From Acidobacteriota bacterium (GTDB taxonomy: Bacteria > Acidobacteriota > Thermoanaerobaculia > Thermoanaerobaculales > Sulfomarinibacteraceae), in the NCBI GenBank assembly GCA_022340665.1, contig JAJDNM010000043.1, positions 29,489 through 93,488 on the forward strand: a stretch of 64,000 nt of DNA, given 5' to 3'. The notes beneath the pieces are model-generated. The model saw only the letters and a list, made by a program, of their open reading frames with translations, ran no database searches and was not told where the DNA came from. The position numbers were made by a program, and so were the translations under genes. Each line of letters starts with the position of its first letter. The first letter of the stretch is position 1. Of the stretch, positions 1 through 64,000 are shown one piece after another.

Positions 1-254
1 TTGAGCTCGATGAAACGCGCCCCGCACAGCCACGCAACGACGATATTCTGGGCGAGTTGCGAGTGGGGACCTGCGGCAACACCGAGTGGCGTTTCGAGCC
101 TCCGGCCATACACCGTCGTTTGAAACGGGTCCCGCGGATCAGGTCTGAAAAAGAGCGAGGCAGGAACACCGAAGATCGAGTCCTTCGTCTCCAGCTCGTC
201 GGCAATCCAGTTGGCAAGAACCTCCAGCGAGATCGGATGAAAACGGTCGGACAT
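1..254 (-). CDS. YgfK-like (DPD/glutamate-synthase-like) oxidoreductase, N-terminal fragment; the gene runs off the window start
   Basis: Absent from the ORF track because no stop lies in the window. Manual reverse translation from the ATG at 254 gives MSDRFHPISLEVLANWIADELETKDSIFGVPASLFFRP...LGVAAGPHSQLAQNIVVAWLCGARFIEL. The AAGPHxQLAQNIV..WL.G.RFIEL block matches my memory of YgfK-type N-termini. These proteins typically sit next to xanthine-dehydrogenase-family genes. Confidence 0.5.
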   Translation of the reverse strand, partial: MSDRFHPISLEVLANWIADELETKDSIFGVPASLFFRPDPRDPFQTTVYGRRLETPLGVAAGPHSQLAQNIVVAWLCGARFIEL

Positions 255-404
255 GTACACAGGATACCGTTCCCGCCCACACAGGCGTTGCAGAGGGGAG
301 AAGGAGAAGAGGAGAAAAGGGGAACCATGGGACGCTCCTCTGTCCCTTTTCGCCTTTTCATGTGCCGCGCAGGAATTACTGCCTACGCTGCCAAACATTC
401 TGGC

Positions 405-455
405 CGTACGGCCGTCGAGCCGTCATGCTGTCGAGCCGTCGAGCCGATGGGCCGT
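405..455. repeat. short tandem GTCGAGCC(G) repeats in an intergenic spacer
   Basis: gccgtcgagccgtcatgctgtcgagccgtcgagccg. An adjacent purine-rich/pyrimidine-rich hairpin pairs gaaaagggga with tcccttttc (~313-353). Confidence 0.6.
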
Positions 456-474
456 TAGGGGTGGGCGGGCGGAG

Positions 475-1626
475 CTACCGGCCGCGCTTGTCGGCGAACA
501 TCCGACGGTCCGCCTTCTCGAGGGCAGTGGTCGGGTCGCCTCCGGGCGCGAGGTCGGCGATCCCCACGGCGATCGTGAACAGAGGTCCTTCTTCGGGCGG
601 TTGCATGAGGGCTTCGCGAATGGAGCCTACCCGCACCAGTGCATTCGCTTGATCCATCCCTGGAGCAACGACCAGGAACTCGTCACCCCCCCAGCGGATC
701 ACCTTGTCGTCAGGACGGAAATTCTCGACGATGAGATTCGCGAGCCGTTGCAGGGTGGCGTCACCGACACGGTGTCCGTAAAGATCGTTCACCCGCTTGA
801 AATGGTTGATATCGATGAATATGAGCGCTCCACCGGTTTCGATCACCGAATGCATCACCTTCCTGAGGGTGCGTCGGTTGGAGAGATTGGTGAGAGGATC
901 GGTGTCGACCAGGAGGCTCAAGCGCTGTTGCGACTCGATGAGCTCGCGGTTGGCGTAATGAAGGAGTTCCTCTCTCCGGTCGGCGATGACGGCGATGCAG
1001 GCGAGGGCGAGAACGAGCTCGGCCAGAGCATCTAGAAACGAAGAGTAGTTGAAGTACACGAAGCCCGCGCGGTTTCCCCAGAGGCCGGGTAGCAGCAGCA
1101 GAGCCGAGGTCAAAAACAGGCATCCCTCGACCAACATTGCCCATCCAAGCCATCGCGAGACGACCGACCGTGGATGCCTGAGAACGACGATCCCTCCGCC
1201 AGTGAGGGCGAAGCCGACAAGCGCGCTCTCGGCGAGCTGCCCCTGCCATAGATTGGGCACCAGAAGCCCGAGGGCGACGCTCCAGGCAGTGATGAAGAGG
1301 GTAAGGACGCGAGGCGAAACACGAGGCTCGACGCCGGGGCGCAGGTGATGGCGTGCTCCAGCGACGATCAGGATCGCAAACGTGGCCTTGCCGGCGAGGT
1401 AGAGGACGAGCGTCAATCGGTGACCGATCAGCGGCATCGACGCGTAGAAGTGGATGAAAACCGCTGCGAGCGCAGTCGCGTCTGCGAGCCACGCCAACGT
1501 CCACAATTTCACCTCGCGGAGGGTGACGATTCGCCACAGCAGCACAAAGTAGCCGAAGAGGCACATCACCATCGCGAATTGAACGGCGATAGAAAGCCGG
1601 TTGAGTATGGGTGCTATTTCTTGCAT
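475..1626 (-). CDS. membrane-anchored diguanylate cyclase (multi-TM N-terminal domain + GGDEF)
   Basis: 383-aa ORF. It has about 6-7 hydrophobic helices followed by DPLTNLSNRR...IDINHFKRVNDLYGHRVGD...RWGGDEFLVV, i.e. a GGDEF active site. Confidence 0.85.
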   Translation of the reverse strand: MQEIAPILNRLSIAVQFAMVMCLFGYFVLLWRIVTLREVKLWTLAWLADATALAAVFIHFYASMPLIGHRLTLVLYLAGKATFAILIVAGARHHLRPGVEPRVSPRVLTLFITAWSVALGLLVPNLWQGQLAESALVGFALTGGGIVVLRHPRSVVSRWLGWAMLVEGCLFLTSALLLLPGLWGNRAGFVYFNYSSFLDALAELVLALACIAVIADRREELLHYANRELIESQQRLSLLVDTDPLTNLSNRRTLRKVMHSVIETGGALIFIDINHFKRVNDLYGHRVGDATLQRLANLIVENFRPDDKVIRWGGDEFLVVAPGMDQANALVRVGSIREALMQPPEEGPLFTIAVGIADLAPGGDPTTALEKADRRMFADKRGR

Positions 1627-1693
1627 GTGGTTTCACCACTATAGCCTTCCTCGTTTCTTGAAATTCGAGCTGCCAACTCTCCGGATGCTCGAT

Positions 1694-1775
1694 CCTGGAT
1701 GCTAGATACTGGATCCCCCTGTTGAACGGCTGGTGGTAACTACAAATTCGTTGCATCCAACATCCAGCATCCAGC
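1694..1775. repeat. ATCCAGC-type inverted repeat (hairpin), upstream of the GGDEF gene
   Basis: Left arm cctggatgctagatactggatcc (1694-1716), right arm gcatccaacatccagcatccagc (1753-1775). The internal mismatches are all transitions that become G-U pairs on the minus-strand RNA. Confidence 0.7.
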
Positions 1776-1803
1776 GTCCCGTCCTGCTAACCTGTTGCAG
1801 CAC

Positions 1804-2553
1804 ATGTCCCACAGGCCCACTCTTGACGCCGCCGCCTGCGCTGATCTCATCAGCAGATCGGAGAGGATCGTCGCGTTCACCGGAGCCGGAATCTCTACCG
1901 CCGCGGGCATTCCCGATTTCCGCGGGCCGCAGGGTCTGTACATCACCCGCCGGTATGACCCCGATACGGTCCTCGAGATCTCCGCGTTCCGGCGCGACCC
2001 TGCGCCCTTCTACGAGTTCACACGCGATTTTCTCGACGTCATCGACGGAGCCGAGCCGACCTTCACCCATCGATTTGTCGCGGAACTCGAATCCCAAGGC
2101 AGACTTGGCACGGTGGTCACCCAGAACATCGACTCGCTCCACCAGATGGCAGGCTCGAAAAAGGTGATTTCGGTCCACGGCGACTATTGGACCAGCCACT
2201 GTCTCGATTGCGCCCGGGAGTTCGACCTGTCGTTCATGAGGGACGCGGTGCGACAGGTCGAAGTTCCCCGCTGTACCTGCGGTGGTGTCATCAAGCCGGA
2301 CGTCGTCTTCTTCGGCGAAGCGGTCCGGGATCTCGAGAAGGCCGCCTCGGTGATCGCCTCCAGCGATCTCCTGCTAATCCTGGGTTCATCGCTGGTGGTC
2401 TACCCTGCGGCCTTTCTGCCGGAGCACGCGGGCGGTAACGTGGTGGTTGTCAACCGTGGAGAGGTCGGTCTGCCACCCGGAACCGGGCGTTTCTTCGTCG
2501 ACGCCGGCCTCGACGAGTACTTCAGCGACGTCTCTCGCATTCTCGGGGCATAA
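1804..2553 (+). CDS. cobB: NAD-dependent protein deacylase, Sir2 family
   Basis: Motifs: FTGAGISTAAGIPDFRGPQGLY, QNIDSLH, and the CxxC...CxC zinc motif (CLDC...CTCGG). The ORF track starts at TTG 1795; I prefer the ATG at 1804. Confidence 0.88.
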   Translation: MSHRPTLDAAACADLISRSERIVAFTGAGISTAAGIPDFRGPQGLYITRRYDPDTVLEISAFRRDPAPFYEFTRDFLDVIDGAEPTFTHRFVAELESQGRLGTVVTQNIDSLHQMAGSKKVISVHGDYWTSHCLDCAREFDLSFMRDAVRQVEVPRCTCGGVIKPDVVFFGEAVRDLEKAASVIASSDLLLILGSSLVVYPAAFLPEHAGGNVVVVNRGEVGLPPGTGRFFVDAGLDEYFSDVSRILGA

Positions 2554-2556
2554 GCT

Positions 2557-2690
2557 AAAACACAAAGCCACAGAGGGTCCTGAGAGCGCATACAGGAGAA
2601 AATCCTCTTTGAAGCCGATTTCAATGACGATTGATCCACCCTTTTCTGCGCGACAGATTGCGCGTCTTCTCTGAGTCTCTGCGTTGTTTC
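2557..2690. repeat. CACAGAG/GCAAAG-type imperfect inverted repeat between convergent cobB and the MOP-type gene
   Basis: aaaacacaaagccacagagggtcctgagag ... ctctgagtctctgcgttgtttc. The arm pairing is imperfect. Confidence 0.4.
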
Positions 2691-2723
2691 AGACGGATCC
2701 ACGAACGAAGGAAACCTGTCCGG

Positions 2724-5381
2724 TCAGCCCTTTCGCGAGGGTGGGACAGAGGGCCGGGCCGCGGGTGCGTCGATCATTGGCAGTGAGGTACGACGGATCC
2801 CGTCGTGAGCGTGCAGTGCGGCTGCGACCGCACCGGCAGTTGGCACCAGGCCGATTTCGCCAACTCCCTTGGAACCGTAACCGCCGACGGAATCCGGGAC
2901 CTCGACCAGAATGACCTCGATTGGTGGGGTGTGTGCGGCGCGGAGGATGCCCAGGTCGCGCATCAGGAAGGAGTCGGGCCGAGCGTCCGTACACGGGAAA
3001 TTCTCTGACAGCGCGTATCCGAGACCCATGTGGACACCGCCTTCGATCTGACCCGCGCAAAGCTGAGGATTGATTGCGCGCCCGACGTCGTGCGCCGCAA
3101 CGATTTTCTCGACCGTGCCGTCCTCGGCGAGGATCACCACCTGGGTGGCAAATCCGAAGGCCATGTGAGTCCTCGGTTCTGCCACCTCAGCTCCCGGCGC
3201 GGTCGTGAAATCGCAGATGTATTCACCGTTGAAGCGCCGTCCGACAAGCTCTTCAAGGGACGACCCTGTCAGCGCGCCGGCGAGCTGTCTGGCGGCGATC
3301 TGTCCGGCAGCCGTGCAGAGGGCGGTCGCGCGGGAAGCGGTCGTCATGCCGCACTCGACATCCGGTTCGCTGATCGTGCGCGCCGACATGATTTCGAGCG
3401 GCAGACCGGTTTCCTGAGCCACCACCTGCCTCAGGATGGTGTGCAACCCCTGGCCCATTTCGGTGAAACCGGTGAGGATCTCGAGCTGGCCACCCTCGTG
3501 CACCTCGATCGTGACTCTGCCGGTGTCCTCCATGCCGTTGCCGATGCCGGTGTTCTTGATGCCGCAGGCGATACCTGCGCGCGGGTCCGATTTGTAGATG
3601 TCGCGCACCGCCTCGAGGGTCTGACGGATTCCGCAGCTCTCATCCATTCGCTGGCCAGTGGCAAAACGGTCGCCGGGTTCGAGGACGTTGCGATCACGGA
3701 TATCGTAACCGTCGATTTCTATCTTCTCGGCGAGTATGTCCAACACGCCTTCGATGGCGAAGGCCGCCTGATTGGCGCCGAATCCTCGCATCGCGCCACA
3801 TGGTGGATTGTTGGTGTAGACCGTCCTCGCTTCGACGTCGACGTTTGGCACCCGGTAGGGACCGCACGAGTGACCGGCAGCGCGTTCGAGGACCTTGGTG
3901 CCGACCGACGCATAGGCCCCAGTGTCACCGATGATACGCGCTCGGACCGCCAACAAACGCCCGTCGCTGTCTGCGCCGACCGTGTAATGGAGGGTGATGG
4001 GGTGGCGTTTCGGGTGGATCCGCAGCGACTGCTCGCGGGTGAGCACGACCCGTACCGGCCGCCCGAGGAGCCAGGCCGCGAGCGCAGCGTGTCCCTGGAC
4101 GGAGAGGTCCTCCTTGCCACCGAAGGCGCCGCCGTTGGAGATCAGCTCGACCTCGATCTTTTCCCGCCCGATCCCGAGGATGGCCGCAATCTGCCGCTGG
4201 TCGTCGTGAACCCCCTGGCCCTGGGAGTAGACCTTGACGCCGTCGCCCCTCGGCAGGGCGACTGCAGCCTCCGGCTCGAGGAAGGCATGCTCGATCCGTT
4301 GGGTCGAAAACGTTTCCTCGACCACGAATGCGGCTCCTGCGAGGGCGGCATCGACGTCTCCTCGCGAGAAGGCGCAGGTTTCGAGCAAATTGCCGTCGGG
4401 GTGGACGTGTGGGGCATCGGGGGCGAGGGCCGCTTGCGGAGAATCGATGGGTTCGAGGATCTCGTACTCGACGGTGACCAATTGCGCCGCTGCACGCGCA
4501 CGGTGTTGGGTATTTGCTACCACCAACGCGATGACGTCGCCGATGTAGCGCGTGATGTCGCCTTCCGCCACCAACAGTGGCCAGTCGGCAACGACCAGGC
4601 CGTGCGTGCGAACGCCGGGAATGTCCTCGGCGAGAATGACTCGCTCGACTCCCGGCATCCGGCGCGCGGTGGAGGTGTCGATTGAGGTCACCGTCGCCCG
4701 GGGATGCTCGGAAAGGACGAGCGCTCCGTGCAGCATTCCGTCGAATGTCAGGTCGGCGACGAAATCCTTGGCGCCGAGCGCCTGGTCAAGGCCGCGAAAA
4801 CGCGTGGCGGAGGCCCCGATTCCCTCGCCCTGTGAGCCTTCCGAATTTCGTCCGAGACCATAGTCTTCACCGAAGAAGTGCGGACGGCGTGGTTGTCGAT
4901 CGACCGGCAGCGCACCCGTTTTCCAGGCCTCGCCGGCGGTCTGGATGGCGTCGACGACCCGGTTGTAACCGGTGCAGCGGCAGAGGTGGCCGGCCAGGCC
5001 GCGCTGCACACGAGCGCGGTCCGCGGTCAATCCTTTTTCGACAAGGTGGGCTGCGCGCATGGTGATTCCGGGCGTGCAAAAGCCGCATTGCACGGCGCCT
5101 TCGCGAACCAAGGCTTCCGCCAGGAGCTGGCGTTGGCGGTCCGGCAAACCTTCGAGGGTAACGACCTCTCCACCTTCGACCCTCGAAGGGTCGAGCTTGC
5201 AGGCGAGAGTCGGTTTCCCGTTGAAAAGAATGGTGCAGCATCCGCAGACACCCTCCGGCGCACACCCGTCCTTGACCGATGTGATGTCACAACATTCTCG
5301 CAGCACCTCGAGGAAATGCATGCCTTCTTCGCACGCCACCTCGGTGGGCAGGCCGTTGAGCCGAAAGGCGATGGTGGTCAC
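2724..5381 (-). CDS. molybdenum hydroxylase, single-polypeptide aldehyde oxidoreductase (MOP) type: N-terminal 2x[2Fe-2S] domain fused to a molybdopterin-binding domain, no FAD domain
   Basis: 885 aa. The N-terminus carries ferredoxin-like and CGFCTPG / CRCTGY [2Fe-2S] motifs. The rest aligns by eye with XdhB/CoxL-type Moco domains (GGAFGGKED, GxGxG-type motifs). Confidence 0.82.
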   Translation of the reverse strand: MTTIAFRLNGLPTEVACEEGMHFLEVLRECCDITSVKDGCAPEGVCGCCTILFNGKPTLACKLDPSRVEGGEVVTLEGLPDRQRQLLAEALVREGAVQCGFCTPGITMRAAHLVEKGLTADRARVQRGLAGHLCRCTGYNRVVDAIQTAGEAWKTGALPVDRQPRRPHFFGEDYGLGRNSEGSQGEGIGASATRFRGLDQALGAKDFVADLTFDGMLHGALVLSEHPRATVTSIDTSTARRMPGVERVILAEDIPGVRTHGLVVADWPLLVAEGDITRYIGDVIALVVANTQHRARAAAQLVTVEYEILEPIDSPQAALAPDAPHVHPDGNLLETCAFSRGDVDAALAGAAFVVEETFSTQRIEHAFLEPEAAVALPRGDGVKVYSQGQGVHDDQRQIAAILGIGREKIEVELISNGGAFGGKEDLSVQGHAALAAWLLGRPVRVVLTREQSLRIHPKRHPITLHYTVGADSDGRLLAVRARIIGDTGAYASVGTKVLERAAGHSCGPYRVPNVDVEARTVYTNNPPCGAMRGFGANQAAFAIEGVLDILAEKIEIDGYDIRDRNVLEPGDRFATGQRMDESCGIRQTLEAVRDIYKSDPRAGIACGIKNTGIGNGMEDTGRVTIEVHEGGQLEILTGFTEMGQGLHTILRQVVAQETGLPLEIMSARTISEPDVECGMTTASRATALCTAAGQIAARQLAGALTGSSLEELVGRRFNGEYICDFTTAPGAEVAEPRTHMAFGFATQVVILAEDGTVEKIVAAHDVGRAINPQLCAGQIEGGVHMGLGYALSENFPCTDARPDSFLMRDLGILRAAHTPPIEVILVEVPDSVGGYGSKGVGEIGLVPTAGAVAAALHAHDGIRRTSLPMIDAPAARPSVPPSRKG

Positions 5382-6325
5382 GATCGACCCCGGTTGCGGA
5401 CTCCGATGATCTCAGCTGCAACGCTGATCGCGATCTCCTCCGGCGTGTGGCTGCCTATCGCGATTCCAATCGGAGCCGTCACGCGTTCGAGCAGCAACTC
5501 TGGGGTGCCGTGTTCGACCATCGACGAAAACATTTGACGGACCTTGGCCTTGCTGCCCATCAATCCAAGGTAGGCGAGGTCCTTATCCAGCAAGCCCTCC
5601 AGGACCTCTCGATCGTGAGCGTGCCCGAACGTCATGATCACAGCCCACGAATTCGGGCCGTCGGCCACATGGTCGTCGATTTCACCATAATCGACCACGT
5701 GGCGTTCATGGGCCCAGAGGTTGGCGGACATGGTTGGCAGATCCTCTCGATTGTCGAGGACGACGATCCGGAAGGGGAGTGTGGCCATCACCCTCGAAAG
5801 CGCGAGGCCGACGTGTCCTCCGCCAATGATATGGAGCGTGTCCTGGAGGCCGATCGGCCCGGCGTACTCCCAGCTCCCACTGCTCGATTTGAATACGTGC
5901 GGATGCGTTGCACCCGGCTCGAACGCCGGCCCCTCAGCCGTCAGTCGCAGGGTTCCGGTGCGATGACTGTCGACCGTGTCGACGATTGATCTGACAGCCT
6001 TTTCATCATTCCGCGAAAGCGAGATGATAGCGAAATCCTGGGTGCCGGAGCACAGAGTGCCTCCCGCGGTCGGAGAGTGGACGAAACGGTAGATTTCAGC
6101 CTTGCCCGCATGGGCAGCGGCGCGTTCCAGCAGCTGCCGTTCAGCTTCACCACCGCCGATCGTGCCCGAGAACTCGTCGTCAGCGACCACGACATGGGTT
6201 CCGGTGATTCCCGGAACGGATCCGGAGTGGTCGACGACGAACACCAGAACAGCCTTCCGGTTCTCGTGAAGGGCAGCCAGGGCGTGGCGCCATGGGTTCG
6301 TCTGCGTGTGTCTCGGCAATCGCAT
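5378..6325 (-). CDS. xdhC: XdhC/CoxI family molybdenum-cofactor insertion chaperone
   Basis: 315 aa with the XdhC N-terminal domain, then a Rossmann-like block (HIIGGGHVGLAL) and a C-terminal PIGIAIGSHTPEEIAISV motif. It overlaps the downstream gene by 4 nt. Confidence 0.8.
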   Translation of the reverse strand: MRLPRHTQTNPWRHALAALHENRKAVLVFVVDHSGSVPGITGTHVVVADDEFSGTIGGGEAERQLLERAAAHAGKAEIYRFVHSPTAGGTLCSGTQDFAIISLSRNDEKAVRSIVDTVDSHRTGTLRLTAEGPAFEPGATHPHVFKSSSGSWEYAGPIGLQDTLHIIGGGHVGLALSRVMATLPFRIVVLDNREDLPTMSANLWAHERHVVDYGEIDDHVADGPNSWAVIMTFGHAHDREVLEGLLDKDLAYLGLMGSKAKVRQMFSSMVEHGTPELLLERVTAPIGIAIGSHTPEEIAISVAAEIIGVRNRGRS

Positions 6326-6627
6326 GGAGCGATTCTATCTCAGCGAGCGGCCCGCCACAGAGGCACAGAGAAACAGAGGAAGCACAGGAATGCCTGTCGA
6401 TTTTTGACGCAAAGGTGTAAATGGAAAAAGCCCCCCCATCCCTCCAGTTCGGATTTTGAATTTCGGATTTACCACCCATTGCTCCTTTGCGCTTCTGGGC
6501 GAGCGGATGGATCTGTGTCATCTGTGTGATCTGTGGGCGAATTGGGGGGCTGAGGGCCTTCGTGACGGTGTCTTCGCGGTTGCGACGGACTTCGAAGGCT
6601 CTCGCTGTGTTCTCTGTGTTTCTGTGG
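6326..6627. repeat. composite palindromic repeat element filling the xdhC-xdhB spacer
   Basis: ccacagaggcacagagaaacagagg faces ctgtgtcatctgtgtgatctgtggg and ctgtgttctctgtgtttctgtgg. gacgcaaagg faces cctttgcgc. cccccccatccctcc faces gaattgggggg. The centre is a heptamer block, ttcggattttgaatttcggattt (6448-6470). Confidence 0.75.
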
Positions 6628-8913
6628 TTATTCGATCGATGGATGTGGCCCGATCTCTGAATGGTTGTGGTCACCATGAAGGAACATGAGGACCTTTTCG
6701 GGCGTCATTGGCGCATCGAAGAAGGGCTCGCGGTCGGGGCGGAAGGCGGACATGGCGTCGAGAAGAGCGAAGTACGCGCCGATGCCGTACATGAGCGGCG
6801 GTTCTCCGATCGCCTTGGAGTGCATGACCGCATTGGGGTTGTCCGCGTCTTCGAGGAAGTGGCCTTCGATTTCCGGAGCGGAATAGATGTCAGGTATCTT
6901 GTAGGTGCTGAGGGTGTCGGCGAGGTTGCGGCCGTCAGCGAGCACCAGCTCCTCCATCGTCATCCAGCCGATGCCCTGGACCAGCCCGCCCTCGAGCTGT
7001 CCCGTGTCGACCGTGGGGTCGAGGCTTCGGCCGGCATCGTGAACGATCGAGACTCGATCGACGGTGTAGATACCCCTGAGACAGTCGACCGTTACCTCGA
7101 TGGCCGCGCTGCCGTACACGTGGTACGCGAACGGCTCGCCCTTCCCGGTGGTGCGGTCGAAATGGAGCTTTGGCGTTGCGTAGTGGGCCTGCGCGGAAAG
7201 GCTGACCCGGTTGAAATACGCCTTCGTGACCAGCTCGTCCCACGCCAGCCCGGTCGCGGAATCGTCAACGGTGACATCGCCGTCGACAATTTTGACCCGT
7301 TCAGGTTCGACCTCGAGGCTTTCCGCAGCTACGGCGCACAAACGGGCGACGATCGTCCGACAGGCGATCTCGGTGGCCTTTCCGTTCATGTCCGCGCCGG
7401 AGCTGGCGGCGGTAGGGGAGGTGTTGGCGACTCGAAGTGTATTGGTGGTTTCTATGGCGATGAGTGCGGGATCGATGCCGAGGGCGTGAGCGGCGACGTT
7501 GGTTATCTTGGCGTTGACGCCCTGTCCCATCTCCACCGCGCCAGTGCTGACGCTCACGCTGCCGTCGGTGTAGACGTGGACCAGCGCTGCCGCTTGGTTG
7601 AGAAAGGCGGAGGTGAATGAGATGCCGAAACAGACCGGCATCATCGAGAGGCCTTTCTTGACCACTCGGTTGTTCCGGTTGAAGGTGTCGATTTCGGTCC
7701 GTCGAGCAGCGATGTCGAACCGGCTCTCGGTTTCGGCAAAAGCGCGGCGGGCATGGTCCTGTTGCGCTTTCATACCGTATGGAAAGACCTCGCCCTTCGC
7801 GATCAGATTGATCTTCTGAATCTCCATGCGATCGATACCCATCACATCGGCGGCGCGAGCGATCGCCGATTCCATCACGAACATCGCCTGCGGCGCTCCG
7901 AAACCTCTGAAGGCGGTAAACGGTGGAAGGTTCGTCCGACAGCTCATCGCGGTGACGCGTACGTTGGGCACGAAGTAGCTGCCGGTTGCATGGAACAGGC
8001 TGCGCTCGAGGATGGCAGGGGAGAGATCGGCGGCCGCGCCGGCGTTCTGGAAAAAGGTCGCTTCGTAGGCCAGAATCCTGCCGTTTTCCGCGAGGCCGAT
8101 CTTGTAGTCCGACGTGTACGGGTGACGCTTTCCGGTCATCCGCATGTCTTCGATACGGGAGAGCGCGATACGAACCGGCCTTTTGAGAGAGAAGGCTGCC
8201 AACGCTGCGATTGCCGCCCACGGCGTCGCCTGGTCCTCCTTTCCGCCGAACGCCCCACCGAGGCGTGCAACGTCGACCTCGATATCATTCATCGAAAGTC
8301 CGAGCACCCGTGCCGTGATCCGTTGCACGGCGGTCGGCGCCTGGGTGGATGAGATGATCCTGAGGCGATTCCCCTCCTGAGGCAGGACCAAAGCGCCTTG
8401 CGGTTCAAGGTAGAGGTGTTCCTGGCCGCCGGAGTCGGCGCGACCCTCGATGACGAAATCGCACGACGCCCAGGTTTCCTCGACCGCGCCGAGCGAGAAG
8501 GTGCGTGAGGGCACGATCAGGGATCCGGCCGCGGCGGCCTCCCTGGGATCGAAGACGCCGGCAAGCTCCTCGAACTCTATTTCGATCGCCGCTGCAGCTC
8601 GACGCGCGGTGGCGGGGTCGTCTGCGACCACGACCACGATCGGTTGGCCCCTGAAGTGGACCAAACCTTCAGCCAGAAGAGGCTCGTCCTGGACGATTCC
8701 CCCGATCTGGTTTTCGCCGGGGATGTCGGCGGCTGTCAAAATGCACGCAACGCCTTCTACCGTTGCTGCCGGCGAGGTATCCAGACGAACGATCCTACCG
8801 TGCGGGATCGGCGAGGCCAGGACCGCTGCATGCTGCACGCCCGGCGGGTCTGGCAAATCGCCGACGAACAGCGACTCGCCGCGGGTGTGCGGGCCGATCT
8901 CGAAATTGCTCAT
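6628..8913 (-). CDS. xdhB: xanthine dehydrogenase family, molybdopterin-binding large subunit
   Basis: 761 aa. Motifs: FVGDLP...HAAVLASPIPHGRI, GGAFGGKED, FRGFGAPQ. It has a 4-nt overlap with the xdhA-like gene. Confidence 0.85.
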   Translation of the reverse strand: MSNFEIGPHTRGESLFVGDLPDPPGVQHAAVLASPIPHGRIVRLDTSPAATVEGVACILTAADIPGENQIGGIVQDEPLLAEGLVHFRGQPIVVVVADDPATARRAAAAIEIEFEELAGVFDPREAAAAGSLIVPSRTFSLGAVEETWASCDFVIEGRADSGGQEHLYLEPQGALVLPQEGNRLRIISSTQAPTAVQRITARVLGLSMNDIEVDVARLGGAFGGKEDQATPWAAIAALAAFSLKRPVRIALSRIEDMRMTGKRHPYTSDYKIGLAENGRILAYEATFFQNAGAAADLSPAILERSLFHATGSYFVPNVRVTAMSCRTNLPPFTAFRGFGAPQAMFVMESAIARAADVMGIDRMEIQKINLIAKGEVFPYGMKAQQDHARRAFAETESRFDIAARRTEIDTFNRNNRVVKKGLSMMPVCFGISFTSAFLNQAAALVHVYTDGSVSVSTGAVEMGQGVNAKITNVAAHALGIDPALIAIETTNTLRVANTSPTAASSGADMNGKATEIACRTIVARLCAVAAESLEVEPERVKIVDGDVTVDDSATGLAWDELVTKAYFNRVSLSAQAHYATPKLHFDRTTGKGEPFAYHVYGSAAIEVTVDCLRGIYTVDRVSIVHDAGRSLDPTVDTGQLEGGLVQGIGWMTMEELVLADGRNLADTLSTYKIPDIYSAPEIEGHFLEDADNPNAVMHSKAIGEPPLMYGIGAYFALLDAMSAFRPDREPFFDAPMTPEKVLMFLHGDHNHSEIGPHPSIE

Positions 8914-10325
8914 GCACTCTCCTCTTCGACCTGGCTCGCCTCGACGCCGAAGAGGGCGTAGAAATGAGCCAGCACGAGCTGTCCGAGGAGGAGCCTCTTG
9001 TATTCTGCCGAGCCACGGACGTCCGAGATCGGGGTAATCTCTTTGCGCGCCTGCGTAGCAGCGTGGCGCGCGGTTGCCGCGTCCGGCTCTCGCCCGGAAA
9101 GAGACTCACTTGTGGCCGGGAGCAGGGCCGGAATCGGCGCGACACCGCCGGCGGACAGGCTGGCCGAATGGATGCGTCCGTCCACCATCTTCAAACGGAG
9201 AGCGGTATTCACGCTCGCAATGTCGAGGTAGGTACGCTTGCTCACCTTTTCGAAGTTGAAGAGGTCATCTTCGGCCGGGGCTTTGAACCGAACCCACTCG
9301 ACGATCTCCCGCGCTTCGAGGTCGAGCTCCTTGTAGCCAAGGAAGAACCGGTGGAGCGGGAGTAATCTTCGTTGATCGCCTTTGGCGAGGCCCAACTCCG
9401 CGTCGAGGGAGAGAAACACGATGGTCATGTCTCCGATCGGCGAAGCGTTGACGATATTCCCTGCGATCGTCGCCCGCTGGCGGATCGGCAAGGAGCCCAT
9501 CAAACGCATCGACCGCTCGATGCCCGGCACGCTCTCGCTCAGGATCTTCGATCGCTTGATGTCTTCGGCCGTCGCGGTGCCCGCGAGGTAGACATGCTCA
9601 CCGTCGCGCCAGATGGGCGTGTCGGTCTCCACCGGCAGCGCCCAGAGGTCTGCGGTCGGCAGCTCTGAGGGCTTTTGCACGTAGAGGTCCGTGCCGCCGG
9701 CGACGATCACCTGCGACGCCGCTGGTGGTCCGTCTGGAGGACGGATCTCGAGTCCTTCGAAGAGATCATTGACGCGAAGGAAATAGTCTGGGAGGAAGCC
9801 TTCCCTCACCAGAGCCGGGATCCGCTCTTCTGCGGGATCGACGGTTTGCTGGAGGTGATCGATGACGCTCGAGAGGGCTCGTCGAATCGAGGCGTAACCG
9901 GTGCAGCGGCAGATATTACCCGCGATTGCCTCGATCGCCTCGTCTTCTGCCCACAGTTTTGACTCGAGGAGGTGGCCAGTTAAGGAAACTATGAAGCCTG
10001 GCGTACAGAACCCACACTGGGAGGCTCCCTCCTCGACAAAGGCGGCCTGGATAGGTCCGAGGGCTCTGCGGTTGAGACCTTCGACAGTGACAACGTGGTG
10101 GCCGTGCAACGCTGCGGTCGGGAGAAGGCATGAAGTGACGACGCGGTAGTCAAAGGATATACCGACCCGTCGCCCGAGAAGGACGACGCACGATCCGCAG
10201 TCTCCCTCGCGACAGGCGTGTTTGACGCCTCTGAGCTGGGCCGTCTCTCGAAGGTAGTCGAGCGCAGGCAGACCCGGGGGGGCATCGTCGTCCACCAAGC
10301 GGTCGTTGAGGGCGAACTTTAGCAT
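8910..10325 (-). CDS. xdhA: xanthine dehydrogenase small subunit ([2Fe-2S] + FAD-binding domains)
   Basis: 471 aa. Motifs: CREGDCGSC, CGFCTPG, CRCTGY, then an FAD-binding-5 type region (VAGGTDLYVQ). Confidence 0.85.
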   Translation of the reverse strand: MLKFALNDRLVDDDAPPGLPALDYLRETAQLRGVKHACREGDCGSCVVLLGRRVGISFDYRVVTSCLLPTAALHGHHVVTVEGLNRRALGPIQAAFVEEGASQCGFCTPGFIVSLTGHLLESKLWAEDEAIEAIAGNICRCTGYASIRRALSSVIDHLQQTVDPAEERIPALVREGFLPDYFLRVNDLFEGLEIRPPDGPPAASQVIVAGGTDLYVQKPSELPTADLWALPVETDTPIWRDGEHVYLAGTATAEDIKRSKILSESVPGIERSMRLMGSLPIRQRATIAGNIVNASPIGDMTIVFLSLDAELGLAKGDQRRLLPLHRFFLGYKELDLEAREIVEWVRFKAPAEDDLFNFEKVSKRTYLDIASVNTALRLKMVDGRIHSASLSAGGVAPIPALLPATSESLSGREPDAATARHAATQARKEITPISDVRGSAEYKRLLLGQLVLAHFYALFGVEASQVEEESA

Positions 10326-10361
10326 CGGTTTCCCTGAGAGTTGATCTCGATTCTCAGGATA

Positions 10362-12497
10362 TCACGACGGCGTAAAGGTGCGATCGAGGAAATCGGCGAG
10401 ATCCGGCGCGGACAGGGGATGGGCCAGGTAATAGCCCTGACCGTAGTGGCATCCGAGATCGAGGAGGCTGTCCATCTGTCCCCGGGTTTCGATGCCCTCG
10501 GCGACCACGTCGAATGTCAATCCCAGCCCGAGTCGGAGGATTGCCTGCACGAGCGCCGATGCTCCCTCGTCCGACTCGATCTCTTCGACGAAGATCTTGT
10601 CGATCTTGACAACGTCGACCGGGAAGCTCCGCAGGTAGCTCAAGGACGAGTATCCGGTTCCGAAGTCGTCCAGGGCGAGCTTGACGCCGAGAGCCTTGAT
10701 GGCGCGGAGCTTGCTGGCTGCCTGTTCCACGTCGTGCATCATCACGCTCTCGGTGATTTCGAGAACGAGATTCGCCGGCTCGAACCCGGACTCGAAAAGG
10801 TCGGACGCCAGGGTTTCGACGAAGTCGGCCTGGCGGATGCTGGTCGGAGAAAGGTTGACGTGCGCGGCAGCGGGCCTTTTGACGAACACCGACTCGTTGA
10901 GCTCCTTGACCTTCTCACAGGTGCGCCGGAGGACCATCCGGTCGATCTTCGGCGTGAGGCCGGCCTCTTCCGCGAGGGGTATGAATTGCACGGCGGCGAT
11001 CACGCCACGGTCCGGATGAATCCAACGGACCAGCGCCTCGAAGCCGTGAATGGACAGATCCGAAAGCCTCATCAACGGCTGAAAATAGACGTCAAGGCCC
11101 TTGTTGTCGATCGCATACCGGAGGTCCTGTTCGAGATCGAGGCGGGTGAGGGCGCTCGAGTGCATCGACTGCTCGAAGACCACGATCTCGGACCGTCCGC
11201 GTTCCTTGGCCTGGTGCAGGGCGGTGAAGGCGTTCCGCATCAGATCCTCGGGCCGCATTTCGTTGGTCCGCGAGAGAGCGATACCGACGCTGGCGGTGAA
11301 TTTCACCTCTCGTCCTTCGAGAGCGAAGGGCTTTGCCAGATCACCGAGAATTCGATGCGCGGCTGCTATCGCCTCTCCGTCGTCGCGGGCTTCGAAAAGG
11401 ACCGCGAACTCGTCGCCGCCGAAGTGGGCCACCGAGTCGCCCGAACGCACGCTGTTGACCATCCGGTCCGCGACCGCAACCAGGATCTCGTCACCTGCCG
11501 AGTGCCCGAGGCTGTCATTGATTCGTTTGAAATCGTCGAGGTCGAGGAACATCAGCACGACTGCGTGACCCGGAGGGCGTCGTCGCGAAATGCTGTTGCC
11601 GACCCGATCGAGCAGAAGGGCCCTGTTCGGAAGGCCCGTCAACGGGTCTCTCAATGCTTGTAAGTTGCTTTGGTCAATGGCCTTGCGTTGGGCCTCGTAG
11701 TCGCGAACGATGCGAATCGCGGTGCCGGCCCGTTCGCCGAAGAGACTCACGGCACGCAGGTCCCGGTCGGAAAAATGTCGATCACTCCGAGCATTGATAT
11801 TGAGGACTCCGAGCAGCTCGTCACCGGAGGTCAGAGGAACGCAGAGCGCGCTCTCCGGTCGGGGTCTCTCCTTTTTGTAATGTTTCCAGTCGAACGTACC
11901 TCGCACCAACACCGGCTCCCGAGTGGCGGCGACCTTCCCCGCAATTCCTTCGTTGAGGGCGACTCTGGCACCTCGGGCGGGGCTGTTGTCGGTGGCGCAC
12001 ACCGTGCGCAGCTCGTTTTCGGTATGCAGGAGCATGATCGAACCGCTGTTTCCGTCCAGCAGATCCATCGAGCAGGCGAGGATCGTGTTCAACACCTGCT
12101 CGACATTGAACCGCACTCCGGTTTCAGGGCCGGTGTCCGGCAGCCTATGGGCCTCTCTCAGGCTGTTGCTGAGAGCCGCGGTAAGGACCTGCTCGTTCAC
12201 CAGCTCCTCGGTCCGCGCGCGAAGATCGAGCTCCTTGCGGATCAGGTAAGCGCTGAAGAGAATGACCAGGACTACCACGCCGAGGGACCCGATCGTCTTC
12301 ACTGGAGTGAGAGAAGCCCCATCATCGCCCCAAAGCAGGATCATGCTGAGGATCGTGACCGTGACAACGAGAATCCCCAGCACCATGCCCCAGAGCTGGA
12401 GGCGCCGTTTGGCGATCATGCCGAGATTCAGCTTTTCGAAGCTGCCGAGGCCGGCGACATGGCCTTTCGAGGCGTGCTCACCACCGCTCGGCGTCAT
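10362..12497 (-). CDS. membrane sensor with GAF-GGDEF-EAL domains (c-di-GMP turnover)
   Basis: 711 aa. It has two N-terminal TM helices, a GAF-like region, a GGDEF domain (HFGGDEFAVLF) and an EAL domain (EITES...DDFGTGYSSLSYL). Confidence 0.85.
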   Translation of the reverse strand: MTPSGGEHASKGHVAGLGSFEKLNLGMIAKRRLQLWGMVLGILVVTVTILSMILLWGDDGASLTPVKTIGSLGVVVLVILFSAYLIRKELDLRARTEELVNEQVLTAALSNSLREAHRLPDTGPETGVRFNVEQVLNTILACSMDLLDGNSGSIMLLHTENELRTVCATDNSPARGARVALNEGIAGKVAATREPVLVRGTFDWKHYKKERPRPESALCVPLTSGDELLGVLNINARSDRHFSDRDLRAVSLFGERAGTAIRIVRDYEAQRKAIDQSNLQALRDPLTGLPNRALLLDRVGNSISRRRPPGHAVVLMFLDLDDFKRINDSLGHSAGDEILVAVADRMVNSVRSGDSVAHFGGDEFAVLFEARDDGEAIAAAHRILGDLAKPFALEGREVKFTASVGIALSRTNEMRPEDLMRNAFTALHQAKERGRSEIVVFEQSMHSSALTRLDLEQDLRYAIDNKGLDVYFQPLMRLSDLSIHGFEALVRWIHPDRGVIAAVQFIPLAEEAGLTPKIDRMVLRRTCEKVKELNESVFVKRPAAAHVNLSPTSIRQADFVETLASDLFESGFEPANLVLEITESVMMHDVEQAASKLRAIKALGVKLALDDFGTGYSSLSYLRSFPVDVVKIDKIFVEEIESDEGASALVQAILRLGLGLTFDVVAEGIETRGQMDSLLDLGCHYGQGYYLAHPLSAPDLADFLDRTFTPS

Positions 12498-12653
12498 CCG
12501 CGCACTCCATTCCTCGACATAATTCTGTTTCGCTCAAATCCGTACAAAAAGGTCTCGGACTCTTTGAGTCATGCTCGTAAGCCCGTACAAATAGCTTATC
12601 ACGAAGACATTTGAGGGCCATTTCACGTCGTTCGCCGTCCTCGCCACGAGAGC

Positions 12654-12668
12654 TCATGAATAATGCGG
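12654..12668. repeat. solo copy of the 15-nt motif TCATGAATAATGCGG, directly after the yfcC stop codon
   Basis: Identical to 20299-20313 and to the reverse complement of 20142-20156. Confidence 0.8.
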
Positions 12669-12669
12669 A

Positions 12670-14100
12670 CTAGAGATTGATGGCGACTGCCACCGCCATG
12701 AAGACCGCGGCGAGGCAGAGGAGCATGAGCAGGAGCGGTACCATGAACCGGAGCCAGCGATCGTAGGGCACCTTGCCGAGACCGAGCGAAGCCATCAGGA
12801 TGCCGCTGGTCGGAATCACCATGTTGGAGAAGCCGTCCCCGCAGGTGAAGGCAAAGACCGCGGTCTGGCGGGTCAGCCCGAGCACGTCGGAAAGCGGCGC
12901 CATCAACGGCATGGTGACTGCCGCCTGCCCGGATCCGGAGGGTATGAAGAAGTTGAGCACGGTCTGGACAAGTAGCATGCCCTCGGCGGCGAGGTACCTG
13001 GGAACGTGCTGCAGGAGGGCGGCGGCCGAAAAGATCAGGGTGTCGAGGATCTGGCCATCTTCGAGCACGATGGTAATGCCGCGAGCGAATCCAACTACCA
13101 GGGCCGCCACCGTCATCTCCTCCATGCCTCTGATGGCGGCGAGAGTCGCCGCTCGAACCGGCAGGCGTGTCACAACGACCGCAACGATGCCCATGAGGAA
13201 GAATCCGCCGGCCATCTGGGTTAGCCACCAGCCCAATTCCTGAACCGCATACAGGATGAATACGAAAATGGCGATGCACGATCCGAGGACTACCAGGTGC
13301 GAGGTTCTGAGGGCCGGCGGCTCCACGTTGTCGCTCGGCAGGACGAAATCGTCATTGGCCATCAATGACGTTGACGGATCGCGCCGGATCCGATTTCCGT
13401 AGCGGAGCATGTAGGCGAGGGTGACGGCCATGCAGCAGACGAAGAACAGGATGCGGAATGATATGGCGCTGTTCAGCGGCAGCCCGGCGATATCCTGTGC
13501 GACATTGACGGTGAAGGGATTGGTGGTCGCCGCAGCGAATCCGACCGCCCCGGCGACATAGACCAGAGCCACGCCGAAGATCCGGTCGCAGCCGATCTCC
13601 TTGGCCACGATCAGGAAGATCGGCACCAGGGGGATGAACTCCTCGCCCATGCCCAGAGTCGAGCCGCCGATGCCCATGGCAACCATGAGAACCATGGTCA
13701 GGAGCTGCCAGGATGACCGGAGTCGGTTGAGGATCGCGCCGAGGATTGCCGGGATGGTTCCGGTTTCCTGGAGAATTCCGAAGACTCCACCGATGATGAA
13801 GATGAAGAAAATGATGTCAGCGGCCTGCACCATGCCGCGCGGAATGGCGCTGAGGAACTCCTCCAGGCTGGTCGGGCTGGCCATGCCGGGGGTTTCGTTT
13901 CTGACCAGGAGGCCCTTGGCGGTGTAGCTCTTCGGCAGCGTCTGGTAGGTGTCGGGCACGAGGACGGTGCGATTCTGTTGATTGACGGTCCGCGTTTCTC
14001 GCTCGTATTCGCCCGAGGGAACGATGAATGTCGACAGGCTGCAGACGAAGATGACACCGGTCAGCAGGGTGAAGACGTGTGGAACCTTGATGGCCTTCAT
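12670..14100 (-). CDS. YfcC/DcuC-type anion/peptide permease (C4-dicarboxylate anaerobic carrier superfamily)
   Basis: 476-aa polytopic membrane protein. The N-terminus MKAIKVPHVFTLLTGVIF and the overall pattern match what I recall of the YfcC family. Confidence 0.7.
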   Translation of the reverse strand: MKAIKVPHVFTLLTGVIFVCSLSTFIVPSGEYERETRTVNQQNRTVLVPDTYQTLPKSYTAKGLLVRNETPGMASPTSLEEFLSAIPRGMVQAADIIFFIFIIGGVFGILQETGTIPAILGAILNRLRSSWQLLTMVLMVAMGIGGSTLGMGEEFIPLVPIFLIVAKEIGCDRIFGVALVYVAGAVGFAAATTNPFTVNVAQDIAGLPLNSAISFRILFFVCCMAVTLAYMLRYGNRIRRDPSTSLMANDDFVLPSDNVEPPALRTSHLVVLGSCIAIFVFILYAVQELGWWLTQMAGGFFLMGIVAVVVTRLPVRAATLAAIRGMEEMTVAALVVGFARGITIVLEDGQILDTLIFSAAALLQHVPRYLAAEGMLLVQTVLNFFIPSGSGQAAVTMPLMAPLSDVLGLTRQTAVFAFTCGDGFSNMVIPTSGILMASLGLGKVPYDRWLRFMVPLLLMLLCLAAVFMAVAVAINL

Positions 14101-14158
14101 CGGTGCTCCATTTGCCGAGCGTTGGATCCGCGGGTGGTGGCATCCGTGAACACCCAGA

Positions 14159-15016
14159 TCACCTGGAAGGGAGGAGGTCCTCGTCCTCCGAAAGTACCCG
14201 GTTGATCCTCGAAAGCGCGCTGAGAGTTTCCTCGCGGTGGTTCGTCGCGACCTCTGTGGCGAGGGCGTTGATGAGCACGGTGAACGCTGCGACCGCGTTG
14301 GTGAACATCATGTTGTCGCTTTTCACCGCCAACGTCCAGCTCGCGAGGTTGGAGGCGGGTGAGGTCAAACGGTCGCTGACAGCGATGGTTTGAATCTGCA
14401 GGTCGACGGCGTCTCGCAGCAGAGTCAAGCTCTGTCTCGAGTAGGGTGGGAGCGAGAACACCATCAGGACATCGTCGGGACCGATTCCCACGAGTTGTTC
14501 CCGCGGAGACGAAAAGGCCGTTGAAAGATTGGTCGCTCTGACCCCGACCTGCATGAGGGCATAGGCCGCAAGCTCGGCGAGAAGCGCCGACACGCCCAGA
14601 CCGAAGGTGTGGACCCTGTGACTTGTGAAGAGCGCTTCCGCCACCTGGGCGAAGTGCTCACGGTCGAGTGACTCGACGGTCCGTCCAATATTGCCGATCT
14701 CAAGTGACGCAACAGAGGCAAGAAGGTCGTCCGCAACCGCTTCTGTCGGTGAACCGGTCCCGTTGGTGAGGCGATTCTGCAGCAGGTCCACGAGCTCCAT
14801 CTTGAGCTCGGAGAAACCGGGGTAGCCGAGCCGCTGGGCGAATCGGACCACCGTGGCCTCGGATGCGCCGGTCCTCCGTGCGAGCTCGGGTACGGAGAAG
14901 AATGGCACCGTCGTGAGATGTTCCAGCACGTACTCGGCGATCACCTTCTGCTGCGGAGGAAGATCCGCTGCGCGATCGATCAACCGTTCTCTGAACTCTT
15001 TCTCGGGCGATTCCAC
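14159..15016 (-). CDS. MurR/RpiR family transcriptional regulator (HTH + SIS domain)
   Basis: 285 aa with an N-terminal HTH_6 type segment (IAEYVLEHL...SVPELARRTGASEATVVRFAQRLGYPGFSELK) and a C-terminal SIS domain. Confidence 0.85.
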   Translation of the reverse strand: MESPEKEFRERLIDRAADLPPQQKVIAEYVLEHLTTVPFFSVPELARRTGASEATVVRFAQRLGYPGFSELKMELVDLLQNRLTNGTGSPTEAVADDLLASVASLEIGNIGRTVESLDREHFAQVAEALFTSHRVHTFGLGVSALLAELAAYALMQVGVRATNLSTAFSSPREQLVGIGPDDVLMVFSLPPYSRQSLTLLRDAVDLQIQTIAVSDRLTSPASNLASWTLAVKSDNMMFTNAVAAFTVLINALATEVATNHREETLSALSRINRVLSEDEDLLPSR

Positions 15017-15110
15017 CGGTATGCCTCCCTCCGCGATGCCCGGATTCTAGCCCGTCAAACCCGTTGCGGCCAATGTCGGTGACGCCTGAACTCCTCCGCC
15101 GTTTCGGGAG

Positions 15111-15139
15111 TTGACATCCGGGTTGGTGCACCGTATTCT
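15111..15139 (+). promoter_or_regulatory. candidate sigma70-type promoter of the TonB-receptor/cyanophycinase/M20 operon
   Basis: TTGACA (15111-15116), a 17-nt spacer, then TATTCT (15134-15139), followed by an AT-rich leader. Confidence 0.5.
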
Positions 15140-15158
15140 GACCACATGATAGGAAAAA

Positions 15159-15182
15159 TTTCATCTGATATCAATTGTGAAA
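15159..15182. promoter_or_regulatory. imperfect palindrome, candidate operator (RpiR-family?)
   Basis: TTTCATCTGATATCAATTGTGAAA, centred on GATATC, lies between the promoter and the Shine-Dalgarno sequence of the receptor gene. It is divergent from rpiR. Confidence 0.35.
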
Positions 15183-15212
15183 GATTTTATTCATAGGCGG
15201 AAGGAGTTAGTC

Positions 15213-17963
15213 ATGAAGGGGAGAAACCTGGTCGTCGTTTCACTTGCGTGCACGGCTCTCGTCCTGTGGGCGCAACCATCGGCCGCCCAGGGTGCGACCT
15301 CGGGCAGCATCCGGGGAGTCGTCACTGACCCTGACGGTCTGGCGACACCCGGGGTCACGGTGGTCGCCATTTCCGGCGCTTTGGTTACCGGAAGGCAGGC
15401 AACGGTGACGGGAAGCAACGGGGTGTACCGTTTCCCGTCCTTGCCGCCGGGGATGTATGAGCTTCAAGCGAGCCTGGCGAGTTTTCAGACCGTACTGCAG
15501 CAGAACGTACAGGTGGCTTTGGGCCAGAATATCGAGGTCAACCTGCAGCTCGGCAACCTGTCCATAGAGGAGGAGATCGTGGTCGTCGCCGAGACCGTTC
15601 AGGTCAACACGGTTTCCAACAAGGTCGACTTCAACGTGGCCGAGAGCTTCATCGAGCGGCAGCCGGTTTCACGTGATCCGGTAGACCTGATGAACTACGC
15701 ACCCGGAATCGAGAGTTCGCGTGCCTACGGTGCACCGTCGTCGGCCCAGAATGCCTACAACGTGGACGGCGTCGACGTCTCCGACCCGGAGCTCGGATAC
15801 CAGTGGTTCCTGCCGAGCATCGACTGGGTGCAGGAGGTGCAGGTGGCGGGCCTGGGTGCGGACGCCGAGTACGGTGGCTTCACCGGTGCGGTGGTCAACG
15901 TGGTCACCAAGTCGGGGGGCAACACCTTCCACGGTGACGTGCGCGCCTACTACTCCGACGGCAGCCTGAACTCCGACAACGCGCCGCCGAACGTGGAGGG
16001 GACGGACACGCTGGCTTCCGACCTCGAGATCAGTGCCAGCTTCGGCGGCCCCGTCGTCACGGACTCGCTCTGGTACTTCCTCTCCGGGAGCTGGCGCGAC
16101 CGGACGCTGGAGCCCTTCTACAACGCCGGCGCGCCGACCGACGACCGGGCGGAGAACCAGCGGACCTGGACCCGCGGTCTCGGCAAGCTCACCTGGCAGC
16201 TCGATGACGCGAATCGTCTGATGTTCCTGGTCGACTTCGATGGTGTGGTCAATGATTACCGGTCCGTCGGGGGCGGCACCCTGGCCAGCGCGGCCGTGCG
16301 GCAGGAGTCGCCGAACTACGTCTACAACCTGTCGTGGGAGTCCCTGATCACCGACAACAGCTTCATTTCAGCCAAGGTCACCGGTTTCGTGGGTGAAGAC
16401 GACTACCTGCCGTACCACGGCGACACGCCCCACCGGTATGACCGCGAGTCCCGTTTCAGCTGGCAGAACACGCACCCGACCGAGCACAAGGACGTCGATC
16501 GGACCGCCTTCGACGGATCGTGGAGCCTCTTCGCGGACGGCTTGCTGAGCTCGAGCGACTCGCACAACTTCAAAATCGGCGTCAACTACGAGAGCTTCGG
16601 AACCGACTATGTGACGGTCCGCAACGGCGGATTCTCCTACTACGACGACTCCTGGAACTGCGACTCTCTCGATCACTACTTCGCCGACCCGTTCTGTGGC
16701 GTCTACTCGTCGGATTGGGGCGGCGAGTGGGACCTGCACGGTGAGATGAGCGGCTTGCACGCCTACGTCCAGGACGCCTGGAAGATCGGCCATTTCGCGA
16801 TCAATCTGGGTGTCCGGTACAGCCAGTACGACGGCAAGTTCAAGAACGTCAGCGGCACCGTCTACGACGAGGACATGTGGGCGCCGCGATTCGGCTTCGT
16901 GTGGGATCTCACGGGCAGTGGCAAGGCGGCTCTGAAGGCCCACTACGGCCGCTACTACGAGGGTATGACCGTAACTCTCTACGACCGGGAGGAGTCGGGA
17001 GATGCGCGTACCGACGCCGAGTATTACGACTACAACATCGACACCGGCGAGTTCGACGACTACGCCGGGGGCTCGGTTCTCGCTCGAGCGATGATGGACC
17101 CGAACGTCGAGCATCCCTACGTCGACCAGTTCGTCGCCACCTTCGAGTATCAGCTTGGCAGCGACATGCTGGTGGGGGTCGACTACATCAACCGTGAGAC
17201 TCACGACATCAACGCCATGGTGGTCTCGAACGTGGCCGACTACGACGCCTACGTGGCGCCCGACAACCCGCTCGGTGGAGGCGACCTGCCGTTCTTCGAG
17301 CTGGTCTACCCGCAGGAGAACCTGATCACGAATCCCGAGGAAGCGACCCGCGAGTACGACGCTGTGACGCTTCGCTTTCGCAAGCGGTACTCGAACGGCT
17401 GGTCGATGGACGCCTCGGCGGTGTGGTCCGACCTCACCGGCACTGCGGACTATGGCGTGAACGGCTACGGCACCGGCTTCGACGATCTCAACGGCTTCGT
17501 CAATGCCGACGGCAACCTGCCCGACAACTCCGATCTCGTGGTCAAACTGTCGGCGTCGGTGGACCTGCCGTGGCGGATGATGCTCTCCGGCTTCTACCAG
17601 TACCGCAGCGGCTTTTACTGGACCCCGTACGTCATCGTCGAGGGGCTGTACTACAACGATCGCGAGGCGGTGTACATGACGCCGCGCGGCTCGCGCCAGT
17701 ACCCCGACCGCTCGGTCCTCGATCTCAGGCTGCAGAAGGAGTTCGGGCTCGGCGGTGACATGGACTTTGCCGTCTTCGTCGATGCCTTCAACCTGCTCGA
17801 CGCGGACGAGGTGACGAACGTCAACGAGGGCTGGGGCTGGTACGTCTACGATTGGGAAGACCACCCGGGCAACAGCTTCTGGGATCCCTCCTCACGCTTC
17901 GAGGAGGTGGAGGGCATACAATCGCCGCGAACCGTCCGCATCGGCGCCAAATTCTCCTGGTAG
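15213..17963 (+). CDS. TonB-dependent outer-membrane receptor with N-terminal carboxypeptidase-regulatory-like domain
   Basis: Signal peptide MKGRNLVVVSLACTALVLWAQPSAAQG, then a CarboxypepD_reg fold (GSIRGVVTDPDG...YRFPSLPPGMYEL), then a long beta-barrel ending in ...RIGAKFSW. I chose the ATG at 15213 because a GGAAGGAG Shine-Dalgarno sequence precedes it. The ORF track starts at 15177. Confidence 0.8.
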   Translation: MKGRNLVVVSLACTALVLWAQPSAAQGATSGSIRGVVTDPDGLATPGVTVVAISGALVTGRQATVTGSNGVYRFPSLPPGMYELQASLASFQTVLQQNVQVALGQNIEVNLQLGNLSIEEEIVVVAETVQVNTVSNKVDFNVAESFIERQPVSRDPVDLMNYAPGIESSRAYGAPSSAQNAYNVDGVDVSDPELGYQWFLPSIDWVQEVQVAGLGADAEYGGFTGAVVNVVTKSGGNTFHGDVRAYYSDGSLNSDNAPPNVEGTDTLASDLEISASFGGPVVTDSLWYFLSGSWRDRTLEPFYNAGAPTDDRAENQRTWTRGLGKLTWQLDDANRLMFLVDFDGVVNDYRSVGGGTLASAAVRQESPNYVYNLSWESLITDNSFISAKVTGFVGEDDYLPYHGDTPHRYDRESRFSWQNTHPTEHKDVDRTAFDGSWSLFADGLLSSSDSHNFKIGVNYESFGTDYVTVRNGGFSYYDDSWNCDSLDHYFADPFCGVYSSDWGGEWDLHGEMSGLHAYVQDAWKIGHFAINLGVRYSQYDGKFKNVSGTVYDEDMWAPRFGFVWDLTGSGKAALKAHYGRYYEGMTVTLYDREESGDARTDAEYYDYNIDTGEFDDYAGGSVLARAMMDPNVEHPYVDQFVATFEYQLGSDMLVGVDYINRETHDINAMVVSNVADYDAYVAPDNPLGGGDLPFFELVYPQENLITNPEEATREYDAVTLRFRKRYSNGWSMDASAVWSDLTGTADYGVNGYGTGFDDLNGFVNADGNLPDNSDLVVKLSASVDLPWRMMLSGFYQYRSGFYWTPYVIVEGLYYNDREAVYMTPRGSRQYPDRSVLDLRLQKEFGLGGDMDFAVFVDAFNLLDADEVTNVNEGWGWYVYDWEDHPGNSFWDPSSRFEEVEGIQSPRTVRIGAKFSW

Positions 17964-17975
17964 CGAAAACCCGCG

Positions 17976-17995
17976 GGGCGGCCTCCGGGCCGCCC
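17976..17995 (+). terminator. GC hairpin after the TonB-receptor gene (weak terminator or attenuator, no U-tract)
   Basis: GGGCGGCC-tccg-GGCCGCCC, 13 nt after the stop codon. The downstream sequence is tgctgactcttcc. Confidence 0.3.
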
Positions 17996-18018
17996 TGCTG
18001 ACTCTTCCCGGAGGCACG

Positions 18019-18891
18019 ATGATGCGTCAGCTGACCCTCGTATCTCTAGTTTTCTGCCTGGCCGGCCTCGCCGCTGCGGATGAGGAAGTGGCGCGCGGAC
18101 ACCTGGTGCTCAACGGAGGAGGCTCCAAACCCGATGTGGTGATGGAGAAGTTCATCGAGCTCGCGGGCGGGCCGCAGGAGCGGATCGTGATCTTCCCGAC
18201 CGCCTCGGAAGAGGCCGATACCGGCGAGTACTACCGGGATCTGTTCGCCAATTACGGTTGCTCGAACGTCGTGGTTGCAGCGGTCCACACCAAGGCGGAT
18301 GCACTCGACACCGATCTCGCGGTACGGGTTGCCGAAGCTCGGGGAATCTGGTTCTCGGGGGGAGATCAGCGCCGGATCACCAACGCCCTTCTCGACTCGC
18401 CCGTGGGTGAGGCCGTGGTTGCTGCGTTCGAGGGTGGAGCGGTGGTCGGCGGAACATCGGCCGGCACCGCCTGCCAGAGCGCGCTGATGATCACCGGCGA
18501 CGGCGACTTCACGGTCCTCAACGCCGACAACATCGAGCTCCGGCGCGGACTGGGGTTGTTCGAGGGCGTGATCGTCGACCAGCACCACGTGGCCCGCCGG
18601 CGTAATAACCGCCTCATGTCGGTGGTGTTGGAGCACCCGGAACTGCTCGGCGTCGGGGTGGATGAGGCGACCGCGGTATGGGTTCGTCCCGACTGCACCT
18701 TCGAGGTCCTCGGTGACGGGTGGGTCATCGTCTACGACGCCACCAGGGCGAAGATCACCCGGGCGCCACAGAACCGGCTCGGGAGACCGTTGGGGGCGCA
18801 AGGACTGATTACCCACGTACTCCTCCCTGGAGATGTTTTCGATGTTCGGAAAAGGGCGGTGATTCGATCATCAGCCGAGGGTAATCGATGA
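18019..18891 (+). CDS. cphE: secreted cyanophycinase / peptidase S51
   Basis: Signal peptide MMRQLTLVSLVFCLAGLAAA. Motifs: LNGGGSKP, IVIFPTAS, WFSGGDQRRI, and the catalytic-Ser motif GGTSAGTA. Start may be 18022. Confidence 0.78.
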   Translation: MMRQLTLVSLVFCLAGLAAADEEVARGHLVLNGGGSKPDVVMEKFIELAGGPQERIVIFPTASEEADTGEYYRDLFANYGCSNVVVAAVHTKADALDTDLAVRVAEARGIWFSGGDQRRITNALLDSPVGEAVVAAFEGGAVVGGTSAGTACQSALMITGDGDFTVLNADNIELRRGLGLFEGVIVDQHHVARRRNNRLMSVVLEHPELLGVGVDEATAVWVRPDCTFEVLGDGWVIVYDATRAKITRAPQNRLGRPLGAQGLITHVLLPGDVFDVRKRAVIRSSAEGNR

Positions 18892-20108
18892 CCATACCCA
18901 CGATTCCCGGCTCATTGATCGATCGGAGTGTCGATCTTCTGCTCGAGCTGTGCGCCGTCTCCTCGGCGAGCAGCGATGTCGCCGGGCTCTTTCGGATGAC
19001 GGAGATTCTCGGCAGGGAGTTGGATCCACTCGGCGTTTTGCCCGAGGTTTACACCGAACCGGGTGTGAACAAGGGCAACGAGCTGCCGGTTTTGACGGCG
19101 AAGACGCCGGGAGAGGGAGGAGGACGCACCCTGTTCCTCGGCCATCTGGACACCGTACTCCCGGCCGTCCCGCCGAAGGTCGAAGACGAAAGGCTCATCG
19201 GCACGGGTGCCCTCGACATGAAGGGAGGGTTCGCGGCATTCATCGGAGCGCTCCGTTTGTTACGGGGGCGTGGCGAAATGCTTCCCGACGGGCTCCTGCT
19301 TGTTGCAGTGCCGGATGAGGAAATCGGAGGACCGGTGTCGATCCGCGCGGTCCGGCGCTGGGGAGACGGTGCGCGCACGGTGCTGGTGTTGGAGCCCGGA
19401 GGGTCGAGGGAAGACGGCGAAACGCTGGTGATCGGAAGGCGAGGGCTCACCGTGTGGCGGCTCGACGCGCGGGGGCGTGCGGCGCATTCGGGTGTGGCGT
19501 ACTGGGAGGGGCGGTCGGCCCTTGCGGCTGCGGCGACCTGGGCTGGTGACGTACAGCGACTGTCGGAGAATGGAGACGGCCCGCTGGTCAATGCCGGGCG
19601 AATTGTCGGCGGTGACTCCGAGTTCGTCAGCGATATGGGAGAGGAGCACCGGTTCATCGGCACGACCGAACGCCTCAACATCATCGCGGATCGGTGCCTG
19701 GTTGAGGGAGAGGTTCGCTACCTCGATCCCGGTGATCGCGATCGAGTGCTGGCTGTCATGCGTGACCGGGCCGAGAGGGTCGGCCGGGACTGGGATGTCG
19801 AGATGAGCTTCGAGGAGGTGGAGCACATCTCACCGATGGGCGCCTCAGACTCGGGACGGTTTCTCGCCGACCATCTCGTGTCGATCGCGACTCGAGACGG
19901 CTGGTGCCTCGATCTCGAATCCAACAGGGGAGGGGTTTCGTTCCCCAATTTCCTTCCAGATCCGGCGGCCACCACGATCATCGACGGCCTCGGTCCGGTC
20001 GGCGGCGGCATGCATACTCGGGAGGAGTACCTGGATCTCGAGTCACTCGCACGCCGCATTTCGCTGATTGCAGAGGCTCTGCTCTTCGCTCGCGATGGCA
20101 CAAGCTGA
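18888..20108 (+). CDS. M20 family metallopeptidase (carboxypeptidase G2 / dipeptidase-like)
   Basis: 406 aa. Motifs: LFLGHLDTV, ALDMKGG, VPDEEIGG. It has a 4-nt overlap with the cyanophycinase stop. Confidence 0.8.
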   Translation: MTIPTIPGSLIDRSVDLLLELCAVSSASSDVAGLFRMTEILGRELDPLGVLPEVYTEPGVNKGNELPVLTAKTPGEGGGRTLFLGHLDTVLPAVPPKVEDERLIGTGALDMKGGFAAFIGALRLLRGRGEMLPDGLLLVAVPDEEIGGPVSIRAVRRWGDGARTVLVLEPGGSREDGETLVIGRRGLTVWRLDARGRAAHSGVAYWEGRSALAAAATWAGDVQRLSENGDGPLVNAGRIVGGDSEFVSDMGEEHRFIGTTERLNIIADRCLVEGEVRYLDPGDRDRVLAVMRDRAERVGRDWDVEMSFEEVEHISPMGASDSGRFLADHLVSIATRDGWCLDLESNRGGVSFPNFLPDPAATTIIDGLGPVGGGMHTREEYLDLESLARRISLIAEALLFARDGTS

Positions 20109-20140
20109 CCCCTGAACCGGAACGGGGGGCCTGTTCCCAA

Positions 20141-20314
20141 CCCGCATTATTCATGAGGGTGCGTAGCGAAAGGTGTGTGGTGCCAGTGTGGTGGTGATCT
20201 CGAAAGATGAGCGAGCGAAGGCGCACTTGCGGTACGTCGGGCGAGCGAATCGAGACAGCGCCTCGGCGCGAAGCGCGTCACGCCTTGCAGCAGGAGAGTC
20301 ATGAATAATGCGGG
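20141..20314. repeat. 174-bp element bounded by perfect 16-bp inverted repeats (CCCGCATTATTCATGA / TCATGAATAATGCGGG) between convergent genes
   Basis: Left arm 20141-20156, right arm 20299-20314. The right arm abuts the TAG stop of the permease gene. The interior is not palindromic. The element is MITE-like or a long bidirectional terminator stem. Confidence 0.75.
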
Positions 20315-21490
20315 CTAAAGCTCTCGCAAGGCCTGGGCCACCGGCAGTCGAGCCGCCCTGATCGCAGGGAAAACTCCGCCGACAAAACCCATTATCAACG
20401 CGAAGATGATGCCGGCAACCAGCAGATCGGGTGTCACGCGAAAGGCAAACGCGAGATGGGAAAATGTCTGCCAGTTCATGGTGCCGGCGGTGAAGCCGTT
20501 GAGCGGCAGCACCGCGATGCATCCGAGTATTCCTCCGACGAACGAAATGAAGAGTGATTCGAACATGAATGACAGGATCACCGAACCACCCCCGAAGCCG
20601 AGGGCGCGCATGGTTGCGATCTCTCGCGCCCGGGCGGCGACCGCCGAGTACATGGTGTTGAGGGCGCCGAAAATGGCACCGATGGCCATCACGAAGGCAA
20701 CCAGGAAGCCGAGCACCCGGATCAGGTTGCTGACCATTTGCGACTGGCGCTCGTAGTACTCGACCTCCCGATCGACCTGGACGGTCAGTCGGGGATCACT
20801 GGTCAACGCGTCCTTGAAGGAATCAAAATCGGTCGGCGAGTTGAGCCGTACCGTGATCGAGCTAAAAACATTGGTGGCGCGGTCGAACGTCTGTGCGAGA
20901 ATCGTGTGGTCGCACCAGATTTCGGAATCGAAGGCGGAACCGCCGGCGTCGAAGATGCCGACGACCTTCCAGTCCTGGCCGCCGAAGCTCACTGTCGACC
21001 CGAGCTCCAACCCGCGGTAAGTCTGTACGGCATTGGAACCGACGACCAGCTCGGCGAGACCGGGGGTGAAGAACCGCCCTTCGGCAATCTTTACGGTGGG
21101 CCGCACGTCGAGCACGAGCGGAGTCATACCCCTGATCTGGGTGTTGGCGTCGGTTCCGCTCGTGATCAACTGAAATGCTCCAATCACAACCACCTCCGGG
21201 CTCGACAGAGGGATCCCGTCTGCGGTTCGAGCCACCTGCGGTGAGTCGGCGATCACGCGAGCCTGATCGAGACCGATGCCGCTGTCCATTTCTGAGGTCG
21301 CTCCGGCCCGACGAACGATCGAGTTGGAGGCTGATCCTGACGCGATCAGGGTGGCCTGGAAGCCGCGAGCCATGGCGAGCATGGCGACAAACACACCGAC
21401 GGTTCCGGCGATGCCGAGAATCGAGACGATCGCGGTCTTCCAACGGGCTGCCACCGAACGAACGTTGTAGGAGATTGGAATCGCCATCAC
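20315..21490 (-). CDS. ABC transporter permease, FtsX/MacB-like
   Basis: 391 aa with the MacB_PCD-type periplasmic domain and C-terminal FtsX helices. It overlaps the upstream permease by 4 nt. Confidence 0.85.
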   Translation of the reverse strand: MMAIPISYNVRSVAARWKTAIVSILGIAGTVGVFVAMLAMARGFQATLIASGSASNSIVRRAGATSEMDSGIGLDQARVIADSPQVARTADGIPLSSPEVVVIGAFQLITSGTDANTQIRGMTPLVLDVRPTVKIAEGRFFTPGLAELVVGSNAVQTYRGLELGSTVSFGGQDWKVVGIFDAGGSAFDSEIWCDHTILAQTFDRATNVFSSITVRLNSPTDFDSFKDALTSDPRLTVQVDREVEYYERQSQMVSNLIRVLGFLVAFVMAIGAIFGALNTMYSAVAARAREIATMRALGFGGGSVILSFMFESLFISFVGGILGCIAVLPLNGFTAGTMNWQTFSHLAFAFRVTPDLLVAGIIFALIMGFVGGVFPAIRAARLPVAQALREL

Positions 21491-22626
21491 ACCCTCCGCA
21501 ACGCATCGACAATGCGGAGATTCATCGCCGTCAGAGCGGGGATAGAGCCCGCTGCGAGTCCGACCAAGAGCGCGATGCCGATGCCGAAGAGCATCTCGCC
21601 TGTGGAGAGGTAGAAGACCGGCAGCATGCCGCCGGTCGGGTCGCCGCCCATCGTGAAGAGCTTTGCCATACCGATGCCGAGGAGACCACCAACTGCGGCG
21701 ATCAGCAACGACTCGGCGAGTACCAGGAACAGGACGGTCTTGTCACCGAAACCGAGGGTCTTGAGCACCCCGATTTCCGGCACCCGCTCTCGGACAGCCA
21801 TCGCCATGGTGTTGCCCGTGACGAGCAGCAAAGTGAACAATACAACTGCGCCGATCGACATGATGAGCATTCTGATGTTGCCGATCTGTTTTGCGAAGCC
21901 GGCCGCAAATGCCTGTTCCGTCTCGGTCGAGGTCTCGTAGGCGGAATTCGAAAATTCCCGATCGATCGCCTGGCTCACAGCCACCGAATTGTCCGGGTCG
22001 CTGACCTTGACGGTGTACCAGCCGACGGTCCCTTTGCCCCAGGGTCGGCTTTCCTCGAGGAATTTCCAGTGAAACCAGAACTGCGACTCGTCGTCGCCAG
22101 CGCGGGAACCTTCATAGATCGCTCGGATGTTGAACTCCCAGTTTCCGGTCCAAATCGTACCCTGAAGCGGGATTCGATCTCCGACCTTCCAACCAAAACG
22201 CTCGGCGGTGACCTTTCCGACGACCGCCCCCTCGCGGTCGGCCAGGAATGCCTGCCACTGATCATCCGAAATCTGGAATTCAGGGAACAACGTACGGTAG
22301 GTTCCGGTGTCGATCGCGAACTGTGGAAAGAAGTTTTTTGGATCCTGGTAGATGGCGCCGAACCAGGTGGCGAACGTCGCCTCGGTTACGTTGTCAATCT
22401 GCCGCAGGCGCTCCTGGTAGGAAAGCGGAAGCGGCATGATGAGCGAGGTCTTGTTGCGGACGATGAGCCGATCGACCCCCGCAACGTCGACGCCCGCATT
22501 CAGGGCGGTTTCAATGGTCACCAGCAACCCGAAGAGAAAGAGAGCGACTGCAATCGATCCGATCGTCAGGATGGTCCTCGTCTTTCTCCGGAAGAGGTTT
22601 CGAAAGATGAAGGGGAGATACTTCAT
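21487..22626 (-). CDS. ABC transporter permease, FtsX/MacB-like
   Basis: Starts at [21 protein letters not shown] (ATG 22626), overlapping the ATPase stop in an ATGA arrangement. The longer 528-aa ORF in the track overlaps the ATPase gene and is an Arg/Pro-rich shadow extension. Confidence 0.85.
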   Translation of the reverse strand: MKYLPFIFRNLFRRKTRTILTIGSIAVALFLFGLLVTIETALNAGVDVAGVDRLIVRNKTSLIMPLPLSYQERLRQIDNVTEATFATWFGAIYQDPKNFFPQFAIDTGTYRTLFPEFQISDDQWQAFLADREGAVVGKVTAERFGWKVGDRIPLQGTIWTGNWEFNIRAIYEGSRAGDDESQFWFHWKFLEESRPWGKGTVGWYTVKVSDPDNSVAVSQAIDREFSNSAYETSTETEQAFAAGFAKQIGNIRMLIMSIGAVVLFTLLLVTGNTMAMAVRERVPEIGVLKTLGFGDKTVLFLVLAESLLIAAVGGLLGIGMAKLFTMGGDPTGGMLPVFYLSTGEMLFGIGIALLVGLAAGSIPALTAMNLRIVDALRRV

Positions 22627-23345
22627 GACGCTGCCAGTTCGACGGCTTCGACCAATGCCCCCTTCTCGAGGTGAAGGGTGACGTCGGCTCGCTCGGCCGC
22701 CAGCGGATCGTGAGTCACCATGAGGATCGTCTTCCCGTGCTCCGATCGGAGCTCGGTCAGTAGATCGAGGATTTCTTCGGCGGATTTGCGGTCGAGGTCC
22801 CCGGTCGGCTCGTCGCAAAGGAGGAAGCTCGGGTCGGTGACAATCGCGCGGGCGATCGCGACCCGTTGCTCCTGGCCGCCCGAGAGCTGTCGGGGGTAGT
22901 GTTTCATGCGATCCGAGAGACCGACCAGGCCGAGGGCGATCTCGACGTGCTGCCCCCTTTTTGCCTTGGAGAGCTTGGTCAGCAAGAGTGGCAGCTCGAC
23001 GTTTTGAAAGGCTGTGAGAACAGGGATCAGGTTGTACATCTGGAAGATGAAGCCAACGTGCCGCGCGCGCCACGACGCCAGGTGACGGCCGGACATGTTG
23101 GTGATCTCGTCACCATCGACGGTCACCGTGCCCGAGGTCGGAGTGTCAAGACCGCCCAGCAGATTCAGGAGTGTGGTCTTGCCGGAGCCCGAAGGCCCCA
23201 TAAAGGCAACGAACTCGCCCTTTTCAACATCGAGATTCAGGCCCTGCAGGACCTCTATCGTCTCTCCGCCCCGTTCGTAGATCTTGTTGAGGTTGCGCAC
23301 CCGAATCAGGCTGTCGCTGTGCTCTCGGCCGTCAATGCTGACCAT
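22623..23345 (-). CDS. ABC transporter ATP-binding protein (MacB/LolD type)
   Basis: Walker [10 protein letters not shown], signature LSGGQEQR, Walker [12 protein letters not shown]. Confidence 0.92.
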
Positions 23346-23356
23346 TCAATCTACCC

Positions 23357-24583
23357 TCAATTCTCGACTTTGACTTTCTGTCCGTCGCGGAGACTTTCAG
23401 CCGCGCTGACCACAACCCGGTCACCCGGCATGACTCCTGCCGTGATCTCGACGTCGCCGCCGACATCGCGGCCAACGCTGACCGCTCGCCGATCGAGGTT
23501 TTCGTCTTCGACGACGAAAACGACCTTTTGACCGCCGTCTTCGACAATCGCTGGTCGCGGAATCAAGGACTGGGCAGCCGGCCCAGCATTGTCGATCGCA
23601 TCTGCGTCCTCTCGGAACGCCACCTTGACGCCCATGTCGGGCAGGATCCTCGGATCGAGCTCATCGAAAGTGAGCCGCACCTTGACCGTCGCCTTCTGGC
23701 GATCCGCGGTCGGGATGACGGTGCGTACCGTGGCCGGGATGTGCCAGTCCGGGTAAGCGTCGAGGACGGCATCGGCGGGCTGGCCCGGCCGCACCTTGGC
23801 GATGTGGCTCTCGTTGACGTCGACCTCGATCTCGAGCGACGTCATGTCGACAATGGTCGAAATGCCGGTGCGGGTGAATCCGCCGCCGGCTGACACCGGC
23901 GACACCATTTCGCCGGGCTGTGCGTCCTTCGACACCGCGATTCCGGCGAACGGCGCACGGACCGTGTAGTTCTCGAGGTCCTGGGCGGAAACCGCAAGCT
24001 GTGCCTCGGCAGCCCCGAGAGACGTGCGGGCGACCGTGAGCTTGGCGCGCAGGGCATCGACCGCAGCGGTGGCGGAGTCGACGTCCTGAATGCTGGCGAT
24101 GCCGTCGTCCCGCAGCTCGGACGTCCGGCGCAGGGTGCGTTCGGCGTCGGCAAGATTGACCTCGAGCTCCTCGATGGCCGCCTGCGAAACATCTCGCTCC
24201 GCGCGAATCGCATCGTAGCGGCGACGGGCGTCGGAGTCGTCGAGCCGTGCCAAGACCTGTCCCTCCTCAACCGCCATGCCCTCGTCGACGAGCACCTCGG
24301 CGACCTTGCCGGTGATCTTGGCCGACACCGTTGCTTTCCGCCGTGGTTCGACGTAGCCGGAAGCGTTGAGCACGGTGGATTCCCCAGCGGTTGGTGCGGG
24401 GCGGGCGGTCGCGACCTCAACGGTTGTGTTCGACGTGGCTCCGAAGATGAGGATGACGACGACGGCGATGGTCACCAGGATGGCGGCGGCCACCAACAGC
24501 AGGCGACGCCCACCATTGTCGGTCGATCGAGCCTCGTGATCGATCTTCAAGTCCGAGAGATTGGGTTTGGCGTTGTCGTTCAT
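23357..24583 (-). CDS. efflux periplasmic adaptor subunit (HlyD/MacA family)
   Basis: Starts at MNDNAKPNLSDLKIDHE (ATG 24583), followed by a TM helix, coiled-coil and beta-barrel adaptor features. The upstream extension in the ORF track runs through a repeat hairpin. Confidence 0.82.
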   Translation of the reverse strand: MNDNAKPNLSDLKIDHEARSTDNGGRRLLLVAAAILVTIAVVVILIFGATSNTTVEVATARPAPTAGESTVLNASGYVEPRRKATVSAKITGKVAEVLVDEGMAVEEGQVLARLDDSDARRRYDAIRAERDVSQAAIEELEVNLADAERTLRRTSELRDDGIASIQDVDSATAAVDALRAKLTVARTSLGAAEAQLAVSAQDLENYTVRAPFAGIAVSKDAQPGEMVSPVSAGGGFTRTGISTIVDMTSLEIEVDVNESHIAKVRPGQPADAVLDAYPDWHIPATVRTVIPTADRQKATVKVRLTFDELDPRILPDMGVKVAFREDADAIDNAGPAAQSLIPRPAIVEDGGQKVVFVVEDENLDRRAVSVGRDVGGDVEITAGVMPGDRVVVSAAESLRDGQKVKVEN

Positions 24584-24678
24584 CGTGTTTCCCAGGTGTG
24601 GAACACCGCGCAACGAGCGGATCTTCCATGAGATGTGTTGGTCGGTGGTGAAGGATACCACCCTCGATCCGAGATTCT

Positions 24679-24754
24679 CGATACTGGATACTCGATACTC
24701 GTCTTCTGATCCCACGGGTAGGTGAACGGATCGAGCGTCGAGCATCCAGCATCG
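24679..24754. repeat. ATCCAGC-type hairpin between the dnaE2 stop and the macA-like start
   Basis: Arms cgatactggatactcg (24679-24694) and cgagcatccagcatcg (24739-24754). This gives a 16-bp helix with two A-C mismatches on the plus strand, which are two G-U wobbles on the minus (transcribed) strand. Confidence 0.75.
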
Positions 24755-24768
24755 GGTGGGTGGAGGGA

Positions 24769-27700
24769 TCAGTGGAAGTCATGACTCGTCACCGCCACAT
24801 CCGCGTGGACTGCTTCAAAACGCCGTGCGCGCACCGAAATCGTTCCGTCCTGCTTCTGCAGGGTCCCCTCGACCAGTAACACCGGGGTCGAGACGATGAA
24901 GGCGCGCTGTTCCCGAAAAAGATCCGGACGGATGATGGTCTGCATCATGCCGGTCTCGTCCTCCATGGTCAGGAAGACGAAGCCCTTGGCGGTGCCCGGC
25001 CGCTGGCGCACGATCACCGCACCTGCCACCCGCACCGATTCGCCGTCCCCGTGTTTTTCGAGCTCCGCGACCGGCACCACCCCGCGGCGGTCGAGCTCTT
25101 GCCGTACGTAGGCCATCAGATGCGGACCGGTGGTGAGGTGGAGCCCGGCGTAGTCGGCAACGGTCTCGTCGAGCGGCATCATCTCTTCGAGGGGTGAGGT
25201 GGGCTCGGGCGGTAGATCGGCAAAGAGCGGGCCGCGGCGTCCTGCCACCTCGGAGACCTGCCACAGGGCCACCCTCCGGCTCAGCCCGAGCGAGGCGAGG
25301 GCGCCGACGTGGGCCAGACGCTCGAGCTGCTCGGACGACAGGTCGCAGCGCTGGGCGAGGTCGGCCGTGTCGGCGAACGGCGCCCGGTCCCTCTCCTGCT
25401 CGATGGTGTCGGCGGCGGCCCGCTTCAGACCGTGCACGTAGCGCAGGCCGATGCGCACCGCCTCGTCCTCCCAACGGCAGCGCCAGCCGGAACGGTTGAC
25501 GTCGACCGAGAGGAAGCGTACCCCGCGGCGCTGGCCGTCCTTGACCAGGGTGGCGGGGTGATAGAAGCCCATCGGCCAGGCGTTGAGGAGGCAGGCGTAG
25601 AAGGCGGTCGGATGGTGGGTCTTGAGATAGGCGGAGGCGTAGACCAGGAGGGCGAAGCTGGCGGAGTGGGACTCGGGGAAGCCGTAGAGCGCGAAGGAGG
25701 TGATCGAGCGCACGATCTGCTCCTGGACATCGCCGGTGATGCCGCGCTCGGTCATGCCGCTGCGCAGCCTTTTCTCGATGATTGCCATCCGCTCCTGCGA
25801 GCGCTTGAAGCCCATCGCCCGTCGCAGCTCCTCGGCCTCGCCGCCGGAGAAGCCGGCCGCCTCCATCGCCATGCGCAGGAGCTGCTCCTGGAAGAGCGGC
25901 ACGCCGAGGGTGCGCTCGAGGATCGGCTCCAGGCACGGGTGGGCGTAGGTCACCGCCTCGCGGCCCTGGCGGCGCTCGAGGTAGGGATTGGTCATGTTGC
26001 CGGTGATCGGTCCGGGACGGATGATCGCGACCTGCACCACCAGGTCGTAGAAGTTTTCGGGGTTGTTGCGTGGCAGCGACGCCATCTGCGCCCGGCTCTC
26101 GATCTGGAAGACGCCGGCGGTATCGGCGCGGCGGATGAGGTCGTAGGTCTTCGGGTCGCCCGGCGGGAGGTGGGCGAGGTCGATCTCGACCCTCTCGTGG
26201 GTTCGGATCATGGGGATCGCCTCCTCGAGGGCGGCCATCATGCCGAGGCCGAGGAGGTCGACCTTGATCAGGCCGAGGTCGGCGCAATCGTCCTTGTCCC
26301 ACTGGATCACCGTCCGCTTCTCCATCGCCGCCGGTTCCATCGGAACCACCTCGTCGAGCCGGCCCTGGGCGATGACCATGCCGCCGGAGTGCTGGCCGAG
26401 GTGGCGGGGGAGGTGGTGGATCTCCCACCACAGGCGCTTGAAGTGTTCGACCCGGTGCGAGGAAGGGTCGAGACCGACTGCGGCCAGCTCGCGGTCAAGG
26501 TCGCGCGCCCCCTCCTTGACCTCCATCGACATGTGGCGGCCGAAGCGCTTGGAGATGCGATCCACCTGCTCGAGCGAGAAACCGAGAGCCTTGCCGACCT
26601 CGCGTGCCGCCGAGCGGGCCCGGTAGGTAATTACGTTGGCGGTCATCGCGGCGCCGTGTGGGCCGTAGCGCTGGTAGACGTACTGGATGACCTTCTCACG
26701 CTGGTCGCCGGAGGGCAGATCGAGGTCGATGTCCGGCCACTCGCCGCGCTCCTCGGAGAGGAAGCGCTCGAAGAGGAGCTCCATCTTGACCGGATCGACG
26801 GCGGTGATCGAGAGCGCGTAACAGACCGCCGAATTGGCGGCCGAGCCGCGCCCCTGAGCCATGATGCCTTCACGTTGACAGAAGCGGACGATGTCCCAGA
26901 CGATGAGAAAGTAGCCCGCCAGTTCGAGTTTTTCGATCAGGTCGAGCTCCTTTTCGAGCTGCGCCTGAGCACGTGCGGTCAGCGGGCGGAACCGGGTGCG
27001 GGCGCCGTCCCAGGTTACCCGCCGAAGGTGGGCGATGGGGCTTTCGCCGACCGGCAGGGGGTAGTCGGGGAAGCGGTAGCCGAGGTGGTCGAGGGTGAAC
27101 TCGAGCTCGTCGGCCAGCGCCGTGGTCGCGGCCACCGCCCGCCGCTGATCGGCGAAGAGCATCTCCATTTCGCGTGGCGAGCGAAGGTGGTGTTCGCGAC
27201 CGCCCTCGAGCAGGCGGCCTGCGGTGTCGAGCGTGAGGCCCTCGCGGATGCAGCCGAGCACATCGGCGAGGTCTCGGTTTTCAGGCCGCGCGTAGCGCAC
27301 CCCTCCGGTCGCCACCAGCGGCAGCCGCAGGCTCTGCGCGAGACCGACGAGGGCCTGGTTGCGGTGCTCCTCGGAGCGCAGCCGGTGTCGCTGCAGTTCG
27401 ACATGCAGTCGGTTGGGGAAAATATGGTGGAGGTGCTGAAGCTCGCGTTTGGTGGCGTCGAGACCCCGGTGGACGAGGCGCTGCACGATGACTCCTTCGG
27501 CGCCGCCGGTGAGGCAGAGAAGACCGTCGGCGTGAGCCTCTATCTGTCGCCAGCCGGCACGCGCCTTGCCCTTGGGACGACCACGTGCCGCTTCGGTCAG
27601 CAGCCGGCAGAGGTTGCGATAGCCGCGCTGGTCGCATGCGAGCAGGGTCAGCCGGGGCAGCGGCGTTCCTGGAGGGGGAGGGTCGGGGACGAGGCCCAAA

Positions 27701-28047
27701 GGACCACTCAATTTTGAGTTTTGAATTTTGAATTTTGAATTTTGAATTTCCGCCCCACCACCTCTATCACCGGGGGAATGGGTGGGAATTCCTAATTCCT
27801 CATTCCTCATTCCTAATTCCCCAAATTCCGAATTCTCGTCGAGGACGACCTCCGCGCCAACCAGCGGTTTGATGCCTGCTTCCTTTGCCGCCTTCCAGAA
27901 ACGCGGCGCGCCGGAGACCGTGTTGCGGTCGACCAGCGCCACTGCGGGCAGCCCGAGCTCGGCCGCACGTTCGACGAGGTCCTCGGGCTGTGATGCTCCC
28001 TCCAGGAACGAGAACGCCGAAGCGCAGCGCAGCTCCACATAGCTCAT
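24769..28047 (-). CDS. dnaE2: error-prone DNA polymerase DnaE2/ImuC
   Basis: Canonical N-terminus MSYVELRCASAFSFLEGAS (PHP domain) preceded by a GGAGA Shine-Dalgarno sequence. Pol III alpha core motifs run throughout, and an OB-fold C-terminus follows. Contains an in-frame repeat-derived insertion (residues ~71-130). The 1214-aa ORF in the track is an artefactual 5' extension through a stop-free repeat. Confidence 0.9.
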   Translation of the reverse strand: MSYVELRCASAFSFLEGASQPEDLVERAAELGLPAVALVDRNTVSGAPRFWKAAKEAGIKPLVGAEVVLDENSEFGELGMRNEELGIPTHSPGDRGGGAEIQNSKFKIQNSKLSGPLGLVPDPPPPGTPLPRLTLLACDQRGYRNLCRLLTEAARGRPKGKARAGWRQIEAHADGLLCLTGGAEGVIVQRLVHRGLDATKRELQHLHHIFPNRLHVELQRHRLRSEEHRNQALVGLAQSLRLPLVATGGVRYARPENRDLADVLGCIREGLTLDTAGRLLEGGREHHLRSPREMEMLFADQRRAVAATTALADELEFTLDHLGYRFPDYPLPVGESPIAHLRRVTWDGARTRFRPLTARAQAQLEKELDLIEKLELAGYFLIVWDIVRFCQREGIMAQGRGSAANSAVCYALSITAVDPVKMELLFERFLSEERGEWPDIDLDLPSGDQREKVIQYVYQRYGPHGAAMTANVITYRARSAAREVGKALGFSLEQVDRISKRFGRHMSMEVKEGARDLDRELAAVGLDPSSHRVEHFKRLWWEIHHLPRHLGQHSGGMVIAQGRLDEVVPMEPAAMEKRTVIQWDKDDCADLGLIKVDLLGLGMMAALEEAIPMIRTHERVEIDLAHLPPGDPKTYDLIRRADTAGVFQIESRAQMASLPRNNPENFYDLVVQVAIIRPGPITGNMTNPYLERRQGREAVTYAHPCLEPILERTLGVPLFQEQLLRMAMEAAGFSGGEAEELRRAMGFKRSQERMAIIEKRLRSGMTERGITGDVQEQIVRSITSFALYGFPESHSASFALLVYASAYLKTHHPTAFYACLLNAWPMGFYHPATLVKDGQRRGVRFLSVDVNRSGWRCRWEDEAVRIGLRYVHGLKRAAADTIEQERDRAPFADTADLAQRCDLSSEQLERLAHVGALASLGLSRRVALWQVSEVAGRRGPLFADLPPEPTSPLEEMMPLDETVADYAGLHLTTGPHLMAYVRQELDRRGVVPVAELEKHGDGESVRVAGAVIVRQRPGTAKGFVFLTMEDETGMMQTIIRPDLFREQRAFIVSTPVLLVEGTLQKQDGTISVRARRFEAVHADVAVTSHDFH
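27709..27835. repeat. modular repeat (GAATTTT array, CCCACC/GGTGGG core, AATTCCT/CATTCCT array) lying inside the dnaE2 coding sequence
   Basis: caattttgagttttgaattttgaattttgaatttcc gccccaccacctctatcaccgggggaatgggtggg aattcctaattcctcattcctcattcctaattcc. Confidence 0.85.
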
Positions 28048-28345
28048 TCGACGGTCTCCGAATTTCGACGAATGAGCGACCACAGAGACACAGAGACACA
28101 GAGGGGAACACAGAGAAGAAAACGCAGAGGCGCGGAGGCGCAGAGGTGCAGAGCCGCCGACCCACCCGAGAACCGCAAAAAACGCAAAGAGATCGATGCT
28201 GAGCTTGATGCGTGGATCCGCCTCTCTTCTCTTTCGTTGCGGGTGGGTGGGCTTTTTGATTTCTTGGTGTCTTGGTGCCTCTGTGGTTTGTCCCCGGGTG
28301 GGTGAGGAGCAAATCCGAAATCCGAAATCTGAAATCCGAAATTCA
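28048..28345. repeat. 298-bp imperfect long palindrome filling the imuB-dnaE2 spacer
   Basis: ccacagagacacagagacacagagg (28079-) faces ggtgtcttggtgcctctgtgg (28266-). cccacccgagaaccgcaaaaaacgcaaagag (28161-) faces ctctttcgttgcgggtgggtggg (28229-). ccgaatttcg (28058-) faces (aaatccg)x4 (28311-28344). Confidence 0.8.
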
Positions 28346-29980
28346 TCAGTCGTACATGCCGTCGGCGAACCACTCGCCGCTCGTGCGATCCAGATAGATG
28401 CGATACAACCCACCGCCGGAGAGCTCTACATCCCAGTAGTCACGCTCGACGGGCTGATCGCTCCACCACCCATCCTCGAGGGTCCACGGACCCGCCGCCA
28501 CGCGCACCAGGCCCTGAATCCTTGGCGTCGCTCCCGGCTCCGAGGCGAGCGAAACGAGCCGCAAAGCGGAATTTTGAATTTTGAATTTTGAATTTTGAAT
28601 TCCCACCCGCTCCCCCTCCTCTGCAACGTGAGAGTTCCTGGGGTGGGGTGGGGGGTATCGAGCATCCAGCATCGAGCATCCAGCATCTGAAGCGTTCTCG
28701 CTTATCACTTCAAGAGGCACTGGTGGCCGCAAGACCCTGACAACCAAAAGCCCCCTTCCTCGCCGTGGTGGCTGCCGCAGCTTCGGTGCCGGGGGCGGGT
28801 CGAAGGGCGCGGTCCGGTAACGTTCGGGCAGGTGGCCGTCGAGGGAGCGCGGCGAGCCAACGTGCTCGGGGCCGATGCGGGCGGCGAGATGGGCGAGAGT
28901 TCCGGCGAGCTTGTCGGGGTGGATCTCCGGTCCGCCGAAGAGCGTGAGCTGGCCGCGTCGCGGGCGGTCCGGGTGGGTGATCGAAGTGAAGGAAATCACC
29001 GGCGCCCGTGGTGGTTTCGACTCGAGCTCGAGGCGGGTCAGGGCCAGCAGCGCATCGACGTCCCGGGTCGGAGCGGGAAGGCGAATGCGGCGATGCTCGG
29101 CGCCCTCCGGCTCGAGGCCGAGCTCGAGCTCGAACAGGGCACAGGCTAGATCCTCGCGCTCGAGGCGCTTGCGGGTTCGCTCGAGGGACTGGCGGAGGGC
29201 GTAGAGCAGGGGATCGACGGTGACTACCGGCCACTCCAGCTCCATACCCTCGCGGAAGGTCGGCGGCGGGTGGTGGGGTGCCAATGGGCTCGCATCGATA
29301 CCGCGCGCTGCCCGGTGGGCGTTGGCGCCAGCCGGGCCGAGCCGGCTCGCCGTGCGGTCCGCCGGCAGGCGGGCGAAGTCGCCGAGGGTGCGCACGCCCC
29401 AGCGACGCAGCGTATCCATGAGGCGCCGGTCGAGGTTCAGATGGTTCAGTGGCAGGGGAGCGAGGAAGCGTGTTTCCTCACCGGTGGCAACGACCTTGGG
29501 CGAATCGGGCATGCGGGCGGCAATGCGGGCGGCGAGCTTGTTGCCGGCAATACCGACCCGTACCGGCAGGTCGAGGGCTTCGGCGGCGACGATCGTGGCC
29601 TGCCCCATGTCGCGTTCACCGGACTCCCCTTCGAAGAGACGTTCCATGCCACTGACATCGGCATAGACGATGTCCGGAGCGGCGTCCTCGACCCGGGGCG
29701 AGAGGCCGGTCGCGGTCTCGACCATGGCCTCGTGAGCCGAGGCCTCGCACGACACGTCGCGTCCGCGGGCGATCAGCGACGGCAGGATGCCACGTGCCTG
29801 GGCGAGGCTCATGCCGAAACGCACGCCGGACTTGCGGGCGGGCCGCGACGCGCCGATGACGCGCGCCGCCGATCCGTTGCCCTCGCACACCGCCACCGCC
29901 TCCCCGGCCAGCTCCGGCTCGGCCCGGAGTCTCGCTGCCAGCGGGAAGAGCGGGATGAAGAGGCAGGCGATTCGGGTCAT
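28346..29980 (-). CDS. imuB: ImuB, Y-family-polymerase-like mutasome subunit
   Basis: N-terminus MTRIACLFIPLFPLAARLRAEPELAGEAVAV... and C-terminus ...GPWTLEDGWWSDQPVERDYWDVEL..GGLYRIY.D..SGEWFADGMYD are both typical of ImuB. It sits between imuA and dnaE2. Contains a 45-aa repeat-derived in-frame segment. Confidence 0.8.
   Translation of the reverse strand: MTRIACLFIPLFPLAARLRAEPELAGEAVAVCEGNGSAARVIGASRPARKSGVRFGMSLAQARGILPSLIARGRDVSCEASAHEAMVETATGLSPRVEDAAPDIVYADVSGMERLFEGESGERDMGQATIVAAEALDLPVRVGIAGNKLAARIAARMPDSPKVVATGEETRFLAPLPLNHLNLDRRLMDTLRRWGVRTLGDFARLPADRTASRLGPAGANAHRAARGIDASPLAPHHPPPTFREGMELEWPVVTVDPLLYALRQSLERTRKRLEREDLACALFELELGLEPEGAEHRRIRLPAPTRDVDALLALTRLELESKPPRAPVISFTSITHPDRPRRGQLTLFGGPEIHPDKLAGTLAHLAARIGPEHVGSPRSLDGHLPERYRTAPFDPPPAPKLRQPPRRGRGLLVVRVLRPPVPLEVISENASDAGCSMLDARYPPPHPRNSHVAEEGERVGIQNSKFKIQNSALRLVSLASEPGATPRIQGLVRVAAGPWTLEDGWWSDQPVERDYWDVELSGGGLYRIYLDRTSGEWFADGMYD
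28565..28699. repeat. modular repeat (GAATTTT x4, CCCACCC/GGGGTGGGG hairpin, ATCGAGCATCCAGC x2) lying inside the imuB coding sequence
   Basis: ggaattttgaattttgaattttgaattttgaattcc (28568-28603), cccacccgctcccc...ggggtggggtgggggg (to 28655), tatcgagcatccagcatcgagcatccagcatc (28656-28687). Confidence 0.85.
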
Positions 29981-30067
29981 GAGAGATTCGAATTTTGAGT
30001 TTTGAGTTTTGAGTTTTGAGTTTTTCCCCACCTGTCCGAGAACCACAGATGCACAGAGAACACAGAG
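29981..30067. repeat. GAGTTTT heptamer array plus CCCCACC and CACAGAG blocks immediately upstream of imuB
   Basis: gaattttgagttttgagttttgagttttgagttttt ccccacctgtccgagaaccacagatgcacagagaacacagag. Confidence 0.8.
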
Positions 30068-30284
30068 TTCGCCTGCCGAAAACGAAACCGTAGATCAACG
30101 CAGATCCCCCTGCCCGTCCGGATCTCCAAGAGCCCCCTGGAGGCGGGTCCTTTAGGGCCCGCACGGCGGTCTTTGAACCGCGAAGAACGCAAAGCCCATC
30201 CGGCCACCCACCCCGCAAAGGCGCAAAGACGCAAAGGGGCAATCGTTGAGCCTGAGTGGCGGTTCCGCTCATTCAAGGCAGAAC

Positions 30285-30391
30285 GACAGGCGATCGGATC
30301 GCCTGTCACCGGCAAGAATCCTGCTCGTTCCGAATGCGAGCATTCGTTACTCGCAGTCTTCTCACCGGCCGACGTGCCCAGGGCACGTCGG
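30285..30391. repeat. three consecutive perfect palindromes/hairpins in the imuA-imuB spacer
   Basis: gacaggcgatc-g-gatcgcctgtc (30285-30307), cgaatgc-ga-gcattcg (30331-30346), ccgacgtgcc-cag-ggcacgtcgg (30369-30391). Confidence 0.8.
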
Positions 30392-30516
30392 TTCTGCCTC
30401 TGTGGTTCTACGAACATCGAAATCACACGCAGAAGGCAAGCACCAGGAAGCAGAACCCGAAGAGCAACCACCCGCATGCTTCACCGGCGAGTTCGAAAAC
30501 ACTGCGAACGCTCATC

Positions 30517-31365
30517 TCAAACGGTTGCGACATTTTTCCTCCCTTCGGTCGGAATTTCGGATTTCGGATTTCGGATTTCGGATTTTTGTTCAGCACTCAA
30601 GTTGTTCAGTACTATTGGCCCGAAGCTTGCTTCGGGAAGCGTGAGGAAGTTGGCGGCCTCGCCGAGGTCCGTGTGGCCGATCCGCTTGCTGAGGTGCAGT
30701 CGCGCGCGAAGTCCGGAGAGGAGGCGGGAAGCGCCGCCACGACGCCAGTCGCCACGTCCGCGGCAGGCCGTCACCACCACACCGGCGGCGCAGCCGCTCA
30801 GCCGGTAGGGCGAGCCCACCAGCACCACCGCCTGGTGGTTGGCGGCGTTGCGCGCGAGCCGCAGCCAGGCGGCCAAAGGCGCGCGGCCTCTAACTGGAGG
30901 CAAACCGAGATCGAGAGCCACCAGCGGGAAGCCCGTATGGACCAGCAGTTCGGCGGCGGCCACGGAGTCGCCGAGATTCCGCGGCCGCAACCACAGCAGG
31001 TGTTCGAGGTCGACTCCGATCTCTGCCGCTGCCTGCGGATCGAGCTGTGCACCCTGATCGACGAGGGCGGCCACTTCGCCGGCACCGGTCACTGCCCGCA
31101 GGGTCGCCAGGAGAGCGGCGAAGCGACCGCAGGAGCCCCTGCCCACGAGTTCCACCATCTCGCCCCGAGGCAGACCGCCGTCGAGCAGGTGATCGAGACC
31201 GGCCAGCGAGGTGGGGAGGGGCTCTTCACGAAGGGTCGCGCGCCGCTCGCGGATGAGGTCGGAGGCTCGATGGAGGGTATGGCGGAGCTCGTCTGGAAGC
31301 TCGAAGCTCTTGGTCTGCAAGGCTTTGCGTGGTGCCAGTTCAGGTTTTTGCCGGGCCACCGCCAT
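30517..31365 (-). CDS. imuA: ImuA (RecA/SulA-fold mutasome protein)
   Basis: LPTSLAGLDHLLDGGLPRGEMVELVG...AALVD...LLWLRP...LVALDL matches the ImuA/SulA-like pattern. Start is the ATG at 31365, preceded by AGGAGGG. The last ~30 codons (..SAEQKSEIRNPKSEIPTEGRKNVATV) are read from a heptamer repeat array. Confidence 0.7.
   Translation of the reverse strand: MAVARQKPELAPRKALQTKSFELPDELRHTLHRASDLIRERRATLREEPLPTSLAGLDHLLDGGLPRGEMVELVGRGSCGRFAALLATLRAVTGAGEVAALVDQGAQLDPQAAAEIGVDLEHLLWLRPRNLGDSVAAAELLVHTGFPLVALDLGLPPVRGRAPLAAWLRLARNAANHQAVVLVGSPYRLSGCAAGVVVTACRGRGDWRRGGASRLLSGLRARLHLSKRIGHTDLGEAANFLTLPEASFGPIVLNNLSAEQKSEIRNPKSEIPTEGRKNVATV
30548..30586. repeat. CGGATTT heptamer array, overlapping the 3' end of imuA
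   Basis: tcggaatttcggatttcggatttcggatttcggattttt. On the minus strand it is translated as KSEIRNPKSEI in the imuA tail. Confidence 0.85.
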
Positions 31366-31385
31366 CTTTCCCTCCTGGGCTTTTG

Positions 31386-31414
31386 AGTATAGGTATAAAT
31401 AAAGCATAAATCAA
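31386..31414 (-). promoter_or_regulatory. candidate sigma70-type promoter of imuA-imuB-dnaE2
   Basis: The minus strand reads TTGATT, a 17-nt spacer, then TATACT, then CAAAAGCCCAGGAGGGAAAGATG. It sits in a conspicuous AT-rich island. Confidence 0.5.
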
Positions 31415-31430
31415 GTCCATCCGCCCATCC

Positions 31431-31513
31431 GTTTCGGATTTCGGATTTTCCACCCACACCTCCCGCAGAACCGGGGGGGGTGGTGGGAATTCAAAATTGA
31501 GAATTCAAAATTC
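31431..31513. repeat. modular repeat (CGGATTT array, CCACCC/GGTGGG core, AAAATTC array) between the imuA and blaI promoters
   Basis: gtttcggatttcggattttcc acccacacctcccgcagaaccggggggggtggtggg aattcaaaattgagaattcaaaattc. Confidence 0.8.
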
Positions 31514-31524
31514 TGCGTTGACCT

Positions 31525-31553
31525 TGACAGACGAAATTCTTAGTACTATGTTT
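31525..31553 (+). promoter_or_regulatory. candidate promoter of blaI, possibly producing a leaderless mRNA
   Basis: TTGACA (31525-30), a 17-nt spacer, then TATGTT (31548-53). The blaI ATG is at 31559, only 5 nt after the -10 element, and there is no Shine-Dalgarno sequence. A direct repeat TTAGTA (31540, 31554) overlaps the -10/start. Confidence 0.4.
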
Positions 31554-31558
31554 TTAGT

Positions 31559-31933
31559 ATGAAAAGCGACAAACCAAAGCTCACCGACGCCGAACTCGAA
31601 ATCATGCACGTGGTGTGGGAGCTCGACGGCGGCACCGTCCGCCAAGTCCACGAGCGCCTCAACCAGCAGCGTCAGCTCGCGTACACCACAGTAATGACCA
31701 TGATGAATATCCTCGAGGAGAAGGGACACCTGAGACGCCACAAGGAGGGCAGGGCCTACCGTTACCAGCCCGTGCGACCCAAGAGCCAGGTGATCTCCGG
31801 GATGGTCGATGATTTCGTGGGCCGGGTCTTCGAGGGATCCGCGAGGCCGCTCATTCTCAGCCTCGTGAAGGACAAGAAGATTTCACAGAAGGACCTCGAA
31901 GACATCGCACGGATGATCCGGGAGACCGAATGA
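31559..31933 (+). CDS. blaI: BlaI/MecI/CopY family transcriptional repressor
   Basis: LTDAELEIMHVVWELDGGTVRQVHERLNQQRQLAYTTVMTMMNILEEKGHL is a winged-helix penicillinase-repressor signature. There is no Shine-Dalgarno sequence and the promoter lies immediately upstream, so the mRNA is possibly leaderless. Confidence 0.9.
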   Translation: MKSDKPKLTDAELEIMHVVWELDGGTVRQVHERLNQQRQLAYTTVMTMMNILEEKGHLRRHKEGRAYRYQPVRPKSQVISGMVDDFVGRVFEGSARPLILSLVKDKKISQKDLEDIARMIRETE

Positions 31934-33261
31934 ACTTCCACGATGCCGTGCCCGCAGCTCTCTCCTACGCCTTTCAAAGTGGACTCCTGCTCGTCGCTGG
32001 CCTGATCCTGCCGCGATTGGTCCGGCTCCGCCACCCCAGGGCTCTGCTCGTCTACTGGCGGGTGTTGCTGGTCGTCGTCCTGCTCTTGCCGCTGGCGCCA
32101 CTCGATCACATCGGCGAAGCCTCTCTTCCGTACATGACGATCAAAGGATTGGAAGTCGAAGCAGCCCTCAACACCGCGCTCCCGGCGACCCTGCCCGGTC
32201 TCAACTTGAACGTGATTTTCCTCATCATCGCAGGCATCGCGATGCTTGGGCTCGCACGTCTCGGTCTCGGTATCGGGTATCTCAACCGGTGCCGGCACGC
32301 CGCACTGCCCCTGTCTCCGACACCGGTGCAGGTTTCGAAACTCCGGGACCGCCTCGGGCTCGAGGTGCCGTTCCTGGTGAGCGAACGCCTCTCCGCACCG
32401 CTGACATATGGCTGGCTTCGTCCAGCAGTGATCCTGCCGGAGTCATTTCGAAGCCTGTCGGCCGACCAGCAGGAGGGGGTGGCCGGCCATGAGCTCTTGC
32501 ACGTGCAGCGGAGAGATTGGCCGAAAACGTTGCTCGAAGAGCTGTTGCGCGCCATTCTGTGGTTCCACCCGGGTGTGTGGTTGATCCTCCCTCGAATCTC
32601 ACTGAGCCGTGAACAGGTGGTGGACGCGGACACGGTGCGATTGACCGGAAAGCGCCGTCAGTACCTGGAAGCTCTTTGGCGCGTGATCTGTACGAGCCGC
32701 CAATCGATTACTGCGGTTGCGGTGCCGTTTCTCGGCAGGCGCGACCTGGTCGACAGAGTGGTGTGGTTGCAAAAGGAGATATCCATGTCGAAAACCAGGA
32801 TCGCCCTGACAGTCATTGCATTCGCCCTCGTCGTTCCCGCCGTCGCGGTCTTCGGCGCGAGCGTCGTCAACACAGACACGCGGTCCGACCCCGCGTTGTC
32901 CGGTCCGTCTTCACACGCGGAACGCGAAAACCAGAAACCGGAGAAATCTGAGGACAAGCTGCGGACGACATCGGCGGATTCCATTTGTCGAGAGATCACC
33001 CGTCCGGTGGTCACCGAGAAGATCAATCCGAAATATCCCGAGTCGGCACGCAAGGAAAAGGTGATGGGCGTCGTGGTGGTCGAAACGGTCATCACCGAAG
33101 AGGGAATCGTCGACGACATCAGGGTCCTCGAATCATCTGATGAACGGCTGTCCTCTGCGGCGGTGGAAGCCATCGATCAGTGGCGATTCGAGCCGGCTCT
33201 GTGCGATGGCGCCCCGGTCGGTGTCTACTACAATCTCACCGTCAAATTCCACCTCGAATAG
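31930..33261 (+). CDS. BlaR1/M56 family sensor peptidase fused to a C-terminal TonB domain
   Basis: Multi-TM N-terminus with the HEXXH motif (GHELLHVQRRDW). The C-terminus NPKYPESARKEKVMGVVVVETVITEEGIVDDIRVLES...AVEAIDQWRFEP is a TonB_C fold. It has a 4-nt overlap with blaI. Confidence 0.85.
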   Translation: MNFHDAVPAALSYAFQSGLLLVAGLILPRLVRLRHPRALLVYWRVLLVVVLLLPLAPLDHIGEASLPYMTIKGLEVEAALNTALPATLPGLNLNVIFLIIAGIAMLGLARLGLGIGYLNRCRHAALPLSPTPVQVSKLRDRLGLEVPFLVSERLSAPLTYGWLRPAVILPESFRSLSADQQEGVAGHELLHVQRRDWPKTLLEELLRAILWFHPGVWLILPRISLSREQVVDADTVRLTGKRRQYLEALWRVICTSRQSITAVAVPFLGRRDLVDRVVWLQKEISMSKTRIALTVIAFALVVPAVAVFGASVVNTDTRSDPALSGPSSHAERENQKPEKSEDKLRTTSADSICREITRPVVTEKINPKYPESARKEKVMGVVVVETVITEEGIVDDIRVLESSDERLSSAAVEAIDQWRFEPALCDGAPVGVYYNLTVKFHLE

Positions 33262-33402
33262 TCACTGCAGACGTTGCCAAACATCTCGTTCGGGAGACGG
33301 TTGTGCCTCGTGTACGTGAAGATCGTCCGTTCACCGGCGTGATATAATTTCTAATGGGCCGTAAGTTACAGACCCGAAACATTTTGGGAGAATTCTCCAG
33401 GA

Positions 33403-33433
33403 CCCTCCGGCACCATGCGGAGGGCGTTTGTCT
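33403..33433 (+). terminator. hairpin plus T-rich tail between blaR1 and the DUF4388 gene
   Basis: CCCTCCG-gcaccatg-CGGAGGG followed by CGTTTGTCT. It lies downstream of a TGaTATAAT extended -10-like sequence (33340-33348), so it could be a terminator or a leader attenuator. Confidence 0.35.
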
Positions 33434-33450
33434 AAGTTATTGACTCCGGG

Positions 33451-34578
33451 GTGCCTCAGTTGTCGATCAGTGGCAATCTTCGTACGATGCCGTTCGCAGA
33501 TCTCCTGCAATGGGTGTCTCAAAGCCGCAAAACCGGAACCCTGTCGGTCGAAGGCGATCCGCACAACAAGAAGATCTACTTCCGTGACGGTCTGATAGCG
33601 GCGGCGTCGTCTGAAAACCCGAAAGAGTTCCTCGGTTACTACCTCGTAGGCTGGGGTCTGCTGGGCGAGGAGGAGCTCCAGGAACTCCTCGACATGCAGG
33701 AGCATCACGGGACTCTCCTCGGTGAGCTGCTGGTGATCATTGGCCGGTTGACCAGGGAAGAGCTGCAGCACATTCTACAGGTGAAAACCGAGGAGACGAT
33801 TTACGAGCTCTTCCTGTGGCAGGAGGGAGACTTTCGCTTCCTCGAAAACATCCTTCCGGCGAAGAAGTTTCAACCGCTCAATCTTCCGGTCGAGATGATC
33901 GTGCTGGAGGGTGTTCGTCGCAAGGATGAATGGGCGCGCTGCGTGGATGCGATCCCGGACGAGACCTGGATTCCAAAGGTGGTTCGTGCGGTCGATGTCG
34001 AGCAGCTCGGCGAGATCGAGCTCAATATTTTGCGTGAGATAAACGACGAGAACAGCATCGAGAAAATCGCCCTCTCGGCCCGCCTCGCGTTCTTTCACGT
34101 GCTGATGTTCATCTTCCAGGGAATGACCCACGGACTGTTCGAAGTTCGTGCTCCCGGCGACGAGATCACCGCGATTCCAGGCTTCTCGAAGGGTTCGTGG
34201 TTGACGCTCATCCGGCAGGTCGAGGAACTGATGCATGAGGGTGACCTCTTGGGTGCCTATCAGCGACTCGACGAGATTCGGGGGAAGTACCCGACGGATC
34301 CGGAAGTGACCGAACTGACGGGCAAGGTGCAGGGGAAAATCGAGGGTGCGGCTCAGGAACTCGATCTGAACAACTCGACGGTTCTCGAATTGGCGATACC
34401 CGCTTCGGAGCTCACGTCGCTCAGCTGCAGCCCGCAGGAGGGATTCCTGTTGTCGCGAATCAACGGGATGTACGCGCTGGGCGAGATCCTAAAGATGATC
34501 CCGGGCTCGGAAGTCGAAAACAAGTTGCTGGTGAACAATCTTTTGGCTCGCGGCGTCGTCCGACACCGAGAATCGTGA
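33451..34578 (+). CDS. DUF4388 (PATAN-like) domain protein
   Basis: N-terminus LSISGNLRTMPFADLLQWVSQSRKTGTLSVEG...KKIYFRDGLIAAASS is the DUF4388 signature. GTG start as in the ORF track. Confidence 0.7.
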   Translation: MPQLSISGNLRTMPFADLLQWVSQSRKTGTLSVEGDPHNKKIYFRDGLIAAASSENPKEFLGYYLVGWGLLGEEELQELLDMQEHHGTLLGELLVIIGRLTREELQHILQVKTEETIYELFLWQEGDFRFLENILPAKKFQPLNLPVEMIVLEGVRRKDEWARCVDAIPDETWIPKVVRAVDVEQLGEIELNILREINDENSIEKIALSARLAFFHVLMFIFQGMTHGLFEVRAPGDEITAIPGFSKGSWLTLIRQVEELMHEGDLLGAYQRLDEIRGKYPTDPEVTELTGKVQGKIEGAAQELDLNNSTVLELAIPASELTSLSCSPQEGFLLSRINGMYALGEILKMIPGSEVENKLLVNNLLARGVVRHRES

Positions 34579-34618
34579 ACAGGGAGATCGCTGGCAGGGA
34601 AGGCCGATTGGGATCCCG

Positions 34619-35371
34619 ATGGAATCCGAAACGCTGAGATCGGTCGCGACCGTGATTTTGGCGAAGAACGAAGAGCGCACGATCGCCGGGGCAGTTCGCG
34701 AGGCGAAGCGTTTCTGTGATCATGTGGTCGTCATGGACGGCCATTCGACCGATCGCACATTCGAGCGGGCGCGCGAAGCAGGTGCCGACGTATACCTCGA
34801 TCCGGGCAGGGGAAAGGGCGCCGCGATCCGGGCCAGCTTTTCACTGGTCGACGATCCGGTCATTGTGTTCATGGACGCGGACGGCTCCCACGAACCTGCG
34901 GACATCCCCCGGCTAGCGGGTCCTGTGGTTACAGGCGAGACAGATCTCTGTGTCGGCTCTCGATTCACCGGTGGTTCGGAGGAGCTTTCGATCACTATCG
35001 GCCAGCTGGTGCGCACGATCGGCAACATCTCGATGAACATCGCCATCAACCGTCGCTGGGACGTCGAACTCACGGACACCCTCAACGGATTTCGCGCGGT
35101 GCTGAGATCGGCGGTGATGGATGTCGGTTTGAGGGAGGATATCCACACCATCGAACAGGAAATGGTGATGAAAATGCTGCTCGCCGGCCATCGGGTGATG
35201 AATGTGCCGACCCACGAGTCTCGCCGCCAGTACGGTGAGAGCCACATCAAAATCTGGCGCCAGTGGCCGAAGTTCGTTTTCTGCGTCCTCAGTCATGTCG
35301 TGCGCCGGTCCAAGCCGTCGATCGAGACTGAGAGCGCGCGACACGATCCATCGGACGGAGAGTCGCGTTGA
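34619..35371 (+). CDS. family 2 glycosyltransferase (polyprenyl-phosphate sugar synthase-like)
   Basis: VILAKNEERTI...VVVMDGHSTDRT...VFMDADGSH is the GT2 (DxD) pattern. 250 aa. Confidence 0.85.
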   Translation: MESETLRSVATVILAKNEERTIAGAVREAKRFCDHVVVMDGHSTDRTFERAREAGADVYLDPGRGKGAAIRASFSLVDDPVIVFMDADGSHEPADIPRLAGPVVTGETDLCVGSRFTGGSEELSITIGQLVRTIGNISMNIAINRRWDVELTDTLNGFRAVLRSAVMDVGLREDIHTIEQEMVMKMLLAGHRVMNVPTHESRRQYGESHIKIWRQWPKFVFCVLSHVVRRSKPSIETESARHDPSDGESR

Positions 35372-37416
35372 GCCCGGCGGAGGGCACCGGGAACACCGAT
35401 CGGCGGACGCCGCTGGACCTCCGAACCGGACTCGCGTTGACAGCACTCGTCATCGGCGCGGCCTACGTGCTCGTGCGCGCGGATGCGACGCGAGGTTACG
35501 GAGCCTTCGCGCCGGCGATTGCCGCCGCAGTCTGGCTGCTCGTGTGGACCCTCGCCACGCTCGGCTCGGGGCGTCCGATCGTCAGGTATCTGGTGGGAGG
35601 CGATCACGGCAGCTGGGAGGACGAGGTGGTCGCTGCGATCGCCGGAACCGGGGTGTTGGTGGTGTGCGCGGCCGGATTGGCGGTTCTCGAGTTGTTTCGA
35701 CCCTGGCCTCTCCTCGGAATTCTCCTGCTGTGGGCGGTCGTCGGCTGCGTCCAAGTGTTTCGGCGGCCGATCGGAGGTCCGCAGATCGACGTGAGAATCG
35801 GGCCATTGATCGGTTTGGCCGCCGTGACGGCCCTCATGGCAACCGTCGTCTCCCCGTTCTATGACCAGTGGCACCAACACCTGGGATTCCCGTGGGTGTG
35901 GTTGGGAAGCGGCAGCATTCACCCCCTGCCGAACGACTGGTACTCGTTCATGCCGGTCAACTCGAGCCTGCTCTATGCCTATGGGTTGGCGACCCTAGGG
36001 TCGTGGTCGGCGCAGATGATCCACTGGTGGAGCGGGGTGGTGACGGTGATCGCCATCGGCACTCTGGCTGCTCGTTCCGGTAACGCATCGGCTCGGATCT
36101 GGGCGCTCTGGATATTCGCGACAACGCCGGTCGTATTGCATCTCGCGACGACGGCGGGGTCGGATCTCGTGGTGGGGCTGTTTGCGGCCGGTGCGTGGAT
36201 CTCTCTGCTTCGGACCGCTGAGGATTCGGGACATCCCGTGCGATGGTGGACCGCCACCGGTGTCTGCGTCGGCCTCGCCGCCGGCACCAAGTACATCGCG
36301 CTCGGAACGGTGGCGATACCGGTCGGAATCGGCTCGCTGGTGCTGCACAGGCCGTGGCGTGATGAGAGGAACTGGGTGCTCTTCGTTCAACGCGCGGCGA
36401 TCGGTGTGGTCGGTGCCGGGTTGGCGTTCGCGCCGTGGGCGCTTCGGAACTTCATCGTCACCGGGAATCCTCTGTTTCCGTTCGCCAACCGGGTATTCGC
36501 TTCTACACTTCGTCAGTCCTTTGAAACCGCTGTTGGTTTCTCGACCACCCTCTCGGGTTTGGACACCTCACTCGGCCACATCGCCAAGGGCCTCGATCTC
36601 GGGAGCTTCTCGGCCTCGATCGACGGTTTCCCATCAGTCGGATTCGCGTACCTCGCCTTGGTTCCGTTGGCGGTGTTCATGTGGCCTCGCCTGCGCGGGG
36701 ACTCGCGGTTGAGTGCGCTTGCCGCCGGAGCGGTCGCTGGAGTTGTTTTCTGGCTCGTGACTCTTCACGTCAGTCGTTACCTGGTGCCGGTTCTGGTGCC
36801 TGCGGTGGCCGTGCTCGGTAGTGCCGTGGCTGGATTGCTGAGCGGCCTGCCAAGCAGAATTCGAGCCGCAGCCGTGATTCTGGTCGCGATCGTCGTGGCT
36901 CTGACTCTTGCCGGAACCGTGACGTCGGTAGGCGCCGAACGCCTCGGGATTGCACTGGGCGTGACGCCGGCGGAGCCACTCCTTGCCCGGTGGGTGAGCT
37001 CGACCCCGGCCTTCGATCCGGTTGCATCGCTCGACGAAGATGCCCGGATCCTGATGGTCGCCGAGGCTCGCCCCCTCGGTTTCGAGCGACCGGTGGTGTT
37101 CAATGATCCCTACCGAGATCCGCTGTTGCTCGATCTCGCCAGGAACTCATCAAACGCCAAAGATCTGGCCGCGCACCTCGAGGCGATGGGGTTGACCCAT
37201 GTCCTGGCGAACCGCTGGGAGGCCGTGCGCAGCGCTCGACTCCGTGGCCATGACCGGTTCTTCGTCGTCCGCGACCCGGAGGTGCAGACCCGCCTCACCG
37301 ATTTCTGCACACGGTGCCTCGAACCGATCTGGAGCGACCGTGGCCTCGAGCTCTACCTCTTGAACCCAGCCTGTACGGTTCCGCCGTCTGGTGGGGCCGA
37401 CCTCGCCACCTGGTGA
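35368..37416 (+). CDS. large polytopic membrane protein, probable lipid-linked-sugar-dependent glycosyltransferase (GT39/GT83, ArnT/PMT-like)
   Basis: 682 aa with more than 10 predicted TM helices and a C-terminal soluble domain. It is translationally coupled (TTG/TGA overlap) to the GT2 gene. The family assignment is inferred from architecture and context, not from a remembered motif. Confidence 0.5.
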   Translation: MSPAEGTGNTDRRTPLDLRTGLALTALVIGAAYVLVRADATRGYGAFAPAIAAAVWLLVWTLATLGSGRPIVRYLVGGDHGSWEDEVVAAIAGTGVLVVCAAGLAVLELFRPWPLLGILLLWAVVGCVQVFRRPIGGPQIDVRIGPLIGLAAVTALMATVVSPFYDQWHQHLGFPWVWLGSGSIHPLPNDWYSFMPVNSSLLYAYGLATLGSWSAQMIHWWSGVVTVIAIGTLAARSGNASARIWALWIFATTPVVLHLATTAGSDLVVGLFAAGAWISLLRTAEDSGHPVRWWTATGVCVGLAAGTKYIALGTVAIPVGIGSLVLHRPWRDERNWVLFVQRAAIGVVGAGLAFAPWALRNFIVTGNPLFPFANRVFASTLRQSFETAVGFSTTLSGLDTSLGHIAKGLDLGSFSASIDGFPSVGFAYLALVPLAVFMWPRLRGDSRLSALAAGAVAGVVFWLVTLHVSRYLVPVLVPAVAVLGSAVAGLLSGLPSRIRAAAVILVAIVVALTLAGTVTSVGAERLGIALGVTPAEPLLARWVSSTPAFDPVASLDEDARILMVAEARPLGFERPVVFNDPYRDPLLLDLARNSSNAKDLAAHLEAMGLTHVLANRWEAVRSARLRGHDRFFVVRDPEVQTRLTDFCTRCLEPIWSDRGLELYLLNPACTVPPSGGADLATW

Positions 37417-37424
37417 GGACAGCT

Positions 37425-37595
37425 AAATCCGAAATCCCAATTGCTGACGCCCTTCGGGCGTCGTGACTCCCCGCCAGCAGCGATTGGTCGAAAAGCCTCC
37501 CACCAATCCTCTCCGGCCCAGCTTTCGCTCTGCCTGCGATCCCCACGGCTACGGTCACAAATCGCTGCTGTCGGTGAGTTCCGAAATTCGAAAAT
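37425..37595. repeat. composite palindromic element between the convergent GT39-like gene and hemL
   Basis: aaatccgaaatccc (37425-), hairpin gacgccc-ttc-gggcgtc (37446-37462), a ~23-bp imperfect inverted repeat actccccgccagcagcgattggt (37466-) / acaaatcgctgctgtcggtgagt (37557-), and ccgaaattcgaaaat (37581-). Confidence 0.7.
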
Positions 37596-37602
37596 ATGAC
37601 TT

Positions 37603-38901
37603 CTAGGTGATCGTCTTCACCGCTTCCTCGAACGCCTGAATCGTCTGATCGATGACCCCTCGATCGTGGGCGAGAGAGACGAAGATCACCTCGTAGGCGG
37701 ACGGCGCGAGCGAGACGCCCCGCTCAAGCAGGGCGCGGTGGAGCGCGGCATAGGTCTCGGCAGATTCTGGTCGAATGTCTTCGTAACGGGTGGGAGCATC
37801 ACCGGGCTGGAGCGCGAGCCAGAGGATCGATCCGATCCGAACCACCGACCACTCGACGCCAAGCCGCGCCAGCACGTCGTGCAGGCCCTCTTCCAGCAGG
37901 GACGCGATTCCGTCGAGTTGGCCGTAGGCCGCACAGTTGTCCGCCAACAGCGCGCGGAGAGTTGCTGCTCCGGCGGCCATCGCCACCGGATTACCCGAGA
38001 GGGTGCCAGCCTGATACACCGGGCCGAGGGGGGCGAGCTGCTCCATCAGAGTCCGCCGACCGCCGTACGCGCCCACCGGCATGCCACCGCCGATGATCTT
38101 GCCGTAAGTCGCGAGATCGGGCTCGATGCCGTAAAGCCTGGCGGCGCCGCCTACTCCGAGGCGGAAGCCGGTGATGACCTCGTCGATGATCAAAAACGAG
38201 CCATGCCGCGTGCACTGGTCTCTCAGGAGCTGCATGAACTCGGGTGGCTGGATGAGAAGGCCGGCGTTCGCCGGCACGCCCTCGATGATCACCGCGGCAA
38301 TTTCCGATCCCCGTTTCTCCATCAGGTTGGTGAACGCTTCGCCATCGCCGAGCGGCAGGACCGCGGTGTGGCGGGCGAACGCCTCGGGCACTCCGGCCGA
38401 AGAAGGCGTGCCGAAGGTGGCGAGGCCGGATCCGGCAGAGACCAGCAGATGATCGGCGTGGCCGTGATAACAGCCGGAGAATTTCACCACCGTGTCGCGA
38501 CCGGTCACCCCTCTGGCGAGGCGAATCGCGGACATCACCGCTTCGGTGCCGGAGGAAACGAAGCGAATCATTTCCAGGTGGGGGACGGATGACACCACCA
38601 GGTCTGCGAGTTCCACCTCCTGCCGACAGGGCGCGCCGAAGCTGAGACCGGCAGCCGCGGTCGATGCCACGGCCTCGACCACGTCCGGGTAGGCGTGTCC
38701 GAGAATCAGTGGTCCCCAAGAACAAACGTAGTCGATGTACCGATTGCCGTCGACATCGACGATGTGGCAGCCGGTACCGCGTTGGTAGAAAAACGGATCG
38801 CCGCCGACCGAGCGGAAGGCCCGCACCGGCGAGTTGACGCCGGCCGGCATTAGATCGAGCGCTCGGGCGAACAGCTCCTGGCTGCGCCTGGTGTCGCTCA
38901 C
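37603..38901 (-). CDS. hemL: glutamate-1-semialdehyde 2,1-aminomutase
   Basis: SQELFARALDLMPAGVNSPVRAF..., DEVITGFR, and the class-III aminotransferase pattern. 432 aa. Confidence 0.95.
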   Translation of the reverse strand: MSDTRRSQELFARALDLMPAGVNSPVRAFRSVGGDPFFYQRGTGCHIVDVDGNRYIDYVCSWGPLILGHAYPDVVEAVASTAAAGLSFGAPCRQEVELADLVVSSVPHLEMIRFVSSGTEAVMSAIRLARGVTGRDTVVKFSGCYHGHADHLLVSAGSGLATFGTPSSAGVPEAFARHTAVLPLGDGEAFTNLMEKRGSEIAAVIIEGVPANAGLLIQPPEFMQLLRDQCTRHGSFLIIDEVITGFRLGVGGAARLYGIEPDLATYGKIIGGGMPVGAYGGRRTLMEQLAPLGPVYQAGTLSGNPVAMAAGAATLRALLADNCAAYGQLDGIASLLEEGLHDVLARLGVEWSVVRIGSILWLALQPGDAPTRYEDIRPESAETYAALHRALLERGVSLAPSAYEVIFVSLAHDRGVIDQTIQAFEEAVKTIT

Positions 38902-39881
38902 AGCCAGCCCTCGGAGAGCGCCTGGCGACCGTGGTAGGTGATCAGGATGTCGGCTCCGGCGCGCCGGAACGCGTGCCAGTTCTCGAGCACCACCAACCGC
39001 TCGTCTACCCAGCCTTTCGCCGCCGCCGCCTTGACCATCGAATACTCGCCGGAGACGTTGTAGACCGCGAGTGGGTTCGCGAAGGCTTCACGAAGGTCGG
39101 CGACGATGTCGAGGAACGCCAGCGCCGGCTTTACCATCAGGATGTCGGCGCCCTCCTCGATATCGAGCTCCGCCTCGATCATCGCTTCGCGTCGGTTGCG
39201 GGTGTCCATCTGGTGGGACTTGCGATCACCCTGTGCCGGTGCCGAATGGGCTGCCTCGCGGAATGGTCCGTAATATGCGGAGGCATATTTGACCGAATAC
39301 GACATGATCGCGACGTCAACCAGGCCGTCGTCGTCCAGTGCCTCGCGGATCGCCGCGATCCGTCCGTCCATCATGTCGGAGGGCGCGACCACATCGGCGC
39401 CGGCGCGTGCGTGGGCCAGTGCCATCGCTGCCAGGTGGGGGAGGGTCGCGTCGTTGTCGATCTTGCCGTCGATCACGAGCCCGCAGTGGCCGTGATCGGT
39501 GTATGCACAGAGGCAGACATCGGTCATCACCAGGAGCTGATCTCCAAAAGCGTCCTTCAGGGCCGACACGGCCTGCGAAACCAGATTGTCCTTGCGTGCC
39601 GCCCCCGATCCGTCGGGCGCCTTGACGTCCTCGTCGGGAACGCCGAAGAGCAGACAGGCGCGGATGCCGAGGTCGAGGTCGCGTCCGACGGTCTCCAACA
39701 GTTGATCGACCGACTGGTGGTCGATGCCGGGCATCGCACCGATCGGCTCGGAAACGCCGGCGCCCGGCACGACGAAGTGCGGTTGGACGAGCATTCGCGC
39801 GTCGAGACGGGCTTCGGCAACCAGATCGCGCATCGCAGCCGATGCGCGCAGTCTTCTGGGTCGGATGATCAGATCTTGCAT
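38898..39881 (-). CDS. hemB: porphobilinogen synthase (delta-aminolevulinate dehydratase)
   Basis: Starts at MQDLIIRPRRLRASAAMRDLVAE with a GGAGGAA Shine-Dalgarno sequence. Also contains VMTDVCLCAYTDHGHCG and VAPSDMMDGR. The track ORF extension (to 40190) overlaps hemD. Confidence 0.95.
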   Translation of the reverse strand: MQDLIIRPRRLRASAAMRDLVAEARLDARMLVQPHFVVPGAGVSEPIGAMPGIDHQSVDQLLETVGRDLDLGIRACLLFGVPDEDVKAPDGSGAARKDNLVSQAVSALKDAFGDQLLVMTDVCLCAYTDHGHCGLVIDGKIDNDATLPHLAAMALAHARAGADVVAPSDMMDGRIAAIREALDDDGLVDVAIMSYSVKYASAYYGPFREAAHSAPAQGDRKSHQMDTRNRREAMIEAELDIEEGADILMVKPALAFLDIVADLREAFANPLAVYNVSGEYSMVKAAAAKGWVDERLVVLENWHAFRRAGADILITYHGRQALSEGWL

Positions 39882-40594
39882 AGTTCCTCCGCGAGGGATT
39901 CGATACTGGGTTTCTGTGGAATCGAGCAGCGCATCCCGAGTGCAGCAGCGGCGTCGCGCGTCGTCGGTCCGAGCGCCCAGTGCGGACACGGGAGCGGCAA
40001 TCCGCCGACCCCGGCCAGGTAGAGCTCTGCAGCCCGAGGCGACGTCAGCACGACCGCTTCGAGGCTCGGTCCGAGTGGCGGCAGCTCCCGTGGCGGGGTC
40101 GGGTCCATGCGATACACGACCACCGGCAAGACCTCGTGCCCCGCCGCCGCAAGCGTGTTCTGAAGTTCGAGACGCCGTTCGCGGCCACACGCGAGAATGA
40201 CCGTCGCTGGAGCATCGATGATCTGGTTGAGGTGGTGAGCGAGGCCAATACCGGTGCCGGGCCCCACCGTGTCGACGTGGAGACCGGCTTCACGGGCCGC
40301 GATTTCGGTGCTCGAACCGACAGCAGCGGCCGGAAGTTCGAGAAGGTGCTCCGCGCCGATTCGACGGCAAGCTTCGACGAACGGCTTCGGGGCCCGCGGC
40401 GATGCGACCACGATCCTGCCGATGGTTGACGAGGTCGGGAATCGCTCCGTAACCGCCTTCCAGCCACCCTCGTCCCAATCCTCGACGAGCCGAAGCACGG
40501 GGTAGGGTCGGAGCGTCAGACCGCAAGGGTCAAGAAGTTTCTGGAGCTCCGTGCAGTCCGCAGGGTGGCGAGTTATCAGAACGAATCGCCTCAT
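39869..40594 (-). CDS. hemD: uroporphyrinogen-III synthase
   Basis: 241 aa with a HemD-like two-lobe pattern, positioned between hemC and hemB. It overlaps the hemB start by 13 nt. Confidence 0.75.
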   Translation of the reverse strand: MRRFVLITRHPADCTELQKLLDPCGLTLRPYPVLRLVEDWDEGGWKAVTERFPTSSTIGRIVVASPRAPKPFVEACRRIGAEHLLELPAAAVGSSTEIAAREAGLHVDTVGPGTGIGLAHHLNQIIDAPATVILACGRERRLELQNTLAAAGHEVLPVVVYRMDPTPPRELPPLGPSLEAVVLTSPRAAELYLAGVGGLPLPCPHWALGPTTRDAAAALGMRCSIPQKPSIESLAEELCKI

Positions 40595-41532
40595 TTCGGC
40601 ACCGCCCCGGGCATCGCGAGGCGCAGAGCTTCGAAGCAGACGCGGGCCGCGGTCTCGGGATTCGGGGCAAGTCCTCCGACTCGCGATACCGTTGCTCTCG
40701 TCACGCTGTCGTCGACCTCACCGAGCACGGCCTGCAATCTGATTCCCGACTCGTCCTCGGTCCCGAGGCAACCAAGGGGGAGCTGGCAACCGCCGCCAAG
40801 GGCCTTCAGCAAGCTTCGTTCTGCCGCGACACAGCGCGCCACCGCAGGGTCATTCAAGTCCTTCAACGGTTGGGTGAGCGGGTCGTCGACGCGGGTTTCG
40901 ATGGCGAGTGCACCCTGACCTGGAGCCGGAAGCATCACCTCGGGCGCGAGCTCGACGTTATCCAGGTCGTCGAGGCTCAGCCCGAGCCGGCGGACGCCGG
41001 CGGTGGCGAGCAGGATCGCATCATATCCACCGTCGCGCAGCTTGCGGATGCGCGTGGGCACGTTTCCGCGCAGGGCGCGAATTTCGACCCCGGGGTAGGC
41101 TGCCAGAGCCTGGGCCGCTCGACGAAGGGACGAGGTGCCGAGGACGGTGTTTTCGGGCAGCCCGAAAGGACTCGCGTGGTCCGGCCGGATCAGGCCCTTC
41201 CTGGCTATCAGGAGATCTGACGTTTCGCTTCTCTCCGGAATTGCAATCAGATCGAGGCCGTCGGGTTCTTCCACCGGGAGGTCCTTGAGTGAATGTACGA
41301 CGAGGTCGATCCTGTTCTCCATCAGGGCGTCCTGCAGTTCCTTGGTGAAGAAACCCTTGCCCTCCATCTTGCGAAACGCCACATCCTGGATGCGATCACC
41401 CTTTGTCTGGATGATCTCGATCGTGCAATCGATGTCGAGGGATTCCGCGATCCGATCCGAGACGCGGCGGGCCTGCCAGAGGGCGAGTTCCGACCCCCGT
41501 GTGCCAAGGCGTAGGACCGCCTTCGAATTCAA
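40591..41532 (-). CDS. hemC: hydroxymethylbilane synthase (porphobilinogen deaminase)
   Basis: LRLGTRGSELALWQA...I.TKGD, RGNVPTRIRKL, and a GGCQLPLG dipyrromethane Cys region. Confidence 0.95.
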   Translation of the reverse strand: MNSKAVLRLGTRGSELALWQARRVSDRIAESLDIDCTIEIIQTKGDRIQDVAFRKMEGKGFFTKELQDALMENRIDLVVHSLKDLPVEEPDGLDLIAIPERSETSDLLIARKGLIRPDHASPFGLPENTVLGTSSLRRAAQALAAYPGVEIRALRGNVPTRIRKLRDGGYDAILLATAGVRRLGLSLDDLDNVELAPEVMLPAPGQGALAIETRVDDPLTQPLKDLNDPAVARCVAAERSLLKALGGGCQLPLGCLGTEDESGIRLQAVLGEVDDSVTRATVSRVGGLAPNPETAARVCFEALRLAMPGAVPK

Positions 41533-42839
41533 CGATCTTCGTCCTTTCGCGATCTGTCACTACTTCGGAGGCCTATGAGGAAGCCGTCGATCACGGCGCT
41601 CGAATGGTGAGCCGCGGCAACCTTCAGGCCTTTCAACGGGACCTGCACGAGTCGCTTGGCCAAACCCTTGGCCATTTTTTCGACCGCACGGCGCTCCTCT
41701 TCGCCGAGATGGGCGAGCTCCTTGCTGAAGCTGTGCTGCACCGCCCGGTCCGCCATCTCAGTGAACGATTTCTGGATGCTGCGTGCGGCTGGGGAAAGGG
41801 CGCGATCGAGAAGGTGGCGGCGGAGGATGGTGAGCTGATGCTCGACGAGTTTTTCGCATCGGTCCAACTCCTCGAGGCGGCGCTTGCGGTTGGTCTCGGC
41901 CTCCTCGCGCATCTCCTCGATTCCGTGCAGCACGACGCGTCCGAGGCTGCCGGCTTCGCGCGAGACGTTCTGGGGCATGGCCAGATCGACGATCAGCAAC
42001 TCCTCACCGTCCGGAAGTCTGTCCCGGACGGACGCCACCGCGTTGCGGTCGAGCAGCGCCTCGTGCGACGAGGTGACCGCGAGGACGGTCCCGACCTGGG
42101 GGAGCTTCGCGGCTGCCTCCTCCAGAGGCATGGTCGAAATATTGGGGTCGTCGCCGGCCATCTCGCGTGCTCGTTCGGGCGTGCGGTTGGCGACGATCAC
42201 AGGTCGGGTCGAATCATTACCGCGCACCAGCTTCAGGGTTTGCCGCGCCATCTCCCCGGCGCCGAGAATCAGGACCGGGGTCGAGGAGGTGTCGAGGTGC
42301 TCGTTGAGCTTGCGCTCCACCAGGGTCACCAGCGATACCGGACGACGGGCGAGCTCGGTCTCGGTGCGGATCCGTTTGGCGAGGTGAAAGGCCTCGTGAA
42401 AGGTCTGATCGAGAATGCCGCCGAGGAGACCCGAGTTGTGGGCGATCTCGTGCGCCTCCTTCGCCTGTCCCATGATCTGTGCTTCTCCGACCATCATCGA
42501 GTCGAGAGCCGAGGTGACGCGAAACAGGTGGCGCACGGCGGTTCGTCCGAAATAGACGTACAGGGAGTCCTCCTCCGGCAGCTGGCACTGGCCGTCGGTG
42601 AGGTCGGCCAGGCTTCGCCGCAGATGGAAGAGCAGGGGATTGGTATGAATCCGGCTTTCCCCTCGAAAGTAGAACTCGACGCGGTTGCACGTACCGAGGT
42701 ACACCAGTTCGGAAAAGCCCGCGAGACGGGCCAGCTCGACCAGGTTTTCCCTCGGGAAATCTGGCGGCAAGGCGGCCGCGGAGAGCTTGTCGATGTGAGC
42801 CGTGCGGAATGAGGCGCCAACGACGCCGATACGATCCAA
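41529..42839 (-). CDS. hemA: glutamyl-tRNA reductase
   Basis: TCNRVEFY, GEAQILGQ-like (GEAQIMGQAK), and NAD-binding LILGAGEMA. TTG start as in the ORF track. Confidence 0.9.
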   Translation of the reverse strand: MDRIGVVGASFRTAHIDKLSAAALPPDFPRENLVELARLAGFSELVYLGTCNRVEFYFRGESRIHTNPLLFHLRRSLADLTDGQCQLPEEDSLYVYFGRTAVRHLFRVTSALDSMMVGEAQIMGQAKEAHEIAHNSGLLGGILDQTFHEAFHLAKRIRTETELARRPVSLVTLVERKLNEHLDTSSTPVLILGAGEMARQTLKLVRGNDSTRPVIVANRTPERAREMAGDDPNISTMPLEEAAAKLPQVGTVLAVTSSHEALLDRNAVASVRDRLPDGEELLIVDLAMPQNVSREAGSLGRVVLHGIEEMREEAETNRKRRLEELDRCEKLVEHQLTILRRHLLDRALSPAARSIQKSFTEMADRAVQHSFSKELAHLGEEERRAVEKMAKGLAKRLVQVPLKGLKVAAAHHSSAVIDGFLIGLRSSDRSRKDEDR

Positions 42840-43029
42840 ACTCAGAGCCTCCCGGCAGGATTCTACGACACGACGCGGCGTAATTCAGTCATTCGGCGAG
42901 AAAATCGGTCTCGCGGGCAAAATATCGCGCGAGACTCGCGGCCCCGCGGCCAGCCGGTGGATCTCCTGAGGCAGAGAAATGGCTCTTTGCGTGACGATTC
43001 AGGTTCGATCGGAAAAATTCTCGAAAGCG

Positions 43030-43058
43030 TTGAAAACTTGCCTCAGCGTCAGTAGGCT
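43030..43058 (+). promoter_or_regulatory. candidate sigma70-type promoter of sdhCAB
   Basis: TTGAAA, a 17-nt spacer, then TAGGCT, about 70 nt upstream of the sdhC start. Confidence 0.35.
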
Positions 43059-43130
43059 CTGGCTAGAACATAACGCGGGCCCGTGCCGCGTGTCCGGATA
43101 GATTCAATCAGAGGGGGTAGGACCGGGCCT

Positions 43131-43787
43131 ATGAGTCAAACCATAGGGTTCATCAGCTCGACGCTGGGCAAGAAGGTATTGATGGCCGCTACGGGCATCA
43201 TCCTGTTCGGTTTCGTAGTCGGCCACATGCTTGGCAATCTCCAGATCTACCTGGGAGCGGAACGGCTCAACCACTACGCACATCTGCTGCAAACCAACAA
43301 ACCGTTTCTGTGGACTGTTCGTTCGGTCTTGCTCTTCTGCGTTGCCGTCCACATCATTGCGGCGGTTCAGGTGTGGCTGCGAAACCGGGCTGCGCGTCCC
43401 GTCAAGTACCGGGTCTTCAACCCTCCGGCGGTCGACTACGCGGCACGCACCATGATGTGGAGCGGGCCGATCCTCGCCCTCTTCATCATCTACCATCTGC
43501 TGGATTTCACGGTTGGCACGGCGAATCCGGATTTCGTGCGCGGAGAGGTGTATCACAACGTTGTCGCCAGCTTCAGCAACCCGGTGATCGCCTTTTTCTA
43601 CATCGCCGCGAACGTCTTGCTTGCGTTCCACCTCTACCATGGGCTCTGGAGCCTCTTCCAGACCTTCGGCTGGGACCACCCGCGATTCGGCTGGCTGCGG
43701 CGGGTTCCGGCAGTCTTCTTCTCGGTGCTGATCGGTGCCGCAAATGTTTCCATCCCGTTGGCCGTGCTGACGGGCGTGATCAGGTAG
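43131..43787 (+). CDS. sdhC: succinate dehydrogenase/fumarate reductase cytochrome b subunit (b558 family, 5 TM)
   Basis: Starts at MSQTIGFISSTLGKKVLMAATGIILFGFVVGHMLGNL. Conserved His ligands are present. It lies upstream of sdhA/B. Confidence 0.8.
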   Translation: MSQTIGFISSTLGKKVLMAATGIILFGFVVGHMLGNLQIYLGAERLNHYAHLLQTNKPFLWTVRSVLLFCVAVHIIAAVQVWLRNRAARPVKYRVFNPPAVDYAARTMMWSGPILALFIIYHLLDFTVGTANPDFVRGEVYHNVVASFSNPVIAFFYIAANVLLAFHLYHGLWSLFQTFGWDHPRFGWLRRVPAVFFSVLIGAANVSIPLAVLTGVIR

Positions 43788-43799
43788 GGAGGTGACGGA

Positions 43800-45713
43800 A
43801 TGAAACTCGACCCACGCATTCCGTCGGGCCCTCTGGCCGAAAAATGGCAGCGGTTGAGGGACGAACTCAAGCTTGTGAGCCCGGCGAACAAACGCAAGCA
43901 CTCGATCATCGTTGTCGGTACCGGCCTCGCCGGTGGCGCGGCGGCGGCGAGCCTTGGTGAGCTCGGGTACAAGGTCAAGGCGTTCTGTTATCAGGACAGT
44001 GCGCGTCGAGCGCACTCGATCGCGGCACAGGGTGGCATCAACGCCGCCAAGGACTACCAGAACGACGGCGATACCGTCTACCGCCTTTTCTACGACACGA
44101 TCAAGGGCGGCGACTACCGCGCGCGAGAAGCCAATGTTTACCGACTGGCCGAGGTTTCGAACAACATCATCGACCAGTGCGTGGCGCAAGGAATACCCTT
44201 CGCACGTGAATACGGCGGCTACCTGGCCAACCGTTCCTTCGGAGGGGCACAGGTTTCCCGGACCTTTTACGCGCGCGGTCAGACCGGGCAGCAACTGCTT
44301 TTGGGTGCGTACTCAGCGCTCAACGCGCAGGTTGCCGCCGGCTCGGTCGAGGTTTTCCCGCGGACCGAGATGCTCGATCTGGTCCTGATCGACGGGCGGG
44401 CGCGGGGCATCGTTACCCGAAATATGGTGACCGGCGCCGTGGAGTGCCACGTGGCCGATGCGGTGCTCTTGTGCACCGGCGGGTACTCCAACGTCTATTT
44501 CCTTTCGACCAACGCAAAGGGCTGCAACGTCACCGCAGCATGGCGCGCCCACAAGCGGGGAGCCGGGTTCGCCAACCCGTGCTTCACCCAGATCCACCCG
44601 ACCTGCATTCCCCAGGCGGGCGACTACCAGTCGAAGCTGACCCTGATGTCGGAGTCGCTGCGCAACGACGGGCGGGTGTGGGTGCCCAAGATGGTCGGCG
44701 AGGTACGCGAGCCGGGAGACATCCCCGAGAATGAGCGGGACTACTACCTCGAGCGGATCTATCCGGCCTTCGGTAACCTCGTGCCGCGAGACGTGGCGTC
44801 GCGGAATGCAAAGAATGTTTGTGACGAGGGGCGTGGAGTCGGACCTGGCAAACGCGGTGTCTATCTCGACTTCGAAGATGCCATCAACCGCCTCGGTGAG
44901 GACGTCATTCGCGCCCGCTACGGCAACTTGTTCGACATGTACGAGATGATCACCGGGGAGGACCCGTACAAGGTTCCGATGCGTATCTATCCGGCGCCGC
45001 ACTACACGATGGGCGGCCTGTGGGTGGACTACTTCCTTCAGAGCAACGTTGCGGGGCTTTTCGTGCTCGGCGAGGCGAACTTCTCGGACCACGGGGCCAA
45101 CCGCCTCGGTGCCTCGGCCCTCATGCAGGGCCTCGCCGATGGATATTTTGTCATTCCCTACACCCTGGGCGAGTACCTCGCGACCAACAAGCTCGAAGCC
45201 GTCGCCGAGGATCAGGAGGAGTGCGCGGAGGTGATGGGGGAGGTCGAAGGGCGAACCAAGAAGCTCATCGAAATCAACGGTTCACGCACGGTCGACTCCC
45301 TCCATCGCGAGCTCGGCTTGTTGATGCTCGACGAATGCGGCATGGCCAGGACCGAGAAGGGCCTGACCGAGGCGATTGACAAGATCGCTGCCCTCAGGGC
45401 CGAGTTCTGGTCGGACGTGAGGGTGACCGGCACGGGCACCGAGCTCAATCAGGAGCTCGAGAAAGCCGGCAGGGTCGCCGATTTCTTCGAGCTCGCCGAG
45501 CTCATGTGTCGCGACGCCCTGCGACGCGAGGAATCCTGCGGCGGTCACTTCCGAGAGGAATTCCAAACCGAGGAGGGAGAAGCCCTTCGCGACGACGAGA
45601 ACTGGACCAACGTCACCGTGTGGGAGTACACCGGCGAGGATTCCGAGCCGGTGGCCCATACCGAGGACCTCGAGTTCGAGACCGTGCAGCCCACGCAGAG
45701 GAGTTACAAATGA
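43800..45713 (+). CDS. sdhA: succinate dehydrogenase/fumarate reductase flavoprotein subunit
   Basis: [25 protein letters not shown] (FAD-linking His), and [11 protein letters not shown]. Confidence 0.95.
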
Positions 45714-46480
45714 AGCTGACGCTGCATGTTTGGCGGCAGAAGGACACCCAGGGCAAGGGCGGCTTCGAGACCTATGAGCTCGAGGATGTCAGCACTCACA
45801 TGTCGTTCCTCGAGATGCTCGACGTGCTGAACCAGGACCTGATCACCAAAGGGGAAGAACCGATCACGTTCGAGCATGACTGCCGCGAGGGGATCTGCGG
45901 GGCGTGCGGTTTCGTAGTCAACGGCGTCGCACACGGCCACCAAAAGGGGAGTACCGTATGTCAGCTGCACATGCGGCACTTCAACGACGGTGACGAGATC
46001 ACGATCGAGCCGTGGCGCGCAAAGGCATTCCCGGTCCTCAAAGACCTGGTGGTCGATCGCTCGGCCTTCGACCGGATTATGCAGGCGGGGGGCTTCATTA
46101 CGGTCCGAACGGGCTCGGCGCCGGACGCCAACGCGATACCGATTCCGACTGACACGCTCGAGTATGCGATGGACTTCGCGGAGTGCATCGGTTGCGGAGC
46201 GTGCGTCGCCTCGTGCCCGAATGGCGCCGCGATGTTGTTTGTCGGGGCCAAAATCTCGCACCTCGGGCTGCTGCCGCAGGGTCAACCGGAAAGGGCGTCA
46301 CGTGCGCGGAGAATGGTCGAGGCGATGGAGAAGGAAGCGTTCGGCGCCTGCACCAACTACCGTTCCTGCGAGGCGGTGTGCCCGAAGGAAATCTCCATCT
46401 CCGGCATCGCCATGATGAACAAGGACTACCGTAAGGCAGCCTTCGCCGGCGCCGACGCCCCGCGAGGCAAGAAGCGGTAG
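45710..46480 (+). CDS. sdhB: succinate dehydrogenase/fumarate reductase iron-sulfur subunit
   Basis: Starts at [12 protein letters not shown] with an ATGA overlap to sdhA. Cys clusters: [32 protein letters not shown]. Confidence 0.9.
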
Positions 46481-46529
46481 GGGAGAGGCAGCTGCGAAGA
46501 CGCGAAAGGCGCGGAGACGTCGCAGAATG

Positions 46530-46565
46530 AGGGGCGGGAGTCATGCCGCCCCTTTTCCCTTGTTT
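46530..46565 (+). terminator. rho-independent terminator after sdhB
   Basis: aGGGGCGG-gagtcatg-CCGCCCCt followed by TTTTCCCTTGTTT. Confidence 0.7.
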
Positions 46566-46923
46566 GACGCCAGACGCCGTATTCGCCATAACTGGACGAT
46601 CCGGCCGCATGGCACCACGCAAAGGCAGTTCAAGCTCCTCAATACCTTTTCGAGTCTGCTCGGCGTCGGTCGGTCTTTGGCCGTTTGCTGTATCTGGCTG
46701 CGGGACATGATGCTCGATCTTTGCGATCGCTCTCTCGGGTTGGTACATTTACCTTCGTTCTGGAACCCGTGAGAAGAGACCGTGGTGCTCTCCCCGTGCC
46801 GGTGATCAGGATCGGAATAGCCGATCTTCAGGCCTGCGCGCGCACTCCGGCCGCATCCGAGTCTTCCCTGCGGTCCTTGCGGATTAGAAACCGGTCAGAC
46901 CTCGATGCAAGGGTAGGTGCCTC

Positions 46924-48111
46924 GTGAAGACCGAGCTGGTTCTCGTTGGTGGTGGGCTCGCCAACAGCCTGATCGCCCACCGGATCCTCATGAAGCGTCC
47001 AGACTTTCCGCTGGTCGTGGTGGACCGTTGTGCCTCCCTCGGCGCCAACCACACCTGGTCCTTTCACGACTCGGATCTGACGGCCGAGCAACGGCGGTGG
47101 ATTGAACCGCTGATTGCCAACCGCTGGTCGAGCCACAAGCTTCGCTTCCCCGGCCGGCGCCGCACCATCAGCGGCGGCTACAACTCAGTGACCTCGGAGC
47201 ATCTGCACGAGGTCGTCGCGCCGGCCCTGGGAAACCGGCTGCGACTCGAGACGGAGGTAGCGGAGGTTACTCGTGGCGGCATCGTGCTGGCAACCGGTGA
47301 GCGTATCAACGCTCGAACCGTGATTGACGGTCGTGGCGACCCGGGCGGAGATCACCTGGATATTGCCTTCCAGAAGTTCCTCGGTCTCTTTGTTCGACTT
47401 GCCGAGCCGCACGGGCTCGAGGGGCCGATCCTGATGGATGCCACTGTCGAGCAGACGGACGGTTACAGATTCGTCTATTCCCTCCCGTTCACCGATTTCG
47501 ACCTGCTCATTGAGGACACCTACTACGCCGACGGGCCAACCCTCGATCGGCCTCGGCTCCGGACCGAAATCGAGGCCTACGCGGCTGATCAGGGTTGGAC
47601 CATCGCCGCGATCACTGGCGAGGAGGCGGGGGTTCTGCCGATTGTCCTCGGCGGCGATATCGAAACCTTCTGGGCCGCCGGGCCGGAAGGGGTGGCCCGC
47701 AGCGGAATGCGGGGAGCGTTCTTCCACCCCACCACCGGTTACTCGCTCCCCGAAGGGGTTCGGCTGTCGGACGAGATCGCTGCAATCACCAACTTCGAGA
47801 GCTCCTCGCTCTTCGAGCTGACCCGCCGTCGTTCCGAAGAGCTGTGGCGCCGCACCGGCTATTACCGCCTGCTCAACCGGATGCTCTTCCGCGCTGCCGA
47901 GCCCGAGCTGCGCTACCGGATCTTCGAACGTTTCTATGGTCTGTCAGAAGGTCTGATCCGGCGGTTCTACGCCGGCCGCCTGAAATGGAGCGACAAAGCC
48001 CGTCTGTTGATCGGGAAACCGCCGGTGCCGGTTGGTCGGGCAATCCGATGCCTTGGCGAGAGCCGCCAAGCGAAGAGTACACTCTCACCGTCACGAGGAG
48101 GACCCCAGTGA
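46924..48111 (+). CDS. crtY: lycopene beta-cyclase
   Basis: LVLVGGGLANSLIA...NHTWSFHDSDL...RRWIEPL...VIDGRG aligns closely with my memory of Pantoea CrtY. GTG start. Confidence 0.88.
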   Translation: MKTELVLVGGGLANSLIAHRILMKRPDFPLVVVDRCASLGANHTWSFHDSDLTAEQRRWIEPLIANRWSSHKLRFPGRRRTISGGYNSVTSEHLHEVVAPALGNRLRLETEVAEVTRGGIVLATGERINARTVIDGRGDPGGDHLDIAFQKFLGLFVRLAEPHGLEGPILMDATVEQTDGYRFVYSLPFTDFDLLIEDTYYADGPTLDRPRLRTEIEAYAADQGWTIAAITGEEAGVLPIVLGGDIETFWAAGPEGVARSGMRGAFFHPTTGYSLPEGVRLSDEIAAITNFESSSLFELTRRRSEELWRRTGYYRLLNRMLFRAAEPELRYRIFERFYGLSEGLIRRFYAGRLKWSDKARLLIGKPPVPVGRAIRCLGESRQAKSTLSPSRGGPQ

Positions 48112-49604
48112 GGCAGAAGCGCGCAGCGGTCATCGGTAGCGGATTCGGCGGTCTGACATTGGCCGTTCGTCTGCAAGCGGCGGGAATTGAAACAACTGTC
48201 ATCGAGAAGCGTGACAAACCCGGCGGCCGCGCCTACGTCTACGAAGACGAGGGATACACCTTCGATGGCGGACCGACCATCATCACCGCCCCGCCCAGCC
48301 TCGAGGAGGTCTTCGCGGCCGCAGGTCGCGACATGTCGGACTTCATCACCCTGCTGCCGGTGATGCCCTTCTATCGGCTCTACTGGGAGGACGGTTACAC
48401 CTTCGATTACTCGAATGATCTGGAGGCGACCACCCAACAGATCGCCGACAAGAGTTTAAGCGACGTTGACGGCTACATGAAATTTCTCGATTACGCCGAG
48501 GAGGTCTTCCACGAGGGTTACACCAAGCTCGCGGCGACGCCGTTCCTCAGTTTTTGGAGCATGATCCAGGTCTCGCCCCAGCTTATCCGGCTGCAGAGCT
48601 ACCGCAGCGTCTACTCGATCATCTCCAAGTTCATCAAGGACGACCATTTGCGCCAGGTCTTCAGCTTCCACCCCTTGCTCGTCGGCGGCAACCCGTACAC
48701 CTCATCTTCGATCTATACCTTGATTCACTACCTCGAGCGTAACTGGGGGGTCTTCTTCGTCAAGGGCGGTACCGGAGCGCTGGTTACCGCGTTGGTCGAC
48801 CTCTTCGAGGAGCTCGGTGGCGAGATCCGCCTCGATTCTCCGGTGGAGCGGATCCACACATCCAACGGCGGGGTCACCGGGGTGACCACCGCAGATGGCT
48901 GGCACGGTGAGTTCGACGCCGTCGCAACAAACGCGGATGTGGTCCACACCTACGGCACCCTGCTCGGCGACAACGATTACGCCCGGCGTGAAGCGGCGCG
49001 GCTGAAGAGCAGGCGCTTCAGCATGTCGCTCTTTGTCGTTTATTTCGGGGTGCGGCGTCGGCACACCCAGATCGCCCACCACGACATCCTCTTCGGTCCG
49101 CGCTACAAACCCCACCTCCGCGAGATCTTCAACGGACCAGAAGTCTCCGACGACTTCTCACTCTATCTCCATGCCCCGACCCTGACCGATCCGTCGGTGG
49201 CGCCGGAGGGCTGCGAGGCCTTCTATGTCCTGTCGCCGGTCCCCCACCTCGGCAACGCGCCGGTCAACTGGAGCGAGGAGGGTCCAAGATACAGAGACAA
49301 AATCCTCGACTATCTCGAAAAACGCTACCTGCCGAATCTCCAGGCCGATATCGAGACCGTGCGGATCATCACCCCCGATCACTTCAAGAATACCCTCAAC
49401 TCGCACCTCGGCTCGGCCTTTTCGCTCGAGCCGATCCTGACCCAGAGCGCCTGGTTCAGAGTCCACAATAGGGACGGGAAAATCGGCGGTCTGTACTTCG
49501 TCGGCGCCGGAACCCATCCGGGGGCCGGGGTCCCAGGCGTGGTCAACTCGGCCAAGGCAACCGCCGGATTGATGATCGGCGACCTCCTGGGCGAGGGAGG
49601 TTGA
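48108..49604 (+). CDS. crtI: phytoene desaturase
   Basis: GTG start overlapping the crtY stop (GTGA), preceded by GAGGAGGA. AAVIGSGFGGLTLAVRLQAAGIETTVIEKRDKPGGRAYVYEDEGYTFDGGPTIIT is the classic CrtI N-terminus. Confidence 0.92.
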   Translation: MRQKRAAVIGSGFGGLTLAVRLQAAGIETTVIEKRDKPGGRAYVYEDEGYTFDGGPTIITAPPSLEEVFAAAGRDMSDFITLLPVMPFYRLYWEDGYTFDYSNDLEATTQQIADKSLSDVDGYMKFLDYAEEVFHEGYTKLAATPFLSFWSMIQVSPQLIRLQSYRSVYSIISKFIKDDHLRQVFSFHPLLVGGNPYTSSSIYTLIHYLERNWGVFFVKGGTGALVTALVDLFEELGGEIRLDSPVERIHTSNGGVTGVTTADGWHGEFDAVATNADVVHTYGTLLGDNDYARREAARLKSRRFSMSLFVVYFGVRRRHTQIAHHDILFGPRYKPHLREIFNGPEVSDDFSLYLHAPTLTDPSVAPEGCEAFYVLSPVPHLGNAPVNWSEEGPRYRDKILDYLEKRYLPNLQADIETVRIITPDHFKNTLNSHLGSAFSLEPILTQSAWFRVHNRDGKIGGLYFVGAGTHPGAGVPGVVNSAKATAGLMIGDLLGEGG

Positions 49605-49614
49605 GGACAACCCC

Positions 49615-50559
49615 ATGGACCACGTCGTCAATCACGGGCAGGCCGTCATCGAAAAGGGCTCGAGCAGCTTCGCGGCCGCGGCGAAGCTCTTTGACCCTGC
49701 GACCCGTGGCCGCGCCTCCATGCTCTACGCCTGGTGCCGCCACTGCGATGATCAAACCGACGATCAGGAGCTCGGGTTCGACGGCTCGCAACTGCCTCCT
49801 GAAGAAGGGCAAGCGCGGGTTGATAGGCTGCGGGCCGAGACGCTGGAAGCCCTTTCCGGGGAACCCACCAGTGATCCGATCTACGCGGGTCTCCAGCGAG
49901 TGGTCGCCGACTGCGACATACCCCATCGCTATCCCATGGAGCACCTCGACGGTTTTGTCATGGATGTCGAGGGCCGCGCGTACCAGAACCTCGATGATAC
50001 GGTGGAGTACTGCTACCACGTCGCCGGGGTGGTCGGGGTGATGATGGCCTACGTCATGGGCGTCCGGGACGAGCCAACCCTCGACCGCGCGACCGATCTC
50101 GGGCTCGCCTTCCAGCTGACCAACATCTGCCGCGATGTGGTGGAAGACGCCGAGGTCGGACGCGTATACCTCCCCCTCGACTGGCTGACCGACGCCGGTA
50201 TCCCGGCCAACAGGGTCGCGGCGCCCGAGCACCGGGATCGCGTCTTCGAGGTGGTCCGGCGGATTCTTTTCGAGGCCGACCGCTACTACCAATCGGCCTG
50301 GCTGGGGATCTCTCAACTGCCGCCTCGTTCAGCCTGGGCGGTGGCGGCCGCTAACGCGGTCTACAGCGACATCGGCCGGCTGATCCTCGAGCGCGGTCCG
50401 CGTGCCTGGGACACGCGGACGTCAACCAGCAAGGCACGAAAAATTGCGCTCGTGCTCGGCGCCGGACCAAGGTCCTGGACGGCGAGATTGTGGGGCAAGG
50501 CGCCCGGTGACGAGCCGCGAGACCGGTTGTGGACGCGGCCGGCCCGCTCTCATGAGTGA
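49615..50559 (+). CDS. crtB: phytoene synthase
   Basis: SFAAAAKLFDPATRGRASMLYAWCRHCDDQTDDQ, plus the second Asp-rich motif region (YCYHVAGVVG...). Confidence 0.92.
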   Translation: MDHVVNHGQAVIEKGSSSFAAAAKLFDPATRGRASMLYAWCRHCDDQTDDQELGFDGSQLPPEEGQARVDRLRAETLEALSGEPTSDPIYAGLQRVVADCDIPHRYPMEHLDGFVMDVEGRAYQNLDDTVEYCYHVAGVVGVMMAYVMGVRDEPTLDRATDLGLAFQLTNICRDVVEDAEVGRVYLPLDWLTDAGIPANRVAAPEHRDRVFEVVRRILFEADRYYQSAWLGISQLPPRSAWAVAAANAVYSDIGRLILERGPRAWDTRTSTSKARKIALVLGAGPRSWTARLWGKAPGDEPRDRLWTRPARSHE

Positions 50560-51499
50560 TCGAGCCGCGAATCACGGCAGCGTCGAAGCTGCACACGCCC
50601 TGCTGGTCCGCGACGTGGTCAAGCGTTTCGGACCCAATACGGCCCTCGACCATGCCGGATTCGAGCTGCGACGGGGCGAACGTCTGGCCCTACTCGGGCC
50701 CAACGGCGCCGGCAAGACCACCCTGGTGCGATGCATCTGCGGCCTTGCGGTACCCGATTCCGGGGAGATCGAGATGCTGGGATGGCGTCTGCCCCCGAGC
50801 GGCGGGCGTCACGAGCTGGGCTTTGTCCCGCAGGAGATTGCTCTCTATCCCGATCTTACGGCCAACGAAAACCTCGACGCCTTCGGCCGCTTCCACGGAC
50901 TCAGGGGCGGCGAGCTGCGTCGGGCGGTCGACTGGGCGCTGGATTGGACCGGTCTCGCCGACCGGGCCGGTGATCTGACGAGGACCTACTCGAGCGGCAT
51001 GAAACGACGCCTCAACATCGCCTGCGGTGTCCTCCACCGGCCGCTCATCCTCCTTCTCGACGAGCCGACAGTTGGTGTTGATCCGCAGAGCCGCGAGCGG
51101 ATCTTCGCCATGTTGGACGAGTTGTGGCACCACGGAACATCGATCCTGCTGACCACTCATCAGCTGGAGGAGGCGGAACAGCAGTCTGATCGGATCGTCA
51201 TCATTGACCACGGCCACGCCATTGCCGAGGGCACGCTGACCGAGCTCATCGCGAACACGGTGGGCAGCAATCGAAGGGTGATCTTCAAGCTCGCCGAGGC
51301 GTGTCCGAAGCTCGACGGCATGACCATCGACGGCGATCACCGGGAGCTCGTCGCCGAGGTCGAGGATGTCGCCCTCGAACTCCCAGATCTGCTGATTCGA
51401 ATCCGTGAGAGTGGTGGCAAGGTACTCGACCTCGACGTCCATCCCCCTTCGCTCCACTCCGTTTTCATCCACCTCACCGGCCGGGAGCTGCGCGAATGA
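50552..51499 (+). CDS. ABC transporter ATP-binding protein (ABC-2/NatA type)
   Basis: Start is the ATG at 50552, overlapping the crtB end by 8 nt. Walker [10 protein letters not shown], signature YSSGMKRRL, Walker [12 protein letters not shown]. Confidence 0.85.
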
Positions 51500-52701
51500 T
51501 CTGGACGGTGGTTCGCGTAGGGCTGCTGCGCATGTGGCACGGTCGGACGGAAATCCTCCTGACTTTCGTTGTACCCATCGTCTTCTTCACGATCTTCGCC
51601 TTTATCTTTGACGAACAGATAGGGTTGGGGAAATCGCCACGAGTCAACCTGGCGCTGGTCGATGAGGATGACACCGGACTCAGCCGCGAGCTTCTCTCCG
51701 CGCTCGCCGAGTGGGACACTCTGCACATCTATGCCCCGCCGGACTACGGCGACGGTCTCTTCGTCTTCGCCTCGAGAGCGCCGGTAAGGGAGCTTGTTCT
51801 CGCCGGTACGATTCAGCTGGCTGTGGTCATCCCGGAGGGCTGGACGGTTTCCCGCTTGAATCCGGGCGACGAGTCTGTGAGCCTCCAGCTGCTGGCGGAT
51901 TCCTCGGACCCCGTCGCCACCCAAGTTGTCAGCGCGCTTCTTCGACAGACCGTGGGACAACTCACAGGCGAACGTGTTCGTGAGCAGATTCGATCCTTCC
52001 TGTCGCTCTCGCCCGACCGGTTCGCCGAGTCCCCGCTCTCCAGCTTGGCGGCTCCCATCGCCATCGACGTGGTCGACCTCCTCGCCGCCGACAAGGCCAA
52101 CCCCGTGGTGTCCATGTACGCCGCCGGCATCGCGGTGATGTTCCTGCTCTTCGGTGCTGTGGGCAACTCCGGAACGCTGCTCGAGGAGGAGGAGAATCAG
52201 ACCCTCGAGCGGCTGATGTGCTCGGAGCTCGGCATGACCCAGCTCTTGGCGGGCAAATGGTTGCTCATGACCATCGTCGGCATCATCCAGGTCACCATCA
52301 TGTTCGCTTGGGCTGAGCTCGCTTTCGGTGTGGACTTCCTGGGCCACCTCTCGGGCTTCACGGTGATGACGGTCGTCACCGCCGGCGCCGCGAGCAGTTT
52401 CGCGCTTACTCTGGCCGCCCTCTGCACCAACCGCGCACAGCTCAACGCTGTCGCCGTCATCCTGATCCTCTCCATGTCCGCGCTGGGCGGCAGCATGGTG
52501 CCCCGTTATGTGATGAGCGAGGCCATCCAGCAGATCGGTAAAATCACCTTCAACGCGTGGGCCCTCGACGGCTACAACAAGGTTTTTTGGCGCGATCTGC
52601 CAATCACGGCCCTCGCGCCCGAGCTCGCCGTGCTGACCGTGACCGCCATCATCCTCTTCGGCGCTGCCCGACTCCTGGCCCGGCGTTGGGAGAGCTCGTG
52701 A
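51496..52701 (+). CDS. ABC-2 type transporter permease
   Basis: 401 aa with an N-terminal TM helix, a large extracytoplasmic loop and C-terminal ABC-2 membrane helices. It has a 4-nt overlap with the ATPase gene. Confidence 0.8.
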   Translation: MIWTVVRVGLLRMWHGRTEILLTFVVPIVFFTIFAFIFDEQIGLGKSPRVNLALVDEDDTGLSRELLSALAEWDTLHIYAPPDYGDGLFVFASRAPVRELVLAGTIQLAVVIPEGWTVSRLNPGDESVSLQLLADSSDPVATQVVSALLRQTVGQLTGERVREQIRSFLSLSPDRFAESPLSSLAAPIAIDVVDLLAADKANPVVSMYAAGIAVMFLLFGAVGNSGTLLEEEENQTLERLMCSELGMTQLLAGKWLLMTIVGIIQVTIMFAWAELAFGVDFLGHLSGFTVMTVVTAGAASSFALTLAALCTNRAQLNAVAVILILSMSALGGSMVPRYVMSEAIQQIGKITFNAWALDGYNKVFWRDLPITALAPELAVLTVTAIILFGAARLLARRWESS

Positions 52702-52760
52702 GCGGCTCCCGGGATTCTCCCTTCAAAGGGTGGCGCCGATTGCCGGGCTACAATGCCCCC

Positions 52761-53231
52761 ATGACCAACCACCGCAATCGAATCGCGTTCGTTCTCGCTG
52801 TCATGGCTCTCTCGGCCTGCGCCTCGGCGCCACCGGGAACCCCGGAGCTCCGACCCGAGGGACACGGCCGGGTCGAGGTCACCGTGACAGGATTCAAAAA
52901 CGATGAGGGAGCGGCCCGCGTCGCCCTCTTTCTTGATGCCAGAGTATGGCCCGACGGGGACGGCTCCATCTTCGGCACCGCGGTGGCTCCCATCAGCGAT
53001 GGCCAGGCTGTTGCTGTCTTCGAGGAAGTGCCGGCCGGCCCCTTCGCGGTTTCCGTATTCCACGACGAAGACGGCGACGGTGAGCTCGATTCGACGGCGC
53101 TTGGCATTCCGTCGGAGCCCTACGGTTTTTCGGGCGACGCCCGCGATCTCTTTGGACCGCCGAGCTTCGAGGAAGCGCGAATCGAGCTCGCCGCGGGAGA
53201 AACGCAACAGATCACCATTCGGGTCAAGTAG
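52761..53231 (+). CDS. DUF2141 family lipoprotein
   Basis: Lipobox MTNHRNRIAFVLAVMALSAC. VTVTGFKNDEGAARVALF...VFHDEDGDGELDSTALGIPSEPYGFSGDA matches the DUF2141 pattern. Confidence 0.72.
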   Translation: MTNHRNRIAFVLAVMALSACASAPPGTPELRPEGHGRVEVTVTGFKNDEGAARVALFLDARVWPDGDGSIFGTAVAPISDGQAVAVFEEVPAGPFAVSVFHDEDGDGELDSTALGIPSEPYGFSGDARDLFGPPSFEEARIELAAGETQQITIRVK

Positions 53232-53239
53232 GCTTCAGG

Positions 53240-54751
53240 ATGGAAGAACTGATCCTGCCGCGACGGGGTACGCACGATAAGATCCGAGCGCCGCAGACGG
53301 CGGTCATCGCTGGCGGCGGTCTCGCAGGAATCGCCGCGGCGGTGGCCCTCGCGGAGCGTGGCGTCACGGTCGTTCTGGCCGAGCGTGAGTCCTTTCTCGG
53401 CGGCCGCGCCGGGGCGTGGACCGACCGCCTCGCCTCTGGCGAATCGTTCGAGATGGAACGCGGCTTTCACGCCTTTTTTCGCCAGTACTACAATCTTCAG
53501 GCTCTCCTCCGACGGATCGATGACGGGCTGACATTCCTCGAACCCCTCGAGGATTATCCGATTCTCGGCCCCGGAGGCCAGGTAGAGTCCTTCTCGGGGT
53601 TGCCCAAGAAACCCCCGTGGAATGTCGTCGCTCTCACCAAAAGGACACCGACTCTCGGTCTGAGAGATCTCATCAAGGTCAACGGCCTCGCCGCGCTTTC
53701 AATGCTCCGCTACGAACGAGGGTGGACCTACGCACGTTACGACGAACAGACCGCCGCCCAGTATCTGGATTCGCTCAGGTTCCCACCCGACGCCCGACGC
53801 ATGCTGTTCGATGTCTTCGCCCACTCCTTTTTCAATCCGGAGGAGGCGATGTCGGCGGGAGAGCTGTTGATGATGTTCCACTTCTACTTCTCGGGCAACC
53901 CGGAGGGGCTTATCTTCGATGTCTCGAAAAGACCCTTCTCGAAGTCCATCTGGGGCCCCCTGTCCGACTACATAACGGGGCTGGGAGTCGACGTGCGGAC
54001 CGGCTGCACCGTATCGCGGATCGCGAAAGGCACCGAAAGGAAGTGGAGCGTCGACCTCGACGGGGAGATCGTGGAAGCCGACTTCGTGGTCCTCGCCCTG
54101 ACCGTGCCCGGCCTCCAGGCCGTCGTAGCCGAGTCGCCCGACCTCGACGACGCCGATTTCCGCCGCTCGGTGCACGGCCTGGCCCTCACCCACCCCTTCG
54201 CCGTCTGGCGGCTATGGTTCGACCGGCCGGCCAACGTCGGTCGGCAGCCGTTTGTCGGGACCACCGGTGTCGGATCGCTCGACAACATCTCGTTGTACAA
54301 CCTCTTTGAAGACGAGAGCAGAAGCTGGTCCGAACGGACCGGCGGATCGGTGGTGGAGCTTCACGCCTACGCCGTCGATCCCAAAATGGGCGAGCCCGAG
54401 ATCCGCGAGGACCTCCTGAGCGCCCTCGACACCTTCTACCCCGAGTACGCCGGCGCTCGGGTCGTCGAGGAGCGTTTCCTGATCCGGCACGACTGTCCAG
54501 CCTTCGCTCCAGGATCCCATTCCGATCGACCTGGTGTTCCAACCCCGCACGAGGGCGTCGTGCTGGCCGGTGATTTTGTTCGCCTGCCGATTCCCAGCGC
54601 ATTGATGGAGCGCGCGGTGGCTTCGGGCTTTCTCGCCGCAAACCACCTGCTGGCGCCCCAAGCCGTCAAACCCGAGCCCATACGCTCGATCCCGCGGCGC
54701 GGCCTCTTCGGCCGCCGTAGGAGAGAGACGGAAGCGAGTTGCATGCGATGA
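53240..54751 (+). CDS. FAD-dependent oxidoreductase, CrtU/isorenieratene-synthase-like carotenoid desaturase family
   Basis: Dinucleotide fold VIAGGGLAGIAAAVALAERGVTVVLAERESFLGGRAG. The block RGFHAFFRQYYNL and the ~500-aa size match my memory of CrtU-type enzymes. It sits inside the crt cluster. The specific function is not proven. Confidence 0.55.
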   Translation: MEELILPRRGTHDKIRAPQTAVIAGGGLAGIAAAVALAERGVTVVLAERESFLGGRAGAWTDRLASGESFEMERGFHAFFRQYYNLQALLRRIDDGLTFLEPLEDYPILGPGGQVESFSGLPKKPPWNVVALTKRTPTLGLRDLIKVNGLAALSMLRYERGWTYARYDEQTAAQYLDSLRFPPDARRMLFDVFAHSFFNPEEAMSAGELLMMFHFYFSGNPEGLIFDVSKRPFSKSIWGPLSDYITGLGVDVRTGCTVSRIAKGTERKWSVDLDGEIVEADFVVLALTVPGLQAVVAESPDLDDADFRRSVHGLALTHPFAVWRLWFDRPANVGRQPFVGTTGVGSLDNISLYNLFEDESRSWSERTGGSVVELHAYAVDPKMGEPEIREDLLSALDTFYPEYAGARVVEERFLIRHDCPAFAPGSHSDRPGVPTPHEGVVLAGDFVRLPIPSALMERAVASGFLAANHLLAPQAVKPEPIRSIPRRGLFGRRRRETEASCMR

Positions 54752-55722
54752 GCAAGCTCCTGAAGTTCGGTCCGCCGCTCCCAGCTGTGGAGGTCCCCAA
54801 GTCCTCCCTCGCTCCCGATTGGCAACAGGCCAGACCCCGAGCCATCAGTCGCTCCCTCCGGAGGGCGCTTGACCGGCCGCACGGCAATTGGTACGTGGTC
54901 GGCGAATCGCGCAGTTTTGGTGAGAAAGCACAGCGTCTCCGAATTGCGGGCGAGGACCTGGTCGGCTGGAGGGTCGACGGTGAGCTGCTAATCGCCCCGG
55001 ACGCGTGCCCCCACATGGGAGCATCCCTTTCGGACGGCCGAGTTCGGGAGGGCAGGCTGGTCTGCCCCTGGCACGCGCTGGCTCTGGGCAAGGAGGGGCA
55101 CGGAGACTGGAAGATGTTTGCCGTTCACGAAGACGGCGTCCTCAGCTGGGTTCGGATCGGTCCCGAAGTTCCCGGAACCCCACTTCCCATTCTCGCCCCT
55201 CGACCCGACATCCATCTCGAGGGGGTGATCCGGCTCGAGGCGCGGTGCGACCCCGAGGACATCATCGCCAACCGGCTCGACCCCTGGCACGGTGTCCACT
55301 TCCACCCGTACTCCTTCGCCGCGCTGACCGTCCTCGATCTCGATGATGACATCGTCAAAGTGCGGGTGGCCAAGAGGCTTCTCGGGCGCATCGTCGCAGA
55401 GACTGATGCGACCTTTCACAGTCCGGAACCGCGCTCGATCGTCATGACCATTGTCGAGGGCGAGGGCAAGGGCTCGGTGGTTGAAACGCACGCGACCCCC
55501 ATCGAACCGGGGCGCACTCTGGTCGTTGAAGCAACGCTCGCGACTTCGGATCGCGCGGGCTTTCGACACGCACGGAAGTTGCAACGCTTTATACGACCAT
55601 TCATCGAACGATCCGCTCGCCGCCTCTGGGTCGATGACGCCGCCTACGCGGAGCGACTATATGAACTCCGCAACCGCTCGACAGGGTCAAAGTCAGAACG
55701 CGGTGACGCGATCCATGGTTGA
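54748..55722 (+). CDS. Rieske [2Fe-2S] non-heme-iron oxygenase-like protein
   Basis: Rieske motif CPHMGASLSDG...LVCPWHA. A candidate mononuclear iron motif is NRLDPWHGVHFH (D-x2-H-x4-H). ATGA overlap with the upstream FAD gene. Confidence 0.75.
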   Translation: MSKLLKFGPPLPAVEVPKSSLAPDWQQARPRAISRSLRRALDRPHGNWYVVGESRSFGEKAQRLRIAGEDLVGWRVDGELLIAPDACPHMGASLSDGRVREGRLVCPWHALALGKEGHGDWKMFAVHEDGVLSWVRIGPEVPGTPLPILAPRPDIHLEGVIRLEARCDPEDIIANRLDPWHGVHFHPYSFAALTVLDLDDDIVKVRVAKRLLGRIVAETDATFHSPEPRSIVMTIVEGEGKGSVVETHATPIEPGRTLVVEATLATSDRAGFRHARKLQRFIRPFIERSARRLWVDDAAYAERLYELRNRSTGSKSERGDAIHG

Positions 55723-56649
55723 ACGCGTGTAGAACCGGGCGAGGTTTGCCAACTGGTTGCCCGACCGGCCCAAAGGCTCGAGGGCCGAAGCGGCCGACTC
55801 GACATAGCGGAAGACCTCCTGTCGAGTGCCGTCAGCGCCCAGCCGCGAGGCGAGAGTCGACTTCTGGTCGTCCTGGCCGGTGTCCTTACCGATGTCTTCC
55901 CGAGAACCGAAGGTGTCGAGAAGATCGTCGAGCAACTGAAAGGCGAGCCCCAGGTTGACACCGTACTCCCGCACCGCCTTGACCCATGCATCATCAACGC
56001 CGGCGACGAGCGCGCCCGCTTCCAAAGCTGCCACGAAGAGCGCACCGGTCTTCTGGCCATACATCTCGGTCAGACCGGCCAGATCATCGCCGTGGCCGTG
56101 GCGGATCTGCAAATCACAGAACTGACCGGCGATGATCCCGTTACTACCGACCGACTCCGACAGAAGACGAGTCAGGTCGAGGCGCGTCTGCGCCGACAGC
56201 AGATCACACTCGGCGATCACACCGAAGGCGCGGTTGAGCAGCGCGGTGGCGGCGAGAATCGCGGTGTCTTCGCCGTAGACCAGGTGGTTCGCCGATTGGC
56301 CGCGTCGCAGGCTGGCATCGTCCATACACGGAAGATCATCGAGAATCAGTGAGGCGGCATGAACCATCTCGACCGCGCACGCGACGTCGAGTGCTGCCTC
56401 CACGGAGGCACCGAGGTCGGTAGCCACCTGAATCGTGAGGACCGGACGGATCCGCTTGCCACCCGCGAGCAGGCTGTAGCGCATGGACTCGTGGAGCGGA
56501 CGTGGATCGGTGGACTCATCCGGGACGAGCTCCGCGAGGCGCTCGTTGATCCGGCCCCGCCAGAGGATACTGGCATCGCGTTGACCATCCTCCCGCGGGG
56601 CTAAACACAGCCTTCCATCGGAATCCAAACCCTCGATGCTGATACTCAT
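55693..56649 (-). CDS. crtE: polyprenyl (geranylgeranyl) diphosphate synthase
   Basis: Asp-rich motifs LILDDLPCMDD and FQLLDDLLD. It is convergent with the Rieske gene and the 3' ends overlap by 30 nt. Confidence 0.85.
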   Translation of the reverse strand: MSISIEGLDSDGRLCLAPREDGQRDASILWRGRINERLAELVPDESTDPRPLHESMRYSLLAGGKRIRPVLTIQVATDLGASVEAALDVACAVEMVHAASLILDDLPCMDDASLRRGQSANHLVYGEDTAILAATALLNRAFGVIAECDLLSAQTRLDLTRLLSESVGSNGIIAGQFCDLQIRHGHGDDLAGLTEMYGQKTGALFVAALEAGALVAGVDDAWVKAVREYGVNLGLAFQLLDDLLDTFGSREDIGKDTGQDDQKSTLASRLGADGTRQEVFRYVESAASALEPLGRSGNQLANLARFYTRSTMDRVTAF

Positions 56650-56905
56650 GACCTCAATACTCCCCGTTCCCGGAAGCTCACTAACCCTCGACGCTCAGAG
56701 GTATCTTTTGACGTTCGATGATGGCTAACCTCGTAGAAACCCTGAGCTATTCCGAAATTCAGCCAACATCGCGATGAGATTTCTCGAGATGATCAACTGT
56801 TGGGGATTCAGTTCTCAGGAAGGCAGCGGCCTTGATGGCGCCTGCCCACCGTGCTCGATTTCCCCGCGGCCGTTCCGTTTTGATTGGCACAAACCCGCAA
56901 GGCTT

Positions 56906-57256
56906 TTAGTCCAGGCGTGTTGATGCGAGAAATGTCACCGAGCTCACGGTCGCGCACAGCACCGTGCCCCAAACCAGGTCGACCAGAGCTACCTTCACGG
57001 GAAAGCCGTCCAGAGTGGCGAGGTTGGTGAGATCGTAGGCGGCGCAGGTGACAAGGCCGAACAGGGCTCCGAGAAGCACAGCGTGGGCGAAGCTCTCGCG
57101 TTCCATGGCCGGCAGGATGACGAGTACCACGAGACCAACCAGAAACAACAGATAAAAGGTGAAGGCGGCAGCCCAGTTGACACTGGGCTTCATGAGGTGG
57201 CCCATGTGCGTGTGGCAGAAACCTCGAGCGACCACTCCGAGCCAGACAAGATCCAC
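56906..57256 (-). CDS. DUF2177 family membrane protein, apparently lacking its normal N-terminal helix (start uncertain)
   Basis: VDLVWLGVVARGF....LGHLMKPSVNWAAAFTFYLLFLVGL...ALFGLVTCAAYDLTNLATLDGFP..VALVDLVWGTV matches DUF2177 as I recall it. The frame upstream of the GTG at 57256 is not membrane-like. See the TspO remnant. Confidence 0.5.
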   Translation of the reverse strand: MDLVWLGVVARGFCHTHMGHLMKPSVNWAAAFTFYLLFLVGLVVLVILPAMERESFAHAVLLGALFGLVTCAAYDLTNLATLDGFPVKVALVDLVWGTVLCATVSSVTFLASTRLD

Positions 57257-57393
57257 GACGGGGGTTTGAAGGACGGTTTGACCAGGGTCGGGTACCAGGT
57301 TGACACCGCCCGGGAGGTGGCGAGACCGGAGAGGCCGCCAACCACGATCGGCATCGCAACCGCGATGACCAGCTTCGCGAAATTGTTCATCAT
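57190..57393 (-). pseudogene. TspO/MBR (CrtK) N-terminal remnant (~48 codons), then out of frame with DUF2177
   Basis: MMNNFAKLVIAVAMPIVVGGLSGLATSRAVSTWYPTLVKPSFKPPSW is the TspO signature (WY..L.KP.F.PP.W). The expected continuation (F.PVW..LY...) is missing. The frame ends after 66 codons, and the DUF2177 reading frame takes over at the same nucleotides. Confidence 0.5.
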
Positions 57394-57572
57394 GGACTCC
57401 CGGTCGATGATACCCGAGTCCTGGGACGCGCCAACTCGCGCCGAGGGTCCACCGCAAATAGGGCGCACAGCAGGAGTCTCCATTCGCAGCGCTCATCACG
57501 AAAACCGCCGAGGCCGGCCCAATCTTGTTATCGGCCATCGTGACCAAAAAAGGCCTTCCAGAGCCTCGCCAC

Positions 57573-58442
57573 TCAATCCGCGGTCGTCTGCCGACCCTCT
57601 GCCGCAGGTCTCAGACTCGGAAGAAAGGCTGGAGTCGATCGAATGTACTCGGCATATCCCGGTCGTCGTTCGATGAGCGCCGCATCGAGCATGGCCACCC
57701 CCGACACCTTGATCAGCAGGAAGGTGATAAGCAGGGGACCGACCAGAGCGAGCCACCCTCCTGTCGGCAACGCGAGCAATCCGATTCCCCACCAGAGAAC
57801 CGCCTCACCGAAGTAGTTCGGGTGGCGGCTTCGCGACCAGAGACCGGCCTGCAACACCTTCCCTCTGTTGCTCGGGTCTTTTTTGAACCGAGCGAGCTGG
57901 CGGTCGGCCATGGTCTCGACCGCGAAGCCGATGACAAAGAGGGCGATTCCCACGCCGTCAAAGACGGTCAGCTCTGCCCCAGGACCAGGTTGCTGGGCCA
58001 GGAGGAGGGGTGATGAAACGATCCAGAGCAGCACTGCCTGGAGCAGAAAAACCTTGAAGTATGAGATCCACCAGAAGGAGGATCCGGCCTCTTCGCGCCA
58101 TTTCCGATATCGGTAATCCTCGCCCGTTCCGGCGTTGCGAATGCCGATGTGCAGCGCAAGCCGTGCGGCCCAGAGAGTCGCCAGCCCGACGACGAGGAGG
58201 CCGCGGGTGGTGGGATCGCCCGGGAGACTCAGTAGGGAGGTAACTCCAACCAGCACAAACCCCGGACCCCAGAAAATGTCGACGATGCTGGCGTTGCCGA
58301 TGACCAGGCTCACCATCCAGAGCACGGTGAAGGCGACCAACAGGAGCAATAAAGAGTTCATGAAGGGAAGGCCGCTCGCCAGCAGGAGGACGGCGCCCAC
58401 GCCTGTAGCGAGAACGAAAAAGATGGTCGTGCTTGGGCTCAT
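57573..58442 (-). CDS. DUF1295 (steroid 5-alpha-reductase/ICMT-like) membrane protein
   Basis: IVDIFWGPGF, GEDYRYRKW, and RHPNYFGEAVLWWG. Start MSPSTTIFF (ATG 58442) is preceded by GAGGGAG. Confidence 0.75.
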   Translation of the reverse strand: MSPSTTIFFVLATGVGAVLLLASGLPFMNSLLLLLVAFTVLWMVSLVIGNASIVDIFWGPGFVLVGVTSLLSLPGDPTTRGLLVVGLATLWAARLALHIGIRNAGTGEDYRYRKWREEAGSSFWWISYFKVFLLQAVLLWIVSSPLLLAQQPGPGAELTVFDGVGIALFVIGFAVETMADRQLARFKKDPSNRGKVLQAGLWSRSRHPNYFGEAVLWWGIGLLALPTGGWLALVGPLLITFLLIKVSGVAMLDAALIERRPGYAEYIRSTPAFLPSLRPAAEGRQTTAD

Positions 58443-58691
58443 GGGCAGCTCCCTCATCGTCTCCAAGGGTGACGGAATCGATAACCGCTTTCGGTACAGC
58501 GAAAAATGGCACCGTGCTATTTCCAAACCAACCGGCTCGAGGGCACACGTCGGCTCAAATATATTCTCCTTGACTCGCCATTGAGCTTCTCTCTATTTTT
58601 GTGTGGAATTCGCGTCAGCTGAAAATGATTCTGCAGGTGAGAGAACTGGCCGCGTGACCAGCGCGTCGGGCGGTCTGTGATGGGGTCAACG

Positions 58692-59939
58692 ATGAAGGTC
58701 GCCGTGGTCGGCAGCGGAATTTCCGGATTGGGGGCAGCGTGGCTGCTTAGCCGCCGGTACGAAATTCGACTATTCGAACAGCGGTCGCGACTGGGGGGTC
58801 ACACGCACACCGTGGTGCACGACGCCGACGGCCGAGGCCTTCCCCTCGACACCGGATTCATCGTCTACAACGAGAAGACCTACCCCCTCCTCACCCGGCT
58901 CTTCAATGAGCTGTCGGTCGAGACCCAGTCGAGCGACATGTCCTTCTCGGTGAGCTGCGCCGACCCGGACATCGAATACGCATCACACAGCCTGGGGGGG
59001 CTCTTTGCCAATCGATCTCTGGTCCTGTCGCCCACCCATCTGAGGATGCTCTTCGATATTGTCCGCTTCGGCCGACGGGGCCGGCAGATTCTCGCCGGGA
59101 CCGGAGATCCAGGGGTCACGATCGCCCAGTTTCTTTCCGCAGGACGATTCTCTCGGACCTTCACCACCTATTACCTGATGCCCATGGTCTCGGCAATCTG
59201 GTCCTCGGGGACTGAGGCCGCGGCTGACTACCCGAGAGATCCCCTGCTGCGATTCCTCGACAACCATGGCCTGCTCCAGGTCTCCGGGCAGCCCGAGTGG
59301 CGCACGGTGGTCGGCGGCAGCAGCAGTTACGTCGGGCCAATGACCAGACAATTTCGCGATCGCATCCTCCTCGGCCAAGGGGTGGAGAAGGTCATCCGCA
59401 GTGCCGACGGTGTGGAGATCATCCTCGACGACGACTCGAGACATGGCTTCGATCACGTGGTGATCGCCGCTCACGCCGATCAGGCGTTGGCGATGCTTGC
59501 CGAGCCGTCGGCGGAGGAGGTCGAACTTCTCGGCCGGTGGCGATACTCGGTCAACAGCACCTGGCTCCACACCGACACGGCCTTGATGCCACGGCGGCGG
59601 GCAGCCTGGGCGTCGTGGAACTACCTCATGTCCGATGCGAGTCGGGAGAGTGCGTCCTTGACCTACCACCTCAACCGGCTGCAGAGGCTCGACCAAGACC
59701 GCGAGTACCTGGTCTCACTCAACCCGGAAGCCGAACCGGTTTCCGAGTCCGTGATTCGCCGCATGTCCTACAGGCATCCGATCTTCACCCGCCAAAGCGT
59801 GGAGACCCAGAGCGAACTGCCGCGGATCAACGGTCGGAATCGGACCCATTTCTGCGGTGCGTACTTCGGTAACGGCTTTCACGAGGACGGATTGGCGTCG
59901 GCCGTCGCGGTCGCCGACGATCTCGGCGTGGCTTTCTGA
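58692..59939 (+). CDS. NAD/FAD-binding amine-oxidase-like oxidoreductase (UfaD-like)
   Basis: MKVAVVGSGISGLGAAWLLSRRYEIRLFEQRSRLGGHTHTV. This is the family that typically precedes DUF1365 and CFA-synthase genes. Confidence 0.8.
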   Translation: MKVAVVGSGISGLGAAWLLSRRYEIRLFEQRSRLGGHTHTVVHDADGRGLPLDTGFIVYNEKTYPLLTRLFNELSVETQSSDMSFSVSCADPDIEYASHSLGGLFANRSLVLSPTHLRMLFDIVRFGRRGRQILAGTGDPGVTIAQFLSAGRFSRTFTTYYLMPMVSAIWSSGTEAAADYPRDPLLRFLDNHGLLQVSGQPEWRTVVGGSSSYVGPMTRQFRDRILLGQGVEKVIRSADGVEIILDDDSRHGFDHVVIAAHADQALAMLAEPSAEEVELLGRWRYSVNSTWLHTDTALMPRRRAAWASWNYLMSDASRESASLTYHLNRLQRLDQDREYLVSLNPEAEPVSESVIRRMSYRHPIFTRQSVETQSELPRINGRNRTHFCGAYFGNGFHEDGLASAVAVADDLGVAF

Positions 59940-60700
59940 TGCCGGAGTCGGCACTCTTCCTGGGGCGAGTCCGACATCGGCGGACGGGCAATCCCGAACA
60001 CGAGTTCGCGTATCCCGTGTGGTACGCGCTCGTGGATTTGGACGATCTCGAGAGGCTCGATCGGAAACTGAGGTTCTTTTCGCACAACCGGTTCAACCTG
60101 ACCGGTTTTGACGATCGTGATCACATGGGTCCGGAGCTGAAGCCAGTCCGCGAGAAGCTCCAATCCTGGCTTCGACACCGAGGCGTTGAGCACGAACTCG
60201 GACGCATCGAGCTTCTCACCCACTTGAGAATCCTGGGTCAGGTCTTCAACCCGGTGTCGTTCTATTTCATCCGCGACACCGAGCAGAGACTGCTCCACGC
60301 CGTGGCCGAGGTCAACAACACCTTTGGCGAGACCTACTGCTATCTCCTCGCTGCCGACGGCTCCCGCGTCCGCCACGAGGCTGACAAGGTCTTCCACGTG
60401 TCGCCGTTCCAGCCCGTCGATGGCCGGTATCGGTTCCGAATCAACGAGCCGGGGAAGCGATTGACTGCACACATCGACGTCCTGAGAGACGGCGAGCGGG
60501 TCTTCGACTCGACTCTTTCCGTGATGCGCCGCGAGCTGAACTCGAGCTCGCTGATCAGGACTGTCGCGCGCCATCCCCACTTGAGCCTGCGGACCCTGGC
60601 CCTCATCCACTACCAGGCGGTTCGGCTGTGGCTCAAGAAAGCGCCCTTCTTTTCCAAGCCGGAGGCCCCAGCAGGCGCATGGAGGACCCGTCATGGCTGA
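59939..60700 (+). CDS. DUF1365 family protein (UfaO-like)
   Basis: LFLGRVRHRRTGNPEHEFAYPVWYALVDLDDL is the DUF1365 N-terminal signature. TGATG overlap with the upstream gene. Confidence 0.85.
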   Translation: MPESALFLGRVRHRRTGNPEHEFAYPVWYALVDLDDLERLDRKLRFFSHNRFNLTGFDDRDHMGPELKPVREKLQSWLRHRGVEHELGRIELLTHLRILGQVFNPVSFYFIRDTEQRLLHAVAEVNNTFGETYCYLLAADGSRVRHEADKVFHVSPFQPVDGRYRFRINEPGKRLTAHIDVLRDGERVFDSTLSVMRRELNSSSLIRTVARHPHLSLRTLALIHYQAVRLWLKKAPFFSKPEAPAGAWRTRHG

Positions 60701-61997
60701 TTTTTCACACCAACGTGAGCTGGCAGAAACCGCAGATGCCGGGGCATTCGTCGGAGCTTCCGATGCTGCAGTGGAAATCCGCCGTACGGAGCGACGCTCA
60801 CTGCCGCTGGCCGCGCGGATCGTGCTGGCCCGCCTTGCACGAATCCGGCGGGGCCACCTGATCGTCCGGCTGCCGGATGGATCGCGCCACACCTTTGGCG
60901 GTGGCGACGGCGGGGCCGCAGAGGTGGTGGAGCTCGATATTCACCGCTGGCGGTTTTTCTCGAGGCTGCTACGTCGTGCAGATGTTGGTGCCGGAGAGGC
61001 CTTTGTCGACGGAGATTGGTCGACCTCGAATCTGGTGCAGTTGACCCGTCTTTTCCTACGGAATGAAACCGAGCTCGCGCCGGCCAATGTTCTCGGAGCG
61101 ATCGGCCGTTTCCGTGATCGGTTGGCCCACCTCCTGAGAAGCAACACGCGAGCCCAGGCGCGCCGCAACATCCACGCACACTATGATCTTTCCAATCATT
61201 TCTACACGCTCTTCCTCGACCCATCCATGACCTATTCGTCGGCCCTTTTCGACCGCCCCGGCCTCGGCCTGGAGGCGGCACAGCGCCGAAAGTACCGGCG
61301 GCTCGCCGCCTGGGCCGGTCTTCAGCCCGGACACGACGTGCTCGAGATCGGCTGCGGCTGGGGCGGCTTCGCCGAGTACGCGGCCGGTGAACTCGGTTGT
61401 CGTGTCACTGCCATCACCCTCTCGGAAGAACAGGCATCCTTCGCGCGCCGCCGGATGATCGCTGCGGGGCTCAGTGACCGCGTTCAGATCGAAGTCGAAG
61501 ACTACCGAGATGTCGGCGGCGAGTACGATGCGGTGATCTCGATCGAAATGCTCGAAGCGGTTGGTCACCAGTTTCTTGACGGTTATTTCGGGGCCTGTGA
61601 CCGTGTTCTGCGGCCGGGCGGTCGAATGGTGCTGCAGACCATCACCATCCCCGACCAGGTTTACGACCGGTATCGACGCGGCACCGATTGGATCCGTGCC
61701 TACATTTTCCCAGGCGGTCACCTGCCGTCGCTCGGAGCGATCCAGGACTCGCTCGGTAGGAAGACCGGGTTCGTCATCGATCGGCTGGACAACATGGCTC
61801 ACCATTACGCGACCACCCTGAAGCACTGGCGTGCGCGATTCCAGTCACAGGAGGAACGGGTGCGAGCGCTCGGGTTCGACGACCGTTTCATGCGGATGTG
61901 GGATTTCTACCTGGCAACCTGCGAAGCGGCCTTCCGCGACCGACAGATCGGTGTGCTCCAGCTATCTCTGACCCGTAGCGGTCAGCGCGGACGATGA
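60693..61997 (+). CDS. cyclopropane-fatty-acyl-phospholipid synthase family SAM-dependent methyltransferase
   Basis: HYDLSNHFYTLFLDPSMTYSSALF and the SAM motif VLEIGCGWGGFA. 434 aa. Confidence 0.85.
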   Translation: MADFSHQRELAETADAGAFVGASDAAVEIRRTERRSLPLAARIVLARLARIRRGHLIVRLPDGSRHTFGGGDGGAAEVVELDIHRWRFFSRLLRRADVGAGEAFVDGDWSTSNLVQLTRLFLRNETELAPANVLGAIGRFRDRLAHLLRSNTRAQARRNIHAHYDLSNHFYTLFLDPSMTYSSALFDRPGLGLEAAQRRKYRRLAAWAGLQPGHDVLEIGCGWGGFAEYAAGELGCRVTAITLSEEQASFARRRMIAAGLSDRVQIEVEDYRDVGGEYDAVISIEMLEAVGHQFLDGYFGACDRVLRPGGRMVLQTITIPDQVYDRYRRGTDWIRAYIFPGGHLPSLGAIQDSLGRKTGFVIDRLDNMAHHYATTLKHWRARFQSQEERVRALGFDDRFMRMWDFYLATCEAAFRDRQIGVLQLSLTRSGQRGR

Positions 61998-63040
61998 GGT
62001 GGGCTATCGAACTCGCCGAACGGCGGATGTTGCCGGATCCTGTGGTCCGGGTGGGAATGCGTCGTTTGCTCCGTCAGCGGCTGCAGCAGGAACGGCGCAA
62101 GCGCGGCGGCAGTCACGGTGCGAGTGCTCAGGCATTCGCCGATGAGATGCGGTCGGAGCCGGTGGCCGTGGCCACCGCCGACGCCAACGAACAGCACTAT
62201 GAGTTGCCACCCGAGTTTTTCTCCGCCGTGCTCGGGCCGTACCTCAAGTACTCGAGCTGTTTCTGGAGCGAAGGTGTTCAGAGCCTCGCCGATGCCGAAA
62301 AGCGTATGCTCGAGCTGACCTGCGAGCGCGCTGGCGTCGCGAACGGAATGGATGTTCTCGATCTGGGCTGCGGCTGGGGTTCGTTCTCGGTTTGGGTCGG
62401 ACGCCACTTTCCCCGCTGCCGCGTGCTCGCGGTGTCCAACTCGCGCGCCCAGGCCGAGTTCATCCGCGCTCGGTGCGCGTCCGAGGGCCTGGATCGGATC
62501 GAGGTCGTCACCGCCGACATGAACGATTTCGGCACTGAACGGAAGTTCGACCGGGTGGTATCGGTGGAGATGTTCGAGCACATGCGGAACTGGGCGAAGC
62601 TCTTCGAGCGGGTGGCCGGGTGGTTGCGGCCCGAGGGCGCCTTCTTCCAGCACGTCTTCTGCCACCGGCGCTACGCCTACCTTTACAGTGATGAAGGATC
62701 GGGAGACTGGATGGCGCGCCACTTTTTCACCGGCGGCATCATGCCATCGCAGGACCTTCCCCTGCGATACGCCGATCACCTCGAGGTGGTCGATCAGTGG
62801 CGCGTCAGCGGTCTCCACTACAGCCTGACATTGGAGGCGTGGCTGGAGGAGATGGACCGCAATCGAGCACGTCTTCTACCGATTTTCGCTCGAACCTATG
62901 GCGAAGACACCGAGCGTTGGTTCGCTCGTTGGCGGATGTTCTTCATGGCATGTTCCGAGCTCTTCAGGTACGGTGACGGCAGGGAGTGGTGTGTTGCCCA
63001 CACTCTGATGCGGCCGCGGGATGGTGTGGCCGGAAAATGA
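61994..63040 (+). CDS. second CFA-synthase/mycolic-acid-cyclopropane-synthase family methyltransferase
   Basis: ANEQHYELPPEFFSAVLGPYLKYSSCFW and VLDLGCGWGSFS. 348 aa, with a 4-nt overlap to the upstream gene. Confidence 0.85.
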   Translation: MRWAIELAERRMLPDPVVRVGMRRLLRQRLQQERRKRGGSHGASAQAFADEMRSEPVAVATADANEQHYELPPEFFSAVLGPYLKYSSCFWSEGVQSLADAEKRMLELTCERAGVANGMDVLDLGCGWGSFSVWVGRHFPRCRVLAVSNSRAQAEFIRARCASEGLDRIEVVTADMNDFGTERKFDRVVSVEMFEHMRNWAKLFERVAGWLRPEGAFFQHVFCHRRYAYLYSDEGSGDWMARHFFTGGIMPSQDLPLRYADHLEVVDQWRVSGLHYSLTLEAWLEEMDRNRARLLPIFARTYGEDTERWFARWRMFFMACSELFRYGDGREWCVAHTLMRPRDGVAGK

Positions 63041-63627
63041 TGCGACGCGGATTATTGGTGCTGGTGCTATTTGCGATTTCGGCGACACCCGGAGCCGAAT
63101 CCCGGGAGAACGAATTCATGACGATCATTGACTTTTCTCGAGGAGACGTGACCTGGCCGCACATCAACGACGGGGTGATGGGCGGTATCTCGTCGGGCGG
63201 GATGTCCGCAGCCGAAGGCTACGCCACTTTTCAAGGCACGGTGTCCTTCGAGAACAACGGCGGGTTCTCCTCCGTTCGCTCGCAGGCCGTGGTGCACGAT
63301 CTCTCGGCTTTCGAGGGTCTTGTTCTCCGGGTTCGAGGCGACGGCAAGCGTTACGGATTTCGGCTCAAAACCGACGCTTCGTTCGACGGTGTCAGCTATC
63401 AGTTCCAGATCCAACCGCCAGCGGGGCAATGGACCGAAATCTCCGCCCCCTTCATCGACTTCATTCCTGTGTATCGCGGCCGGCTGGTCCGGAATCATCC
63501 GTCACTCGATCCGAGCCGGATCACGACCTTCGGTCTGATCATCAGCCGACAGGACGGCCCGTTTCGCATCGACATCGAGTCCGTTAGGGCCTATCCGTCG
63601 GACCACGATCAGGAAACCATGCGGTGA
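63037..63627 (+). CDS. CIA30 (complex I intermediate-associated protein 30-like) domain protein with signal peptide
   Basis: MMRRGLLVLVLFAISATPGAES, then NDGVMGGISSG...FQGTVSFENNGGFSSVRS...LRVRGDGKRYGFRL. ATGA overlap with the upstream gene. Confidence 0.72.
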   Translation: MMRRGLLVLVLFAISATPGAESRENEFMTIIDFSRGDVTWPHINDGVMGGISSGGMSAAEGYATFQGTVSFENNGGFSSVRSQAVVHDLSAFEGLVLRVRGDGKRYGFRLKTDASFDGVSYQFQIQPPAGQWTEISAPFIDFIPVYRGRLVRNHPSLDPSRITTFGLIISRQDGPFRIDIESVRAYPSDHDQETMR

Positions 63628-63857
63628 CACGGCGGGCGCGCAACCCGGTCAATCGGAAAAAACTGCCGATGTCCAAATGGACCGCAGTATCTCCGGTCAA
63701 TCGAGAAAAACACTTCCTCGTCGTCGACTGGGTTCGAAATGAAGAAGGGGACCCGACTGACCGCCTCATCGTCGAGGCAGTCCTGACAAAGAGGTTGCTG
63801 GAGATTCACTGGTCGGAGCTCGAGGATTCCCGGTCATGGCAGGTCGGGTGGCGGTGA
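63624..63857 (+). CDS. small Trp-rich protein (resembles the TIGR02450 family)
   Basis: 77 aa. KKLPMSKWTAVSPVNREKHFLVV....VEAVLTKR...IHWSELEDSRSWQVGW resembles the conserved SKWTA...EKHF...W..L.D...W..GW pattern. GTGA overlap with the CIA30 stop. Confidence 0.45.
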   Translation: MTRRARNPVNRKKLPMSKWTAVSPVNREKHFLVVDWVRNEEGDPTDRLIVEAVLTKRLLEIHWSELEDSRSWQVGWR

Positions 63858-63865
63858 CCCGATTG

Positions 63866-64000
63866 GTAGAAAGAAGGATGGTCGAGGCAATGGAGAAGGA
63901 GGCATTCGGCGCCTGCACCAACTACCGTTCCTTCGAGGCGGTTTCCCCGAAGGGCATCTCCATATCCGGCATCGCAATGATGAACAAGGATTTCAGGCGT
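63866..64000 (+). other. diverged duplicate of the sdhB 3' end (open frame running off the window), Fe-S cysteines replaced
   Basis: 63878-63997 aligns with 46313-46432 at roughly 90 percent identity. It reads [41 protein letters not shown], against [41 protein letters not shown] in sdhB. The frame is open from 63761 to the window end. Confidence 0.6.

Follow-up and report, generated by a model that had tools for sequence, protein, structure and literature searches.

Among described systems, the Rickettsia palindromic elements (RPEs), which are MITE-like insertions, offer a parallel to the repeat examined here, and their in-frame fusions are thought to be compatible with the fold of the host protein (PMC10969869). 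RPEs and the family to which the imuB element belongs are both dispersed palindromic repeats of ∼100-150 nt, in frame and free of stops in unrelated genes, where translation turns them into extra loops (PMC10969869). Unlike the RPEs, the imuB element has arms made of heptamer tandem arrays that slip and get swapped, its host is a free-living, G+C-rich acidobacterium, and the sites that it occupies cluster in a single operon, with copies in two genes made alike by homogenisation. We would regard the likeness as one of analogy and not of membership, with no sequence relationship to be expected. The arrays can also be compared with known heptanucleotide repeats, namely the LSSRs of Mrazek 2007, the cyanobacterial STRR, TAACTGA in the Beggiatoaceae and GGGAATC in Xanthomonas (PMC4679880, PMC4692102). 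Common to these simple sequence repeats (SSRs) and our arrays are head-to-tail 7-nt units, typically in 3-6 copies and mostly intergenic, with stops in all frames when read one way and readable the other way (PMC4679880, PMC4692102). In our arrays, however, inverted pairs around a G+C hairpin make composite palindromes, and whereas the genic TAACTGA copies reported lie mostly at protein termini, the copies here lie inside conserved domains.

The family further shares with REP, REPIN and BIME sequences short G+C-rich hairpins that form mosaics with other motifs and are abundant between the genes of one operon. REPs are extragenic by definition, and the imuB copy differs from REP/REPIN in having no GTAG or CGTC head, neither tetranucleotide being present in positions 28565-28699 on either strand. 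With the contingency loci of Haemophilus and Neisseria the imuB insert has in common a repeat within coding sequence with a unit length that three does not divide, but its copy number is low, the same repeats are mainly intergenic and no on/off polymorphism was seen among the in-frame consensus sequences of the assemblies. Translational bypass is known from T4 gene 60 and from the byp elements of yeast mitochondria; these share with the present family, itself putatively mobile, the form of hairpin-forming inserts in coding sequence, but keeping the frame and avoiding stops are unneeded in them. In contrast, no short-read assembly breaks the frame of the imuB insert, and its units avoid stops, which argues that it is translated and not bypassed. 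We found no literature description of these elements in Acidobacteriota.

The DNA analysed (hereafter the window) is a stretch of 64,000 nt from a Candidatus Sulfomarinibacteraceae / Thermoanaerobaculia MAG, a marine-sediment acidobacterium. Its imuB coding sequence, at 28346-29977 on the minus strand, encodes 543 aa according to the ORF list, and its identity is supported by a Pfam IMS match (1.8e-21), an AlphaFold model and matches to 1874 ImuB homologues. The protein has a Y-family-like core, a beta-clamp-type motif (QLTLF, aa 344-348) and a C-terminal beta domain (ImuB-C). A sequence-only reading of the window had proposed that imuB carries an in-frame repeat module of 45 codons, and our analysis bears this out: positions 28565-28699 (minus strand, 135 nt) are in frame and stop-free, and encode the peptide ENASDAGCSMLDARYPPPHPRNSHVAEEGERVGIQNSKFKIQNSA between ..LEVIS and LRLVSLASE. 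The three parts attributed to the module were all found, with coordinates that shifted slightly: a heptamer array, (GAATTTT) x4.7 with 100% matches by TRF, at 28569-28601; a G+C-rich central hairpin at 28602-28652, in which CCCACCC pairs with GGGTGGG and which encodes YPPPHP...EGERVG; and a second, 7/14-nt array at 28657-28687, (ATCGAGCATCCAGC) x2.2, again with 100% matches by TRF, encoding DAGCSMLDA. Viewed on the gene strand, the first array is (AAAATTC)n, which has no stop in any of the three phases and gives the peptide IQNSKFKIQNS. By TRF the insert holds 4.7 copies at 100% and 4.4 at 87%, and is thus a heptanucleotide SSR (three or more head-to-tail 7-nt units). That the insert is genuine and not an assembly error is indicated by an identical 47-aa linker in three independent assemblies of the same cluster (NCBI, JGI and ENA). 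The AlphaFold model gives pLDDT ∼30 for residues 431-471 and ∼80 for the strands at 414-429 and 473-480, and the insert (∼aa 428-472) is predicted to occupy a disordered, fold-tolerant loop between two beta-strands of ImuB-C. This is the domain proposed to bind DnaE2 (PMC6511836); a search for a solved ImuB-C structure found none.

The imuB insert belongs to a dispersed, multi-copy family with at least 9 clusters in the window and copies in 63 related loci. A canonical member consists of a heptamer array, a CCCACC..GGGTGG hairpin with its loop and a second heptamer array, and inverted arms are seen in such copies. Two canonical members are intergenic. The first (1683-1779) is a long hairpin with complementary heptamer-array arms, GGATGCT / GCATCCA, and fold z-scores of -3.5 and -3.7; the second (24663-24765) lies directly downstream of the dnaE2 stop, with arms GATACTC / ATCGAGC and z-scores of -4.0 and -4.9. 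The second array of the imuB insert is of the arm type of these two hairpins, as had been claimed for its last motif: 28662-28687 matches 1753-1778 at 88% identity, and there is 93% complementarity between 28655-28681 and 1683-1709. Adjacent to imuB, dnaE2 (24769-28044, minus strand; 1091 aa; Pfam PHP, DNA_pol3_alpha, finger, HHH_6 and OB) carries a sister element in frame within its PHP domain (27706-27837, minus strand), comprising (AATTTTG) x5.7, a CCCCACCACC..GGGTGGG hairpin and (AATTCCT) x4.9; its right arm is common to the imuB insert, and dnaE2 has IQNSKFKIQNS in frame, so that both genes do encode QNSKFKIQNS, as the sequence-only reading had noted. That reading had counted translated copies in two of the three mutasome genes, which holds for imuB and dnaE2, but the count is three: in the RecA-like imuA' (30517-31365, minus strand; Pfam RecA) an array at 30549-30585, (TCGGATT) x5.1, is translated near the C-terminus as KSEIRNPKSEI.

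Further copies lie between the genes. The imuB-dnaE2 spacer (28081-28344) is packed with arrays (CACAGAGA, CGCAGAGG and AAATCCG x4.6), the spacer upstream of imuB (29987-30242) holds (TTTTGAG) x4.6, CCCCACC and CACAGA/CGCAAAGG arrays, and an element upstream of imuA' (31432-31513) runs from (TTTCGGA)n through CCACCC..GGGTGGTGGG to (AATTCAA)n. In all, seven array or hairpin clusters are spread along one 6.7-kb operon. In relatives, a PF05635 gene sits in the spacer upstream of imuB, and PF05635 (23S rRNA IVS protein) genes with inverted hexamer arms occur between imuA and imuB. We rejected the idea that the arrays are the arms of such cassettes, since no PF05635 gene was present in the window or in 120 array-bearing metagenome loci. 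Nor was a nearby tRNA found that might serve as an integration target.

The occurrence of the module in several mutasome genes is beyond chance, as originally suspected: within the window, GAATTTTGAATTTT had 16 matches at up to 2 mismatches (0.06 expected) and ATCGAGCATCCAGC had 4 at up to 1 mismatch (0.04 expected). A general preference of the array for mutasome genes was ruled out, because only one of 120 metagenome matches to (GAATTTT)n plus its junction was in dnaE2. The heptamer arrays of this family are mostly intergenic, and standalone copies in metagenomes appear as spurious ORFs of 39-103 aa. Translated copies of the array also occur inside housekeeping genes of unrelated bacteria, and no clear deep genic copy was seen in ∼260 kb of flanking DNA from the 63 loci. 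A profile of the type-2 insert peptide returned just 15 short ORFs from 5.8 billion proteins, a number that is no census of genic copies because the profile missed its own source ImuB proteins. Comparisons of homologous sites with relatives revealed neither a recognisable target-site duplication nor an empty-site allele, and no transposase was found, so we infer, rather than observe, the element's mobility.

Alignment of 40 ImuB orthologues showed that they are collinear save at the insert site, where linker length ranges from 12 to 306 nt among 57 orthologous loci. Every short-read assembly among these loci keeps the insert in frame. The flanks were frame-discordant in 8 of the 57, all 8 falling among the 25 long-read loci and none among the short-read loci, and the long-read MAGs have frame breaks all along imuB and dnaE2. 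In the most distant orthologues the linker is a repeat-free stretch of 4-16 aa, which makes the loop variable by nature. An equivalent non-repeat linker, which would have spoken against an insertion, thus exists in distant orthologues, but repeats fill the loop almost everywhere within the family. Other lineages fill it with unrelated repeats (CHPERSEGS, FDFAQGRL and PLSPRGGERVGVRG). Taken with the AlphaFold loop, these alignments uphold the suggestion of hot spots in tolerant loops and support the view that the sites are hot spots of insertion or occupancy, tolerance by the ImuB protein being a prediction of the model. DnaE2, in its PHP domain, and ImuA', at its C-terminus, have hot spots equivalent to that of ImuB, and the ImuA' site is kept in 10 other loci.

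Turnover at the imuB site is rapid. Element content and arm types differ even between ImuB proteins that are at least 90% identical, and clusters at this level contain length steps of 7 aa (3 units) and one near-complete loss; copy-number variation among close relatives is therefore present, as 3-unit steps. Against the closest syntenic relatives (L064/L066) the imuB insert is 66-67% identical while the flanking codons are 83-84% identical, with compensating indels of -5/+5, and the array unit AAAATTC has changed in concert to AAAACTC. Units were stop-free in every sense phase in 109 of 116 genic arrays versus 67 of 85 non-genic arrays, and in the dnaE2 array GGAATTA and GGAATGA alternate exactly at the would-be stops of a pure array. 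Within single genomes the imuB and dnaE2 inserts are alike, with 81-88% identity in L003, L035, L046 and L066, and similarity within genomes exceeds that between genomes (permutation p ∼1e-4). The likeness reaches the DNA level, synonymous positions included, which argues for gene conversion and not convergence, and the sequences point to concerted evolution of the two inserts.

In what we consider the best explanation, to which we assign a probability of about 0.68, these 135 nt would constitute a repeat, selfish or neutral, that permissive loops can accommodate and whose frame selection holds open. As a resident member of a dispersed family of non-autonomous palindromic repeats, the copy probably lodged in a permissive disordered loop of ImuB-C in an ancestor of the Sulfomarinibacteraceae-like Thermoanaerobaculia. 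The element would be transcribed and translated with imuB as a hydrophilic, low-complexity loop, and its persistence would require no benefit to ImuB. Since the loop tolerates the insert and imprecise loss would wreck the essential downstream part of ImuB-C, selection may merely filter for in-frame, stop-free variants. The element would then change far faster than the gene, by three putative routes: slippage of the arrays in 7-nt units, with 3-unit steps or compensated indels as the survivors; replacement of arms; and gene conversion with sibling copies, especially the dnaE2 copy 0.5-0.85 kb away. The imuB copy would on this account be a chimera in decay, its two arms having lost their complementarity. 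Counter to pure neutrality, translated arrays are found in each of the three genes of a single operon, while the ∼260 kb of flanking DNA shows no clear deep genic copy. Such clustering has no obvious explanation under neutrality alone, but the objection loses force through phylogenetic non-independence and local gene conversion.

A regulatory role through RNA structure had also been put forward, and its fullest form is a post-transcriptional brake, in which hairpins and arrays in and between imuA', imuB and dnaE2 would structure the polycistronic mRNA and keep the mutasome low, whether as RNase III targets, ribosome obstacles or sites for RNA-binding proteins. The seven clusters along the operon fit this idea, as do the heptamer arrays near Beggiatoaceae start codons that have been proposed as regulator binding sites (PMC4679880). 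About half of the orthologous imuB inserts form very stable mRNA hairpins (z down to -7), and many contain perfect stems of at least 30 bp, as in L005 (-102 kcal/mol, z -6.9), L016, L027 and L008; these hairpins could affect expression, which is a counterpoint to the neutral reading. The imuB and dnaE2 copies in the window behave differently. Folding is strong in the canonical intergenic copies (z -3.5 to -4.9), whereas the imuB insert folds no better than shuffled sequences on either strand (z -0.6 for the minus and -1.4 for the plus strand), as is likewise true of the dnaE2 copy. The arms of the imuB insert are non-complementary, the central hairpin alone being kept, and the homologous insert of L064/L066 lacks even this CCCACCC/GGGTGGG hairpin. 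We therefore rejected a structured RNA for this copy, and a conserved RNA structure is not supported here. An Rfam scan of the whole window at gathering thresholds gave no matches, fold strength at the imuB site varies among species from z about -0.3 to -7, and near-identical proteins show left and right arm types in free combination, without covariation. We judge the brake unlikely.

A neutral repeat also accounts better, in our estimate, for the array than does a contingency locus, in which slips of 1-2 units of the 7-nt arrays would reversibly switch ImuB, DnaE2 and ImuA' off and on, making mutagenesis phase-variable. The length of the unit is not divisible by 3, the array is perfect (100% over 4.7 copies), arrays are present in all three mutasome genes, and phase variation by short repeats is known in other bacteria (PMC4692102); moreover, the 3-unit differences in close relatives imply that slippage is active, so that single-unit slips must occur too. 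However, 4-5 units alone would be expected to slip at modest rates, the arrays are mostly intergenic, and all short-read consensuses are in frame. Frameshifted copies come only from long-read MAGs, and we rejected them as phase variants because their frame breaks run along the whole of imuB and dnaE2. A non-essential operon under LexA-type repression has, besides, no obvious need for a second switch, and we hold this explanation to be quite improbable. Similarly speculative, and given little credence, is a broader scheme in which heptamer-array palindromes would form a class of translated mobile elements that spans phyla and that, in Sulfomarinibacteraceae, settled in permissive loops of the three mutasome proteins, with the imuB and dnaE2 copies kept alike by conversion and with 7-nt slippage rendering the error-prone polymerase complex phase-variable, as a mutable switch on mutability.

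It could also be argued that selection has favoured the repeat peptides common to ImuB and DnaE2, either for use as flexible tethers or for matching motifs of interaction or condensation within the mutasome, since the same peptides occur in both proteins of one genome and the loop lies within the proposed DnaE2-binding domain (PMC6511836). We find this highly doubtful: the peptide varies almost without limit (4 to ∼100 aa) with interchangeable arm types, other lineages have unrelated repeat families in this loop, unrelated housekeeping enzymes contain the same peptide, and the DNA-level likeness at synonymous positions indicates gene conversion. Lastly, although metagenome assemblies are often fragmented or misled by repeats and some contigs end near these genes, an assembly chimera or mis-called gene has a negligible chance of being the answer given the identical insert in the NCBI, JGI and ENA assemblies and homologous inserts in more than 50 independent short- and long-read assemblies.

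Several implications follow. For acidobacterial MAGs, such arrays break assemblies, inflate predicted proteins and yield spurious small ORFs, and they can mislead orthology or length-based quality control. The inserts pinpoint putatively dispensable loops of ImuB-C, of the DnaE2 PHP domain and of the ImuA' tail. Such a map can aid structural studies and engineering of the mutasome, a complex targeted in research on drug resistance. Homogenised inserts in two adjacent genes constitute a natural experiment on how short repeats inside genes undergo conversion within a genome. The slippage idea, if true, would tie contingency switching by simple sequences to how mutagenesis itself is controlled. 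More broadly, the locus provides a clear case outside Rickettsia of repeat DNA that is carried, translated and rapidly remodelled inside conserved enzymes.

The mutasome genes of the window all lie on the minus strand: imuA' (30517-31365; Pfam RecA), imuB (28346-29977; Pfam IMS) and dnaE2 (24769-28044; Pfam PHP/DNA_pol3_alpha/finger/HHH_6/OB). We confirmed the insert within imuB and found it richer than first described. At 28565-28699 it encodes ENASDAGCSMLDARYPPPHPRNSHVAEEGERVGIQNSKFKIQNSA, flanked by ..LEVIS and LRLVSLASE, and the three-part repeat module proposed in the sequence-only reading is present with slightly corrected coordinates. Tandem Repeats Finder returned (GAATTTT) x4.7 at 28569-28601 and (ATCGAGCATCCAGC) x2.2 at 28657-28687, both with 100% matches, and between the two arrays lies a central hairpin in which CCCACCC pairs with GGGTGGG (28602-28652). 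The second array is, as that reading held, of the same arm type as the intergenic hairpins at 1683-1779 and 24663-24765 (88% identity and 93% complementarity by repeat comparison). Chance had also rightly been discounted, as the window contains 16 matches to the GAATTTT-array motif versus 0.06 expected and 4 to the ATCGAGCATCCAGC-array motif versus 0.04.

ImuB homologues and 63 genomic loci place the organism in Candidatus Sulfomarinibacteraceae / Thermoanaerobaculia (Acidobacteriota), alongside sediment MAGs. Short tandem arrays whose period is 7, 8 or 9 nt form at least nine clusters in the window. Canonical members of the family consist of a heptamer array, then a (C)CCACC(C) stem, a loop, a (G)GGTGG(G) stem and another array that is approximately the complement of the first one; the array units met most often in related loci are AAATCCG, AATTCCG, AAAACTC, AAATTCG, AATTCTC, AAAATTC and AATTAGG. 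Standalone copies in metagenome protein sets are spurious ORFs of 39-103 aa (e.g. MNSEFGIRNSEF...IQNSKFKIQNS). An Rfam scan of the window gave zero matches, and we found no description of heptamer-array palindromic elements of Acidobacteriota in the literature. Spacers also hold 8-9-nt arrays beside heptamers (CACAGAGA, CGCAGAGG, CGCAAAGG and complementary CTCTGTG types; window 6356-6626, 28081-28157, 30040-30075 and 30214-30242). A 34-nt inverted repeat (28311-28344 / 30552-30585, 97% complementary), whose arms are AAATCCG arrays in opposite orientation, encloses imuB and its upstream spacer.

Alignment of 40 ImuB orthologues (62-100% identity) showed them to be collinear except between LEVI(T/S)E and (L)RLVS, where a stretch of a few to ~150 residues consists of translated arrays (NSKFKIQNS, NSKLKTQNS, NEELGMRNEE, NSEFGIRNSEF, NPKSEIRN, NSEFLIPNS, FGFRISDF, NSQFSILNS) and PPTPP...SVAEGG hairpin parts. 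Independent tblastn placement of each flank in 57 loci gave a linker of 12-306 nt, with the flanks frame-concordant in all but eight, every one of which (8/8) is a long-read MAG with frame breaks scattered across imuB and dnaE2. The most distant relatives have non-repeat linkers of 4-16 aa, and in intermediate lineages different repeat-derived peptides occupy this loop (CHPERSEGS, FDFAQGRL, PLSPRGGERVGVRG); given this variety at one site, the loop acts as a sink for any repeat family a genome harbours. More distant Thermoanaerobaculia (L039, L054, L043, L040, L047, L059, L041) show unrelated repeat-derived peptides there (CHPERSEGS, FDFAQGRLREGS, PLSPRGGERVGVRG). In an AlphaFold model built on the orthologue alignment, residues 431-471 have pLDDT ~30 and the flanking strands (414-429, 473-480) ~80; this low-confidence stretch between two confident strands places the insert in a predicted hairpin loop of the ImuB-C beta domain, which follows the RecA-NT-like motif and is the proposed DnaE2-binding module (PMC6511836). 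We looked for a solved structure covering this domain and found none. The earlier suggestion of an insertion hot spot or tolerant loop is thus upheld by the alignment, the 57 linkers and the predicted structure.

An equivalent hot spot of 23-78 aa lies within the PHP domain of DnaE2, bounded by GAEVVLDE and LPGPLGLVPDPPPPG. It derives from arrays in the Sulfomarinibacteraceae-type family, and distant relatives have a short stretch free of repeats there. In ImuA', an in-frame array precedes the conserved ..HVAAI/NVATV C-terminus by ~10 residues, both in the window (30549-30585; ..KSEIRNPKSEIPTEGRxxHVAAI*) and in ten other loci (L003, L004, L005, L007, L010, L011, L019, L020, L049, L057). Translated arrays are therefore found in 3/3 mutasome genes; the sequence-only reading had named imuB and dnaE2 correctly, and its count of two was too low. 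Across the 63 loci, array density per kb was 0.64 in imuB, 0.43 in dnaE2, 0.31 in imuA, 0.5-0.8 in spacers and 0.11-0.24 in flanks (~260 kb), where arrays are essentially all intergenic or gene-edge. This clustering in the operon is real, yet the loci are phylogenetically non-independent.

Many relatives have a PF05635 gene (23S rRNA intervening-sequence / four-helix-bundle, Avd-like) inside the mutasome operon. It lies between imuA and imuB in the two closest syntenic relatives, L064 (9587-9985) and L066 (9661-9987), and in L003, L008, L012, L014, L023 and L028, is always enclosed by inverted hexamer arrays (CCGTNC)n / (GNACGG)n reaching into its C-terminus, and is absent from window 29978-30516. 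A 36-aa hydrophobic small ORF (MSQPFEMSVRSVFELAGEACGWLLFGFCFLVLAFCV; 30423-30533, minus strand) overlaps the imuA' end and is conserved in L064, L066, L003 and L028. Elsewhere in the window, a 116-nt direct repeat (46310-46425 / 63875-63990, 91% identity) resembles a duplicated gene fragment, which from its translation we take to be a putative Fe-S subunit fragment of FrdB/SdhB type.

In many bacteria, heptamer repeats outnumber all other long simple-sequence repeats; most of them lie between genes, and they have no known function (PMC4679880; PMC4692102). Scanning metagenome contigs for exact (GAATTTT)n plus junction yielded at least 120 loci (L068-L187), and among the matches listed G+C ranged from 0.33 to 0.72, so that the contigs come from many phyla. 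Also among the matches listed, ~19 arrays lay well inside long ORFs, where the translation was invariably IQNSKFKIQNS; ten such ORFs were Pfam-confirmed, and the hosts include LigA, MiaA, Sua5/TsaC, QueA, HemN-like radical-SAM, GlnE, BshC, RlpA and debranching enzyme, with (AAAATTC)n in housekeeping genes of, for example, L181 (1364-3871), L186, L148, L103, L154, L150 and L072. A single one of the matches listed lay in dnaE2. Translated heptamer arrays are therefore a broad phenomenon and not mutasome-specific.

Two canonical intergenic copies (1675-1785 and 24655-24770) form much stronger folds than shuffled sequence does (z -3.5 to -4.9), and about half of the imuB inserts elsewhere form very long, sometimes nested hairpins (z down to -7). 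The window inserts have non-complementary arms and show no folding advantage over shuffled sequence (z -0.6 and -1.4 in imuB, -0.2 in dnaE2), and L064 and L066 lack the CCCACCC/GGGTGGG hairpin in their homologous imuB inserts; the stable RNA structure suggested for the imuB insert was accordingly not found. With fold strength so variable, structure characterises fresh or canonical elements, and the imuB site has no conserved need of it. An mRNA-level brake on the mutasome, to which the strongly folding copies might point, seems unlikely.

Compared with L064 and L066, the imuB insert is equal in length and 66-67% identical, versus 83-84% for the 300 nt of imuB CDS immediately upstream. All units of the right array have changed in concert (AAAATTC vs AAAACTC), and a -5/+5 indel pair flanks it (window 28562-28702 vs L064 and L066 11278-11419), so that it is read in another phase in the window; arrays open in every frame can buffer frameshifts. 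Among ImuB proteins sharing at least 90% identity, the loop of the element is conserved and the types of left and right arm beside it are variously combined; these proteins differ in 7-aa (three-unit) steps, with one case of near-complete element loss. Units are stop-free in all phases, in sense orientation, in 109/116 genic versus 67/85 non-genic arrays, and in the window dnaE2 array GGAATTA and GGAATGA alternate exactly where either pure array would give an in-frame stop. Selection on the insert is visible only as frame keeping. Phase variation of the mutasome by slippage is less likely still than an mRNA-level brake, and we give an adaptive linker yet less credence. An artefact is scarcely conceivable, because all three members of the window ImuB 90% cluster (NCBI, JGI, ENA) have the identical linker.

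Within one genome, imuB and dnaE2 inserts share 81-88% identity over 130-190 nt, loops included (L003, L035, L046, L066; e.g. L003 7278-7455 vs 8065-8230), and similarity within genomes exceeds that between genomes (permutation p ~1e-4), inserts differing between species. The window inserts (28562-28702 vs 27706-27837) have the right arm and stem alone in common. The high within-genome similarity indicates gene conversion, or else that whichever element dominates at the time has repeatedly replaced the others. The most economical explanation, at a probability of roughly two in three, is a composite repeat, selfish or neutral, that would be tolerated in disordered protein loops; purifying selection on the domain downstream would keep it open, and slippage and gene conversion would remodel it. 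The best-known in-frame palindromic elements are those of Rickettsia (PMC10969869). The imuB-type element would work like these Rickettsia palindromic elements; it differs in its heptamer-array construction, in its occurrence in a free-living, G+C-rich phylum, and in being concentrated in one operon and homogenised between two genes.

Follow-up and report, generated by a model that had tools for sequence, protein, structure and literature searches.

A carotenoid gene cluster with a CrtU/CrtV-type pair, an ABC-2 exporter and a DUF2141 lipoprotein in an Acidobacteriota genome

Gene content and layout of the locus

The window, a 64,000-nt stretch of DNA from an Acidobacteriota bacterium (GCA_022340665.1, JAJDNM010000043.1:29489-93488), contains nine genes at 46924-56649, which ORF calls, Pfam and NCBIfam models place on the strands expected from the original prediction of a carotenoid cluster in this region. 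The genes are as follows:

46924-48111, + strand: crtY, lycopene beta-cyclase (TIGR01789 equivalog, 465 bits, cut-off 215; Pfam Lycopene_cycl)
48108-49604, + strand: crtI, phytoene desaturase (TIGR02734, crtI_fam, 662 bits)
49615-50559, + strand: crtB, phytoene synthase (Pfam SQS_PSY, 229 bits; NF042419, 381 bits, below the cut-off of 480)
50552-51499, + strand: ABC transporter ATPase, DrrA/NodI-like (ABC_tran, 104 bits; drrA subfamily, 223 bits, below the cut-off of 312)
51496-52701, + strand: ABC-2 type permease (ABC2_membrane_3, 124 bits)
52761-53231, + strand: DUF2141 lipoprotein, beta-sandwich (PF09912, 106 bits, gathering score 24.4; lipobox LSAC)
53240-54751, + strand: crtU-type FAD enzyme, a predicted carotene desaturase/methyl-shifting aromatase lacking an internal Rieske domain (assigned by identity to CrtU, tree position and signature)
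54748-55722, + strand: crtV-type Rieske non-heme iron oxygenase, Rieske plus DUF5914 (PF00355, 53 bits; PF19299, 227 bits)
55693-56649, - strand: crtE, GGPP synthase, convergent (polyprenyl_synt, 180 bits; FPPsyn, 267 bits, and CrtE, 226 bits, both below their cut-offs)

The GGPP specificity of crtE is taken from its context because both subfamily scores fall below their cut-offs. As read from the DNA, neighbouring genes overlap or nearly abut. crtY and crtI share a GTGA overlap, with the GTG start of crtI at 48108 and GGAGGA upstream, and crtB follows after a gap of 10 nt and overlaps by 8 nt the ATPase gene, which has its ATG at 50552. The ATPase and permease genes are joined by an ATGA overlap at 51496, the DUF2141 gene begins with an ATG at 52761 after a gap of 59 nt, and 8 nt separate it from the FAD enzyme gene, which is translationally coupled to the Rieske gene through the ATGA at 54748. 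The tails of the Rieske gene and crtE overlap by 30 nt (55693-55722), just as had been predicted. In environmental contigs, a variant of crtB carries a 9-nt in-frame insertion after 50538.

Near-identical contigs were found in marsh, mangrove and rhizosphere metagenomes, and one metatranscriptome contig of 151 nt, for which contaminating DNA is a possible source, matched exactly inside crtU. The region is best explained as a carotenoid operon on the chromosome of a Thermoanaerobaculales (Sulfomarinibacteraceae-like) acidobacterium from the sediment of a coastal wetland (salt marsh).

The cluster contains none of crtZ, crtW and crtX, as had been noted before, and crtT was not found in the window or in seven related loci of 16-21 kb. 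In most other lineages crtT adjoins crtU, and CrtT accompanies CrtV in most. Given the lack of crtT, the end product would be isorenieratene or its free phenols.

The CrtU- and CrtV-type enzymes and the predicted pigment

In Pfam the FAD enzyme scores 120 bits on Amino_oxidase and also matches NAD_binding_8; it has the N-terminal FAD Rossmann motif, its closest solved structure being the plant phytoene desaturase PDS (5mog). Over 450 gap-free residues it is 46% identical to the CrtU of the Streptomyces atratus cluster and it is 36% identical to the CrtU of Thiodictyon Cad16, whereas its alignment with the CrtI of the same window is limited to the FAD motif. The RGFHAFFRQYYNL block, on which the original prediction of a CrtU-like enzyme was partly based, has the same letters in Streptomyces CrtU. 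Its signature core GFH(A/G)FFxQYYN is present in 60 of 63 CrtU-type rows and absent in the CrtI, CrtD and amine-oxidase outgroups; the window enzyme has GFHAFFRQYYN, and the block also occurs in Streptomyces, Thiodictyon and Calothrix. In a quick tree, built without Pds/Zds/HpnE outgroups and with long branches for Thiodictyon and Calothrix, the window enzyme falls with Acidobacteria and one gammaproteobacterial MAG (clade support 100%) within a single 100% clade holding all CrtU of diderm phyla, including the characterised Thiodictyon CrtU; the actinobacterial CrtU lie outside this clade, CrtI and CrtD are distant, and the enzyme groups with neither amine oxidases nor CrtD/CrtO.

A search of 72,556 plasmids with the FAD enzyme returned CrtU-type genes only, even at E = 1e-3, with all 18 matches from Streptomyces and related genera, Thiodictyon or Calothrix. 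Three of these were inspected and corresponded to an isorenieratene-type cluster, a photosynthesis/carotenoid region and a neighbour of a carotenoid oxygenase gene. Relatives of the enzyme carry the KO-based JGI label isorenieratene synthase. The top NCBIfam model was the hydroxysqualene dehydroxylase HpnE (TIGR03467), because the NCBIfam matches include no CrtU-specific model; HpnE was rejected, as the score of 161 bits is below the cut-off of 283, no hpnC/D/shc context is present, and the sole SQS_PSY gene is the crtB of the crtY-I-B operon. By these comparisons the enzyme is a member of the CrtU/CruE family (KO K09879), apart from CrtI and CrtD, and likely an aromatase, predicted to convert beta-rings to aromatic end groups.

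The Rieske protein is 47% identical to S. atratus CrtV and has the CrtV architecture of a Rieske domain followed by DUF5914 (about 310-340 aa). The motifs described in the original prediction are intact: the Rieske ligands CPH...CPWH (CPHMG...CPWH, CxH-x16-CxxH; C87/H89/C106/H109) and the iron site D-x2-H-x4-H (NRLDPWHGxHFHP; D178/H181/H186) are invariant in 22 homologues. The AF2 model (pLDDT 91) has GxtA/SxtT, KshA, DdmC and CarAa as top Foldseek matches (E about 1e-12), and the protein looks like a complete, predicted functional alpha3-type Rieske non-heme-iron monooxygenase with a helix-grip catalytic domain. Fusions of the CrtV domain with CrtU-type, lycopene-cyclase and phytoene-synthase domains occur, and in the majority of 80 named genomes crtV adjoins crtU. 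The nine cluster genes include none for a reductase or ferredoxin partner; KshB is an example of a reductase partner encoded elsewhere.

In S. argillaceus, CrtV has been proposed as the isorenieratene 3-hydroxylase and CrtT as the O-methyltransferase, and the crtEIBV and crtQYTU genes expressed in S. albus yielded isorenieratene, its 3-hydroxy and 3,3'-dihydroxy forms and O-methyl derivatives (PMC5993118). The same work treats CrtV as a Rieske oxygenase, while an older S. coelicolor annotation names it a methylesterase (PMC8539372). In the account of Krügel 1999 given in PMC5993118, S. griseus makes isorenieratene with no need of CrtV or CrtT.

On this basis, CrtE, CrtB, CrtI and CrtY would lead to beta-carotene, which is strongly predicted at the family level, and a CrtU of the Rieske-less Streptomyces type would then form aromatic end groups by desaturation of each beta-ring and the shift of a methyl group. 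By analogy with the nearest characterised-type relatives, its product is most likely isorenieratene (phi,phi), although phi and chi rings are not legible from sequence. The translationally coupled CrtV orthologue, with electrons from a reductase encoded elsewhere, would most likely hydroxylate the rings to 3-hydroxy- and 3,3'-dihydroxy-isorenieratene, and these phenols would stay free in the absence of a CrtT O-methyltransferase. Moving this highly hydrophobic pigment within the envelope, or holding it there, would be the task of the ABC-2 exporter and the DUF2141 lipoprotein. This scheme as a whole is likely the best explanation of the locus; the assignment of CrtV as an aromatic ring hydroxylase has a probability just short of even. 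Several crtV-bearing Streptomyces reportedly end at isorenieratene, and for this reason hydroxylation by CrtV is a proposal and not a result.

Other roles for the two enzymes were weighed. CrtV could be the redox partner of CrtU, its Rieske cluster (and iron site) handing on to O2 or a carrier the electrons drawn from the beta-ring by the FAD, an in-trans version of the Rieske domain inserted in GSB, PSB and cyanobacterial CrtU/CruE, with plain isorenieratene as product. The Rieske domain within the FAD domain of Thiodictyon CrtU and the Calothrix CruE-like protein, the nearly constant Rieske/DUF5914 neighbour of Rieske-less CrtU, two C-terminal CrtU-Rieske/DUF5914 fusions and the ATGA coupling in the window fit this role; it is nevertheless unlikely, since CrtU alone suffices for isorenieratene in the S. 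griseus account cited above, CrtV retains a complete, invariant mononuclear-iron catalytic domain beyond the Rieske module, and hydroxylated products came from a cluster with CrtV as the only oxygenase (PMC5993118). Beyond the analogy with CruE/CruH drawn in the original prediction, the pair is directly homologous to the long-known actinobacterial CrtU/CrtV. That the Rieske enzyme turns a ring methyl into a carboxylate, giving a synechoxanthin-like acid exported by the ABC system, is highly improbable: methyl hydroxylation is within the abilities of Rieske monooxygenases, an exporter would suit a more polar product, and the conserved ligands and fold match indicate only that the protein is an oxygenase, but the direct homologue (47% identity) is CrtV, a Streptomyces crtV cluster gives ring 3-hydroxy and 3-methoxy products rather than acids (PMC5993118), and the presence of CrtT alongside CrtV in most lineages fits a phenol. 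Further oxygenation is still predicted, most likely as ring 3-hydroxylation to phenolic isorenieratene (PMC5993118) and not as C-18 carboxylation. It is also improbable that the FAD enzyme carries out a non-aromatising reaction on a carotenoid or other isoprenoid, such as simple ring desaturation or an HpnE-like dehydroxylation. The HpnE match, the plant PDS structure and a diderm Rieske-less CrtU clade with no characterised member would allow it; the HpnE score and missing hpn context, the identity and signature block common to Streptomyces-type CrtU, and the characterised-type CrtU on both sides of the enzyme in the tree argue for the aromatase.

The ABC-2 exporter and the DUF2141 lipoprotein

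The ABC_tran ATPase and the separate ABC2_membrane permease, encoded by translationally coupled genes, have the make-up of an ABC-2 exporter (DrrAB/NodIJ-like), and neither reached the threshold of a named NCBIfam equivalog. The permease has at least 120 close homologues (71-87% identity), of which the named ones are Acidobacteriota metagenome proteins. The DUF2141 protein has the lipobox L-S-A-C with Cys20, as read from the sequence, and its relatives have a lipobox or signal peptide; its AF2 model (pLDDT 84) is all-beta and gave no significant match against the PDB.

The link between these genes and the crt genes holds in relatives, as the original prediction supposed. The ABC-2 and DUF2141 genes are kept in all close acidobacterial relatives (seven loci) and also occur in Gammaproteobacteria (two loci), where the order is rearranged into three transcription units (crtE-ABC-ABC2, DUF2141-crtU-crtV and crtY-I-B) and the ABC components are merely 30-37% identical to the acidobacterial ones. 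In five loci of further phyla, DUF2141 is immediately 5' of crtU or crtT-crtU, and in Qipengyuania (Alphaproteobacteria) it is co-located with crtG (PMC9241875). Within the CrtU tree, ABC-2 together with DUF2141 is confined to a single subclade and may thus reflect one acquisition carried by transfer.

An envelope-trafficking role is supported by this gene conservation, not proven, and is less likely than not. The more specific proposal, that DUF2141 lipoproteins, here with a dedicated ABC-2 exporter, form an unrecognised diderm system carrying phenolic aromatic carotenoids (antioxidants of the 3,3'-dihydroxyisorenieratene type) from the inner to the outer membrane, is unlikely as it stands. 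There is an appreciable, though well under even, chance that the three genes are unrelated to the pigment, being a generic efflux or envelope module inserted once in an ancestral operon and carried along, which would be consistent with the single subclade, the lack of the association in Actinobacteria, most Myxococcota and most Gemmatimonadota, ABC genes below every named family threshold and the uninformative beta-sandwich of DUF2141. Against this, the genes remain with crt genes after the gammaproteobacterial split into three units, at least four other lineages keep DUF2141 alone beside crtU, Alphaproteobacteria have it with crtG (PMC9241875), and the ATPase start overlaps the crtB stop in the window.

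If the proposed trafficking of phenolic aromatic carotenoids by DUF2141/ABC-2 is true, isorenieratane-type biomarkers, currently taken as evidence of photic-zone euxinia, would have in-situ sources in the abundant non-phototrophic Acidobacteriota, Gammaproteobacteria and Myxococcota of sediments. A producer from another phylum, to which importance was first given, is less singular than supposed, as the CrtU/CrtV pair is found in at least 597 species genomes of about seven phyla, and annotation in MAG surveys of Gemmatimonadota and Binatota had earlier pointed to isorenieratene potential (PMC11316326, PMC8262859).

Comparison with known systems

CrtU of green and purple sulfur bacteria (Thiodictyon Cad16, chi-ring, okenone pathway) and cyanobacterial CruE belong to the same flavoenzyme family and have the signature block, and Thiodictyon CrtU lies with the window enzyme in the 100%-supported diderm clade. 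Compared with the window enzyme, Thiodictyon CrtU and the cyanobacterial (Calothrix) CruE-like protein have 130-150 additional aa and carry a Rieske [2Fe-2S] domain inserted into the FAD domain; they lack a DUF5914 partner and are only 34-36% identical to the window enzyme. CruH of the synechoxanthin pathway is similar in concept, as an oxygenase acting after the aromatase, a likeness of pathway logic; its expected chemistry is conversion of the C-18 methyl to a carboxyl, in contrast to the ring 3-hydroxylation proposed for CrtV. The alpha3 Rieske monooxygenases KshA, SxtT/GxtA, DdmC and CarAa match CrtV over the whole fold (TM about 0.6, E about 1e-12) and share its CxH/CxxH ligands and D-x2-H-x4-H motif, but CrtV is 15-20% identical to them, with a shorter catalytic domain (DUF5914, about 185 aa) and a presumed C40 carotenoid substrate.

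Hopanoid clusters encode HpnN, an RND lipid exporter with genetic evidence for its role. The window likewise has membrane transporter genes inside an isoprenoid-lipid cluster of a diderm bacterium, but these are an ABC-2 pair with a lipoprotein, whose role is suggested by synteny only.

The closest system is the Streptomyces crtEIBV/crtYTU cluster (S. griseus, S. coelicolor SCO0185-0191, S. argillaceus crta, and S. atratus plasmid NZ_CP108284; genes crtY-crtT-crtU / crtV-crtB-crtI-crtE), with which the window has crtE, B, I, Y, U and V in common. As in the window, Streptomyces CrtU lacks a Rieske domain of its own, and a separate Rieske/DUF5914 oxygenase goes with it. In contrast to Streptomyces, the window cluster lacks crtT, has no LitR or sigma regulator genes seen beside it, is mostly a single forward operon with the ABC-2 pair and DUF2141 lipoprotein gene between crtB and crtU, and belongs to a diderm acidobacterium of anoxic-prone sediment. 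By homology, the FAD/Rieske pair is the known CrtU/CrtV pair of the Streptomyces isorenieratene cluster and not a new invention. The pathway is not new; what is new here is a variant of the known aromatic-carotenoid cluster without crtT and with an ABC exporter and a lipoprotein gene.

Structure, setting and environmental traces of the cluster

All nine genes of the original prediction are present according to the ORF map, Pfam and NCBIfam.

Genes of the carotenoid cluster (window coordinates, strand, identity)
46924-48111, +, crtY
48108-49604, +, crtI
49615-50559, +, crtB
50552-51499, +, ABC ATPase
51496-52701, +, ABC-2 permease
52761-53231, +, DUF2141 protein
53240-54751, +, enzyme with FAD amine-oxidase fold
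54748-55722, +, Rieske and DUF5914 protein
55693-56649, −, crtE

As read from the DNA, crtY and crtI join in a GTGA overlap, the ATPase and permease genes as well as the FAD and Rieske genes join in ATGA overlaps, and crtB and the ATPase gene share 8 nt; the tail-to-tail overlap of 30 nt between the Rieske gene and crtE is as had been described. The DUF2141 gene starts at ATG 52761, and its product has the lipobox L-S-A-C. The promoter/terminator scan gave no signal exceeding chance. Because the flanks carry the housekeeping genes sdhCAB, hemA and hemC and base composition is even over the whole window, the cluster is ordinary chromosome and not an island. The right flank (56906-63627) encodes DUF2177, DUF1295, an amine-oxidase-like FAD protein, DUF1365, a CIA30 protein and two CFA-synthase-type methyltransferases. 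A CIA30 gene is also found beside a gammaproteobacterial crt cluster (L004:1-83), which may reflect a shared photo-oxidative-stress neighbourhood.

The closest relatives of each cluster gene (77-94% identity) come from MAGs labelled Candidatus Sulfomarinibacteraceae (Acidobacteriota, class Thermoanaerobaculia), Holophagae or Thermoanaerobaculales, and near-identical contigs were found in marsh, salt-marsh, mangrove and rhizosphere metagenomes. The cluster is covered by DNA contigs from two metagenomes, each piece showing 0-2 differences. These contigs also reveal a population variant in which 9 nt, CCGAAAAAA, are inserted in frame after 50538, close to the 3' end of crtB and shortly before the ABC ATPase gene begins. 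A single exact 151-nt contig inside crtU was present in one rhizosphere metatranscriptome; it is compatible with crtU transcription, although too thin to count as expression.

Assignment of the FAD enzyme and the Rieske protein

The NCBIfam search of the FAD enzyme returned no CrtU model among its matches, the top one being HpnE at 161 bits, well under the cut-off of 283. The KO-based JGI names of its relatives are 'isorenieratene synthase' or 'carotenoid phi-ring/chi-ring synthase'. The former name is applied to many Rieske/DUF5914 proteins that stand alone as well as to the FAD proteins, so the KO model evidently takes in both, and metagenome counts of crtU that rely on KO assignments may be too high. 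When the FAD enzyme was searched by tblastn against 72,556 plasmids, just 18 records were obtained even with the limit relaxed to E = 1e-3, belonging to Streptomyces, Streptantibioticus and Kitasatospora, to pTs485 of Ca. Thiodictyon syntrophicum Cad16 and to a Calothrix plasmid. The relaxed plasmid tblastn brought up no HpnE or Pds outgroups, and the CrtU family is therefore discrete. The S. atratus locus is a classical isorenieratene cluster, with crtY-crtT-crtU convergent with crtV-crtB-crtI-crtE, and its CrtU shares 46% identity with the FAD enzyme over 450 residues with zero gaps, whereas the CrtI of the window aligns with the FAD enzyme at the FAD motif only. The RGFHAFFRQYYNL block, which had been described as CrtU-like, is identical in Streptomyces CrtU, and its core GFH(A/G)FFxQYYN is also found in the Thiodictyon CrtU and the Calothrix protein; CrtI, CrtD and one amine oxidase are without it.

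In a 67-row tree, made by a quick method, with long branches for both phototrophs and with no Pds, Zds or HpnE rows, the FAD enzyme shares a clade of 100% support with the acidobacterial loci plus a single gammaproteobacterial MAG. All enzymes of diderm phyla, together with the Thiodictyon CrtU and the Calothrix CruE-like protein, form a second clade with 100% support, and the actinobacterial CrtU fall outside it. The Thiodictyon enzyme is the one characterised from the okenone pathway, where it forms chi rings (Vogl & Bryant). By this placement the FAD enzyme is bracketed by family members from clusters with demonstrated aromatic products, and these comparisons together place it in the CrtU family.

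The Rieske protein shares 47% identity with the DUF5914 protein (CrtV) of the Streptomyces cluster and, at the level of sequence, is CrtV. The name CrtV dates from 1999, and the protein is not known to have been assayed since. In an annotation table of S. coelicolor, crtV (SCO0188) is listed as a 'putative methylesterase' (PMC8539372), and CrtV has also been termed a Rieske non-heme iron oxygenase (PMC5993118). The literature search on DUF5914 found nothing. Two alignments show little or no variation at the four Rieske ligands and in the NRLDPWHGxHFHP motif (Asp-x2-His-x4-His). The AlphaFold model of CrtV (pLDDT 91) matches GxtA/SxtT, KshA, dicamba monooxygenase and CarAa, which are alpha3 Rieske monooxygenases, over its own full length (E about 1e-12, TM about 0.6); DUF5914 is therefore a helix-grip domain, the catalytic one of a small Rieske oxygenase, and the modelled CrtV looks like a functional monooxygenase.

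The CrtV family is small, with 71 clusters (50% identity) at E <= 1e-30, and appears tied to carotenogenesis because Rieske/DUF5914 domains are fused to lycopene cyclase, phytoene synthase and CrtU-type FAD domains in metagenome proteins (P0244, P0272, P0257, P0282). Some of these fusions may be gene-call artefacts, as is the case for P0054 (736 aa), whose candidate CrtU-CrtV fusion was rejected as a frameshifted gene call. Two further candidates obtained after ORF extension (L017 and L047) have a stop codon inside and were also rejected.

Role and distribution of CrtV

Two architectures are found among the aromatases. In the Thiodictyon CrtU (L008:7785-9689, 634 aa) and the Calothrix CruE-like protein (L009:5770-7722, 650 aa), both of which lack DUF5914, the FAD domain is interrupted midway by a Rieske [2Fe-2S] domain, and PMC6553663 likewise describes Synechocystis CruE (Sll0254) as enclosing a Rieske centre. 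In contrast, Streptomyces-type CrtU, including the enzyme of the window, lack the insert and adjoin a separate Rieske/DUF5914 gene. This division, with the Rieske centre in cis in one type and in a neighbouring protein in the other, would suit a CrtV serving CrtU as electron sink or redox partner. We consider that role improbable, since CrtV keeps a complete catalytic iron site and CrtU was functional without CrtV in S. griseus experiments, as cited in PMC5993118. Furthermore, S. albus expressing the S. argillaceus cluster, in which CrtV is the sole oxygenase and CrtT the sole methyltransferase, made 3-hydroxy- and 3,3'-dihydroxy-isorenieratene and their O-methyl ethers (PMC5993118). Here it is tentatively proposed, by analogy with that cluster, that CrtV is a ring hydroxylase acting on the aromatic carotenoid; we rank this above the redox-partner role, although we give it somewhat less than an even chance.

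A scan of one genome per species gave at least 597 confirmed relatives with the NRLDPWHG motif, the best 80 of which belong to Acidobacteriota, Myxococcota (including cultured Nannocystis), Gemmatimonadota, Gammaproteobacteria, Spirochaetia, Latescibacterota, one MAG labelled Thermodesulfobacteriota and many Actinomycetota. In the tblastn matrix of all loci, crtU adjoins crtV in most loci and a CrtT-like methyltransferase adjoins crtU in most lineages; CrtT was not found in the window, in its seven acidobacterial relatives or in the gammaproteobacterial loci. If CrtV hydroxylates and CrtT methylates, the clade of the window should thus end at free phenols. Phenolic isorenieratene derivatives are prized as unusually strong antioxidants. 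Such genes outside phototrophs and actinobacteria are not new per se, because 'isorenieratene' clusters were already listed, by annotation only, in MAG surveys of Gemmatimonadota (PMC11316326) and Binatota (PMC8262859).

In many Myxococcota and Gemmatimonadota loci (L019-L028, L036, L038), the crtV-like gene is convergent with crtU-crtT, and the gene directly before it, some 1.2 kb from the Rieske match on the upstream side, is a divergent member of the lycopene cyclase family with 24-29% identity to the CrtY of the window. Three loci of cultured Nannocystis (L031, L056, L061) have a CrtV-like gene with a cyclase-like neighbour and no crtU within 10 kb, and these culturable organisms are suited to testing CrtV function.

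The exporter and lipoprotein genes and comparison with known pathways

The prediction that the ABC and DUF2141 genes belong to the cluster holds among relatives: ATPase, permease and DUF2141 are present and keep their order in all acidobacterial loci whose flanks are long enough (L010, L011, L013, L014, L018, L059, L077). Two gammaproteobacterial MAG lineages have all the genes, but rearranged into three units, crtE-ABC-ABC2, crtY-crtI-crtB and DUF2141-crtU-crtV. Between the two groups, identity is 41-70% for the crt enzymes, 48% for DUF2141 and only 30-37% for the ABC parts. In the gammaproteobacterial version, crtY is also directly followed by a conserved ORF of 171 aa that matches no Pfam family (L004:8816-9331, L091:6757-7272) and that in L091 lies beside a cytochrome c' gene. 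All permease homologues among the matches listed had at least 71% identity, the named ones being Acidobacteriota, and distant contexts were outside the reach of that search.

According to a DUF2141 HMM and three further contexts, the gene immediately before crtU or crtT-crtU encodes DUF2141 in two metagenome contigs, a Latescibacterota genome and two MAGs, one labelled 'delta proteobacterium' and one Polyangiales; actinobacterial loci never have it. All these crt-linked proteins carry a lipobox or signal peptide, and in Qipengyuania a DUF2141 gene was noted adjacent to crtG (PMC9241875). One locus (L090) has a stand-alone DUF2141-crtU-crtV trio with no other crt genes within 10 kb; just upstream are a 474-aa Rieske, VanA_C and PCP_red protein (L090:6462-7886) and an MFS transporter. 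DUF2141 is modelled with confidence as a beta-sandwich (pLDDT 84), and searches of the PDB by sequence and with Foldseek gave generic beta-sandwich matches, none at E <= 0.001. Gene context argues for DUF2141 as an exported, carotenoid-associated protein of diderm bacteria and for recruitment of the ABC-2 pair to the same task in this subclade. The DUF2141-bearing loci all fall inside or beside one subclade of the CrtU tree, so the association events would be few, and a trafficking role for ABC-2 and DUF2141 is possible but rather doubtful.

When found in rocks, isorenieratane and related aryl isoprenoids serve as markers of green sulfur bacteria and of sunlit water that was sulfidic. Alternative sources, namely cyanobacteria and actinobacteria, have already been accepted (PMC7395447). 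As the present analysis shows, uncultured heterotrophs of coastal and marine sediments, among them a widespread family of acidobacteria, commonly have the complete CrtU/CrtV gene set; if the clusters are active, the pigments could arise in or near the sediment itself. Besides this biomarker question, the cluster offers a clean test of CrtV function, as CrtT is absent and cannot complicate the product, and a starting point for work on DUF2141 and on how it and the ABC-2 exporter might handle carotenoids in the cell envelope. Of the pathway originally predicted, a CrtU-type aromatase followed by an oxygenase stands, but its likeness to CruE and CruH of synechoxanthin synthesis gives way to the known CrtU/CrtV pair. 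The cluster represents an aromatic carotenoid pathway of the actinobacterial type, which this sediment acidobacterium carries without CrtT and with the addition of an ABC-2 exporter and a DUF2141 lipoprotein.
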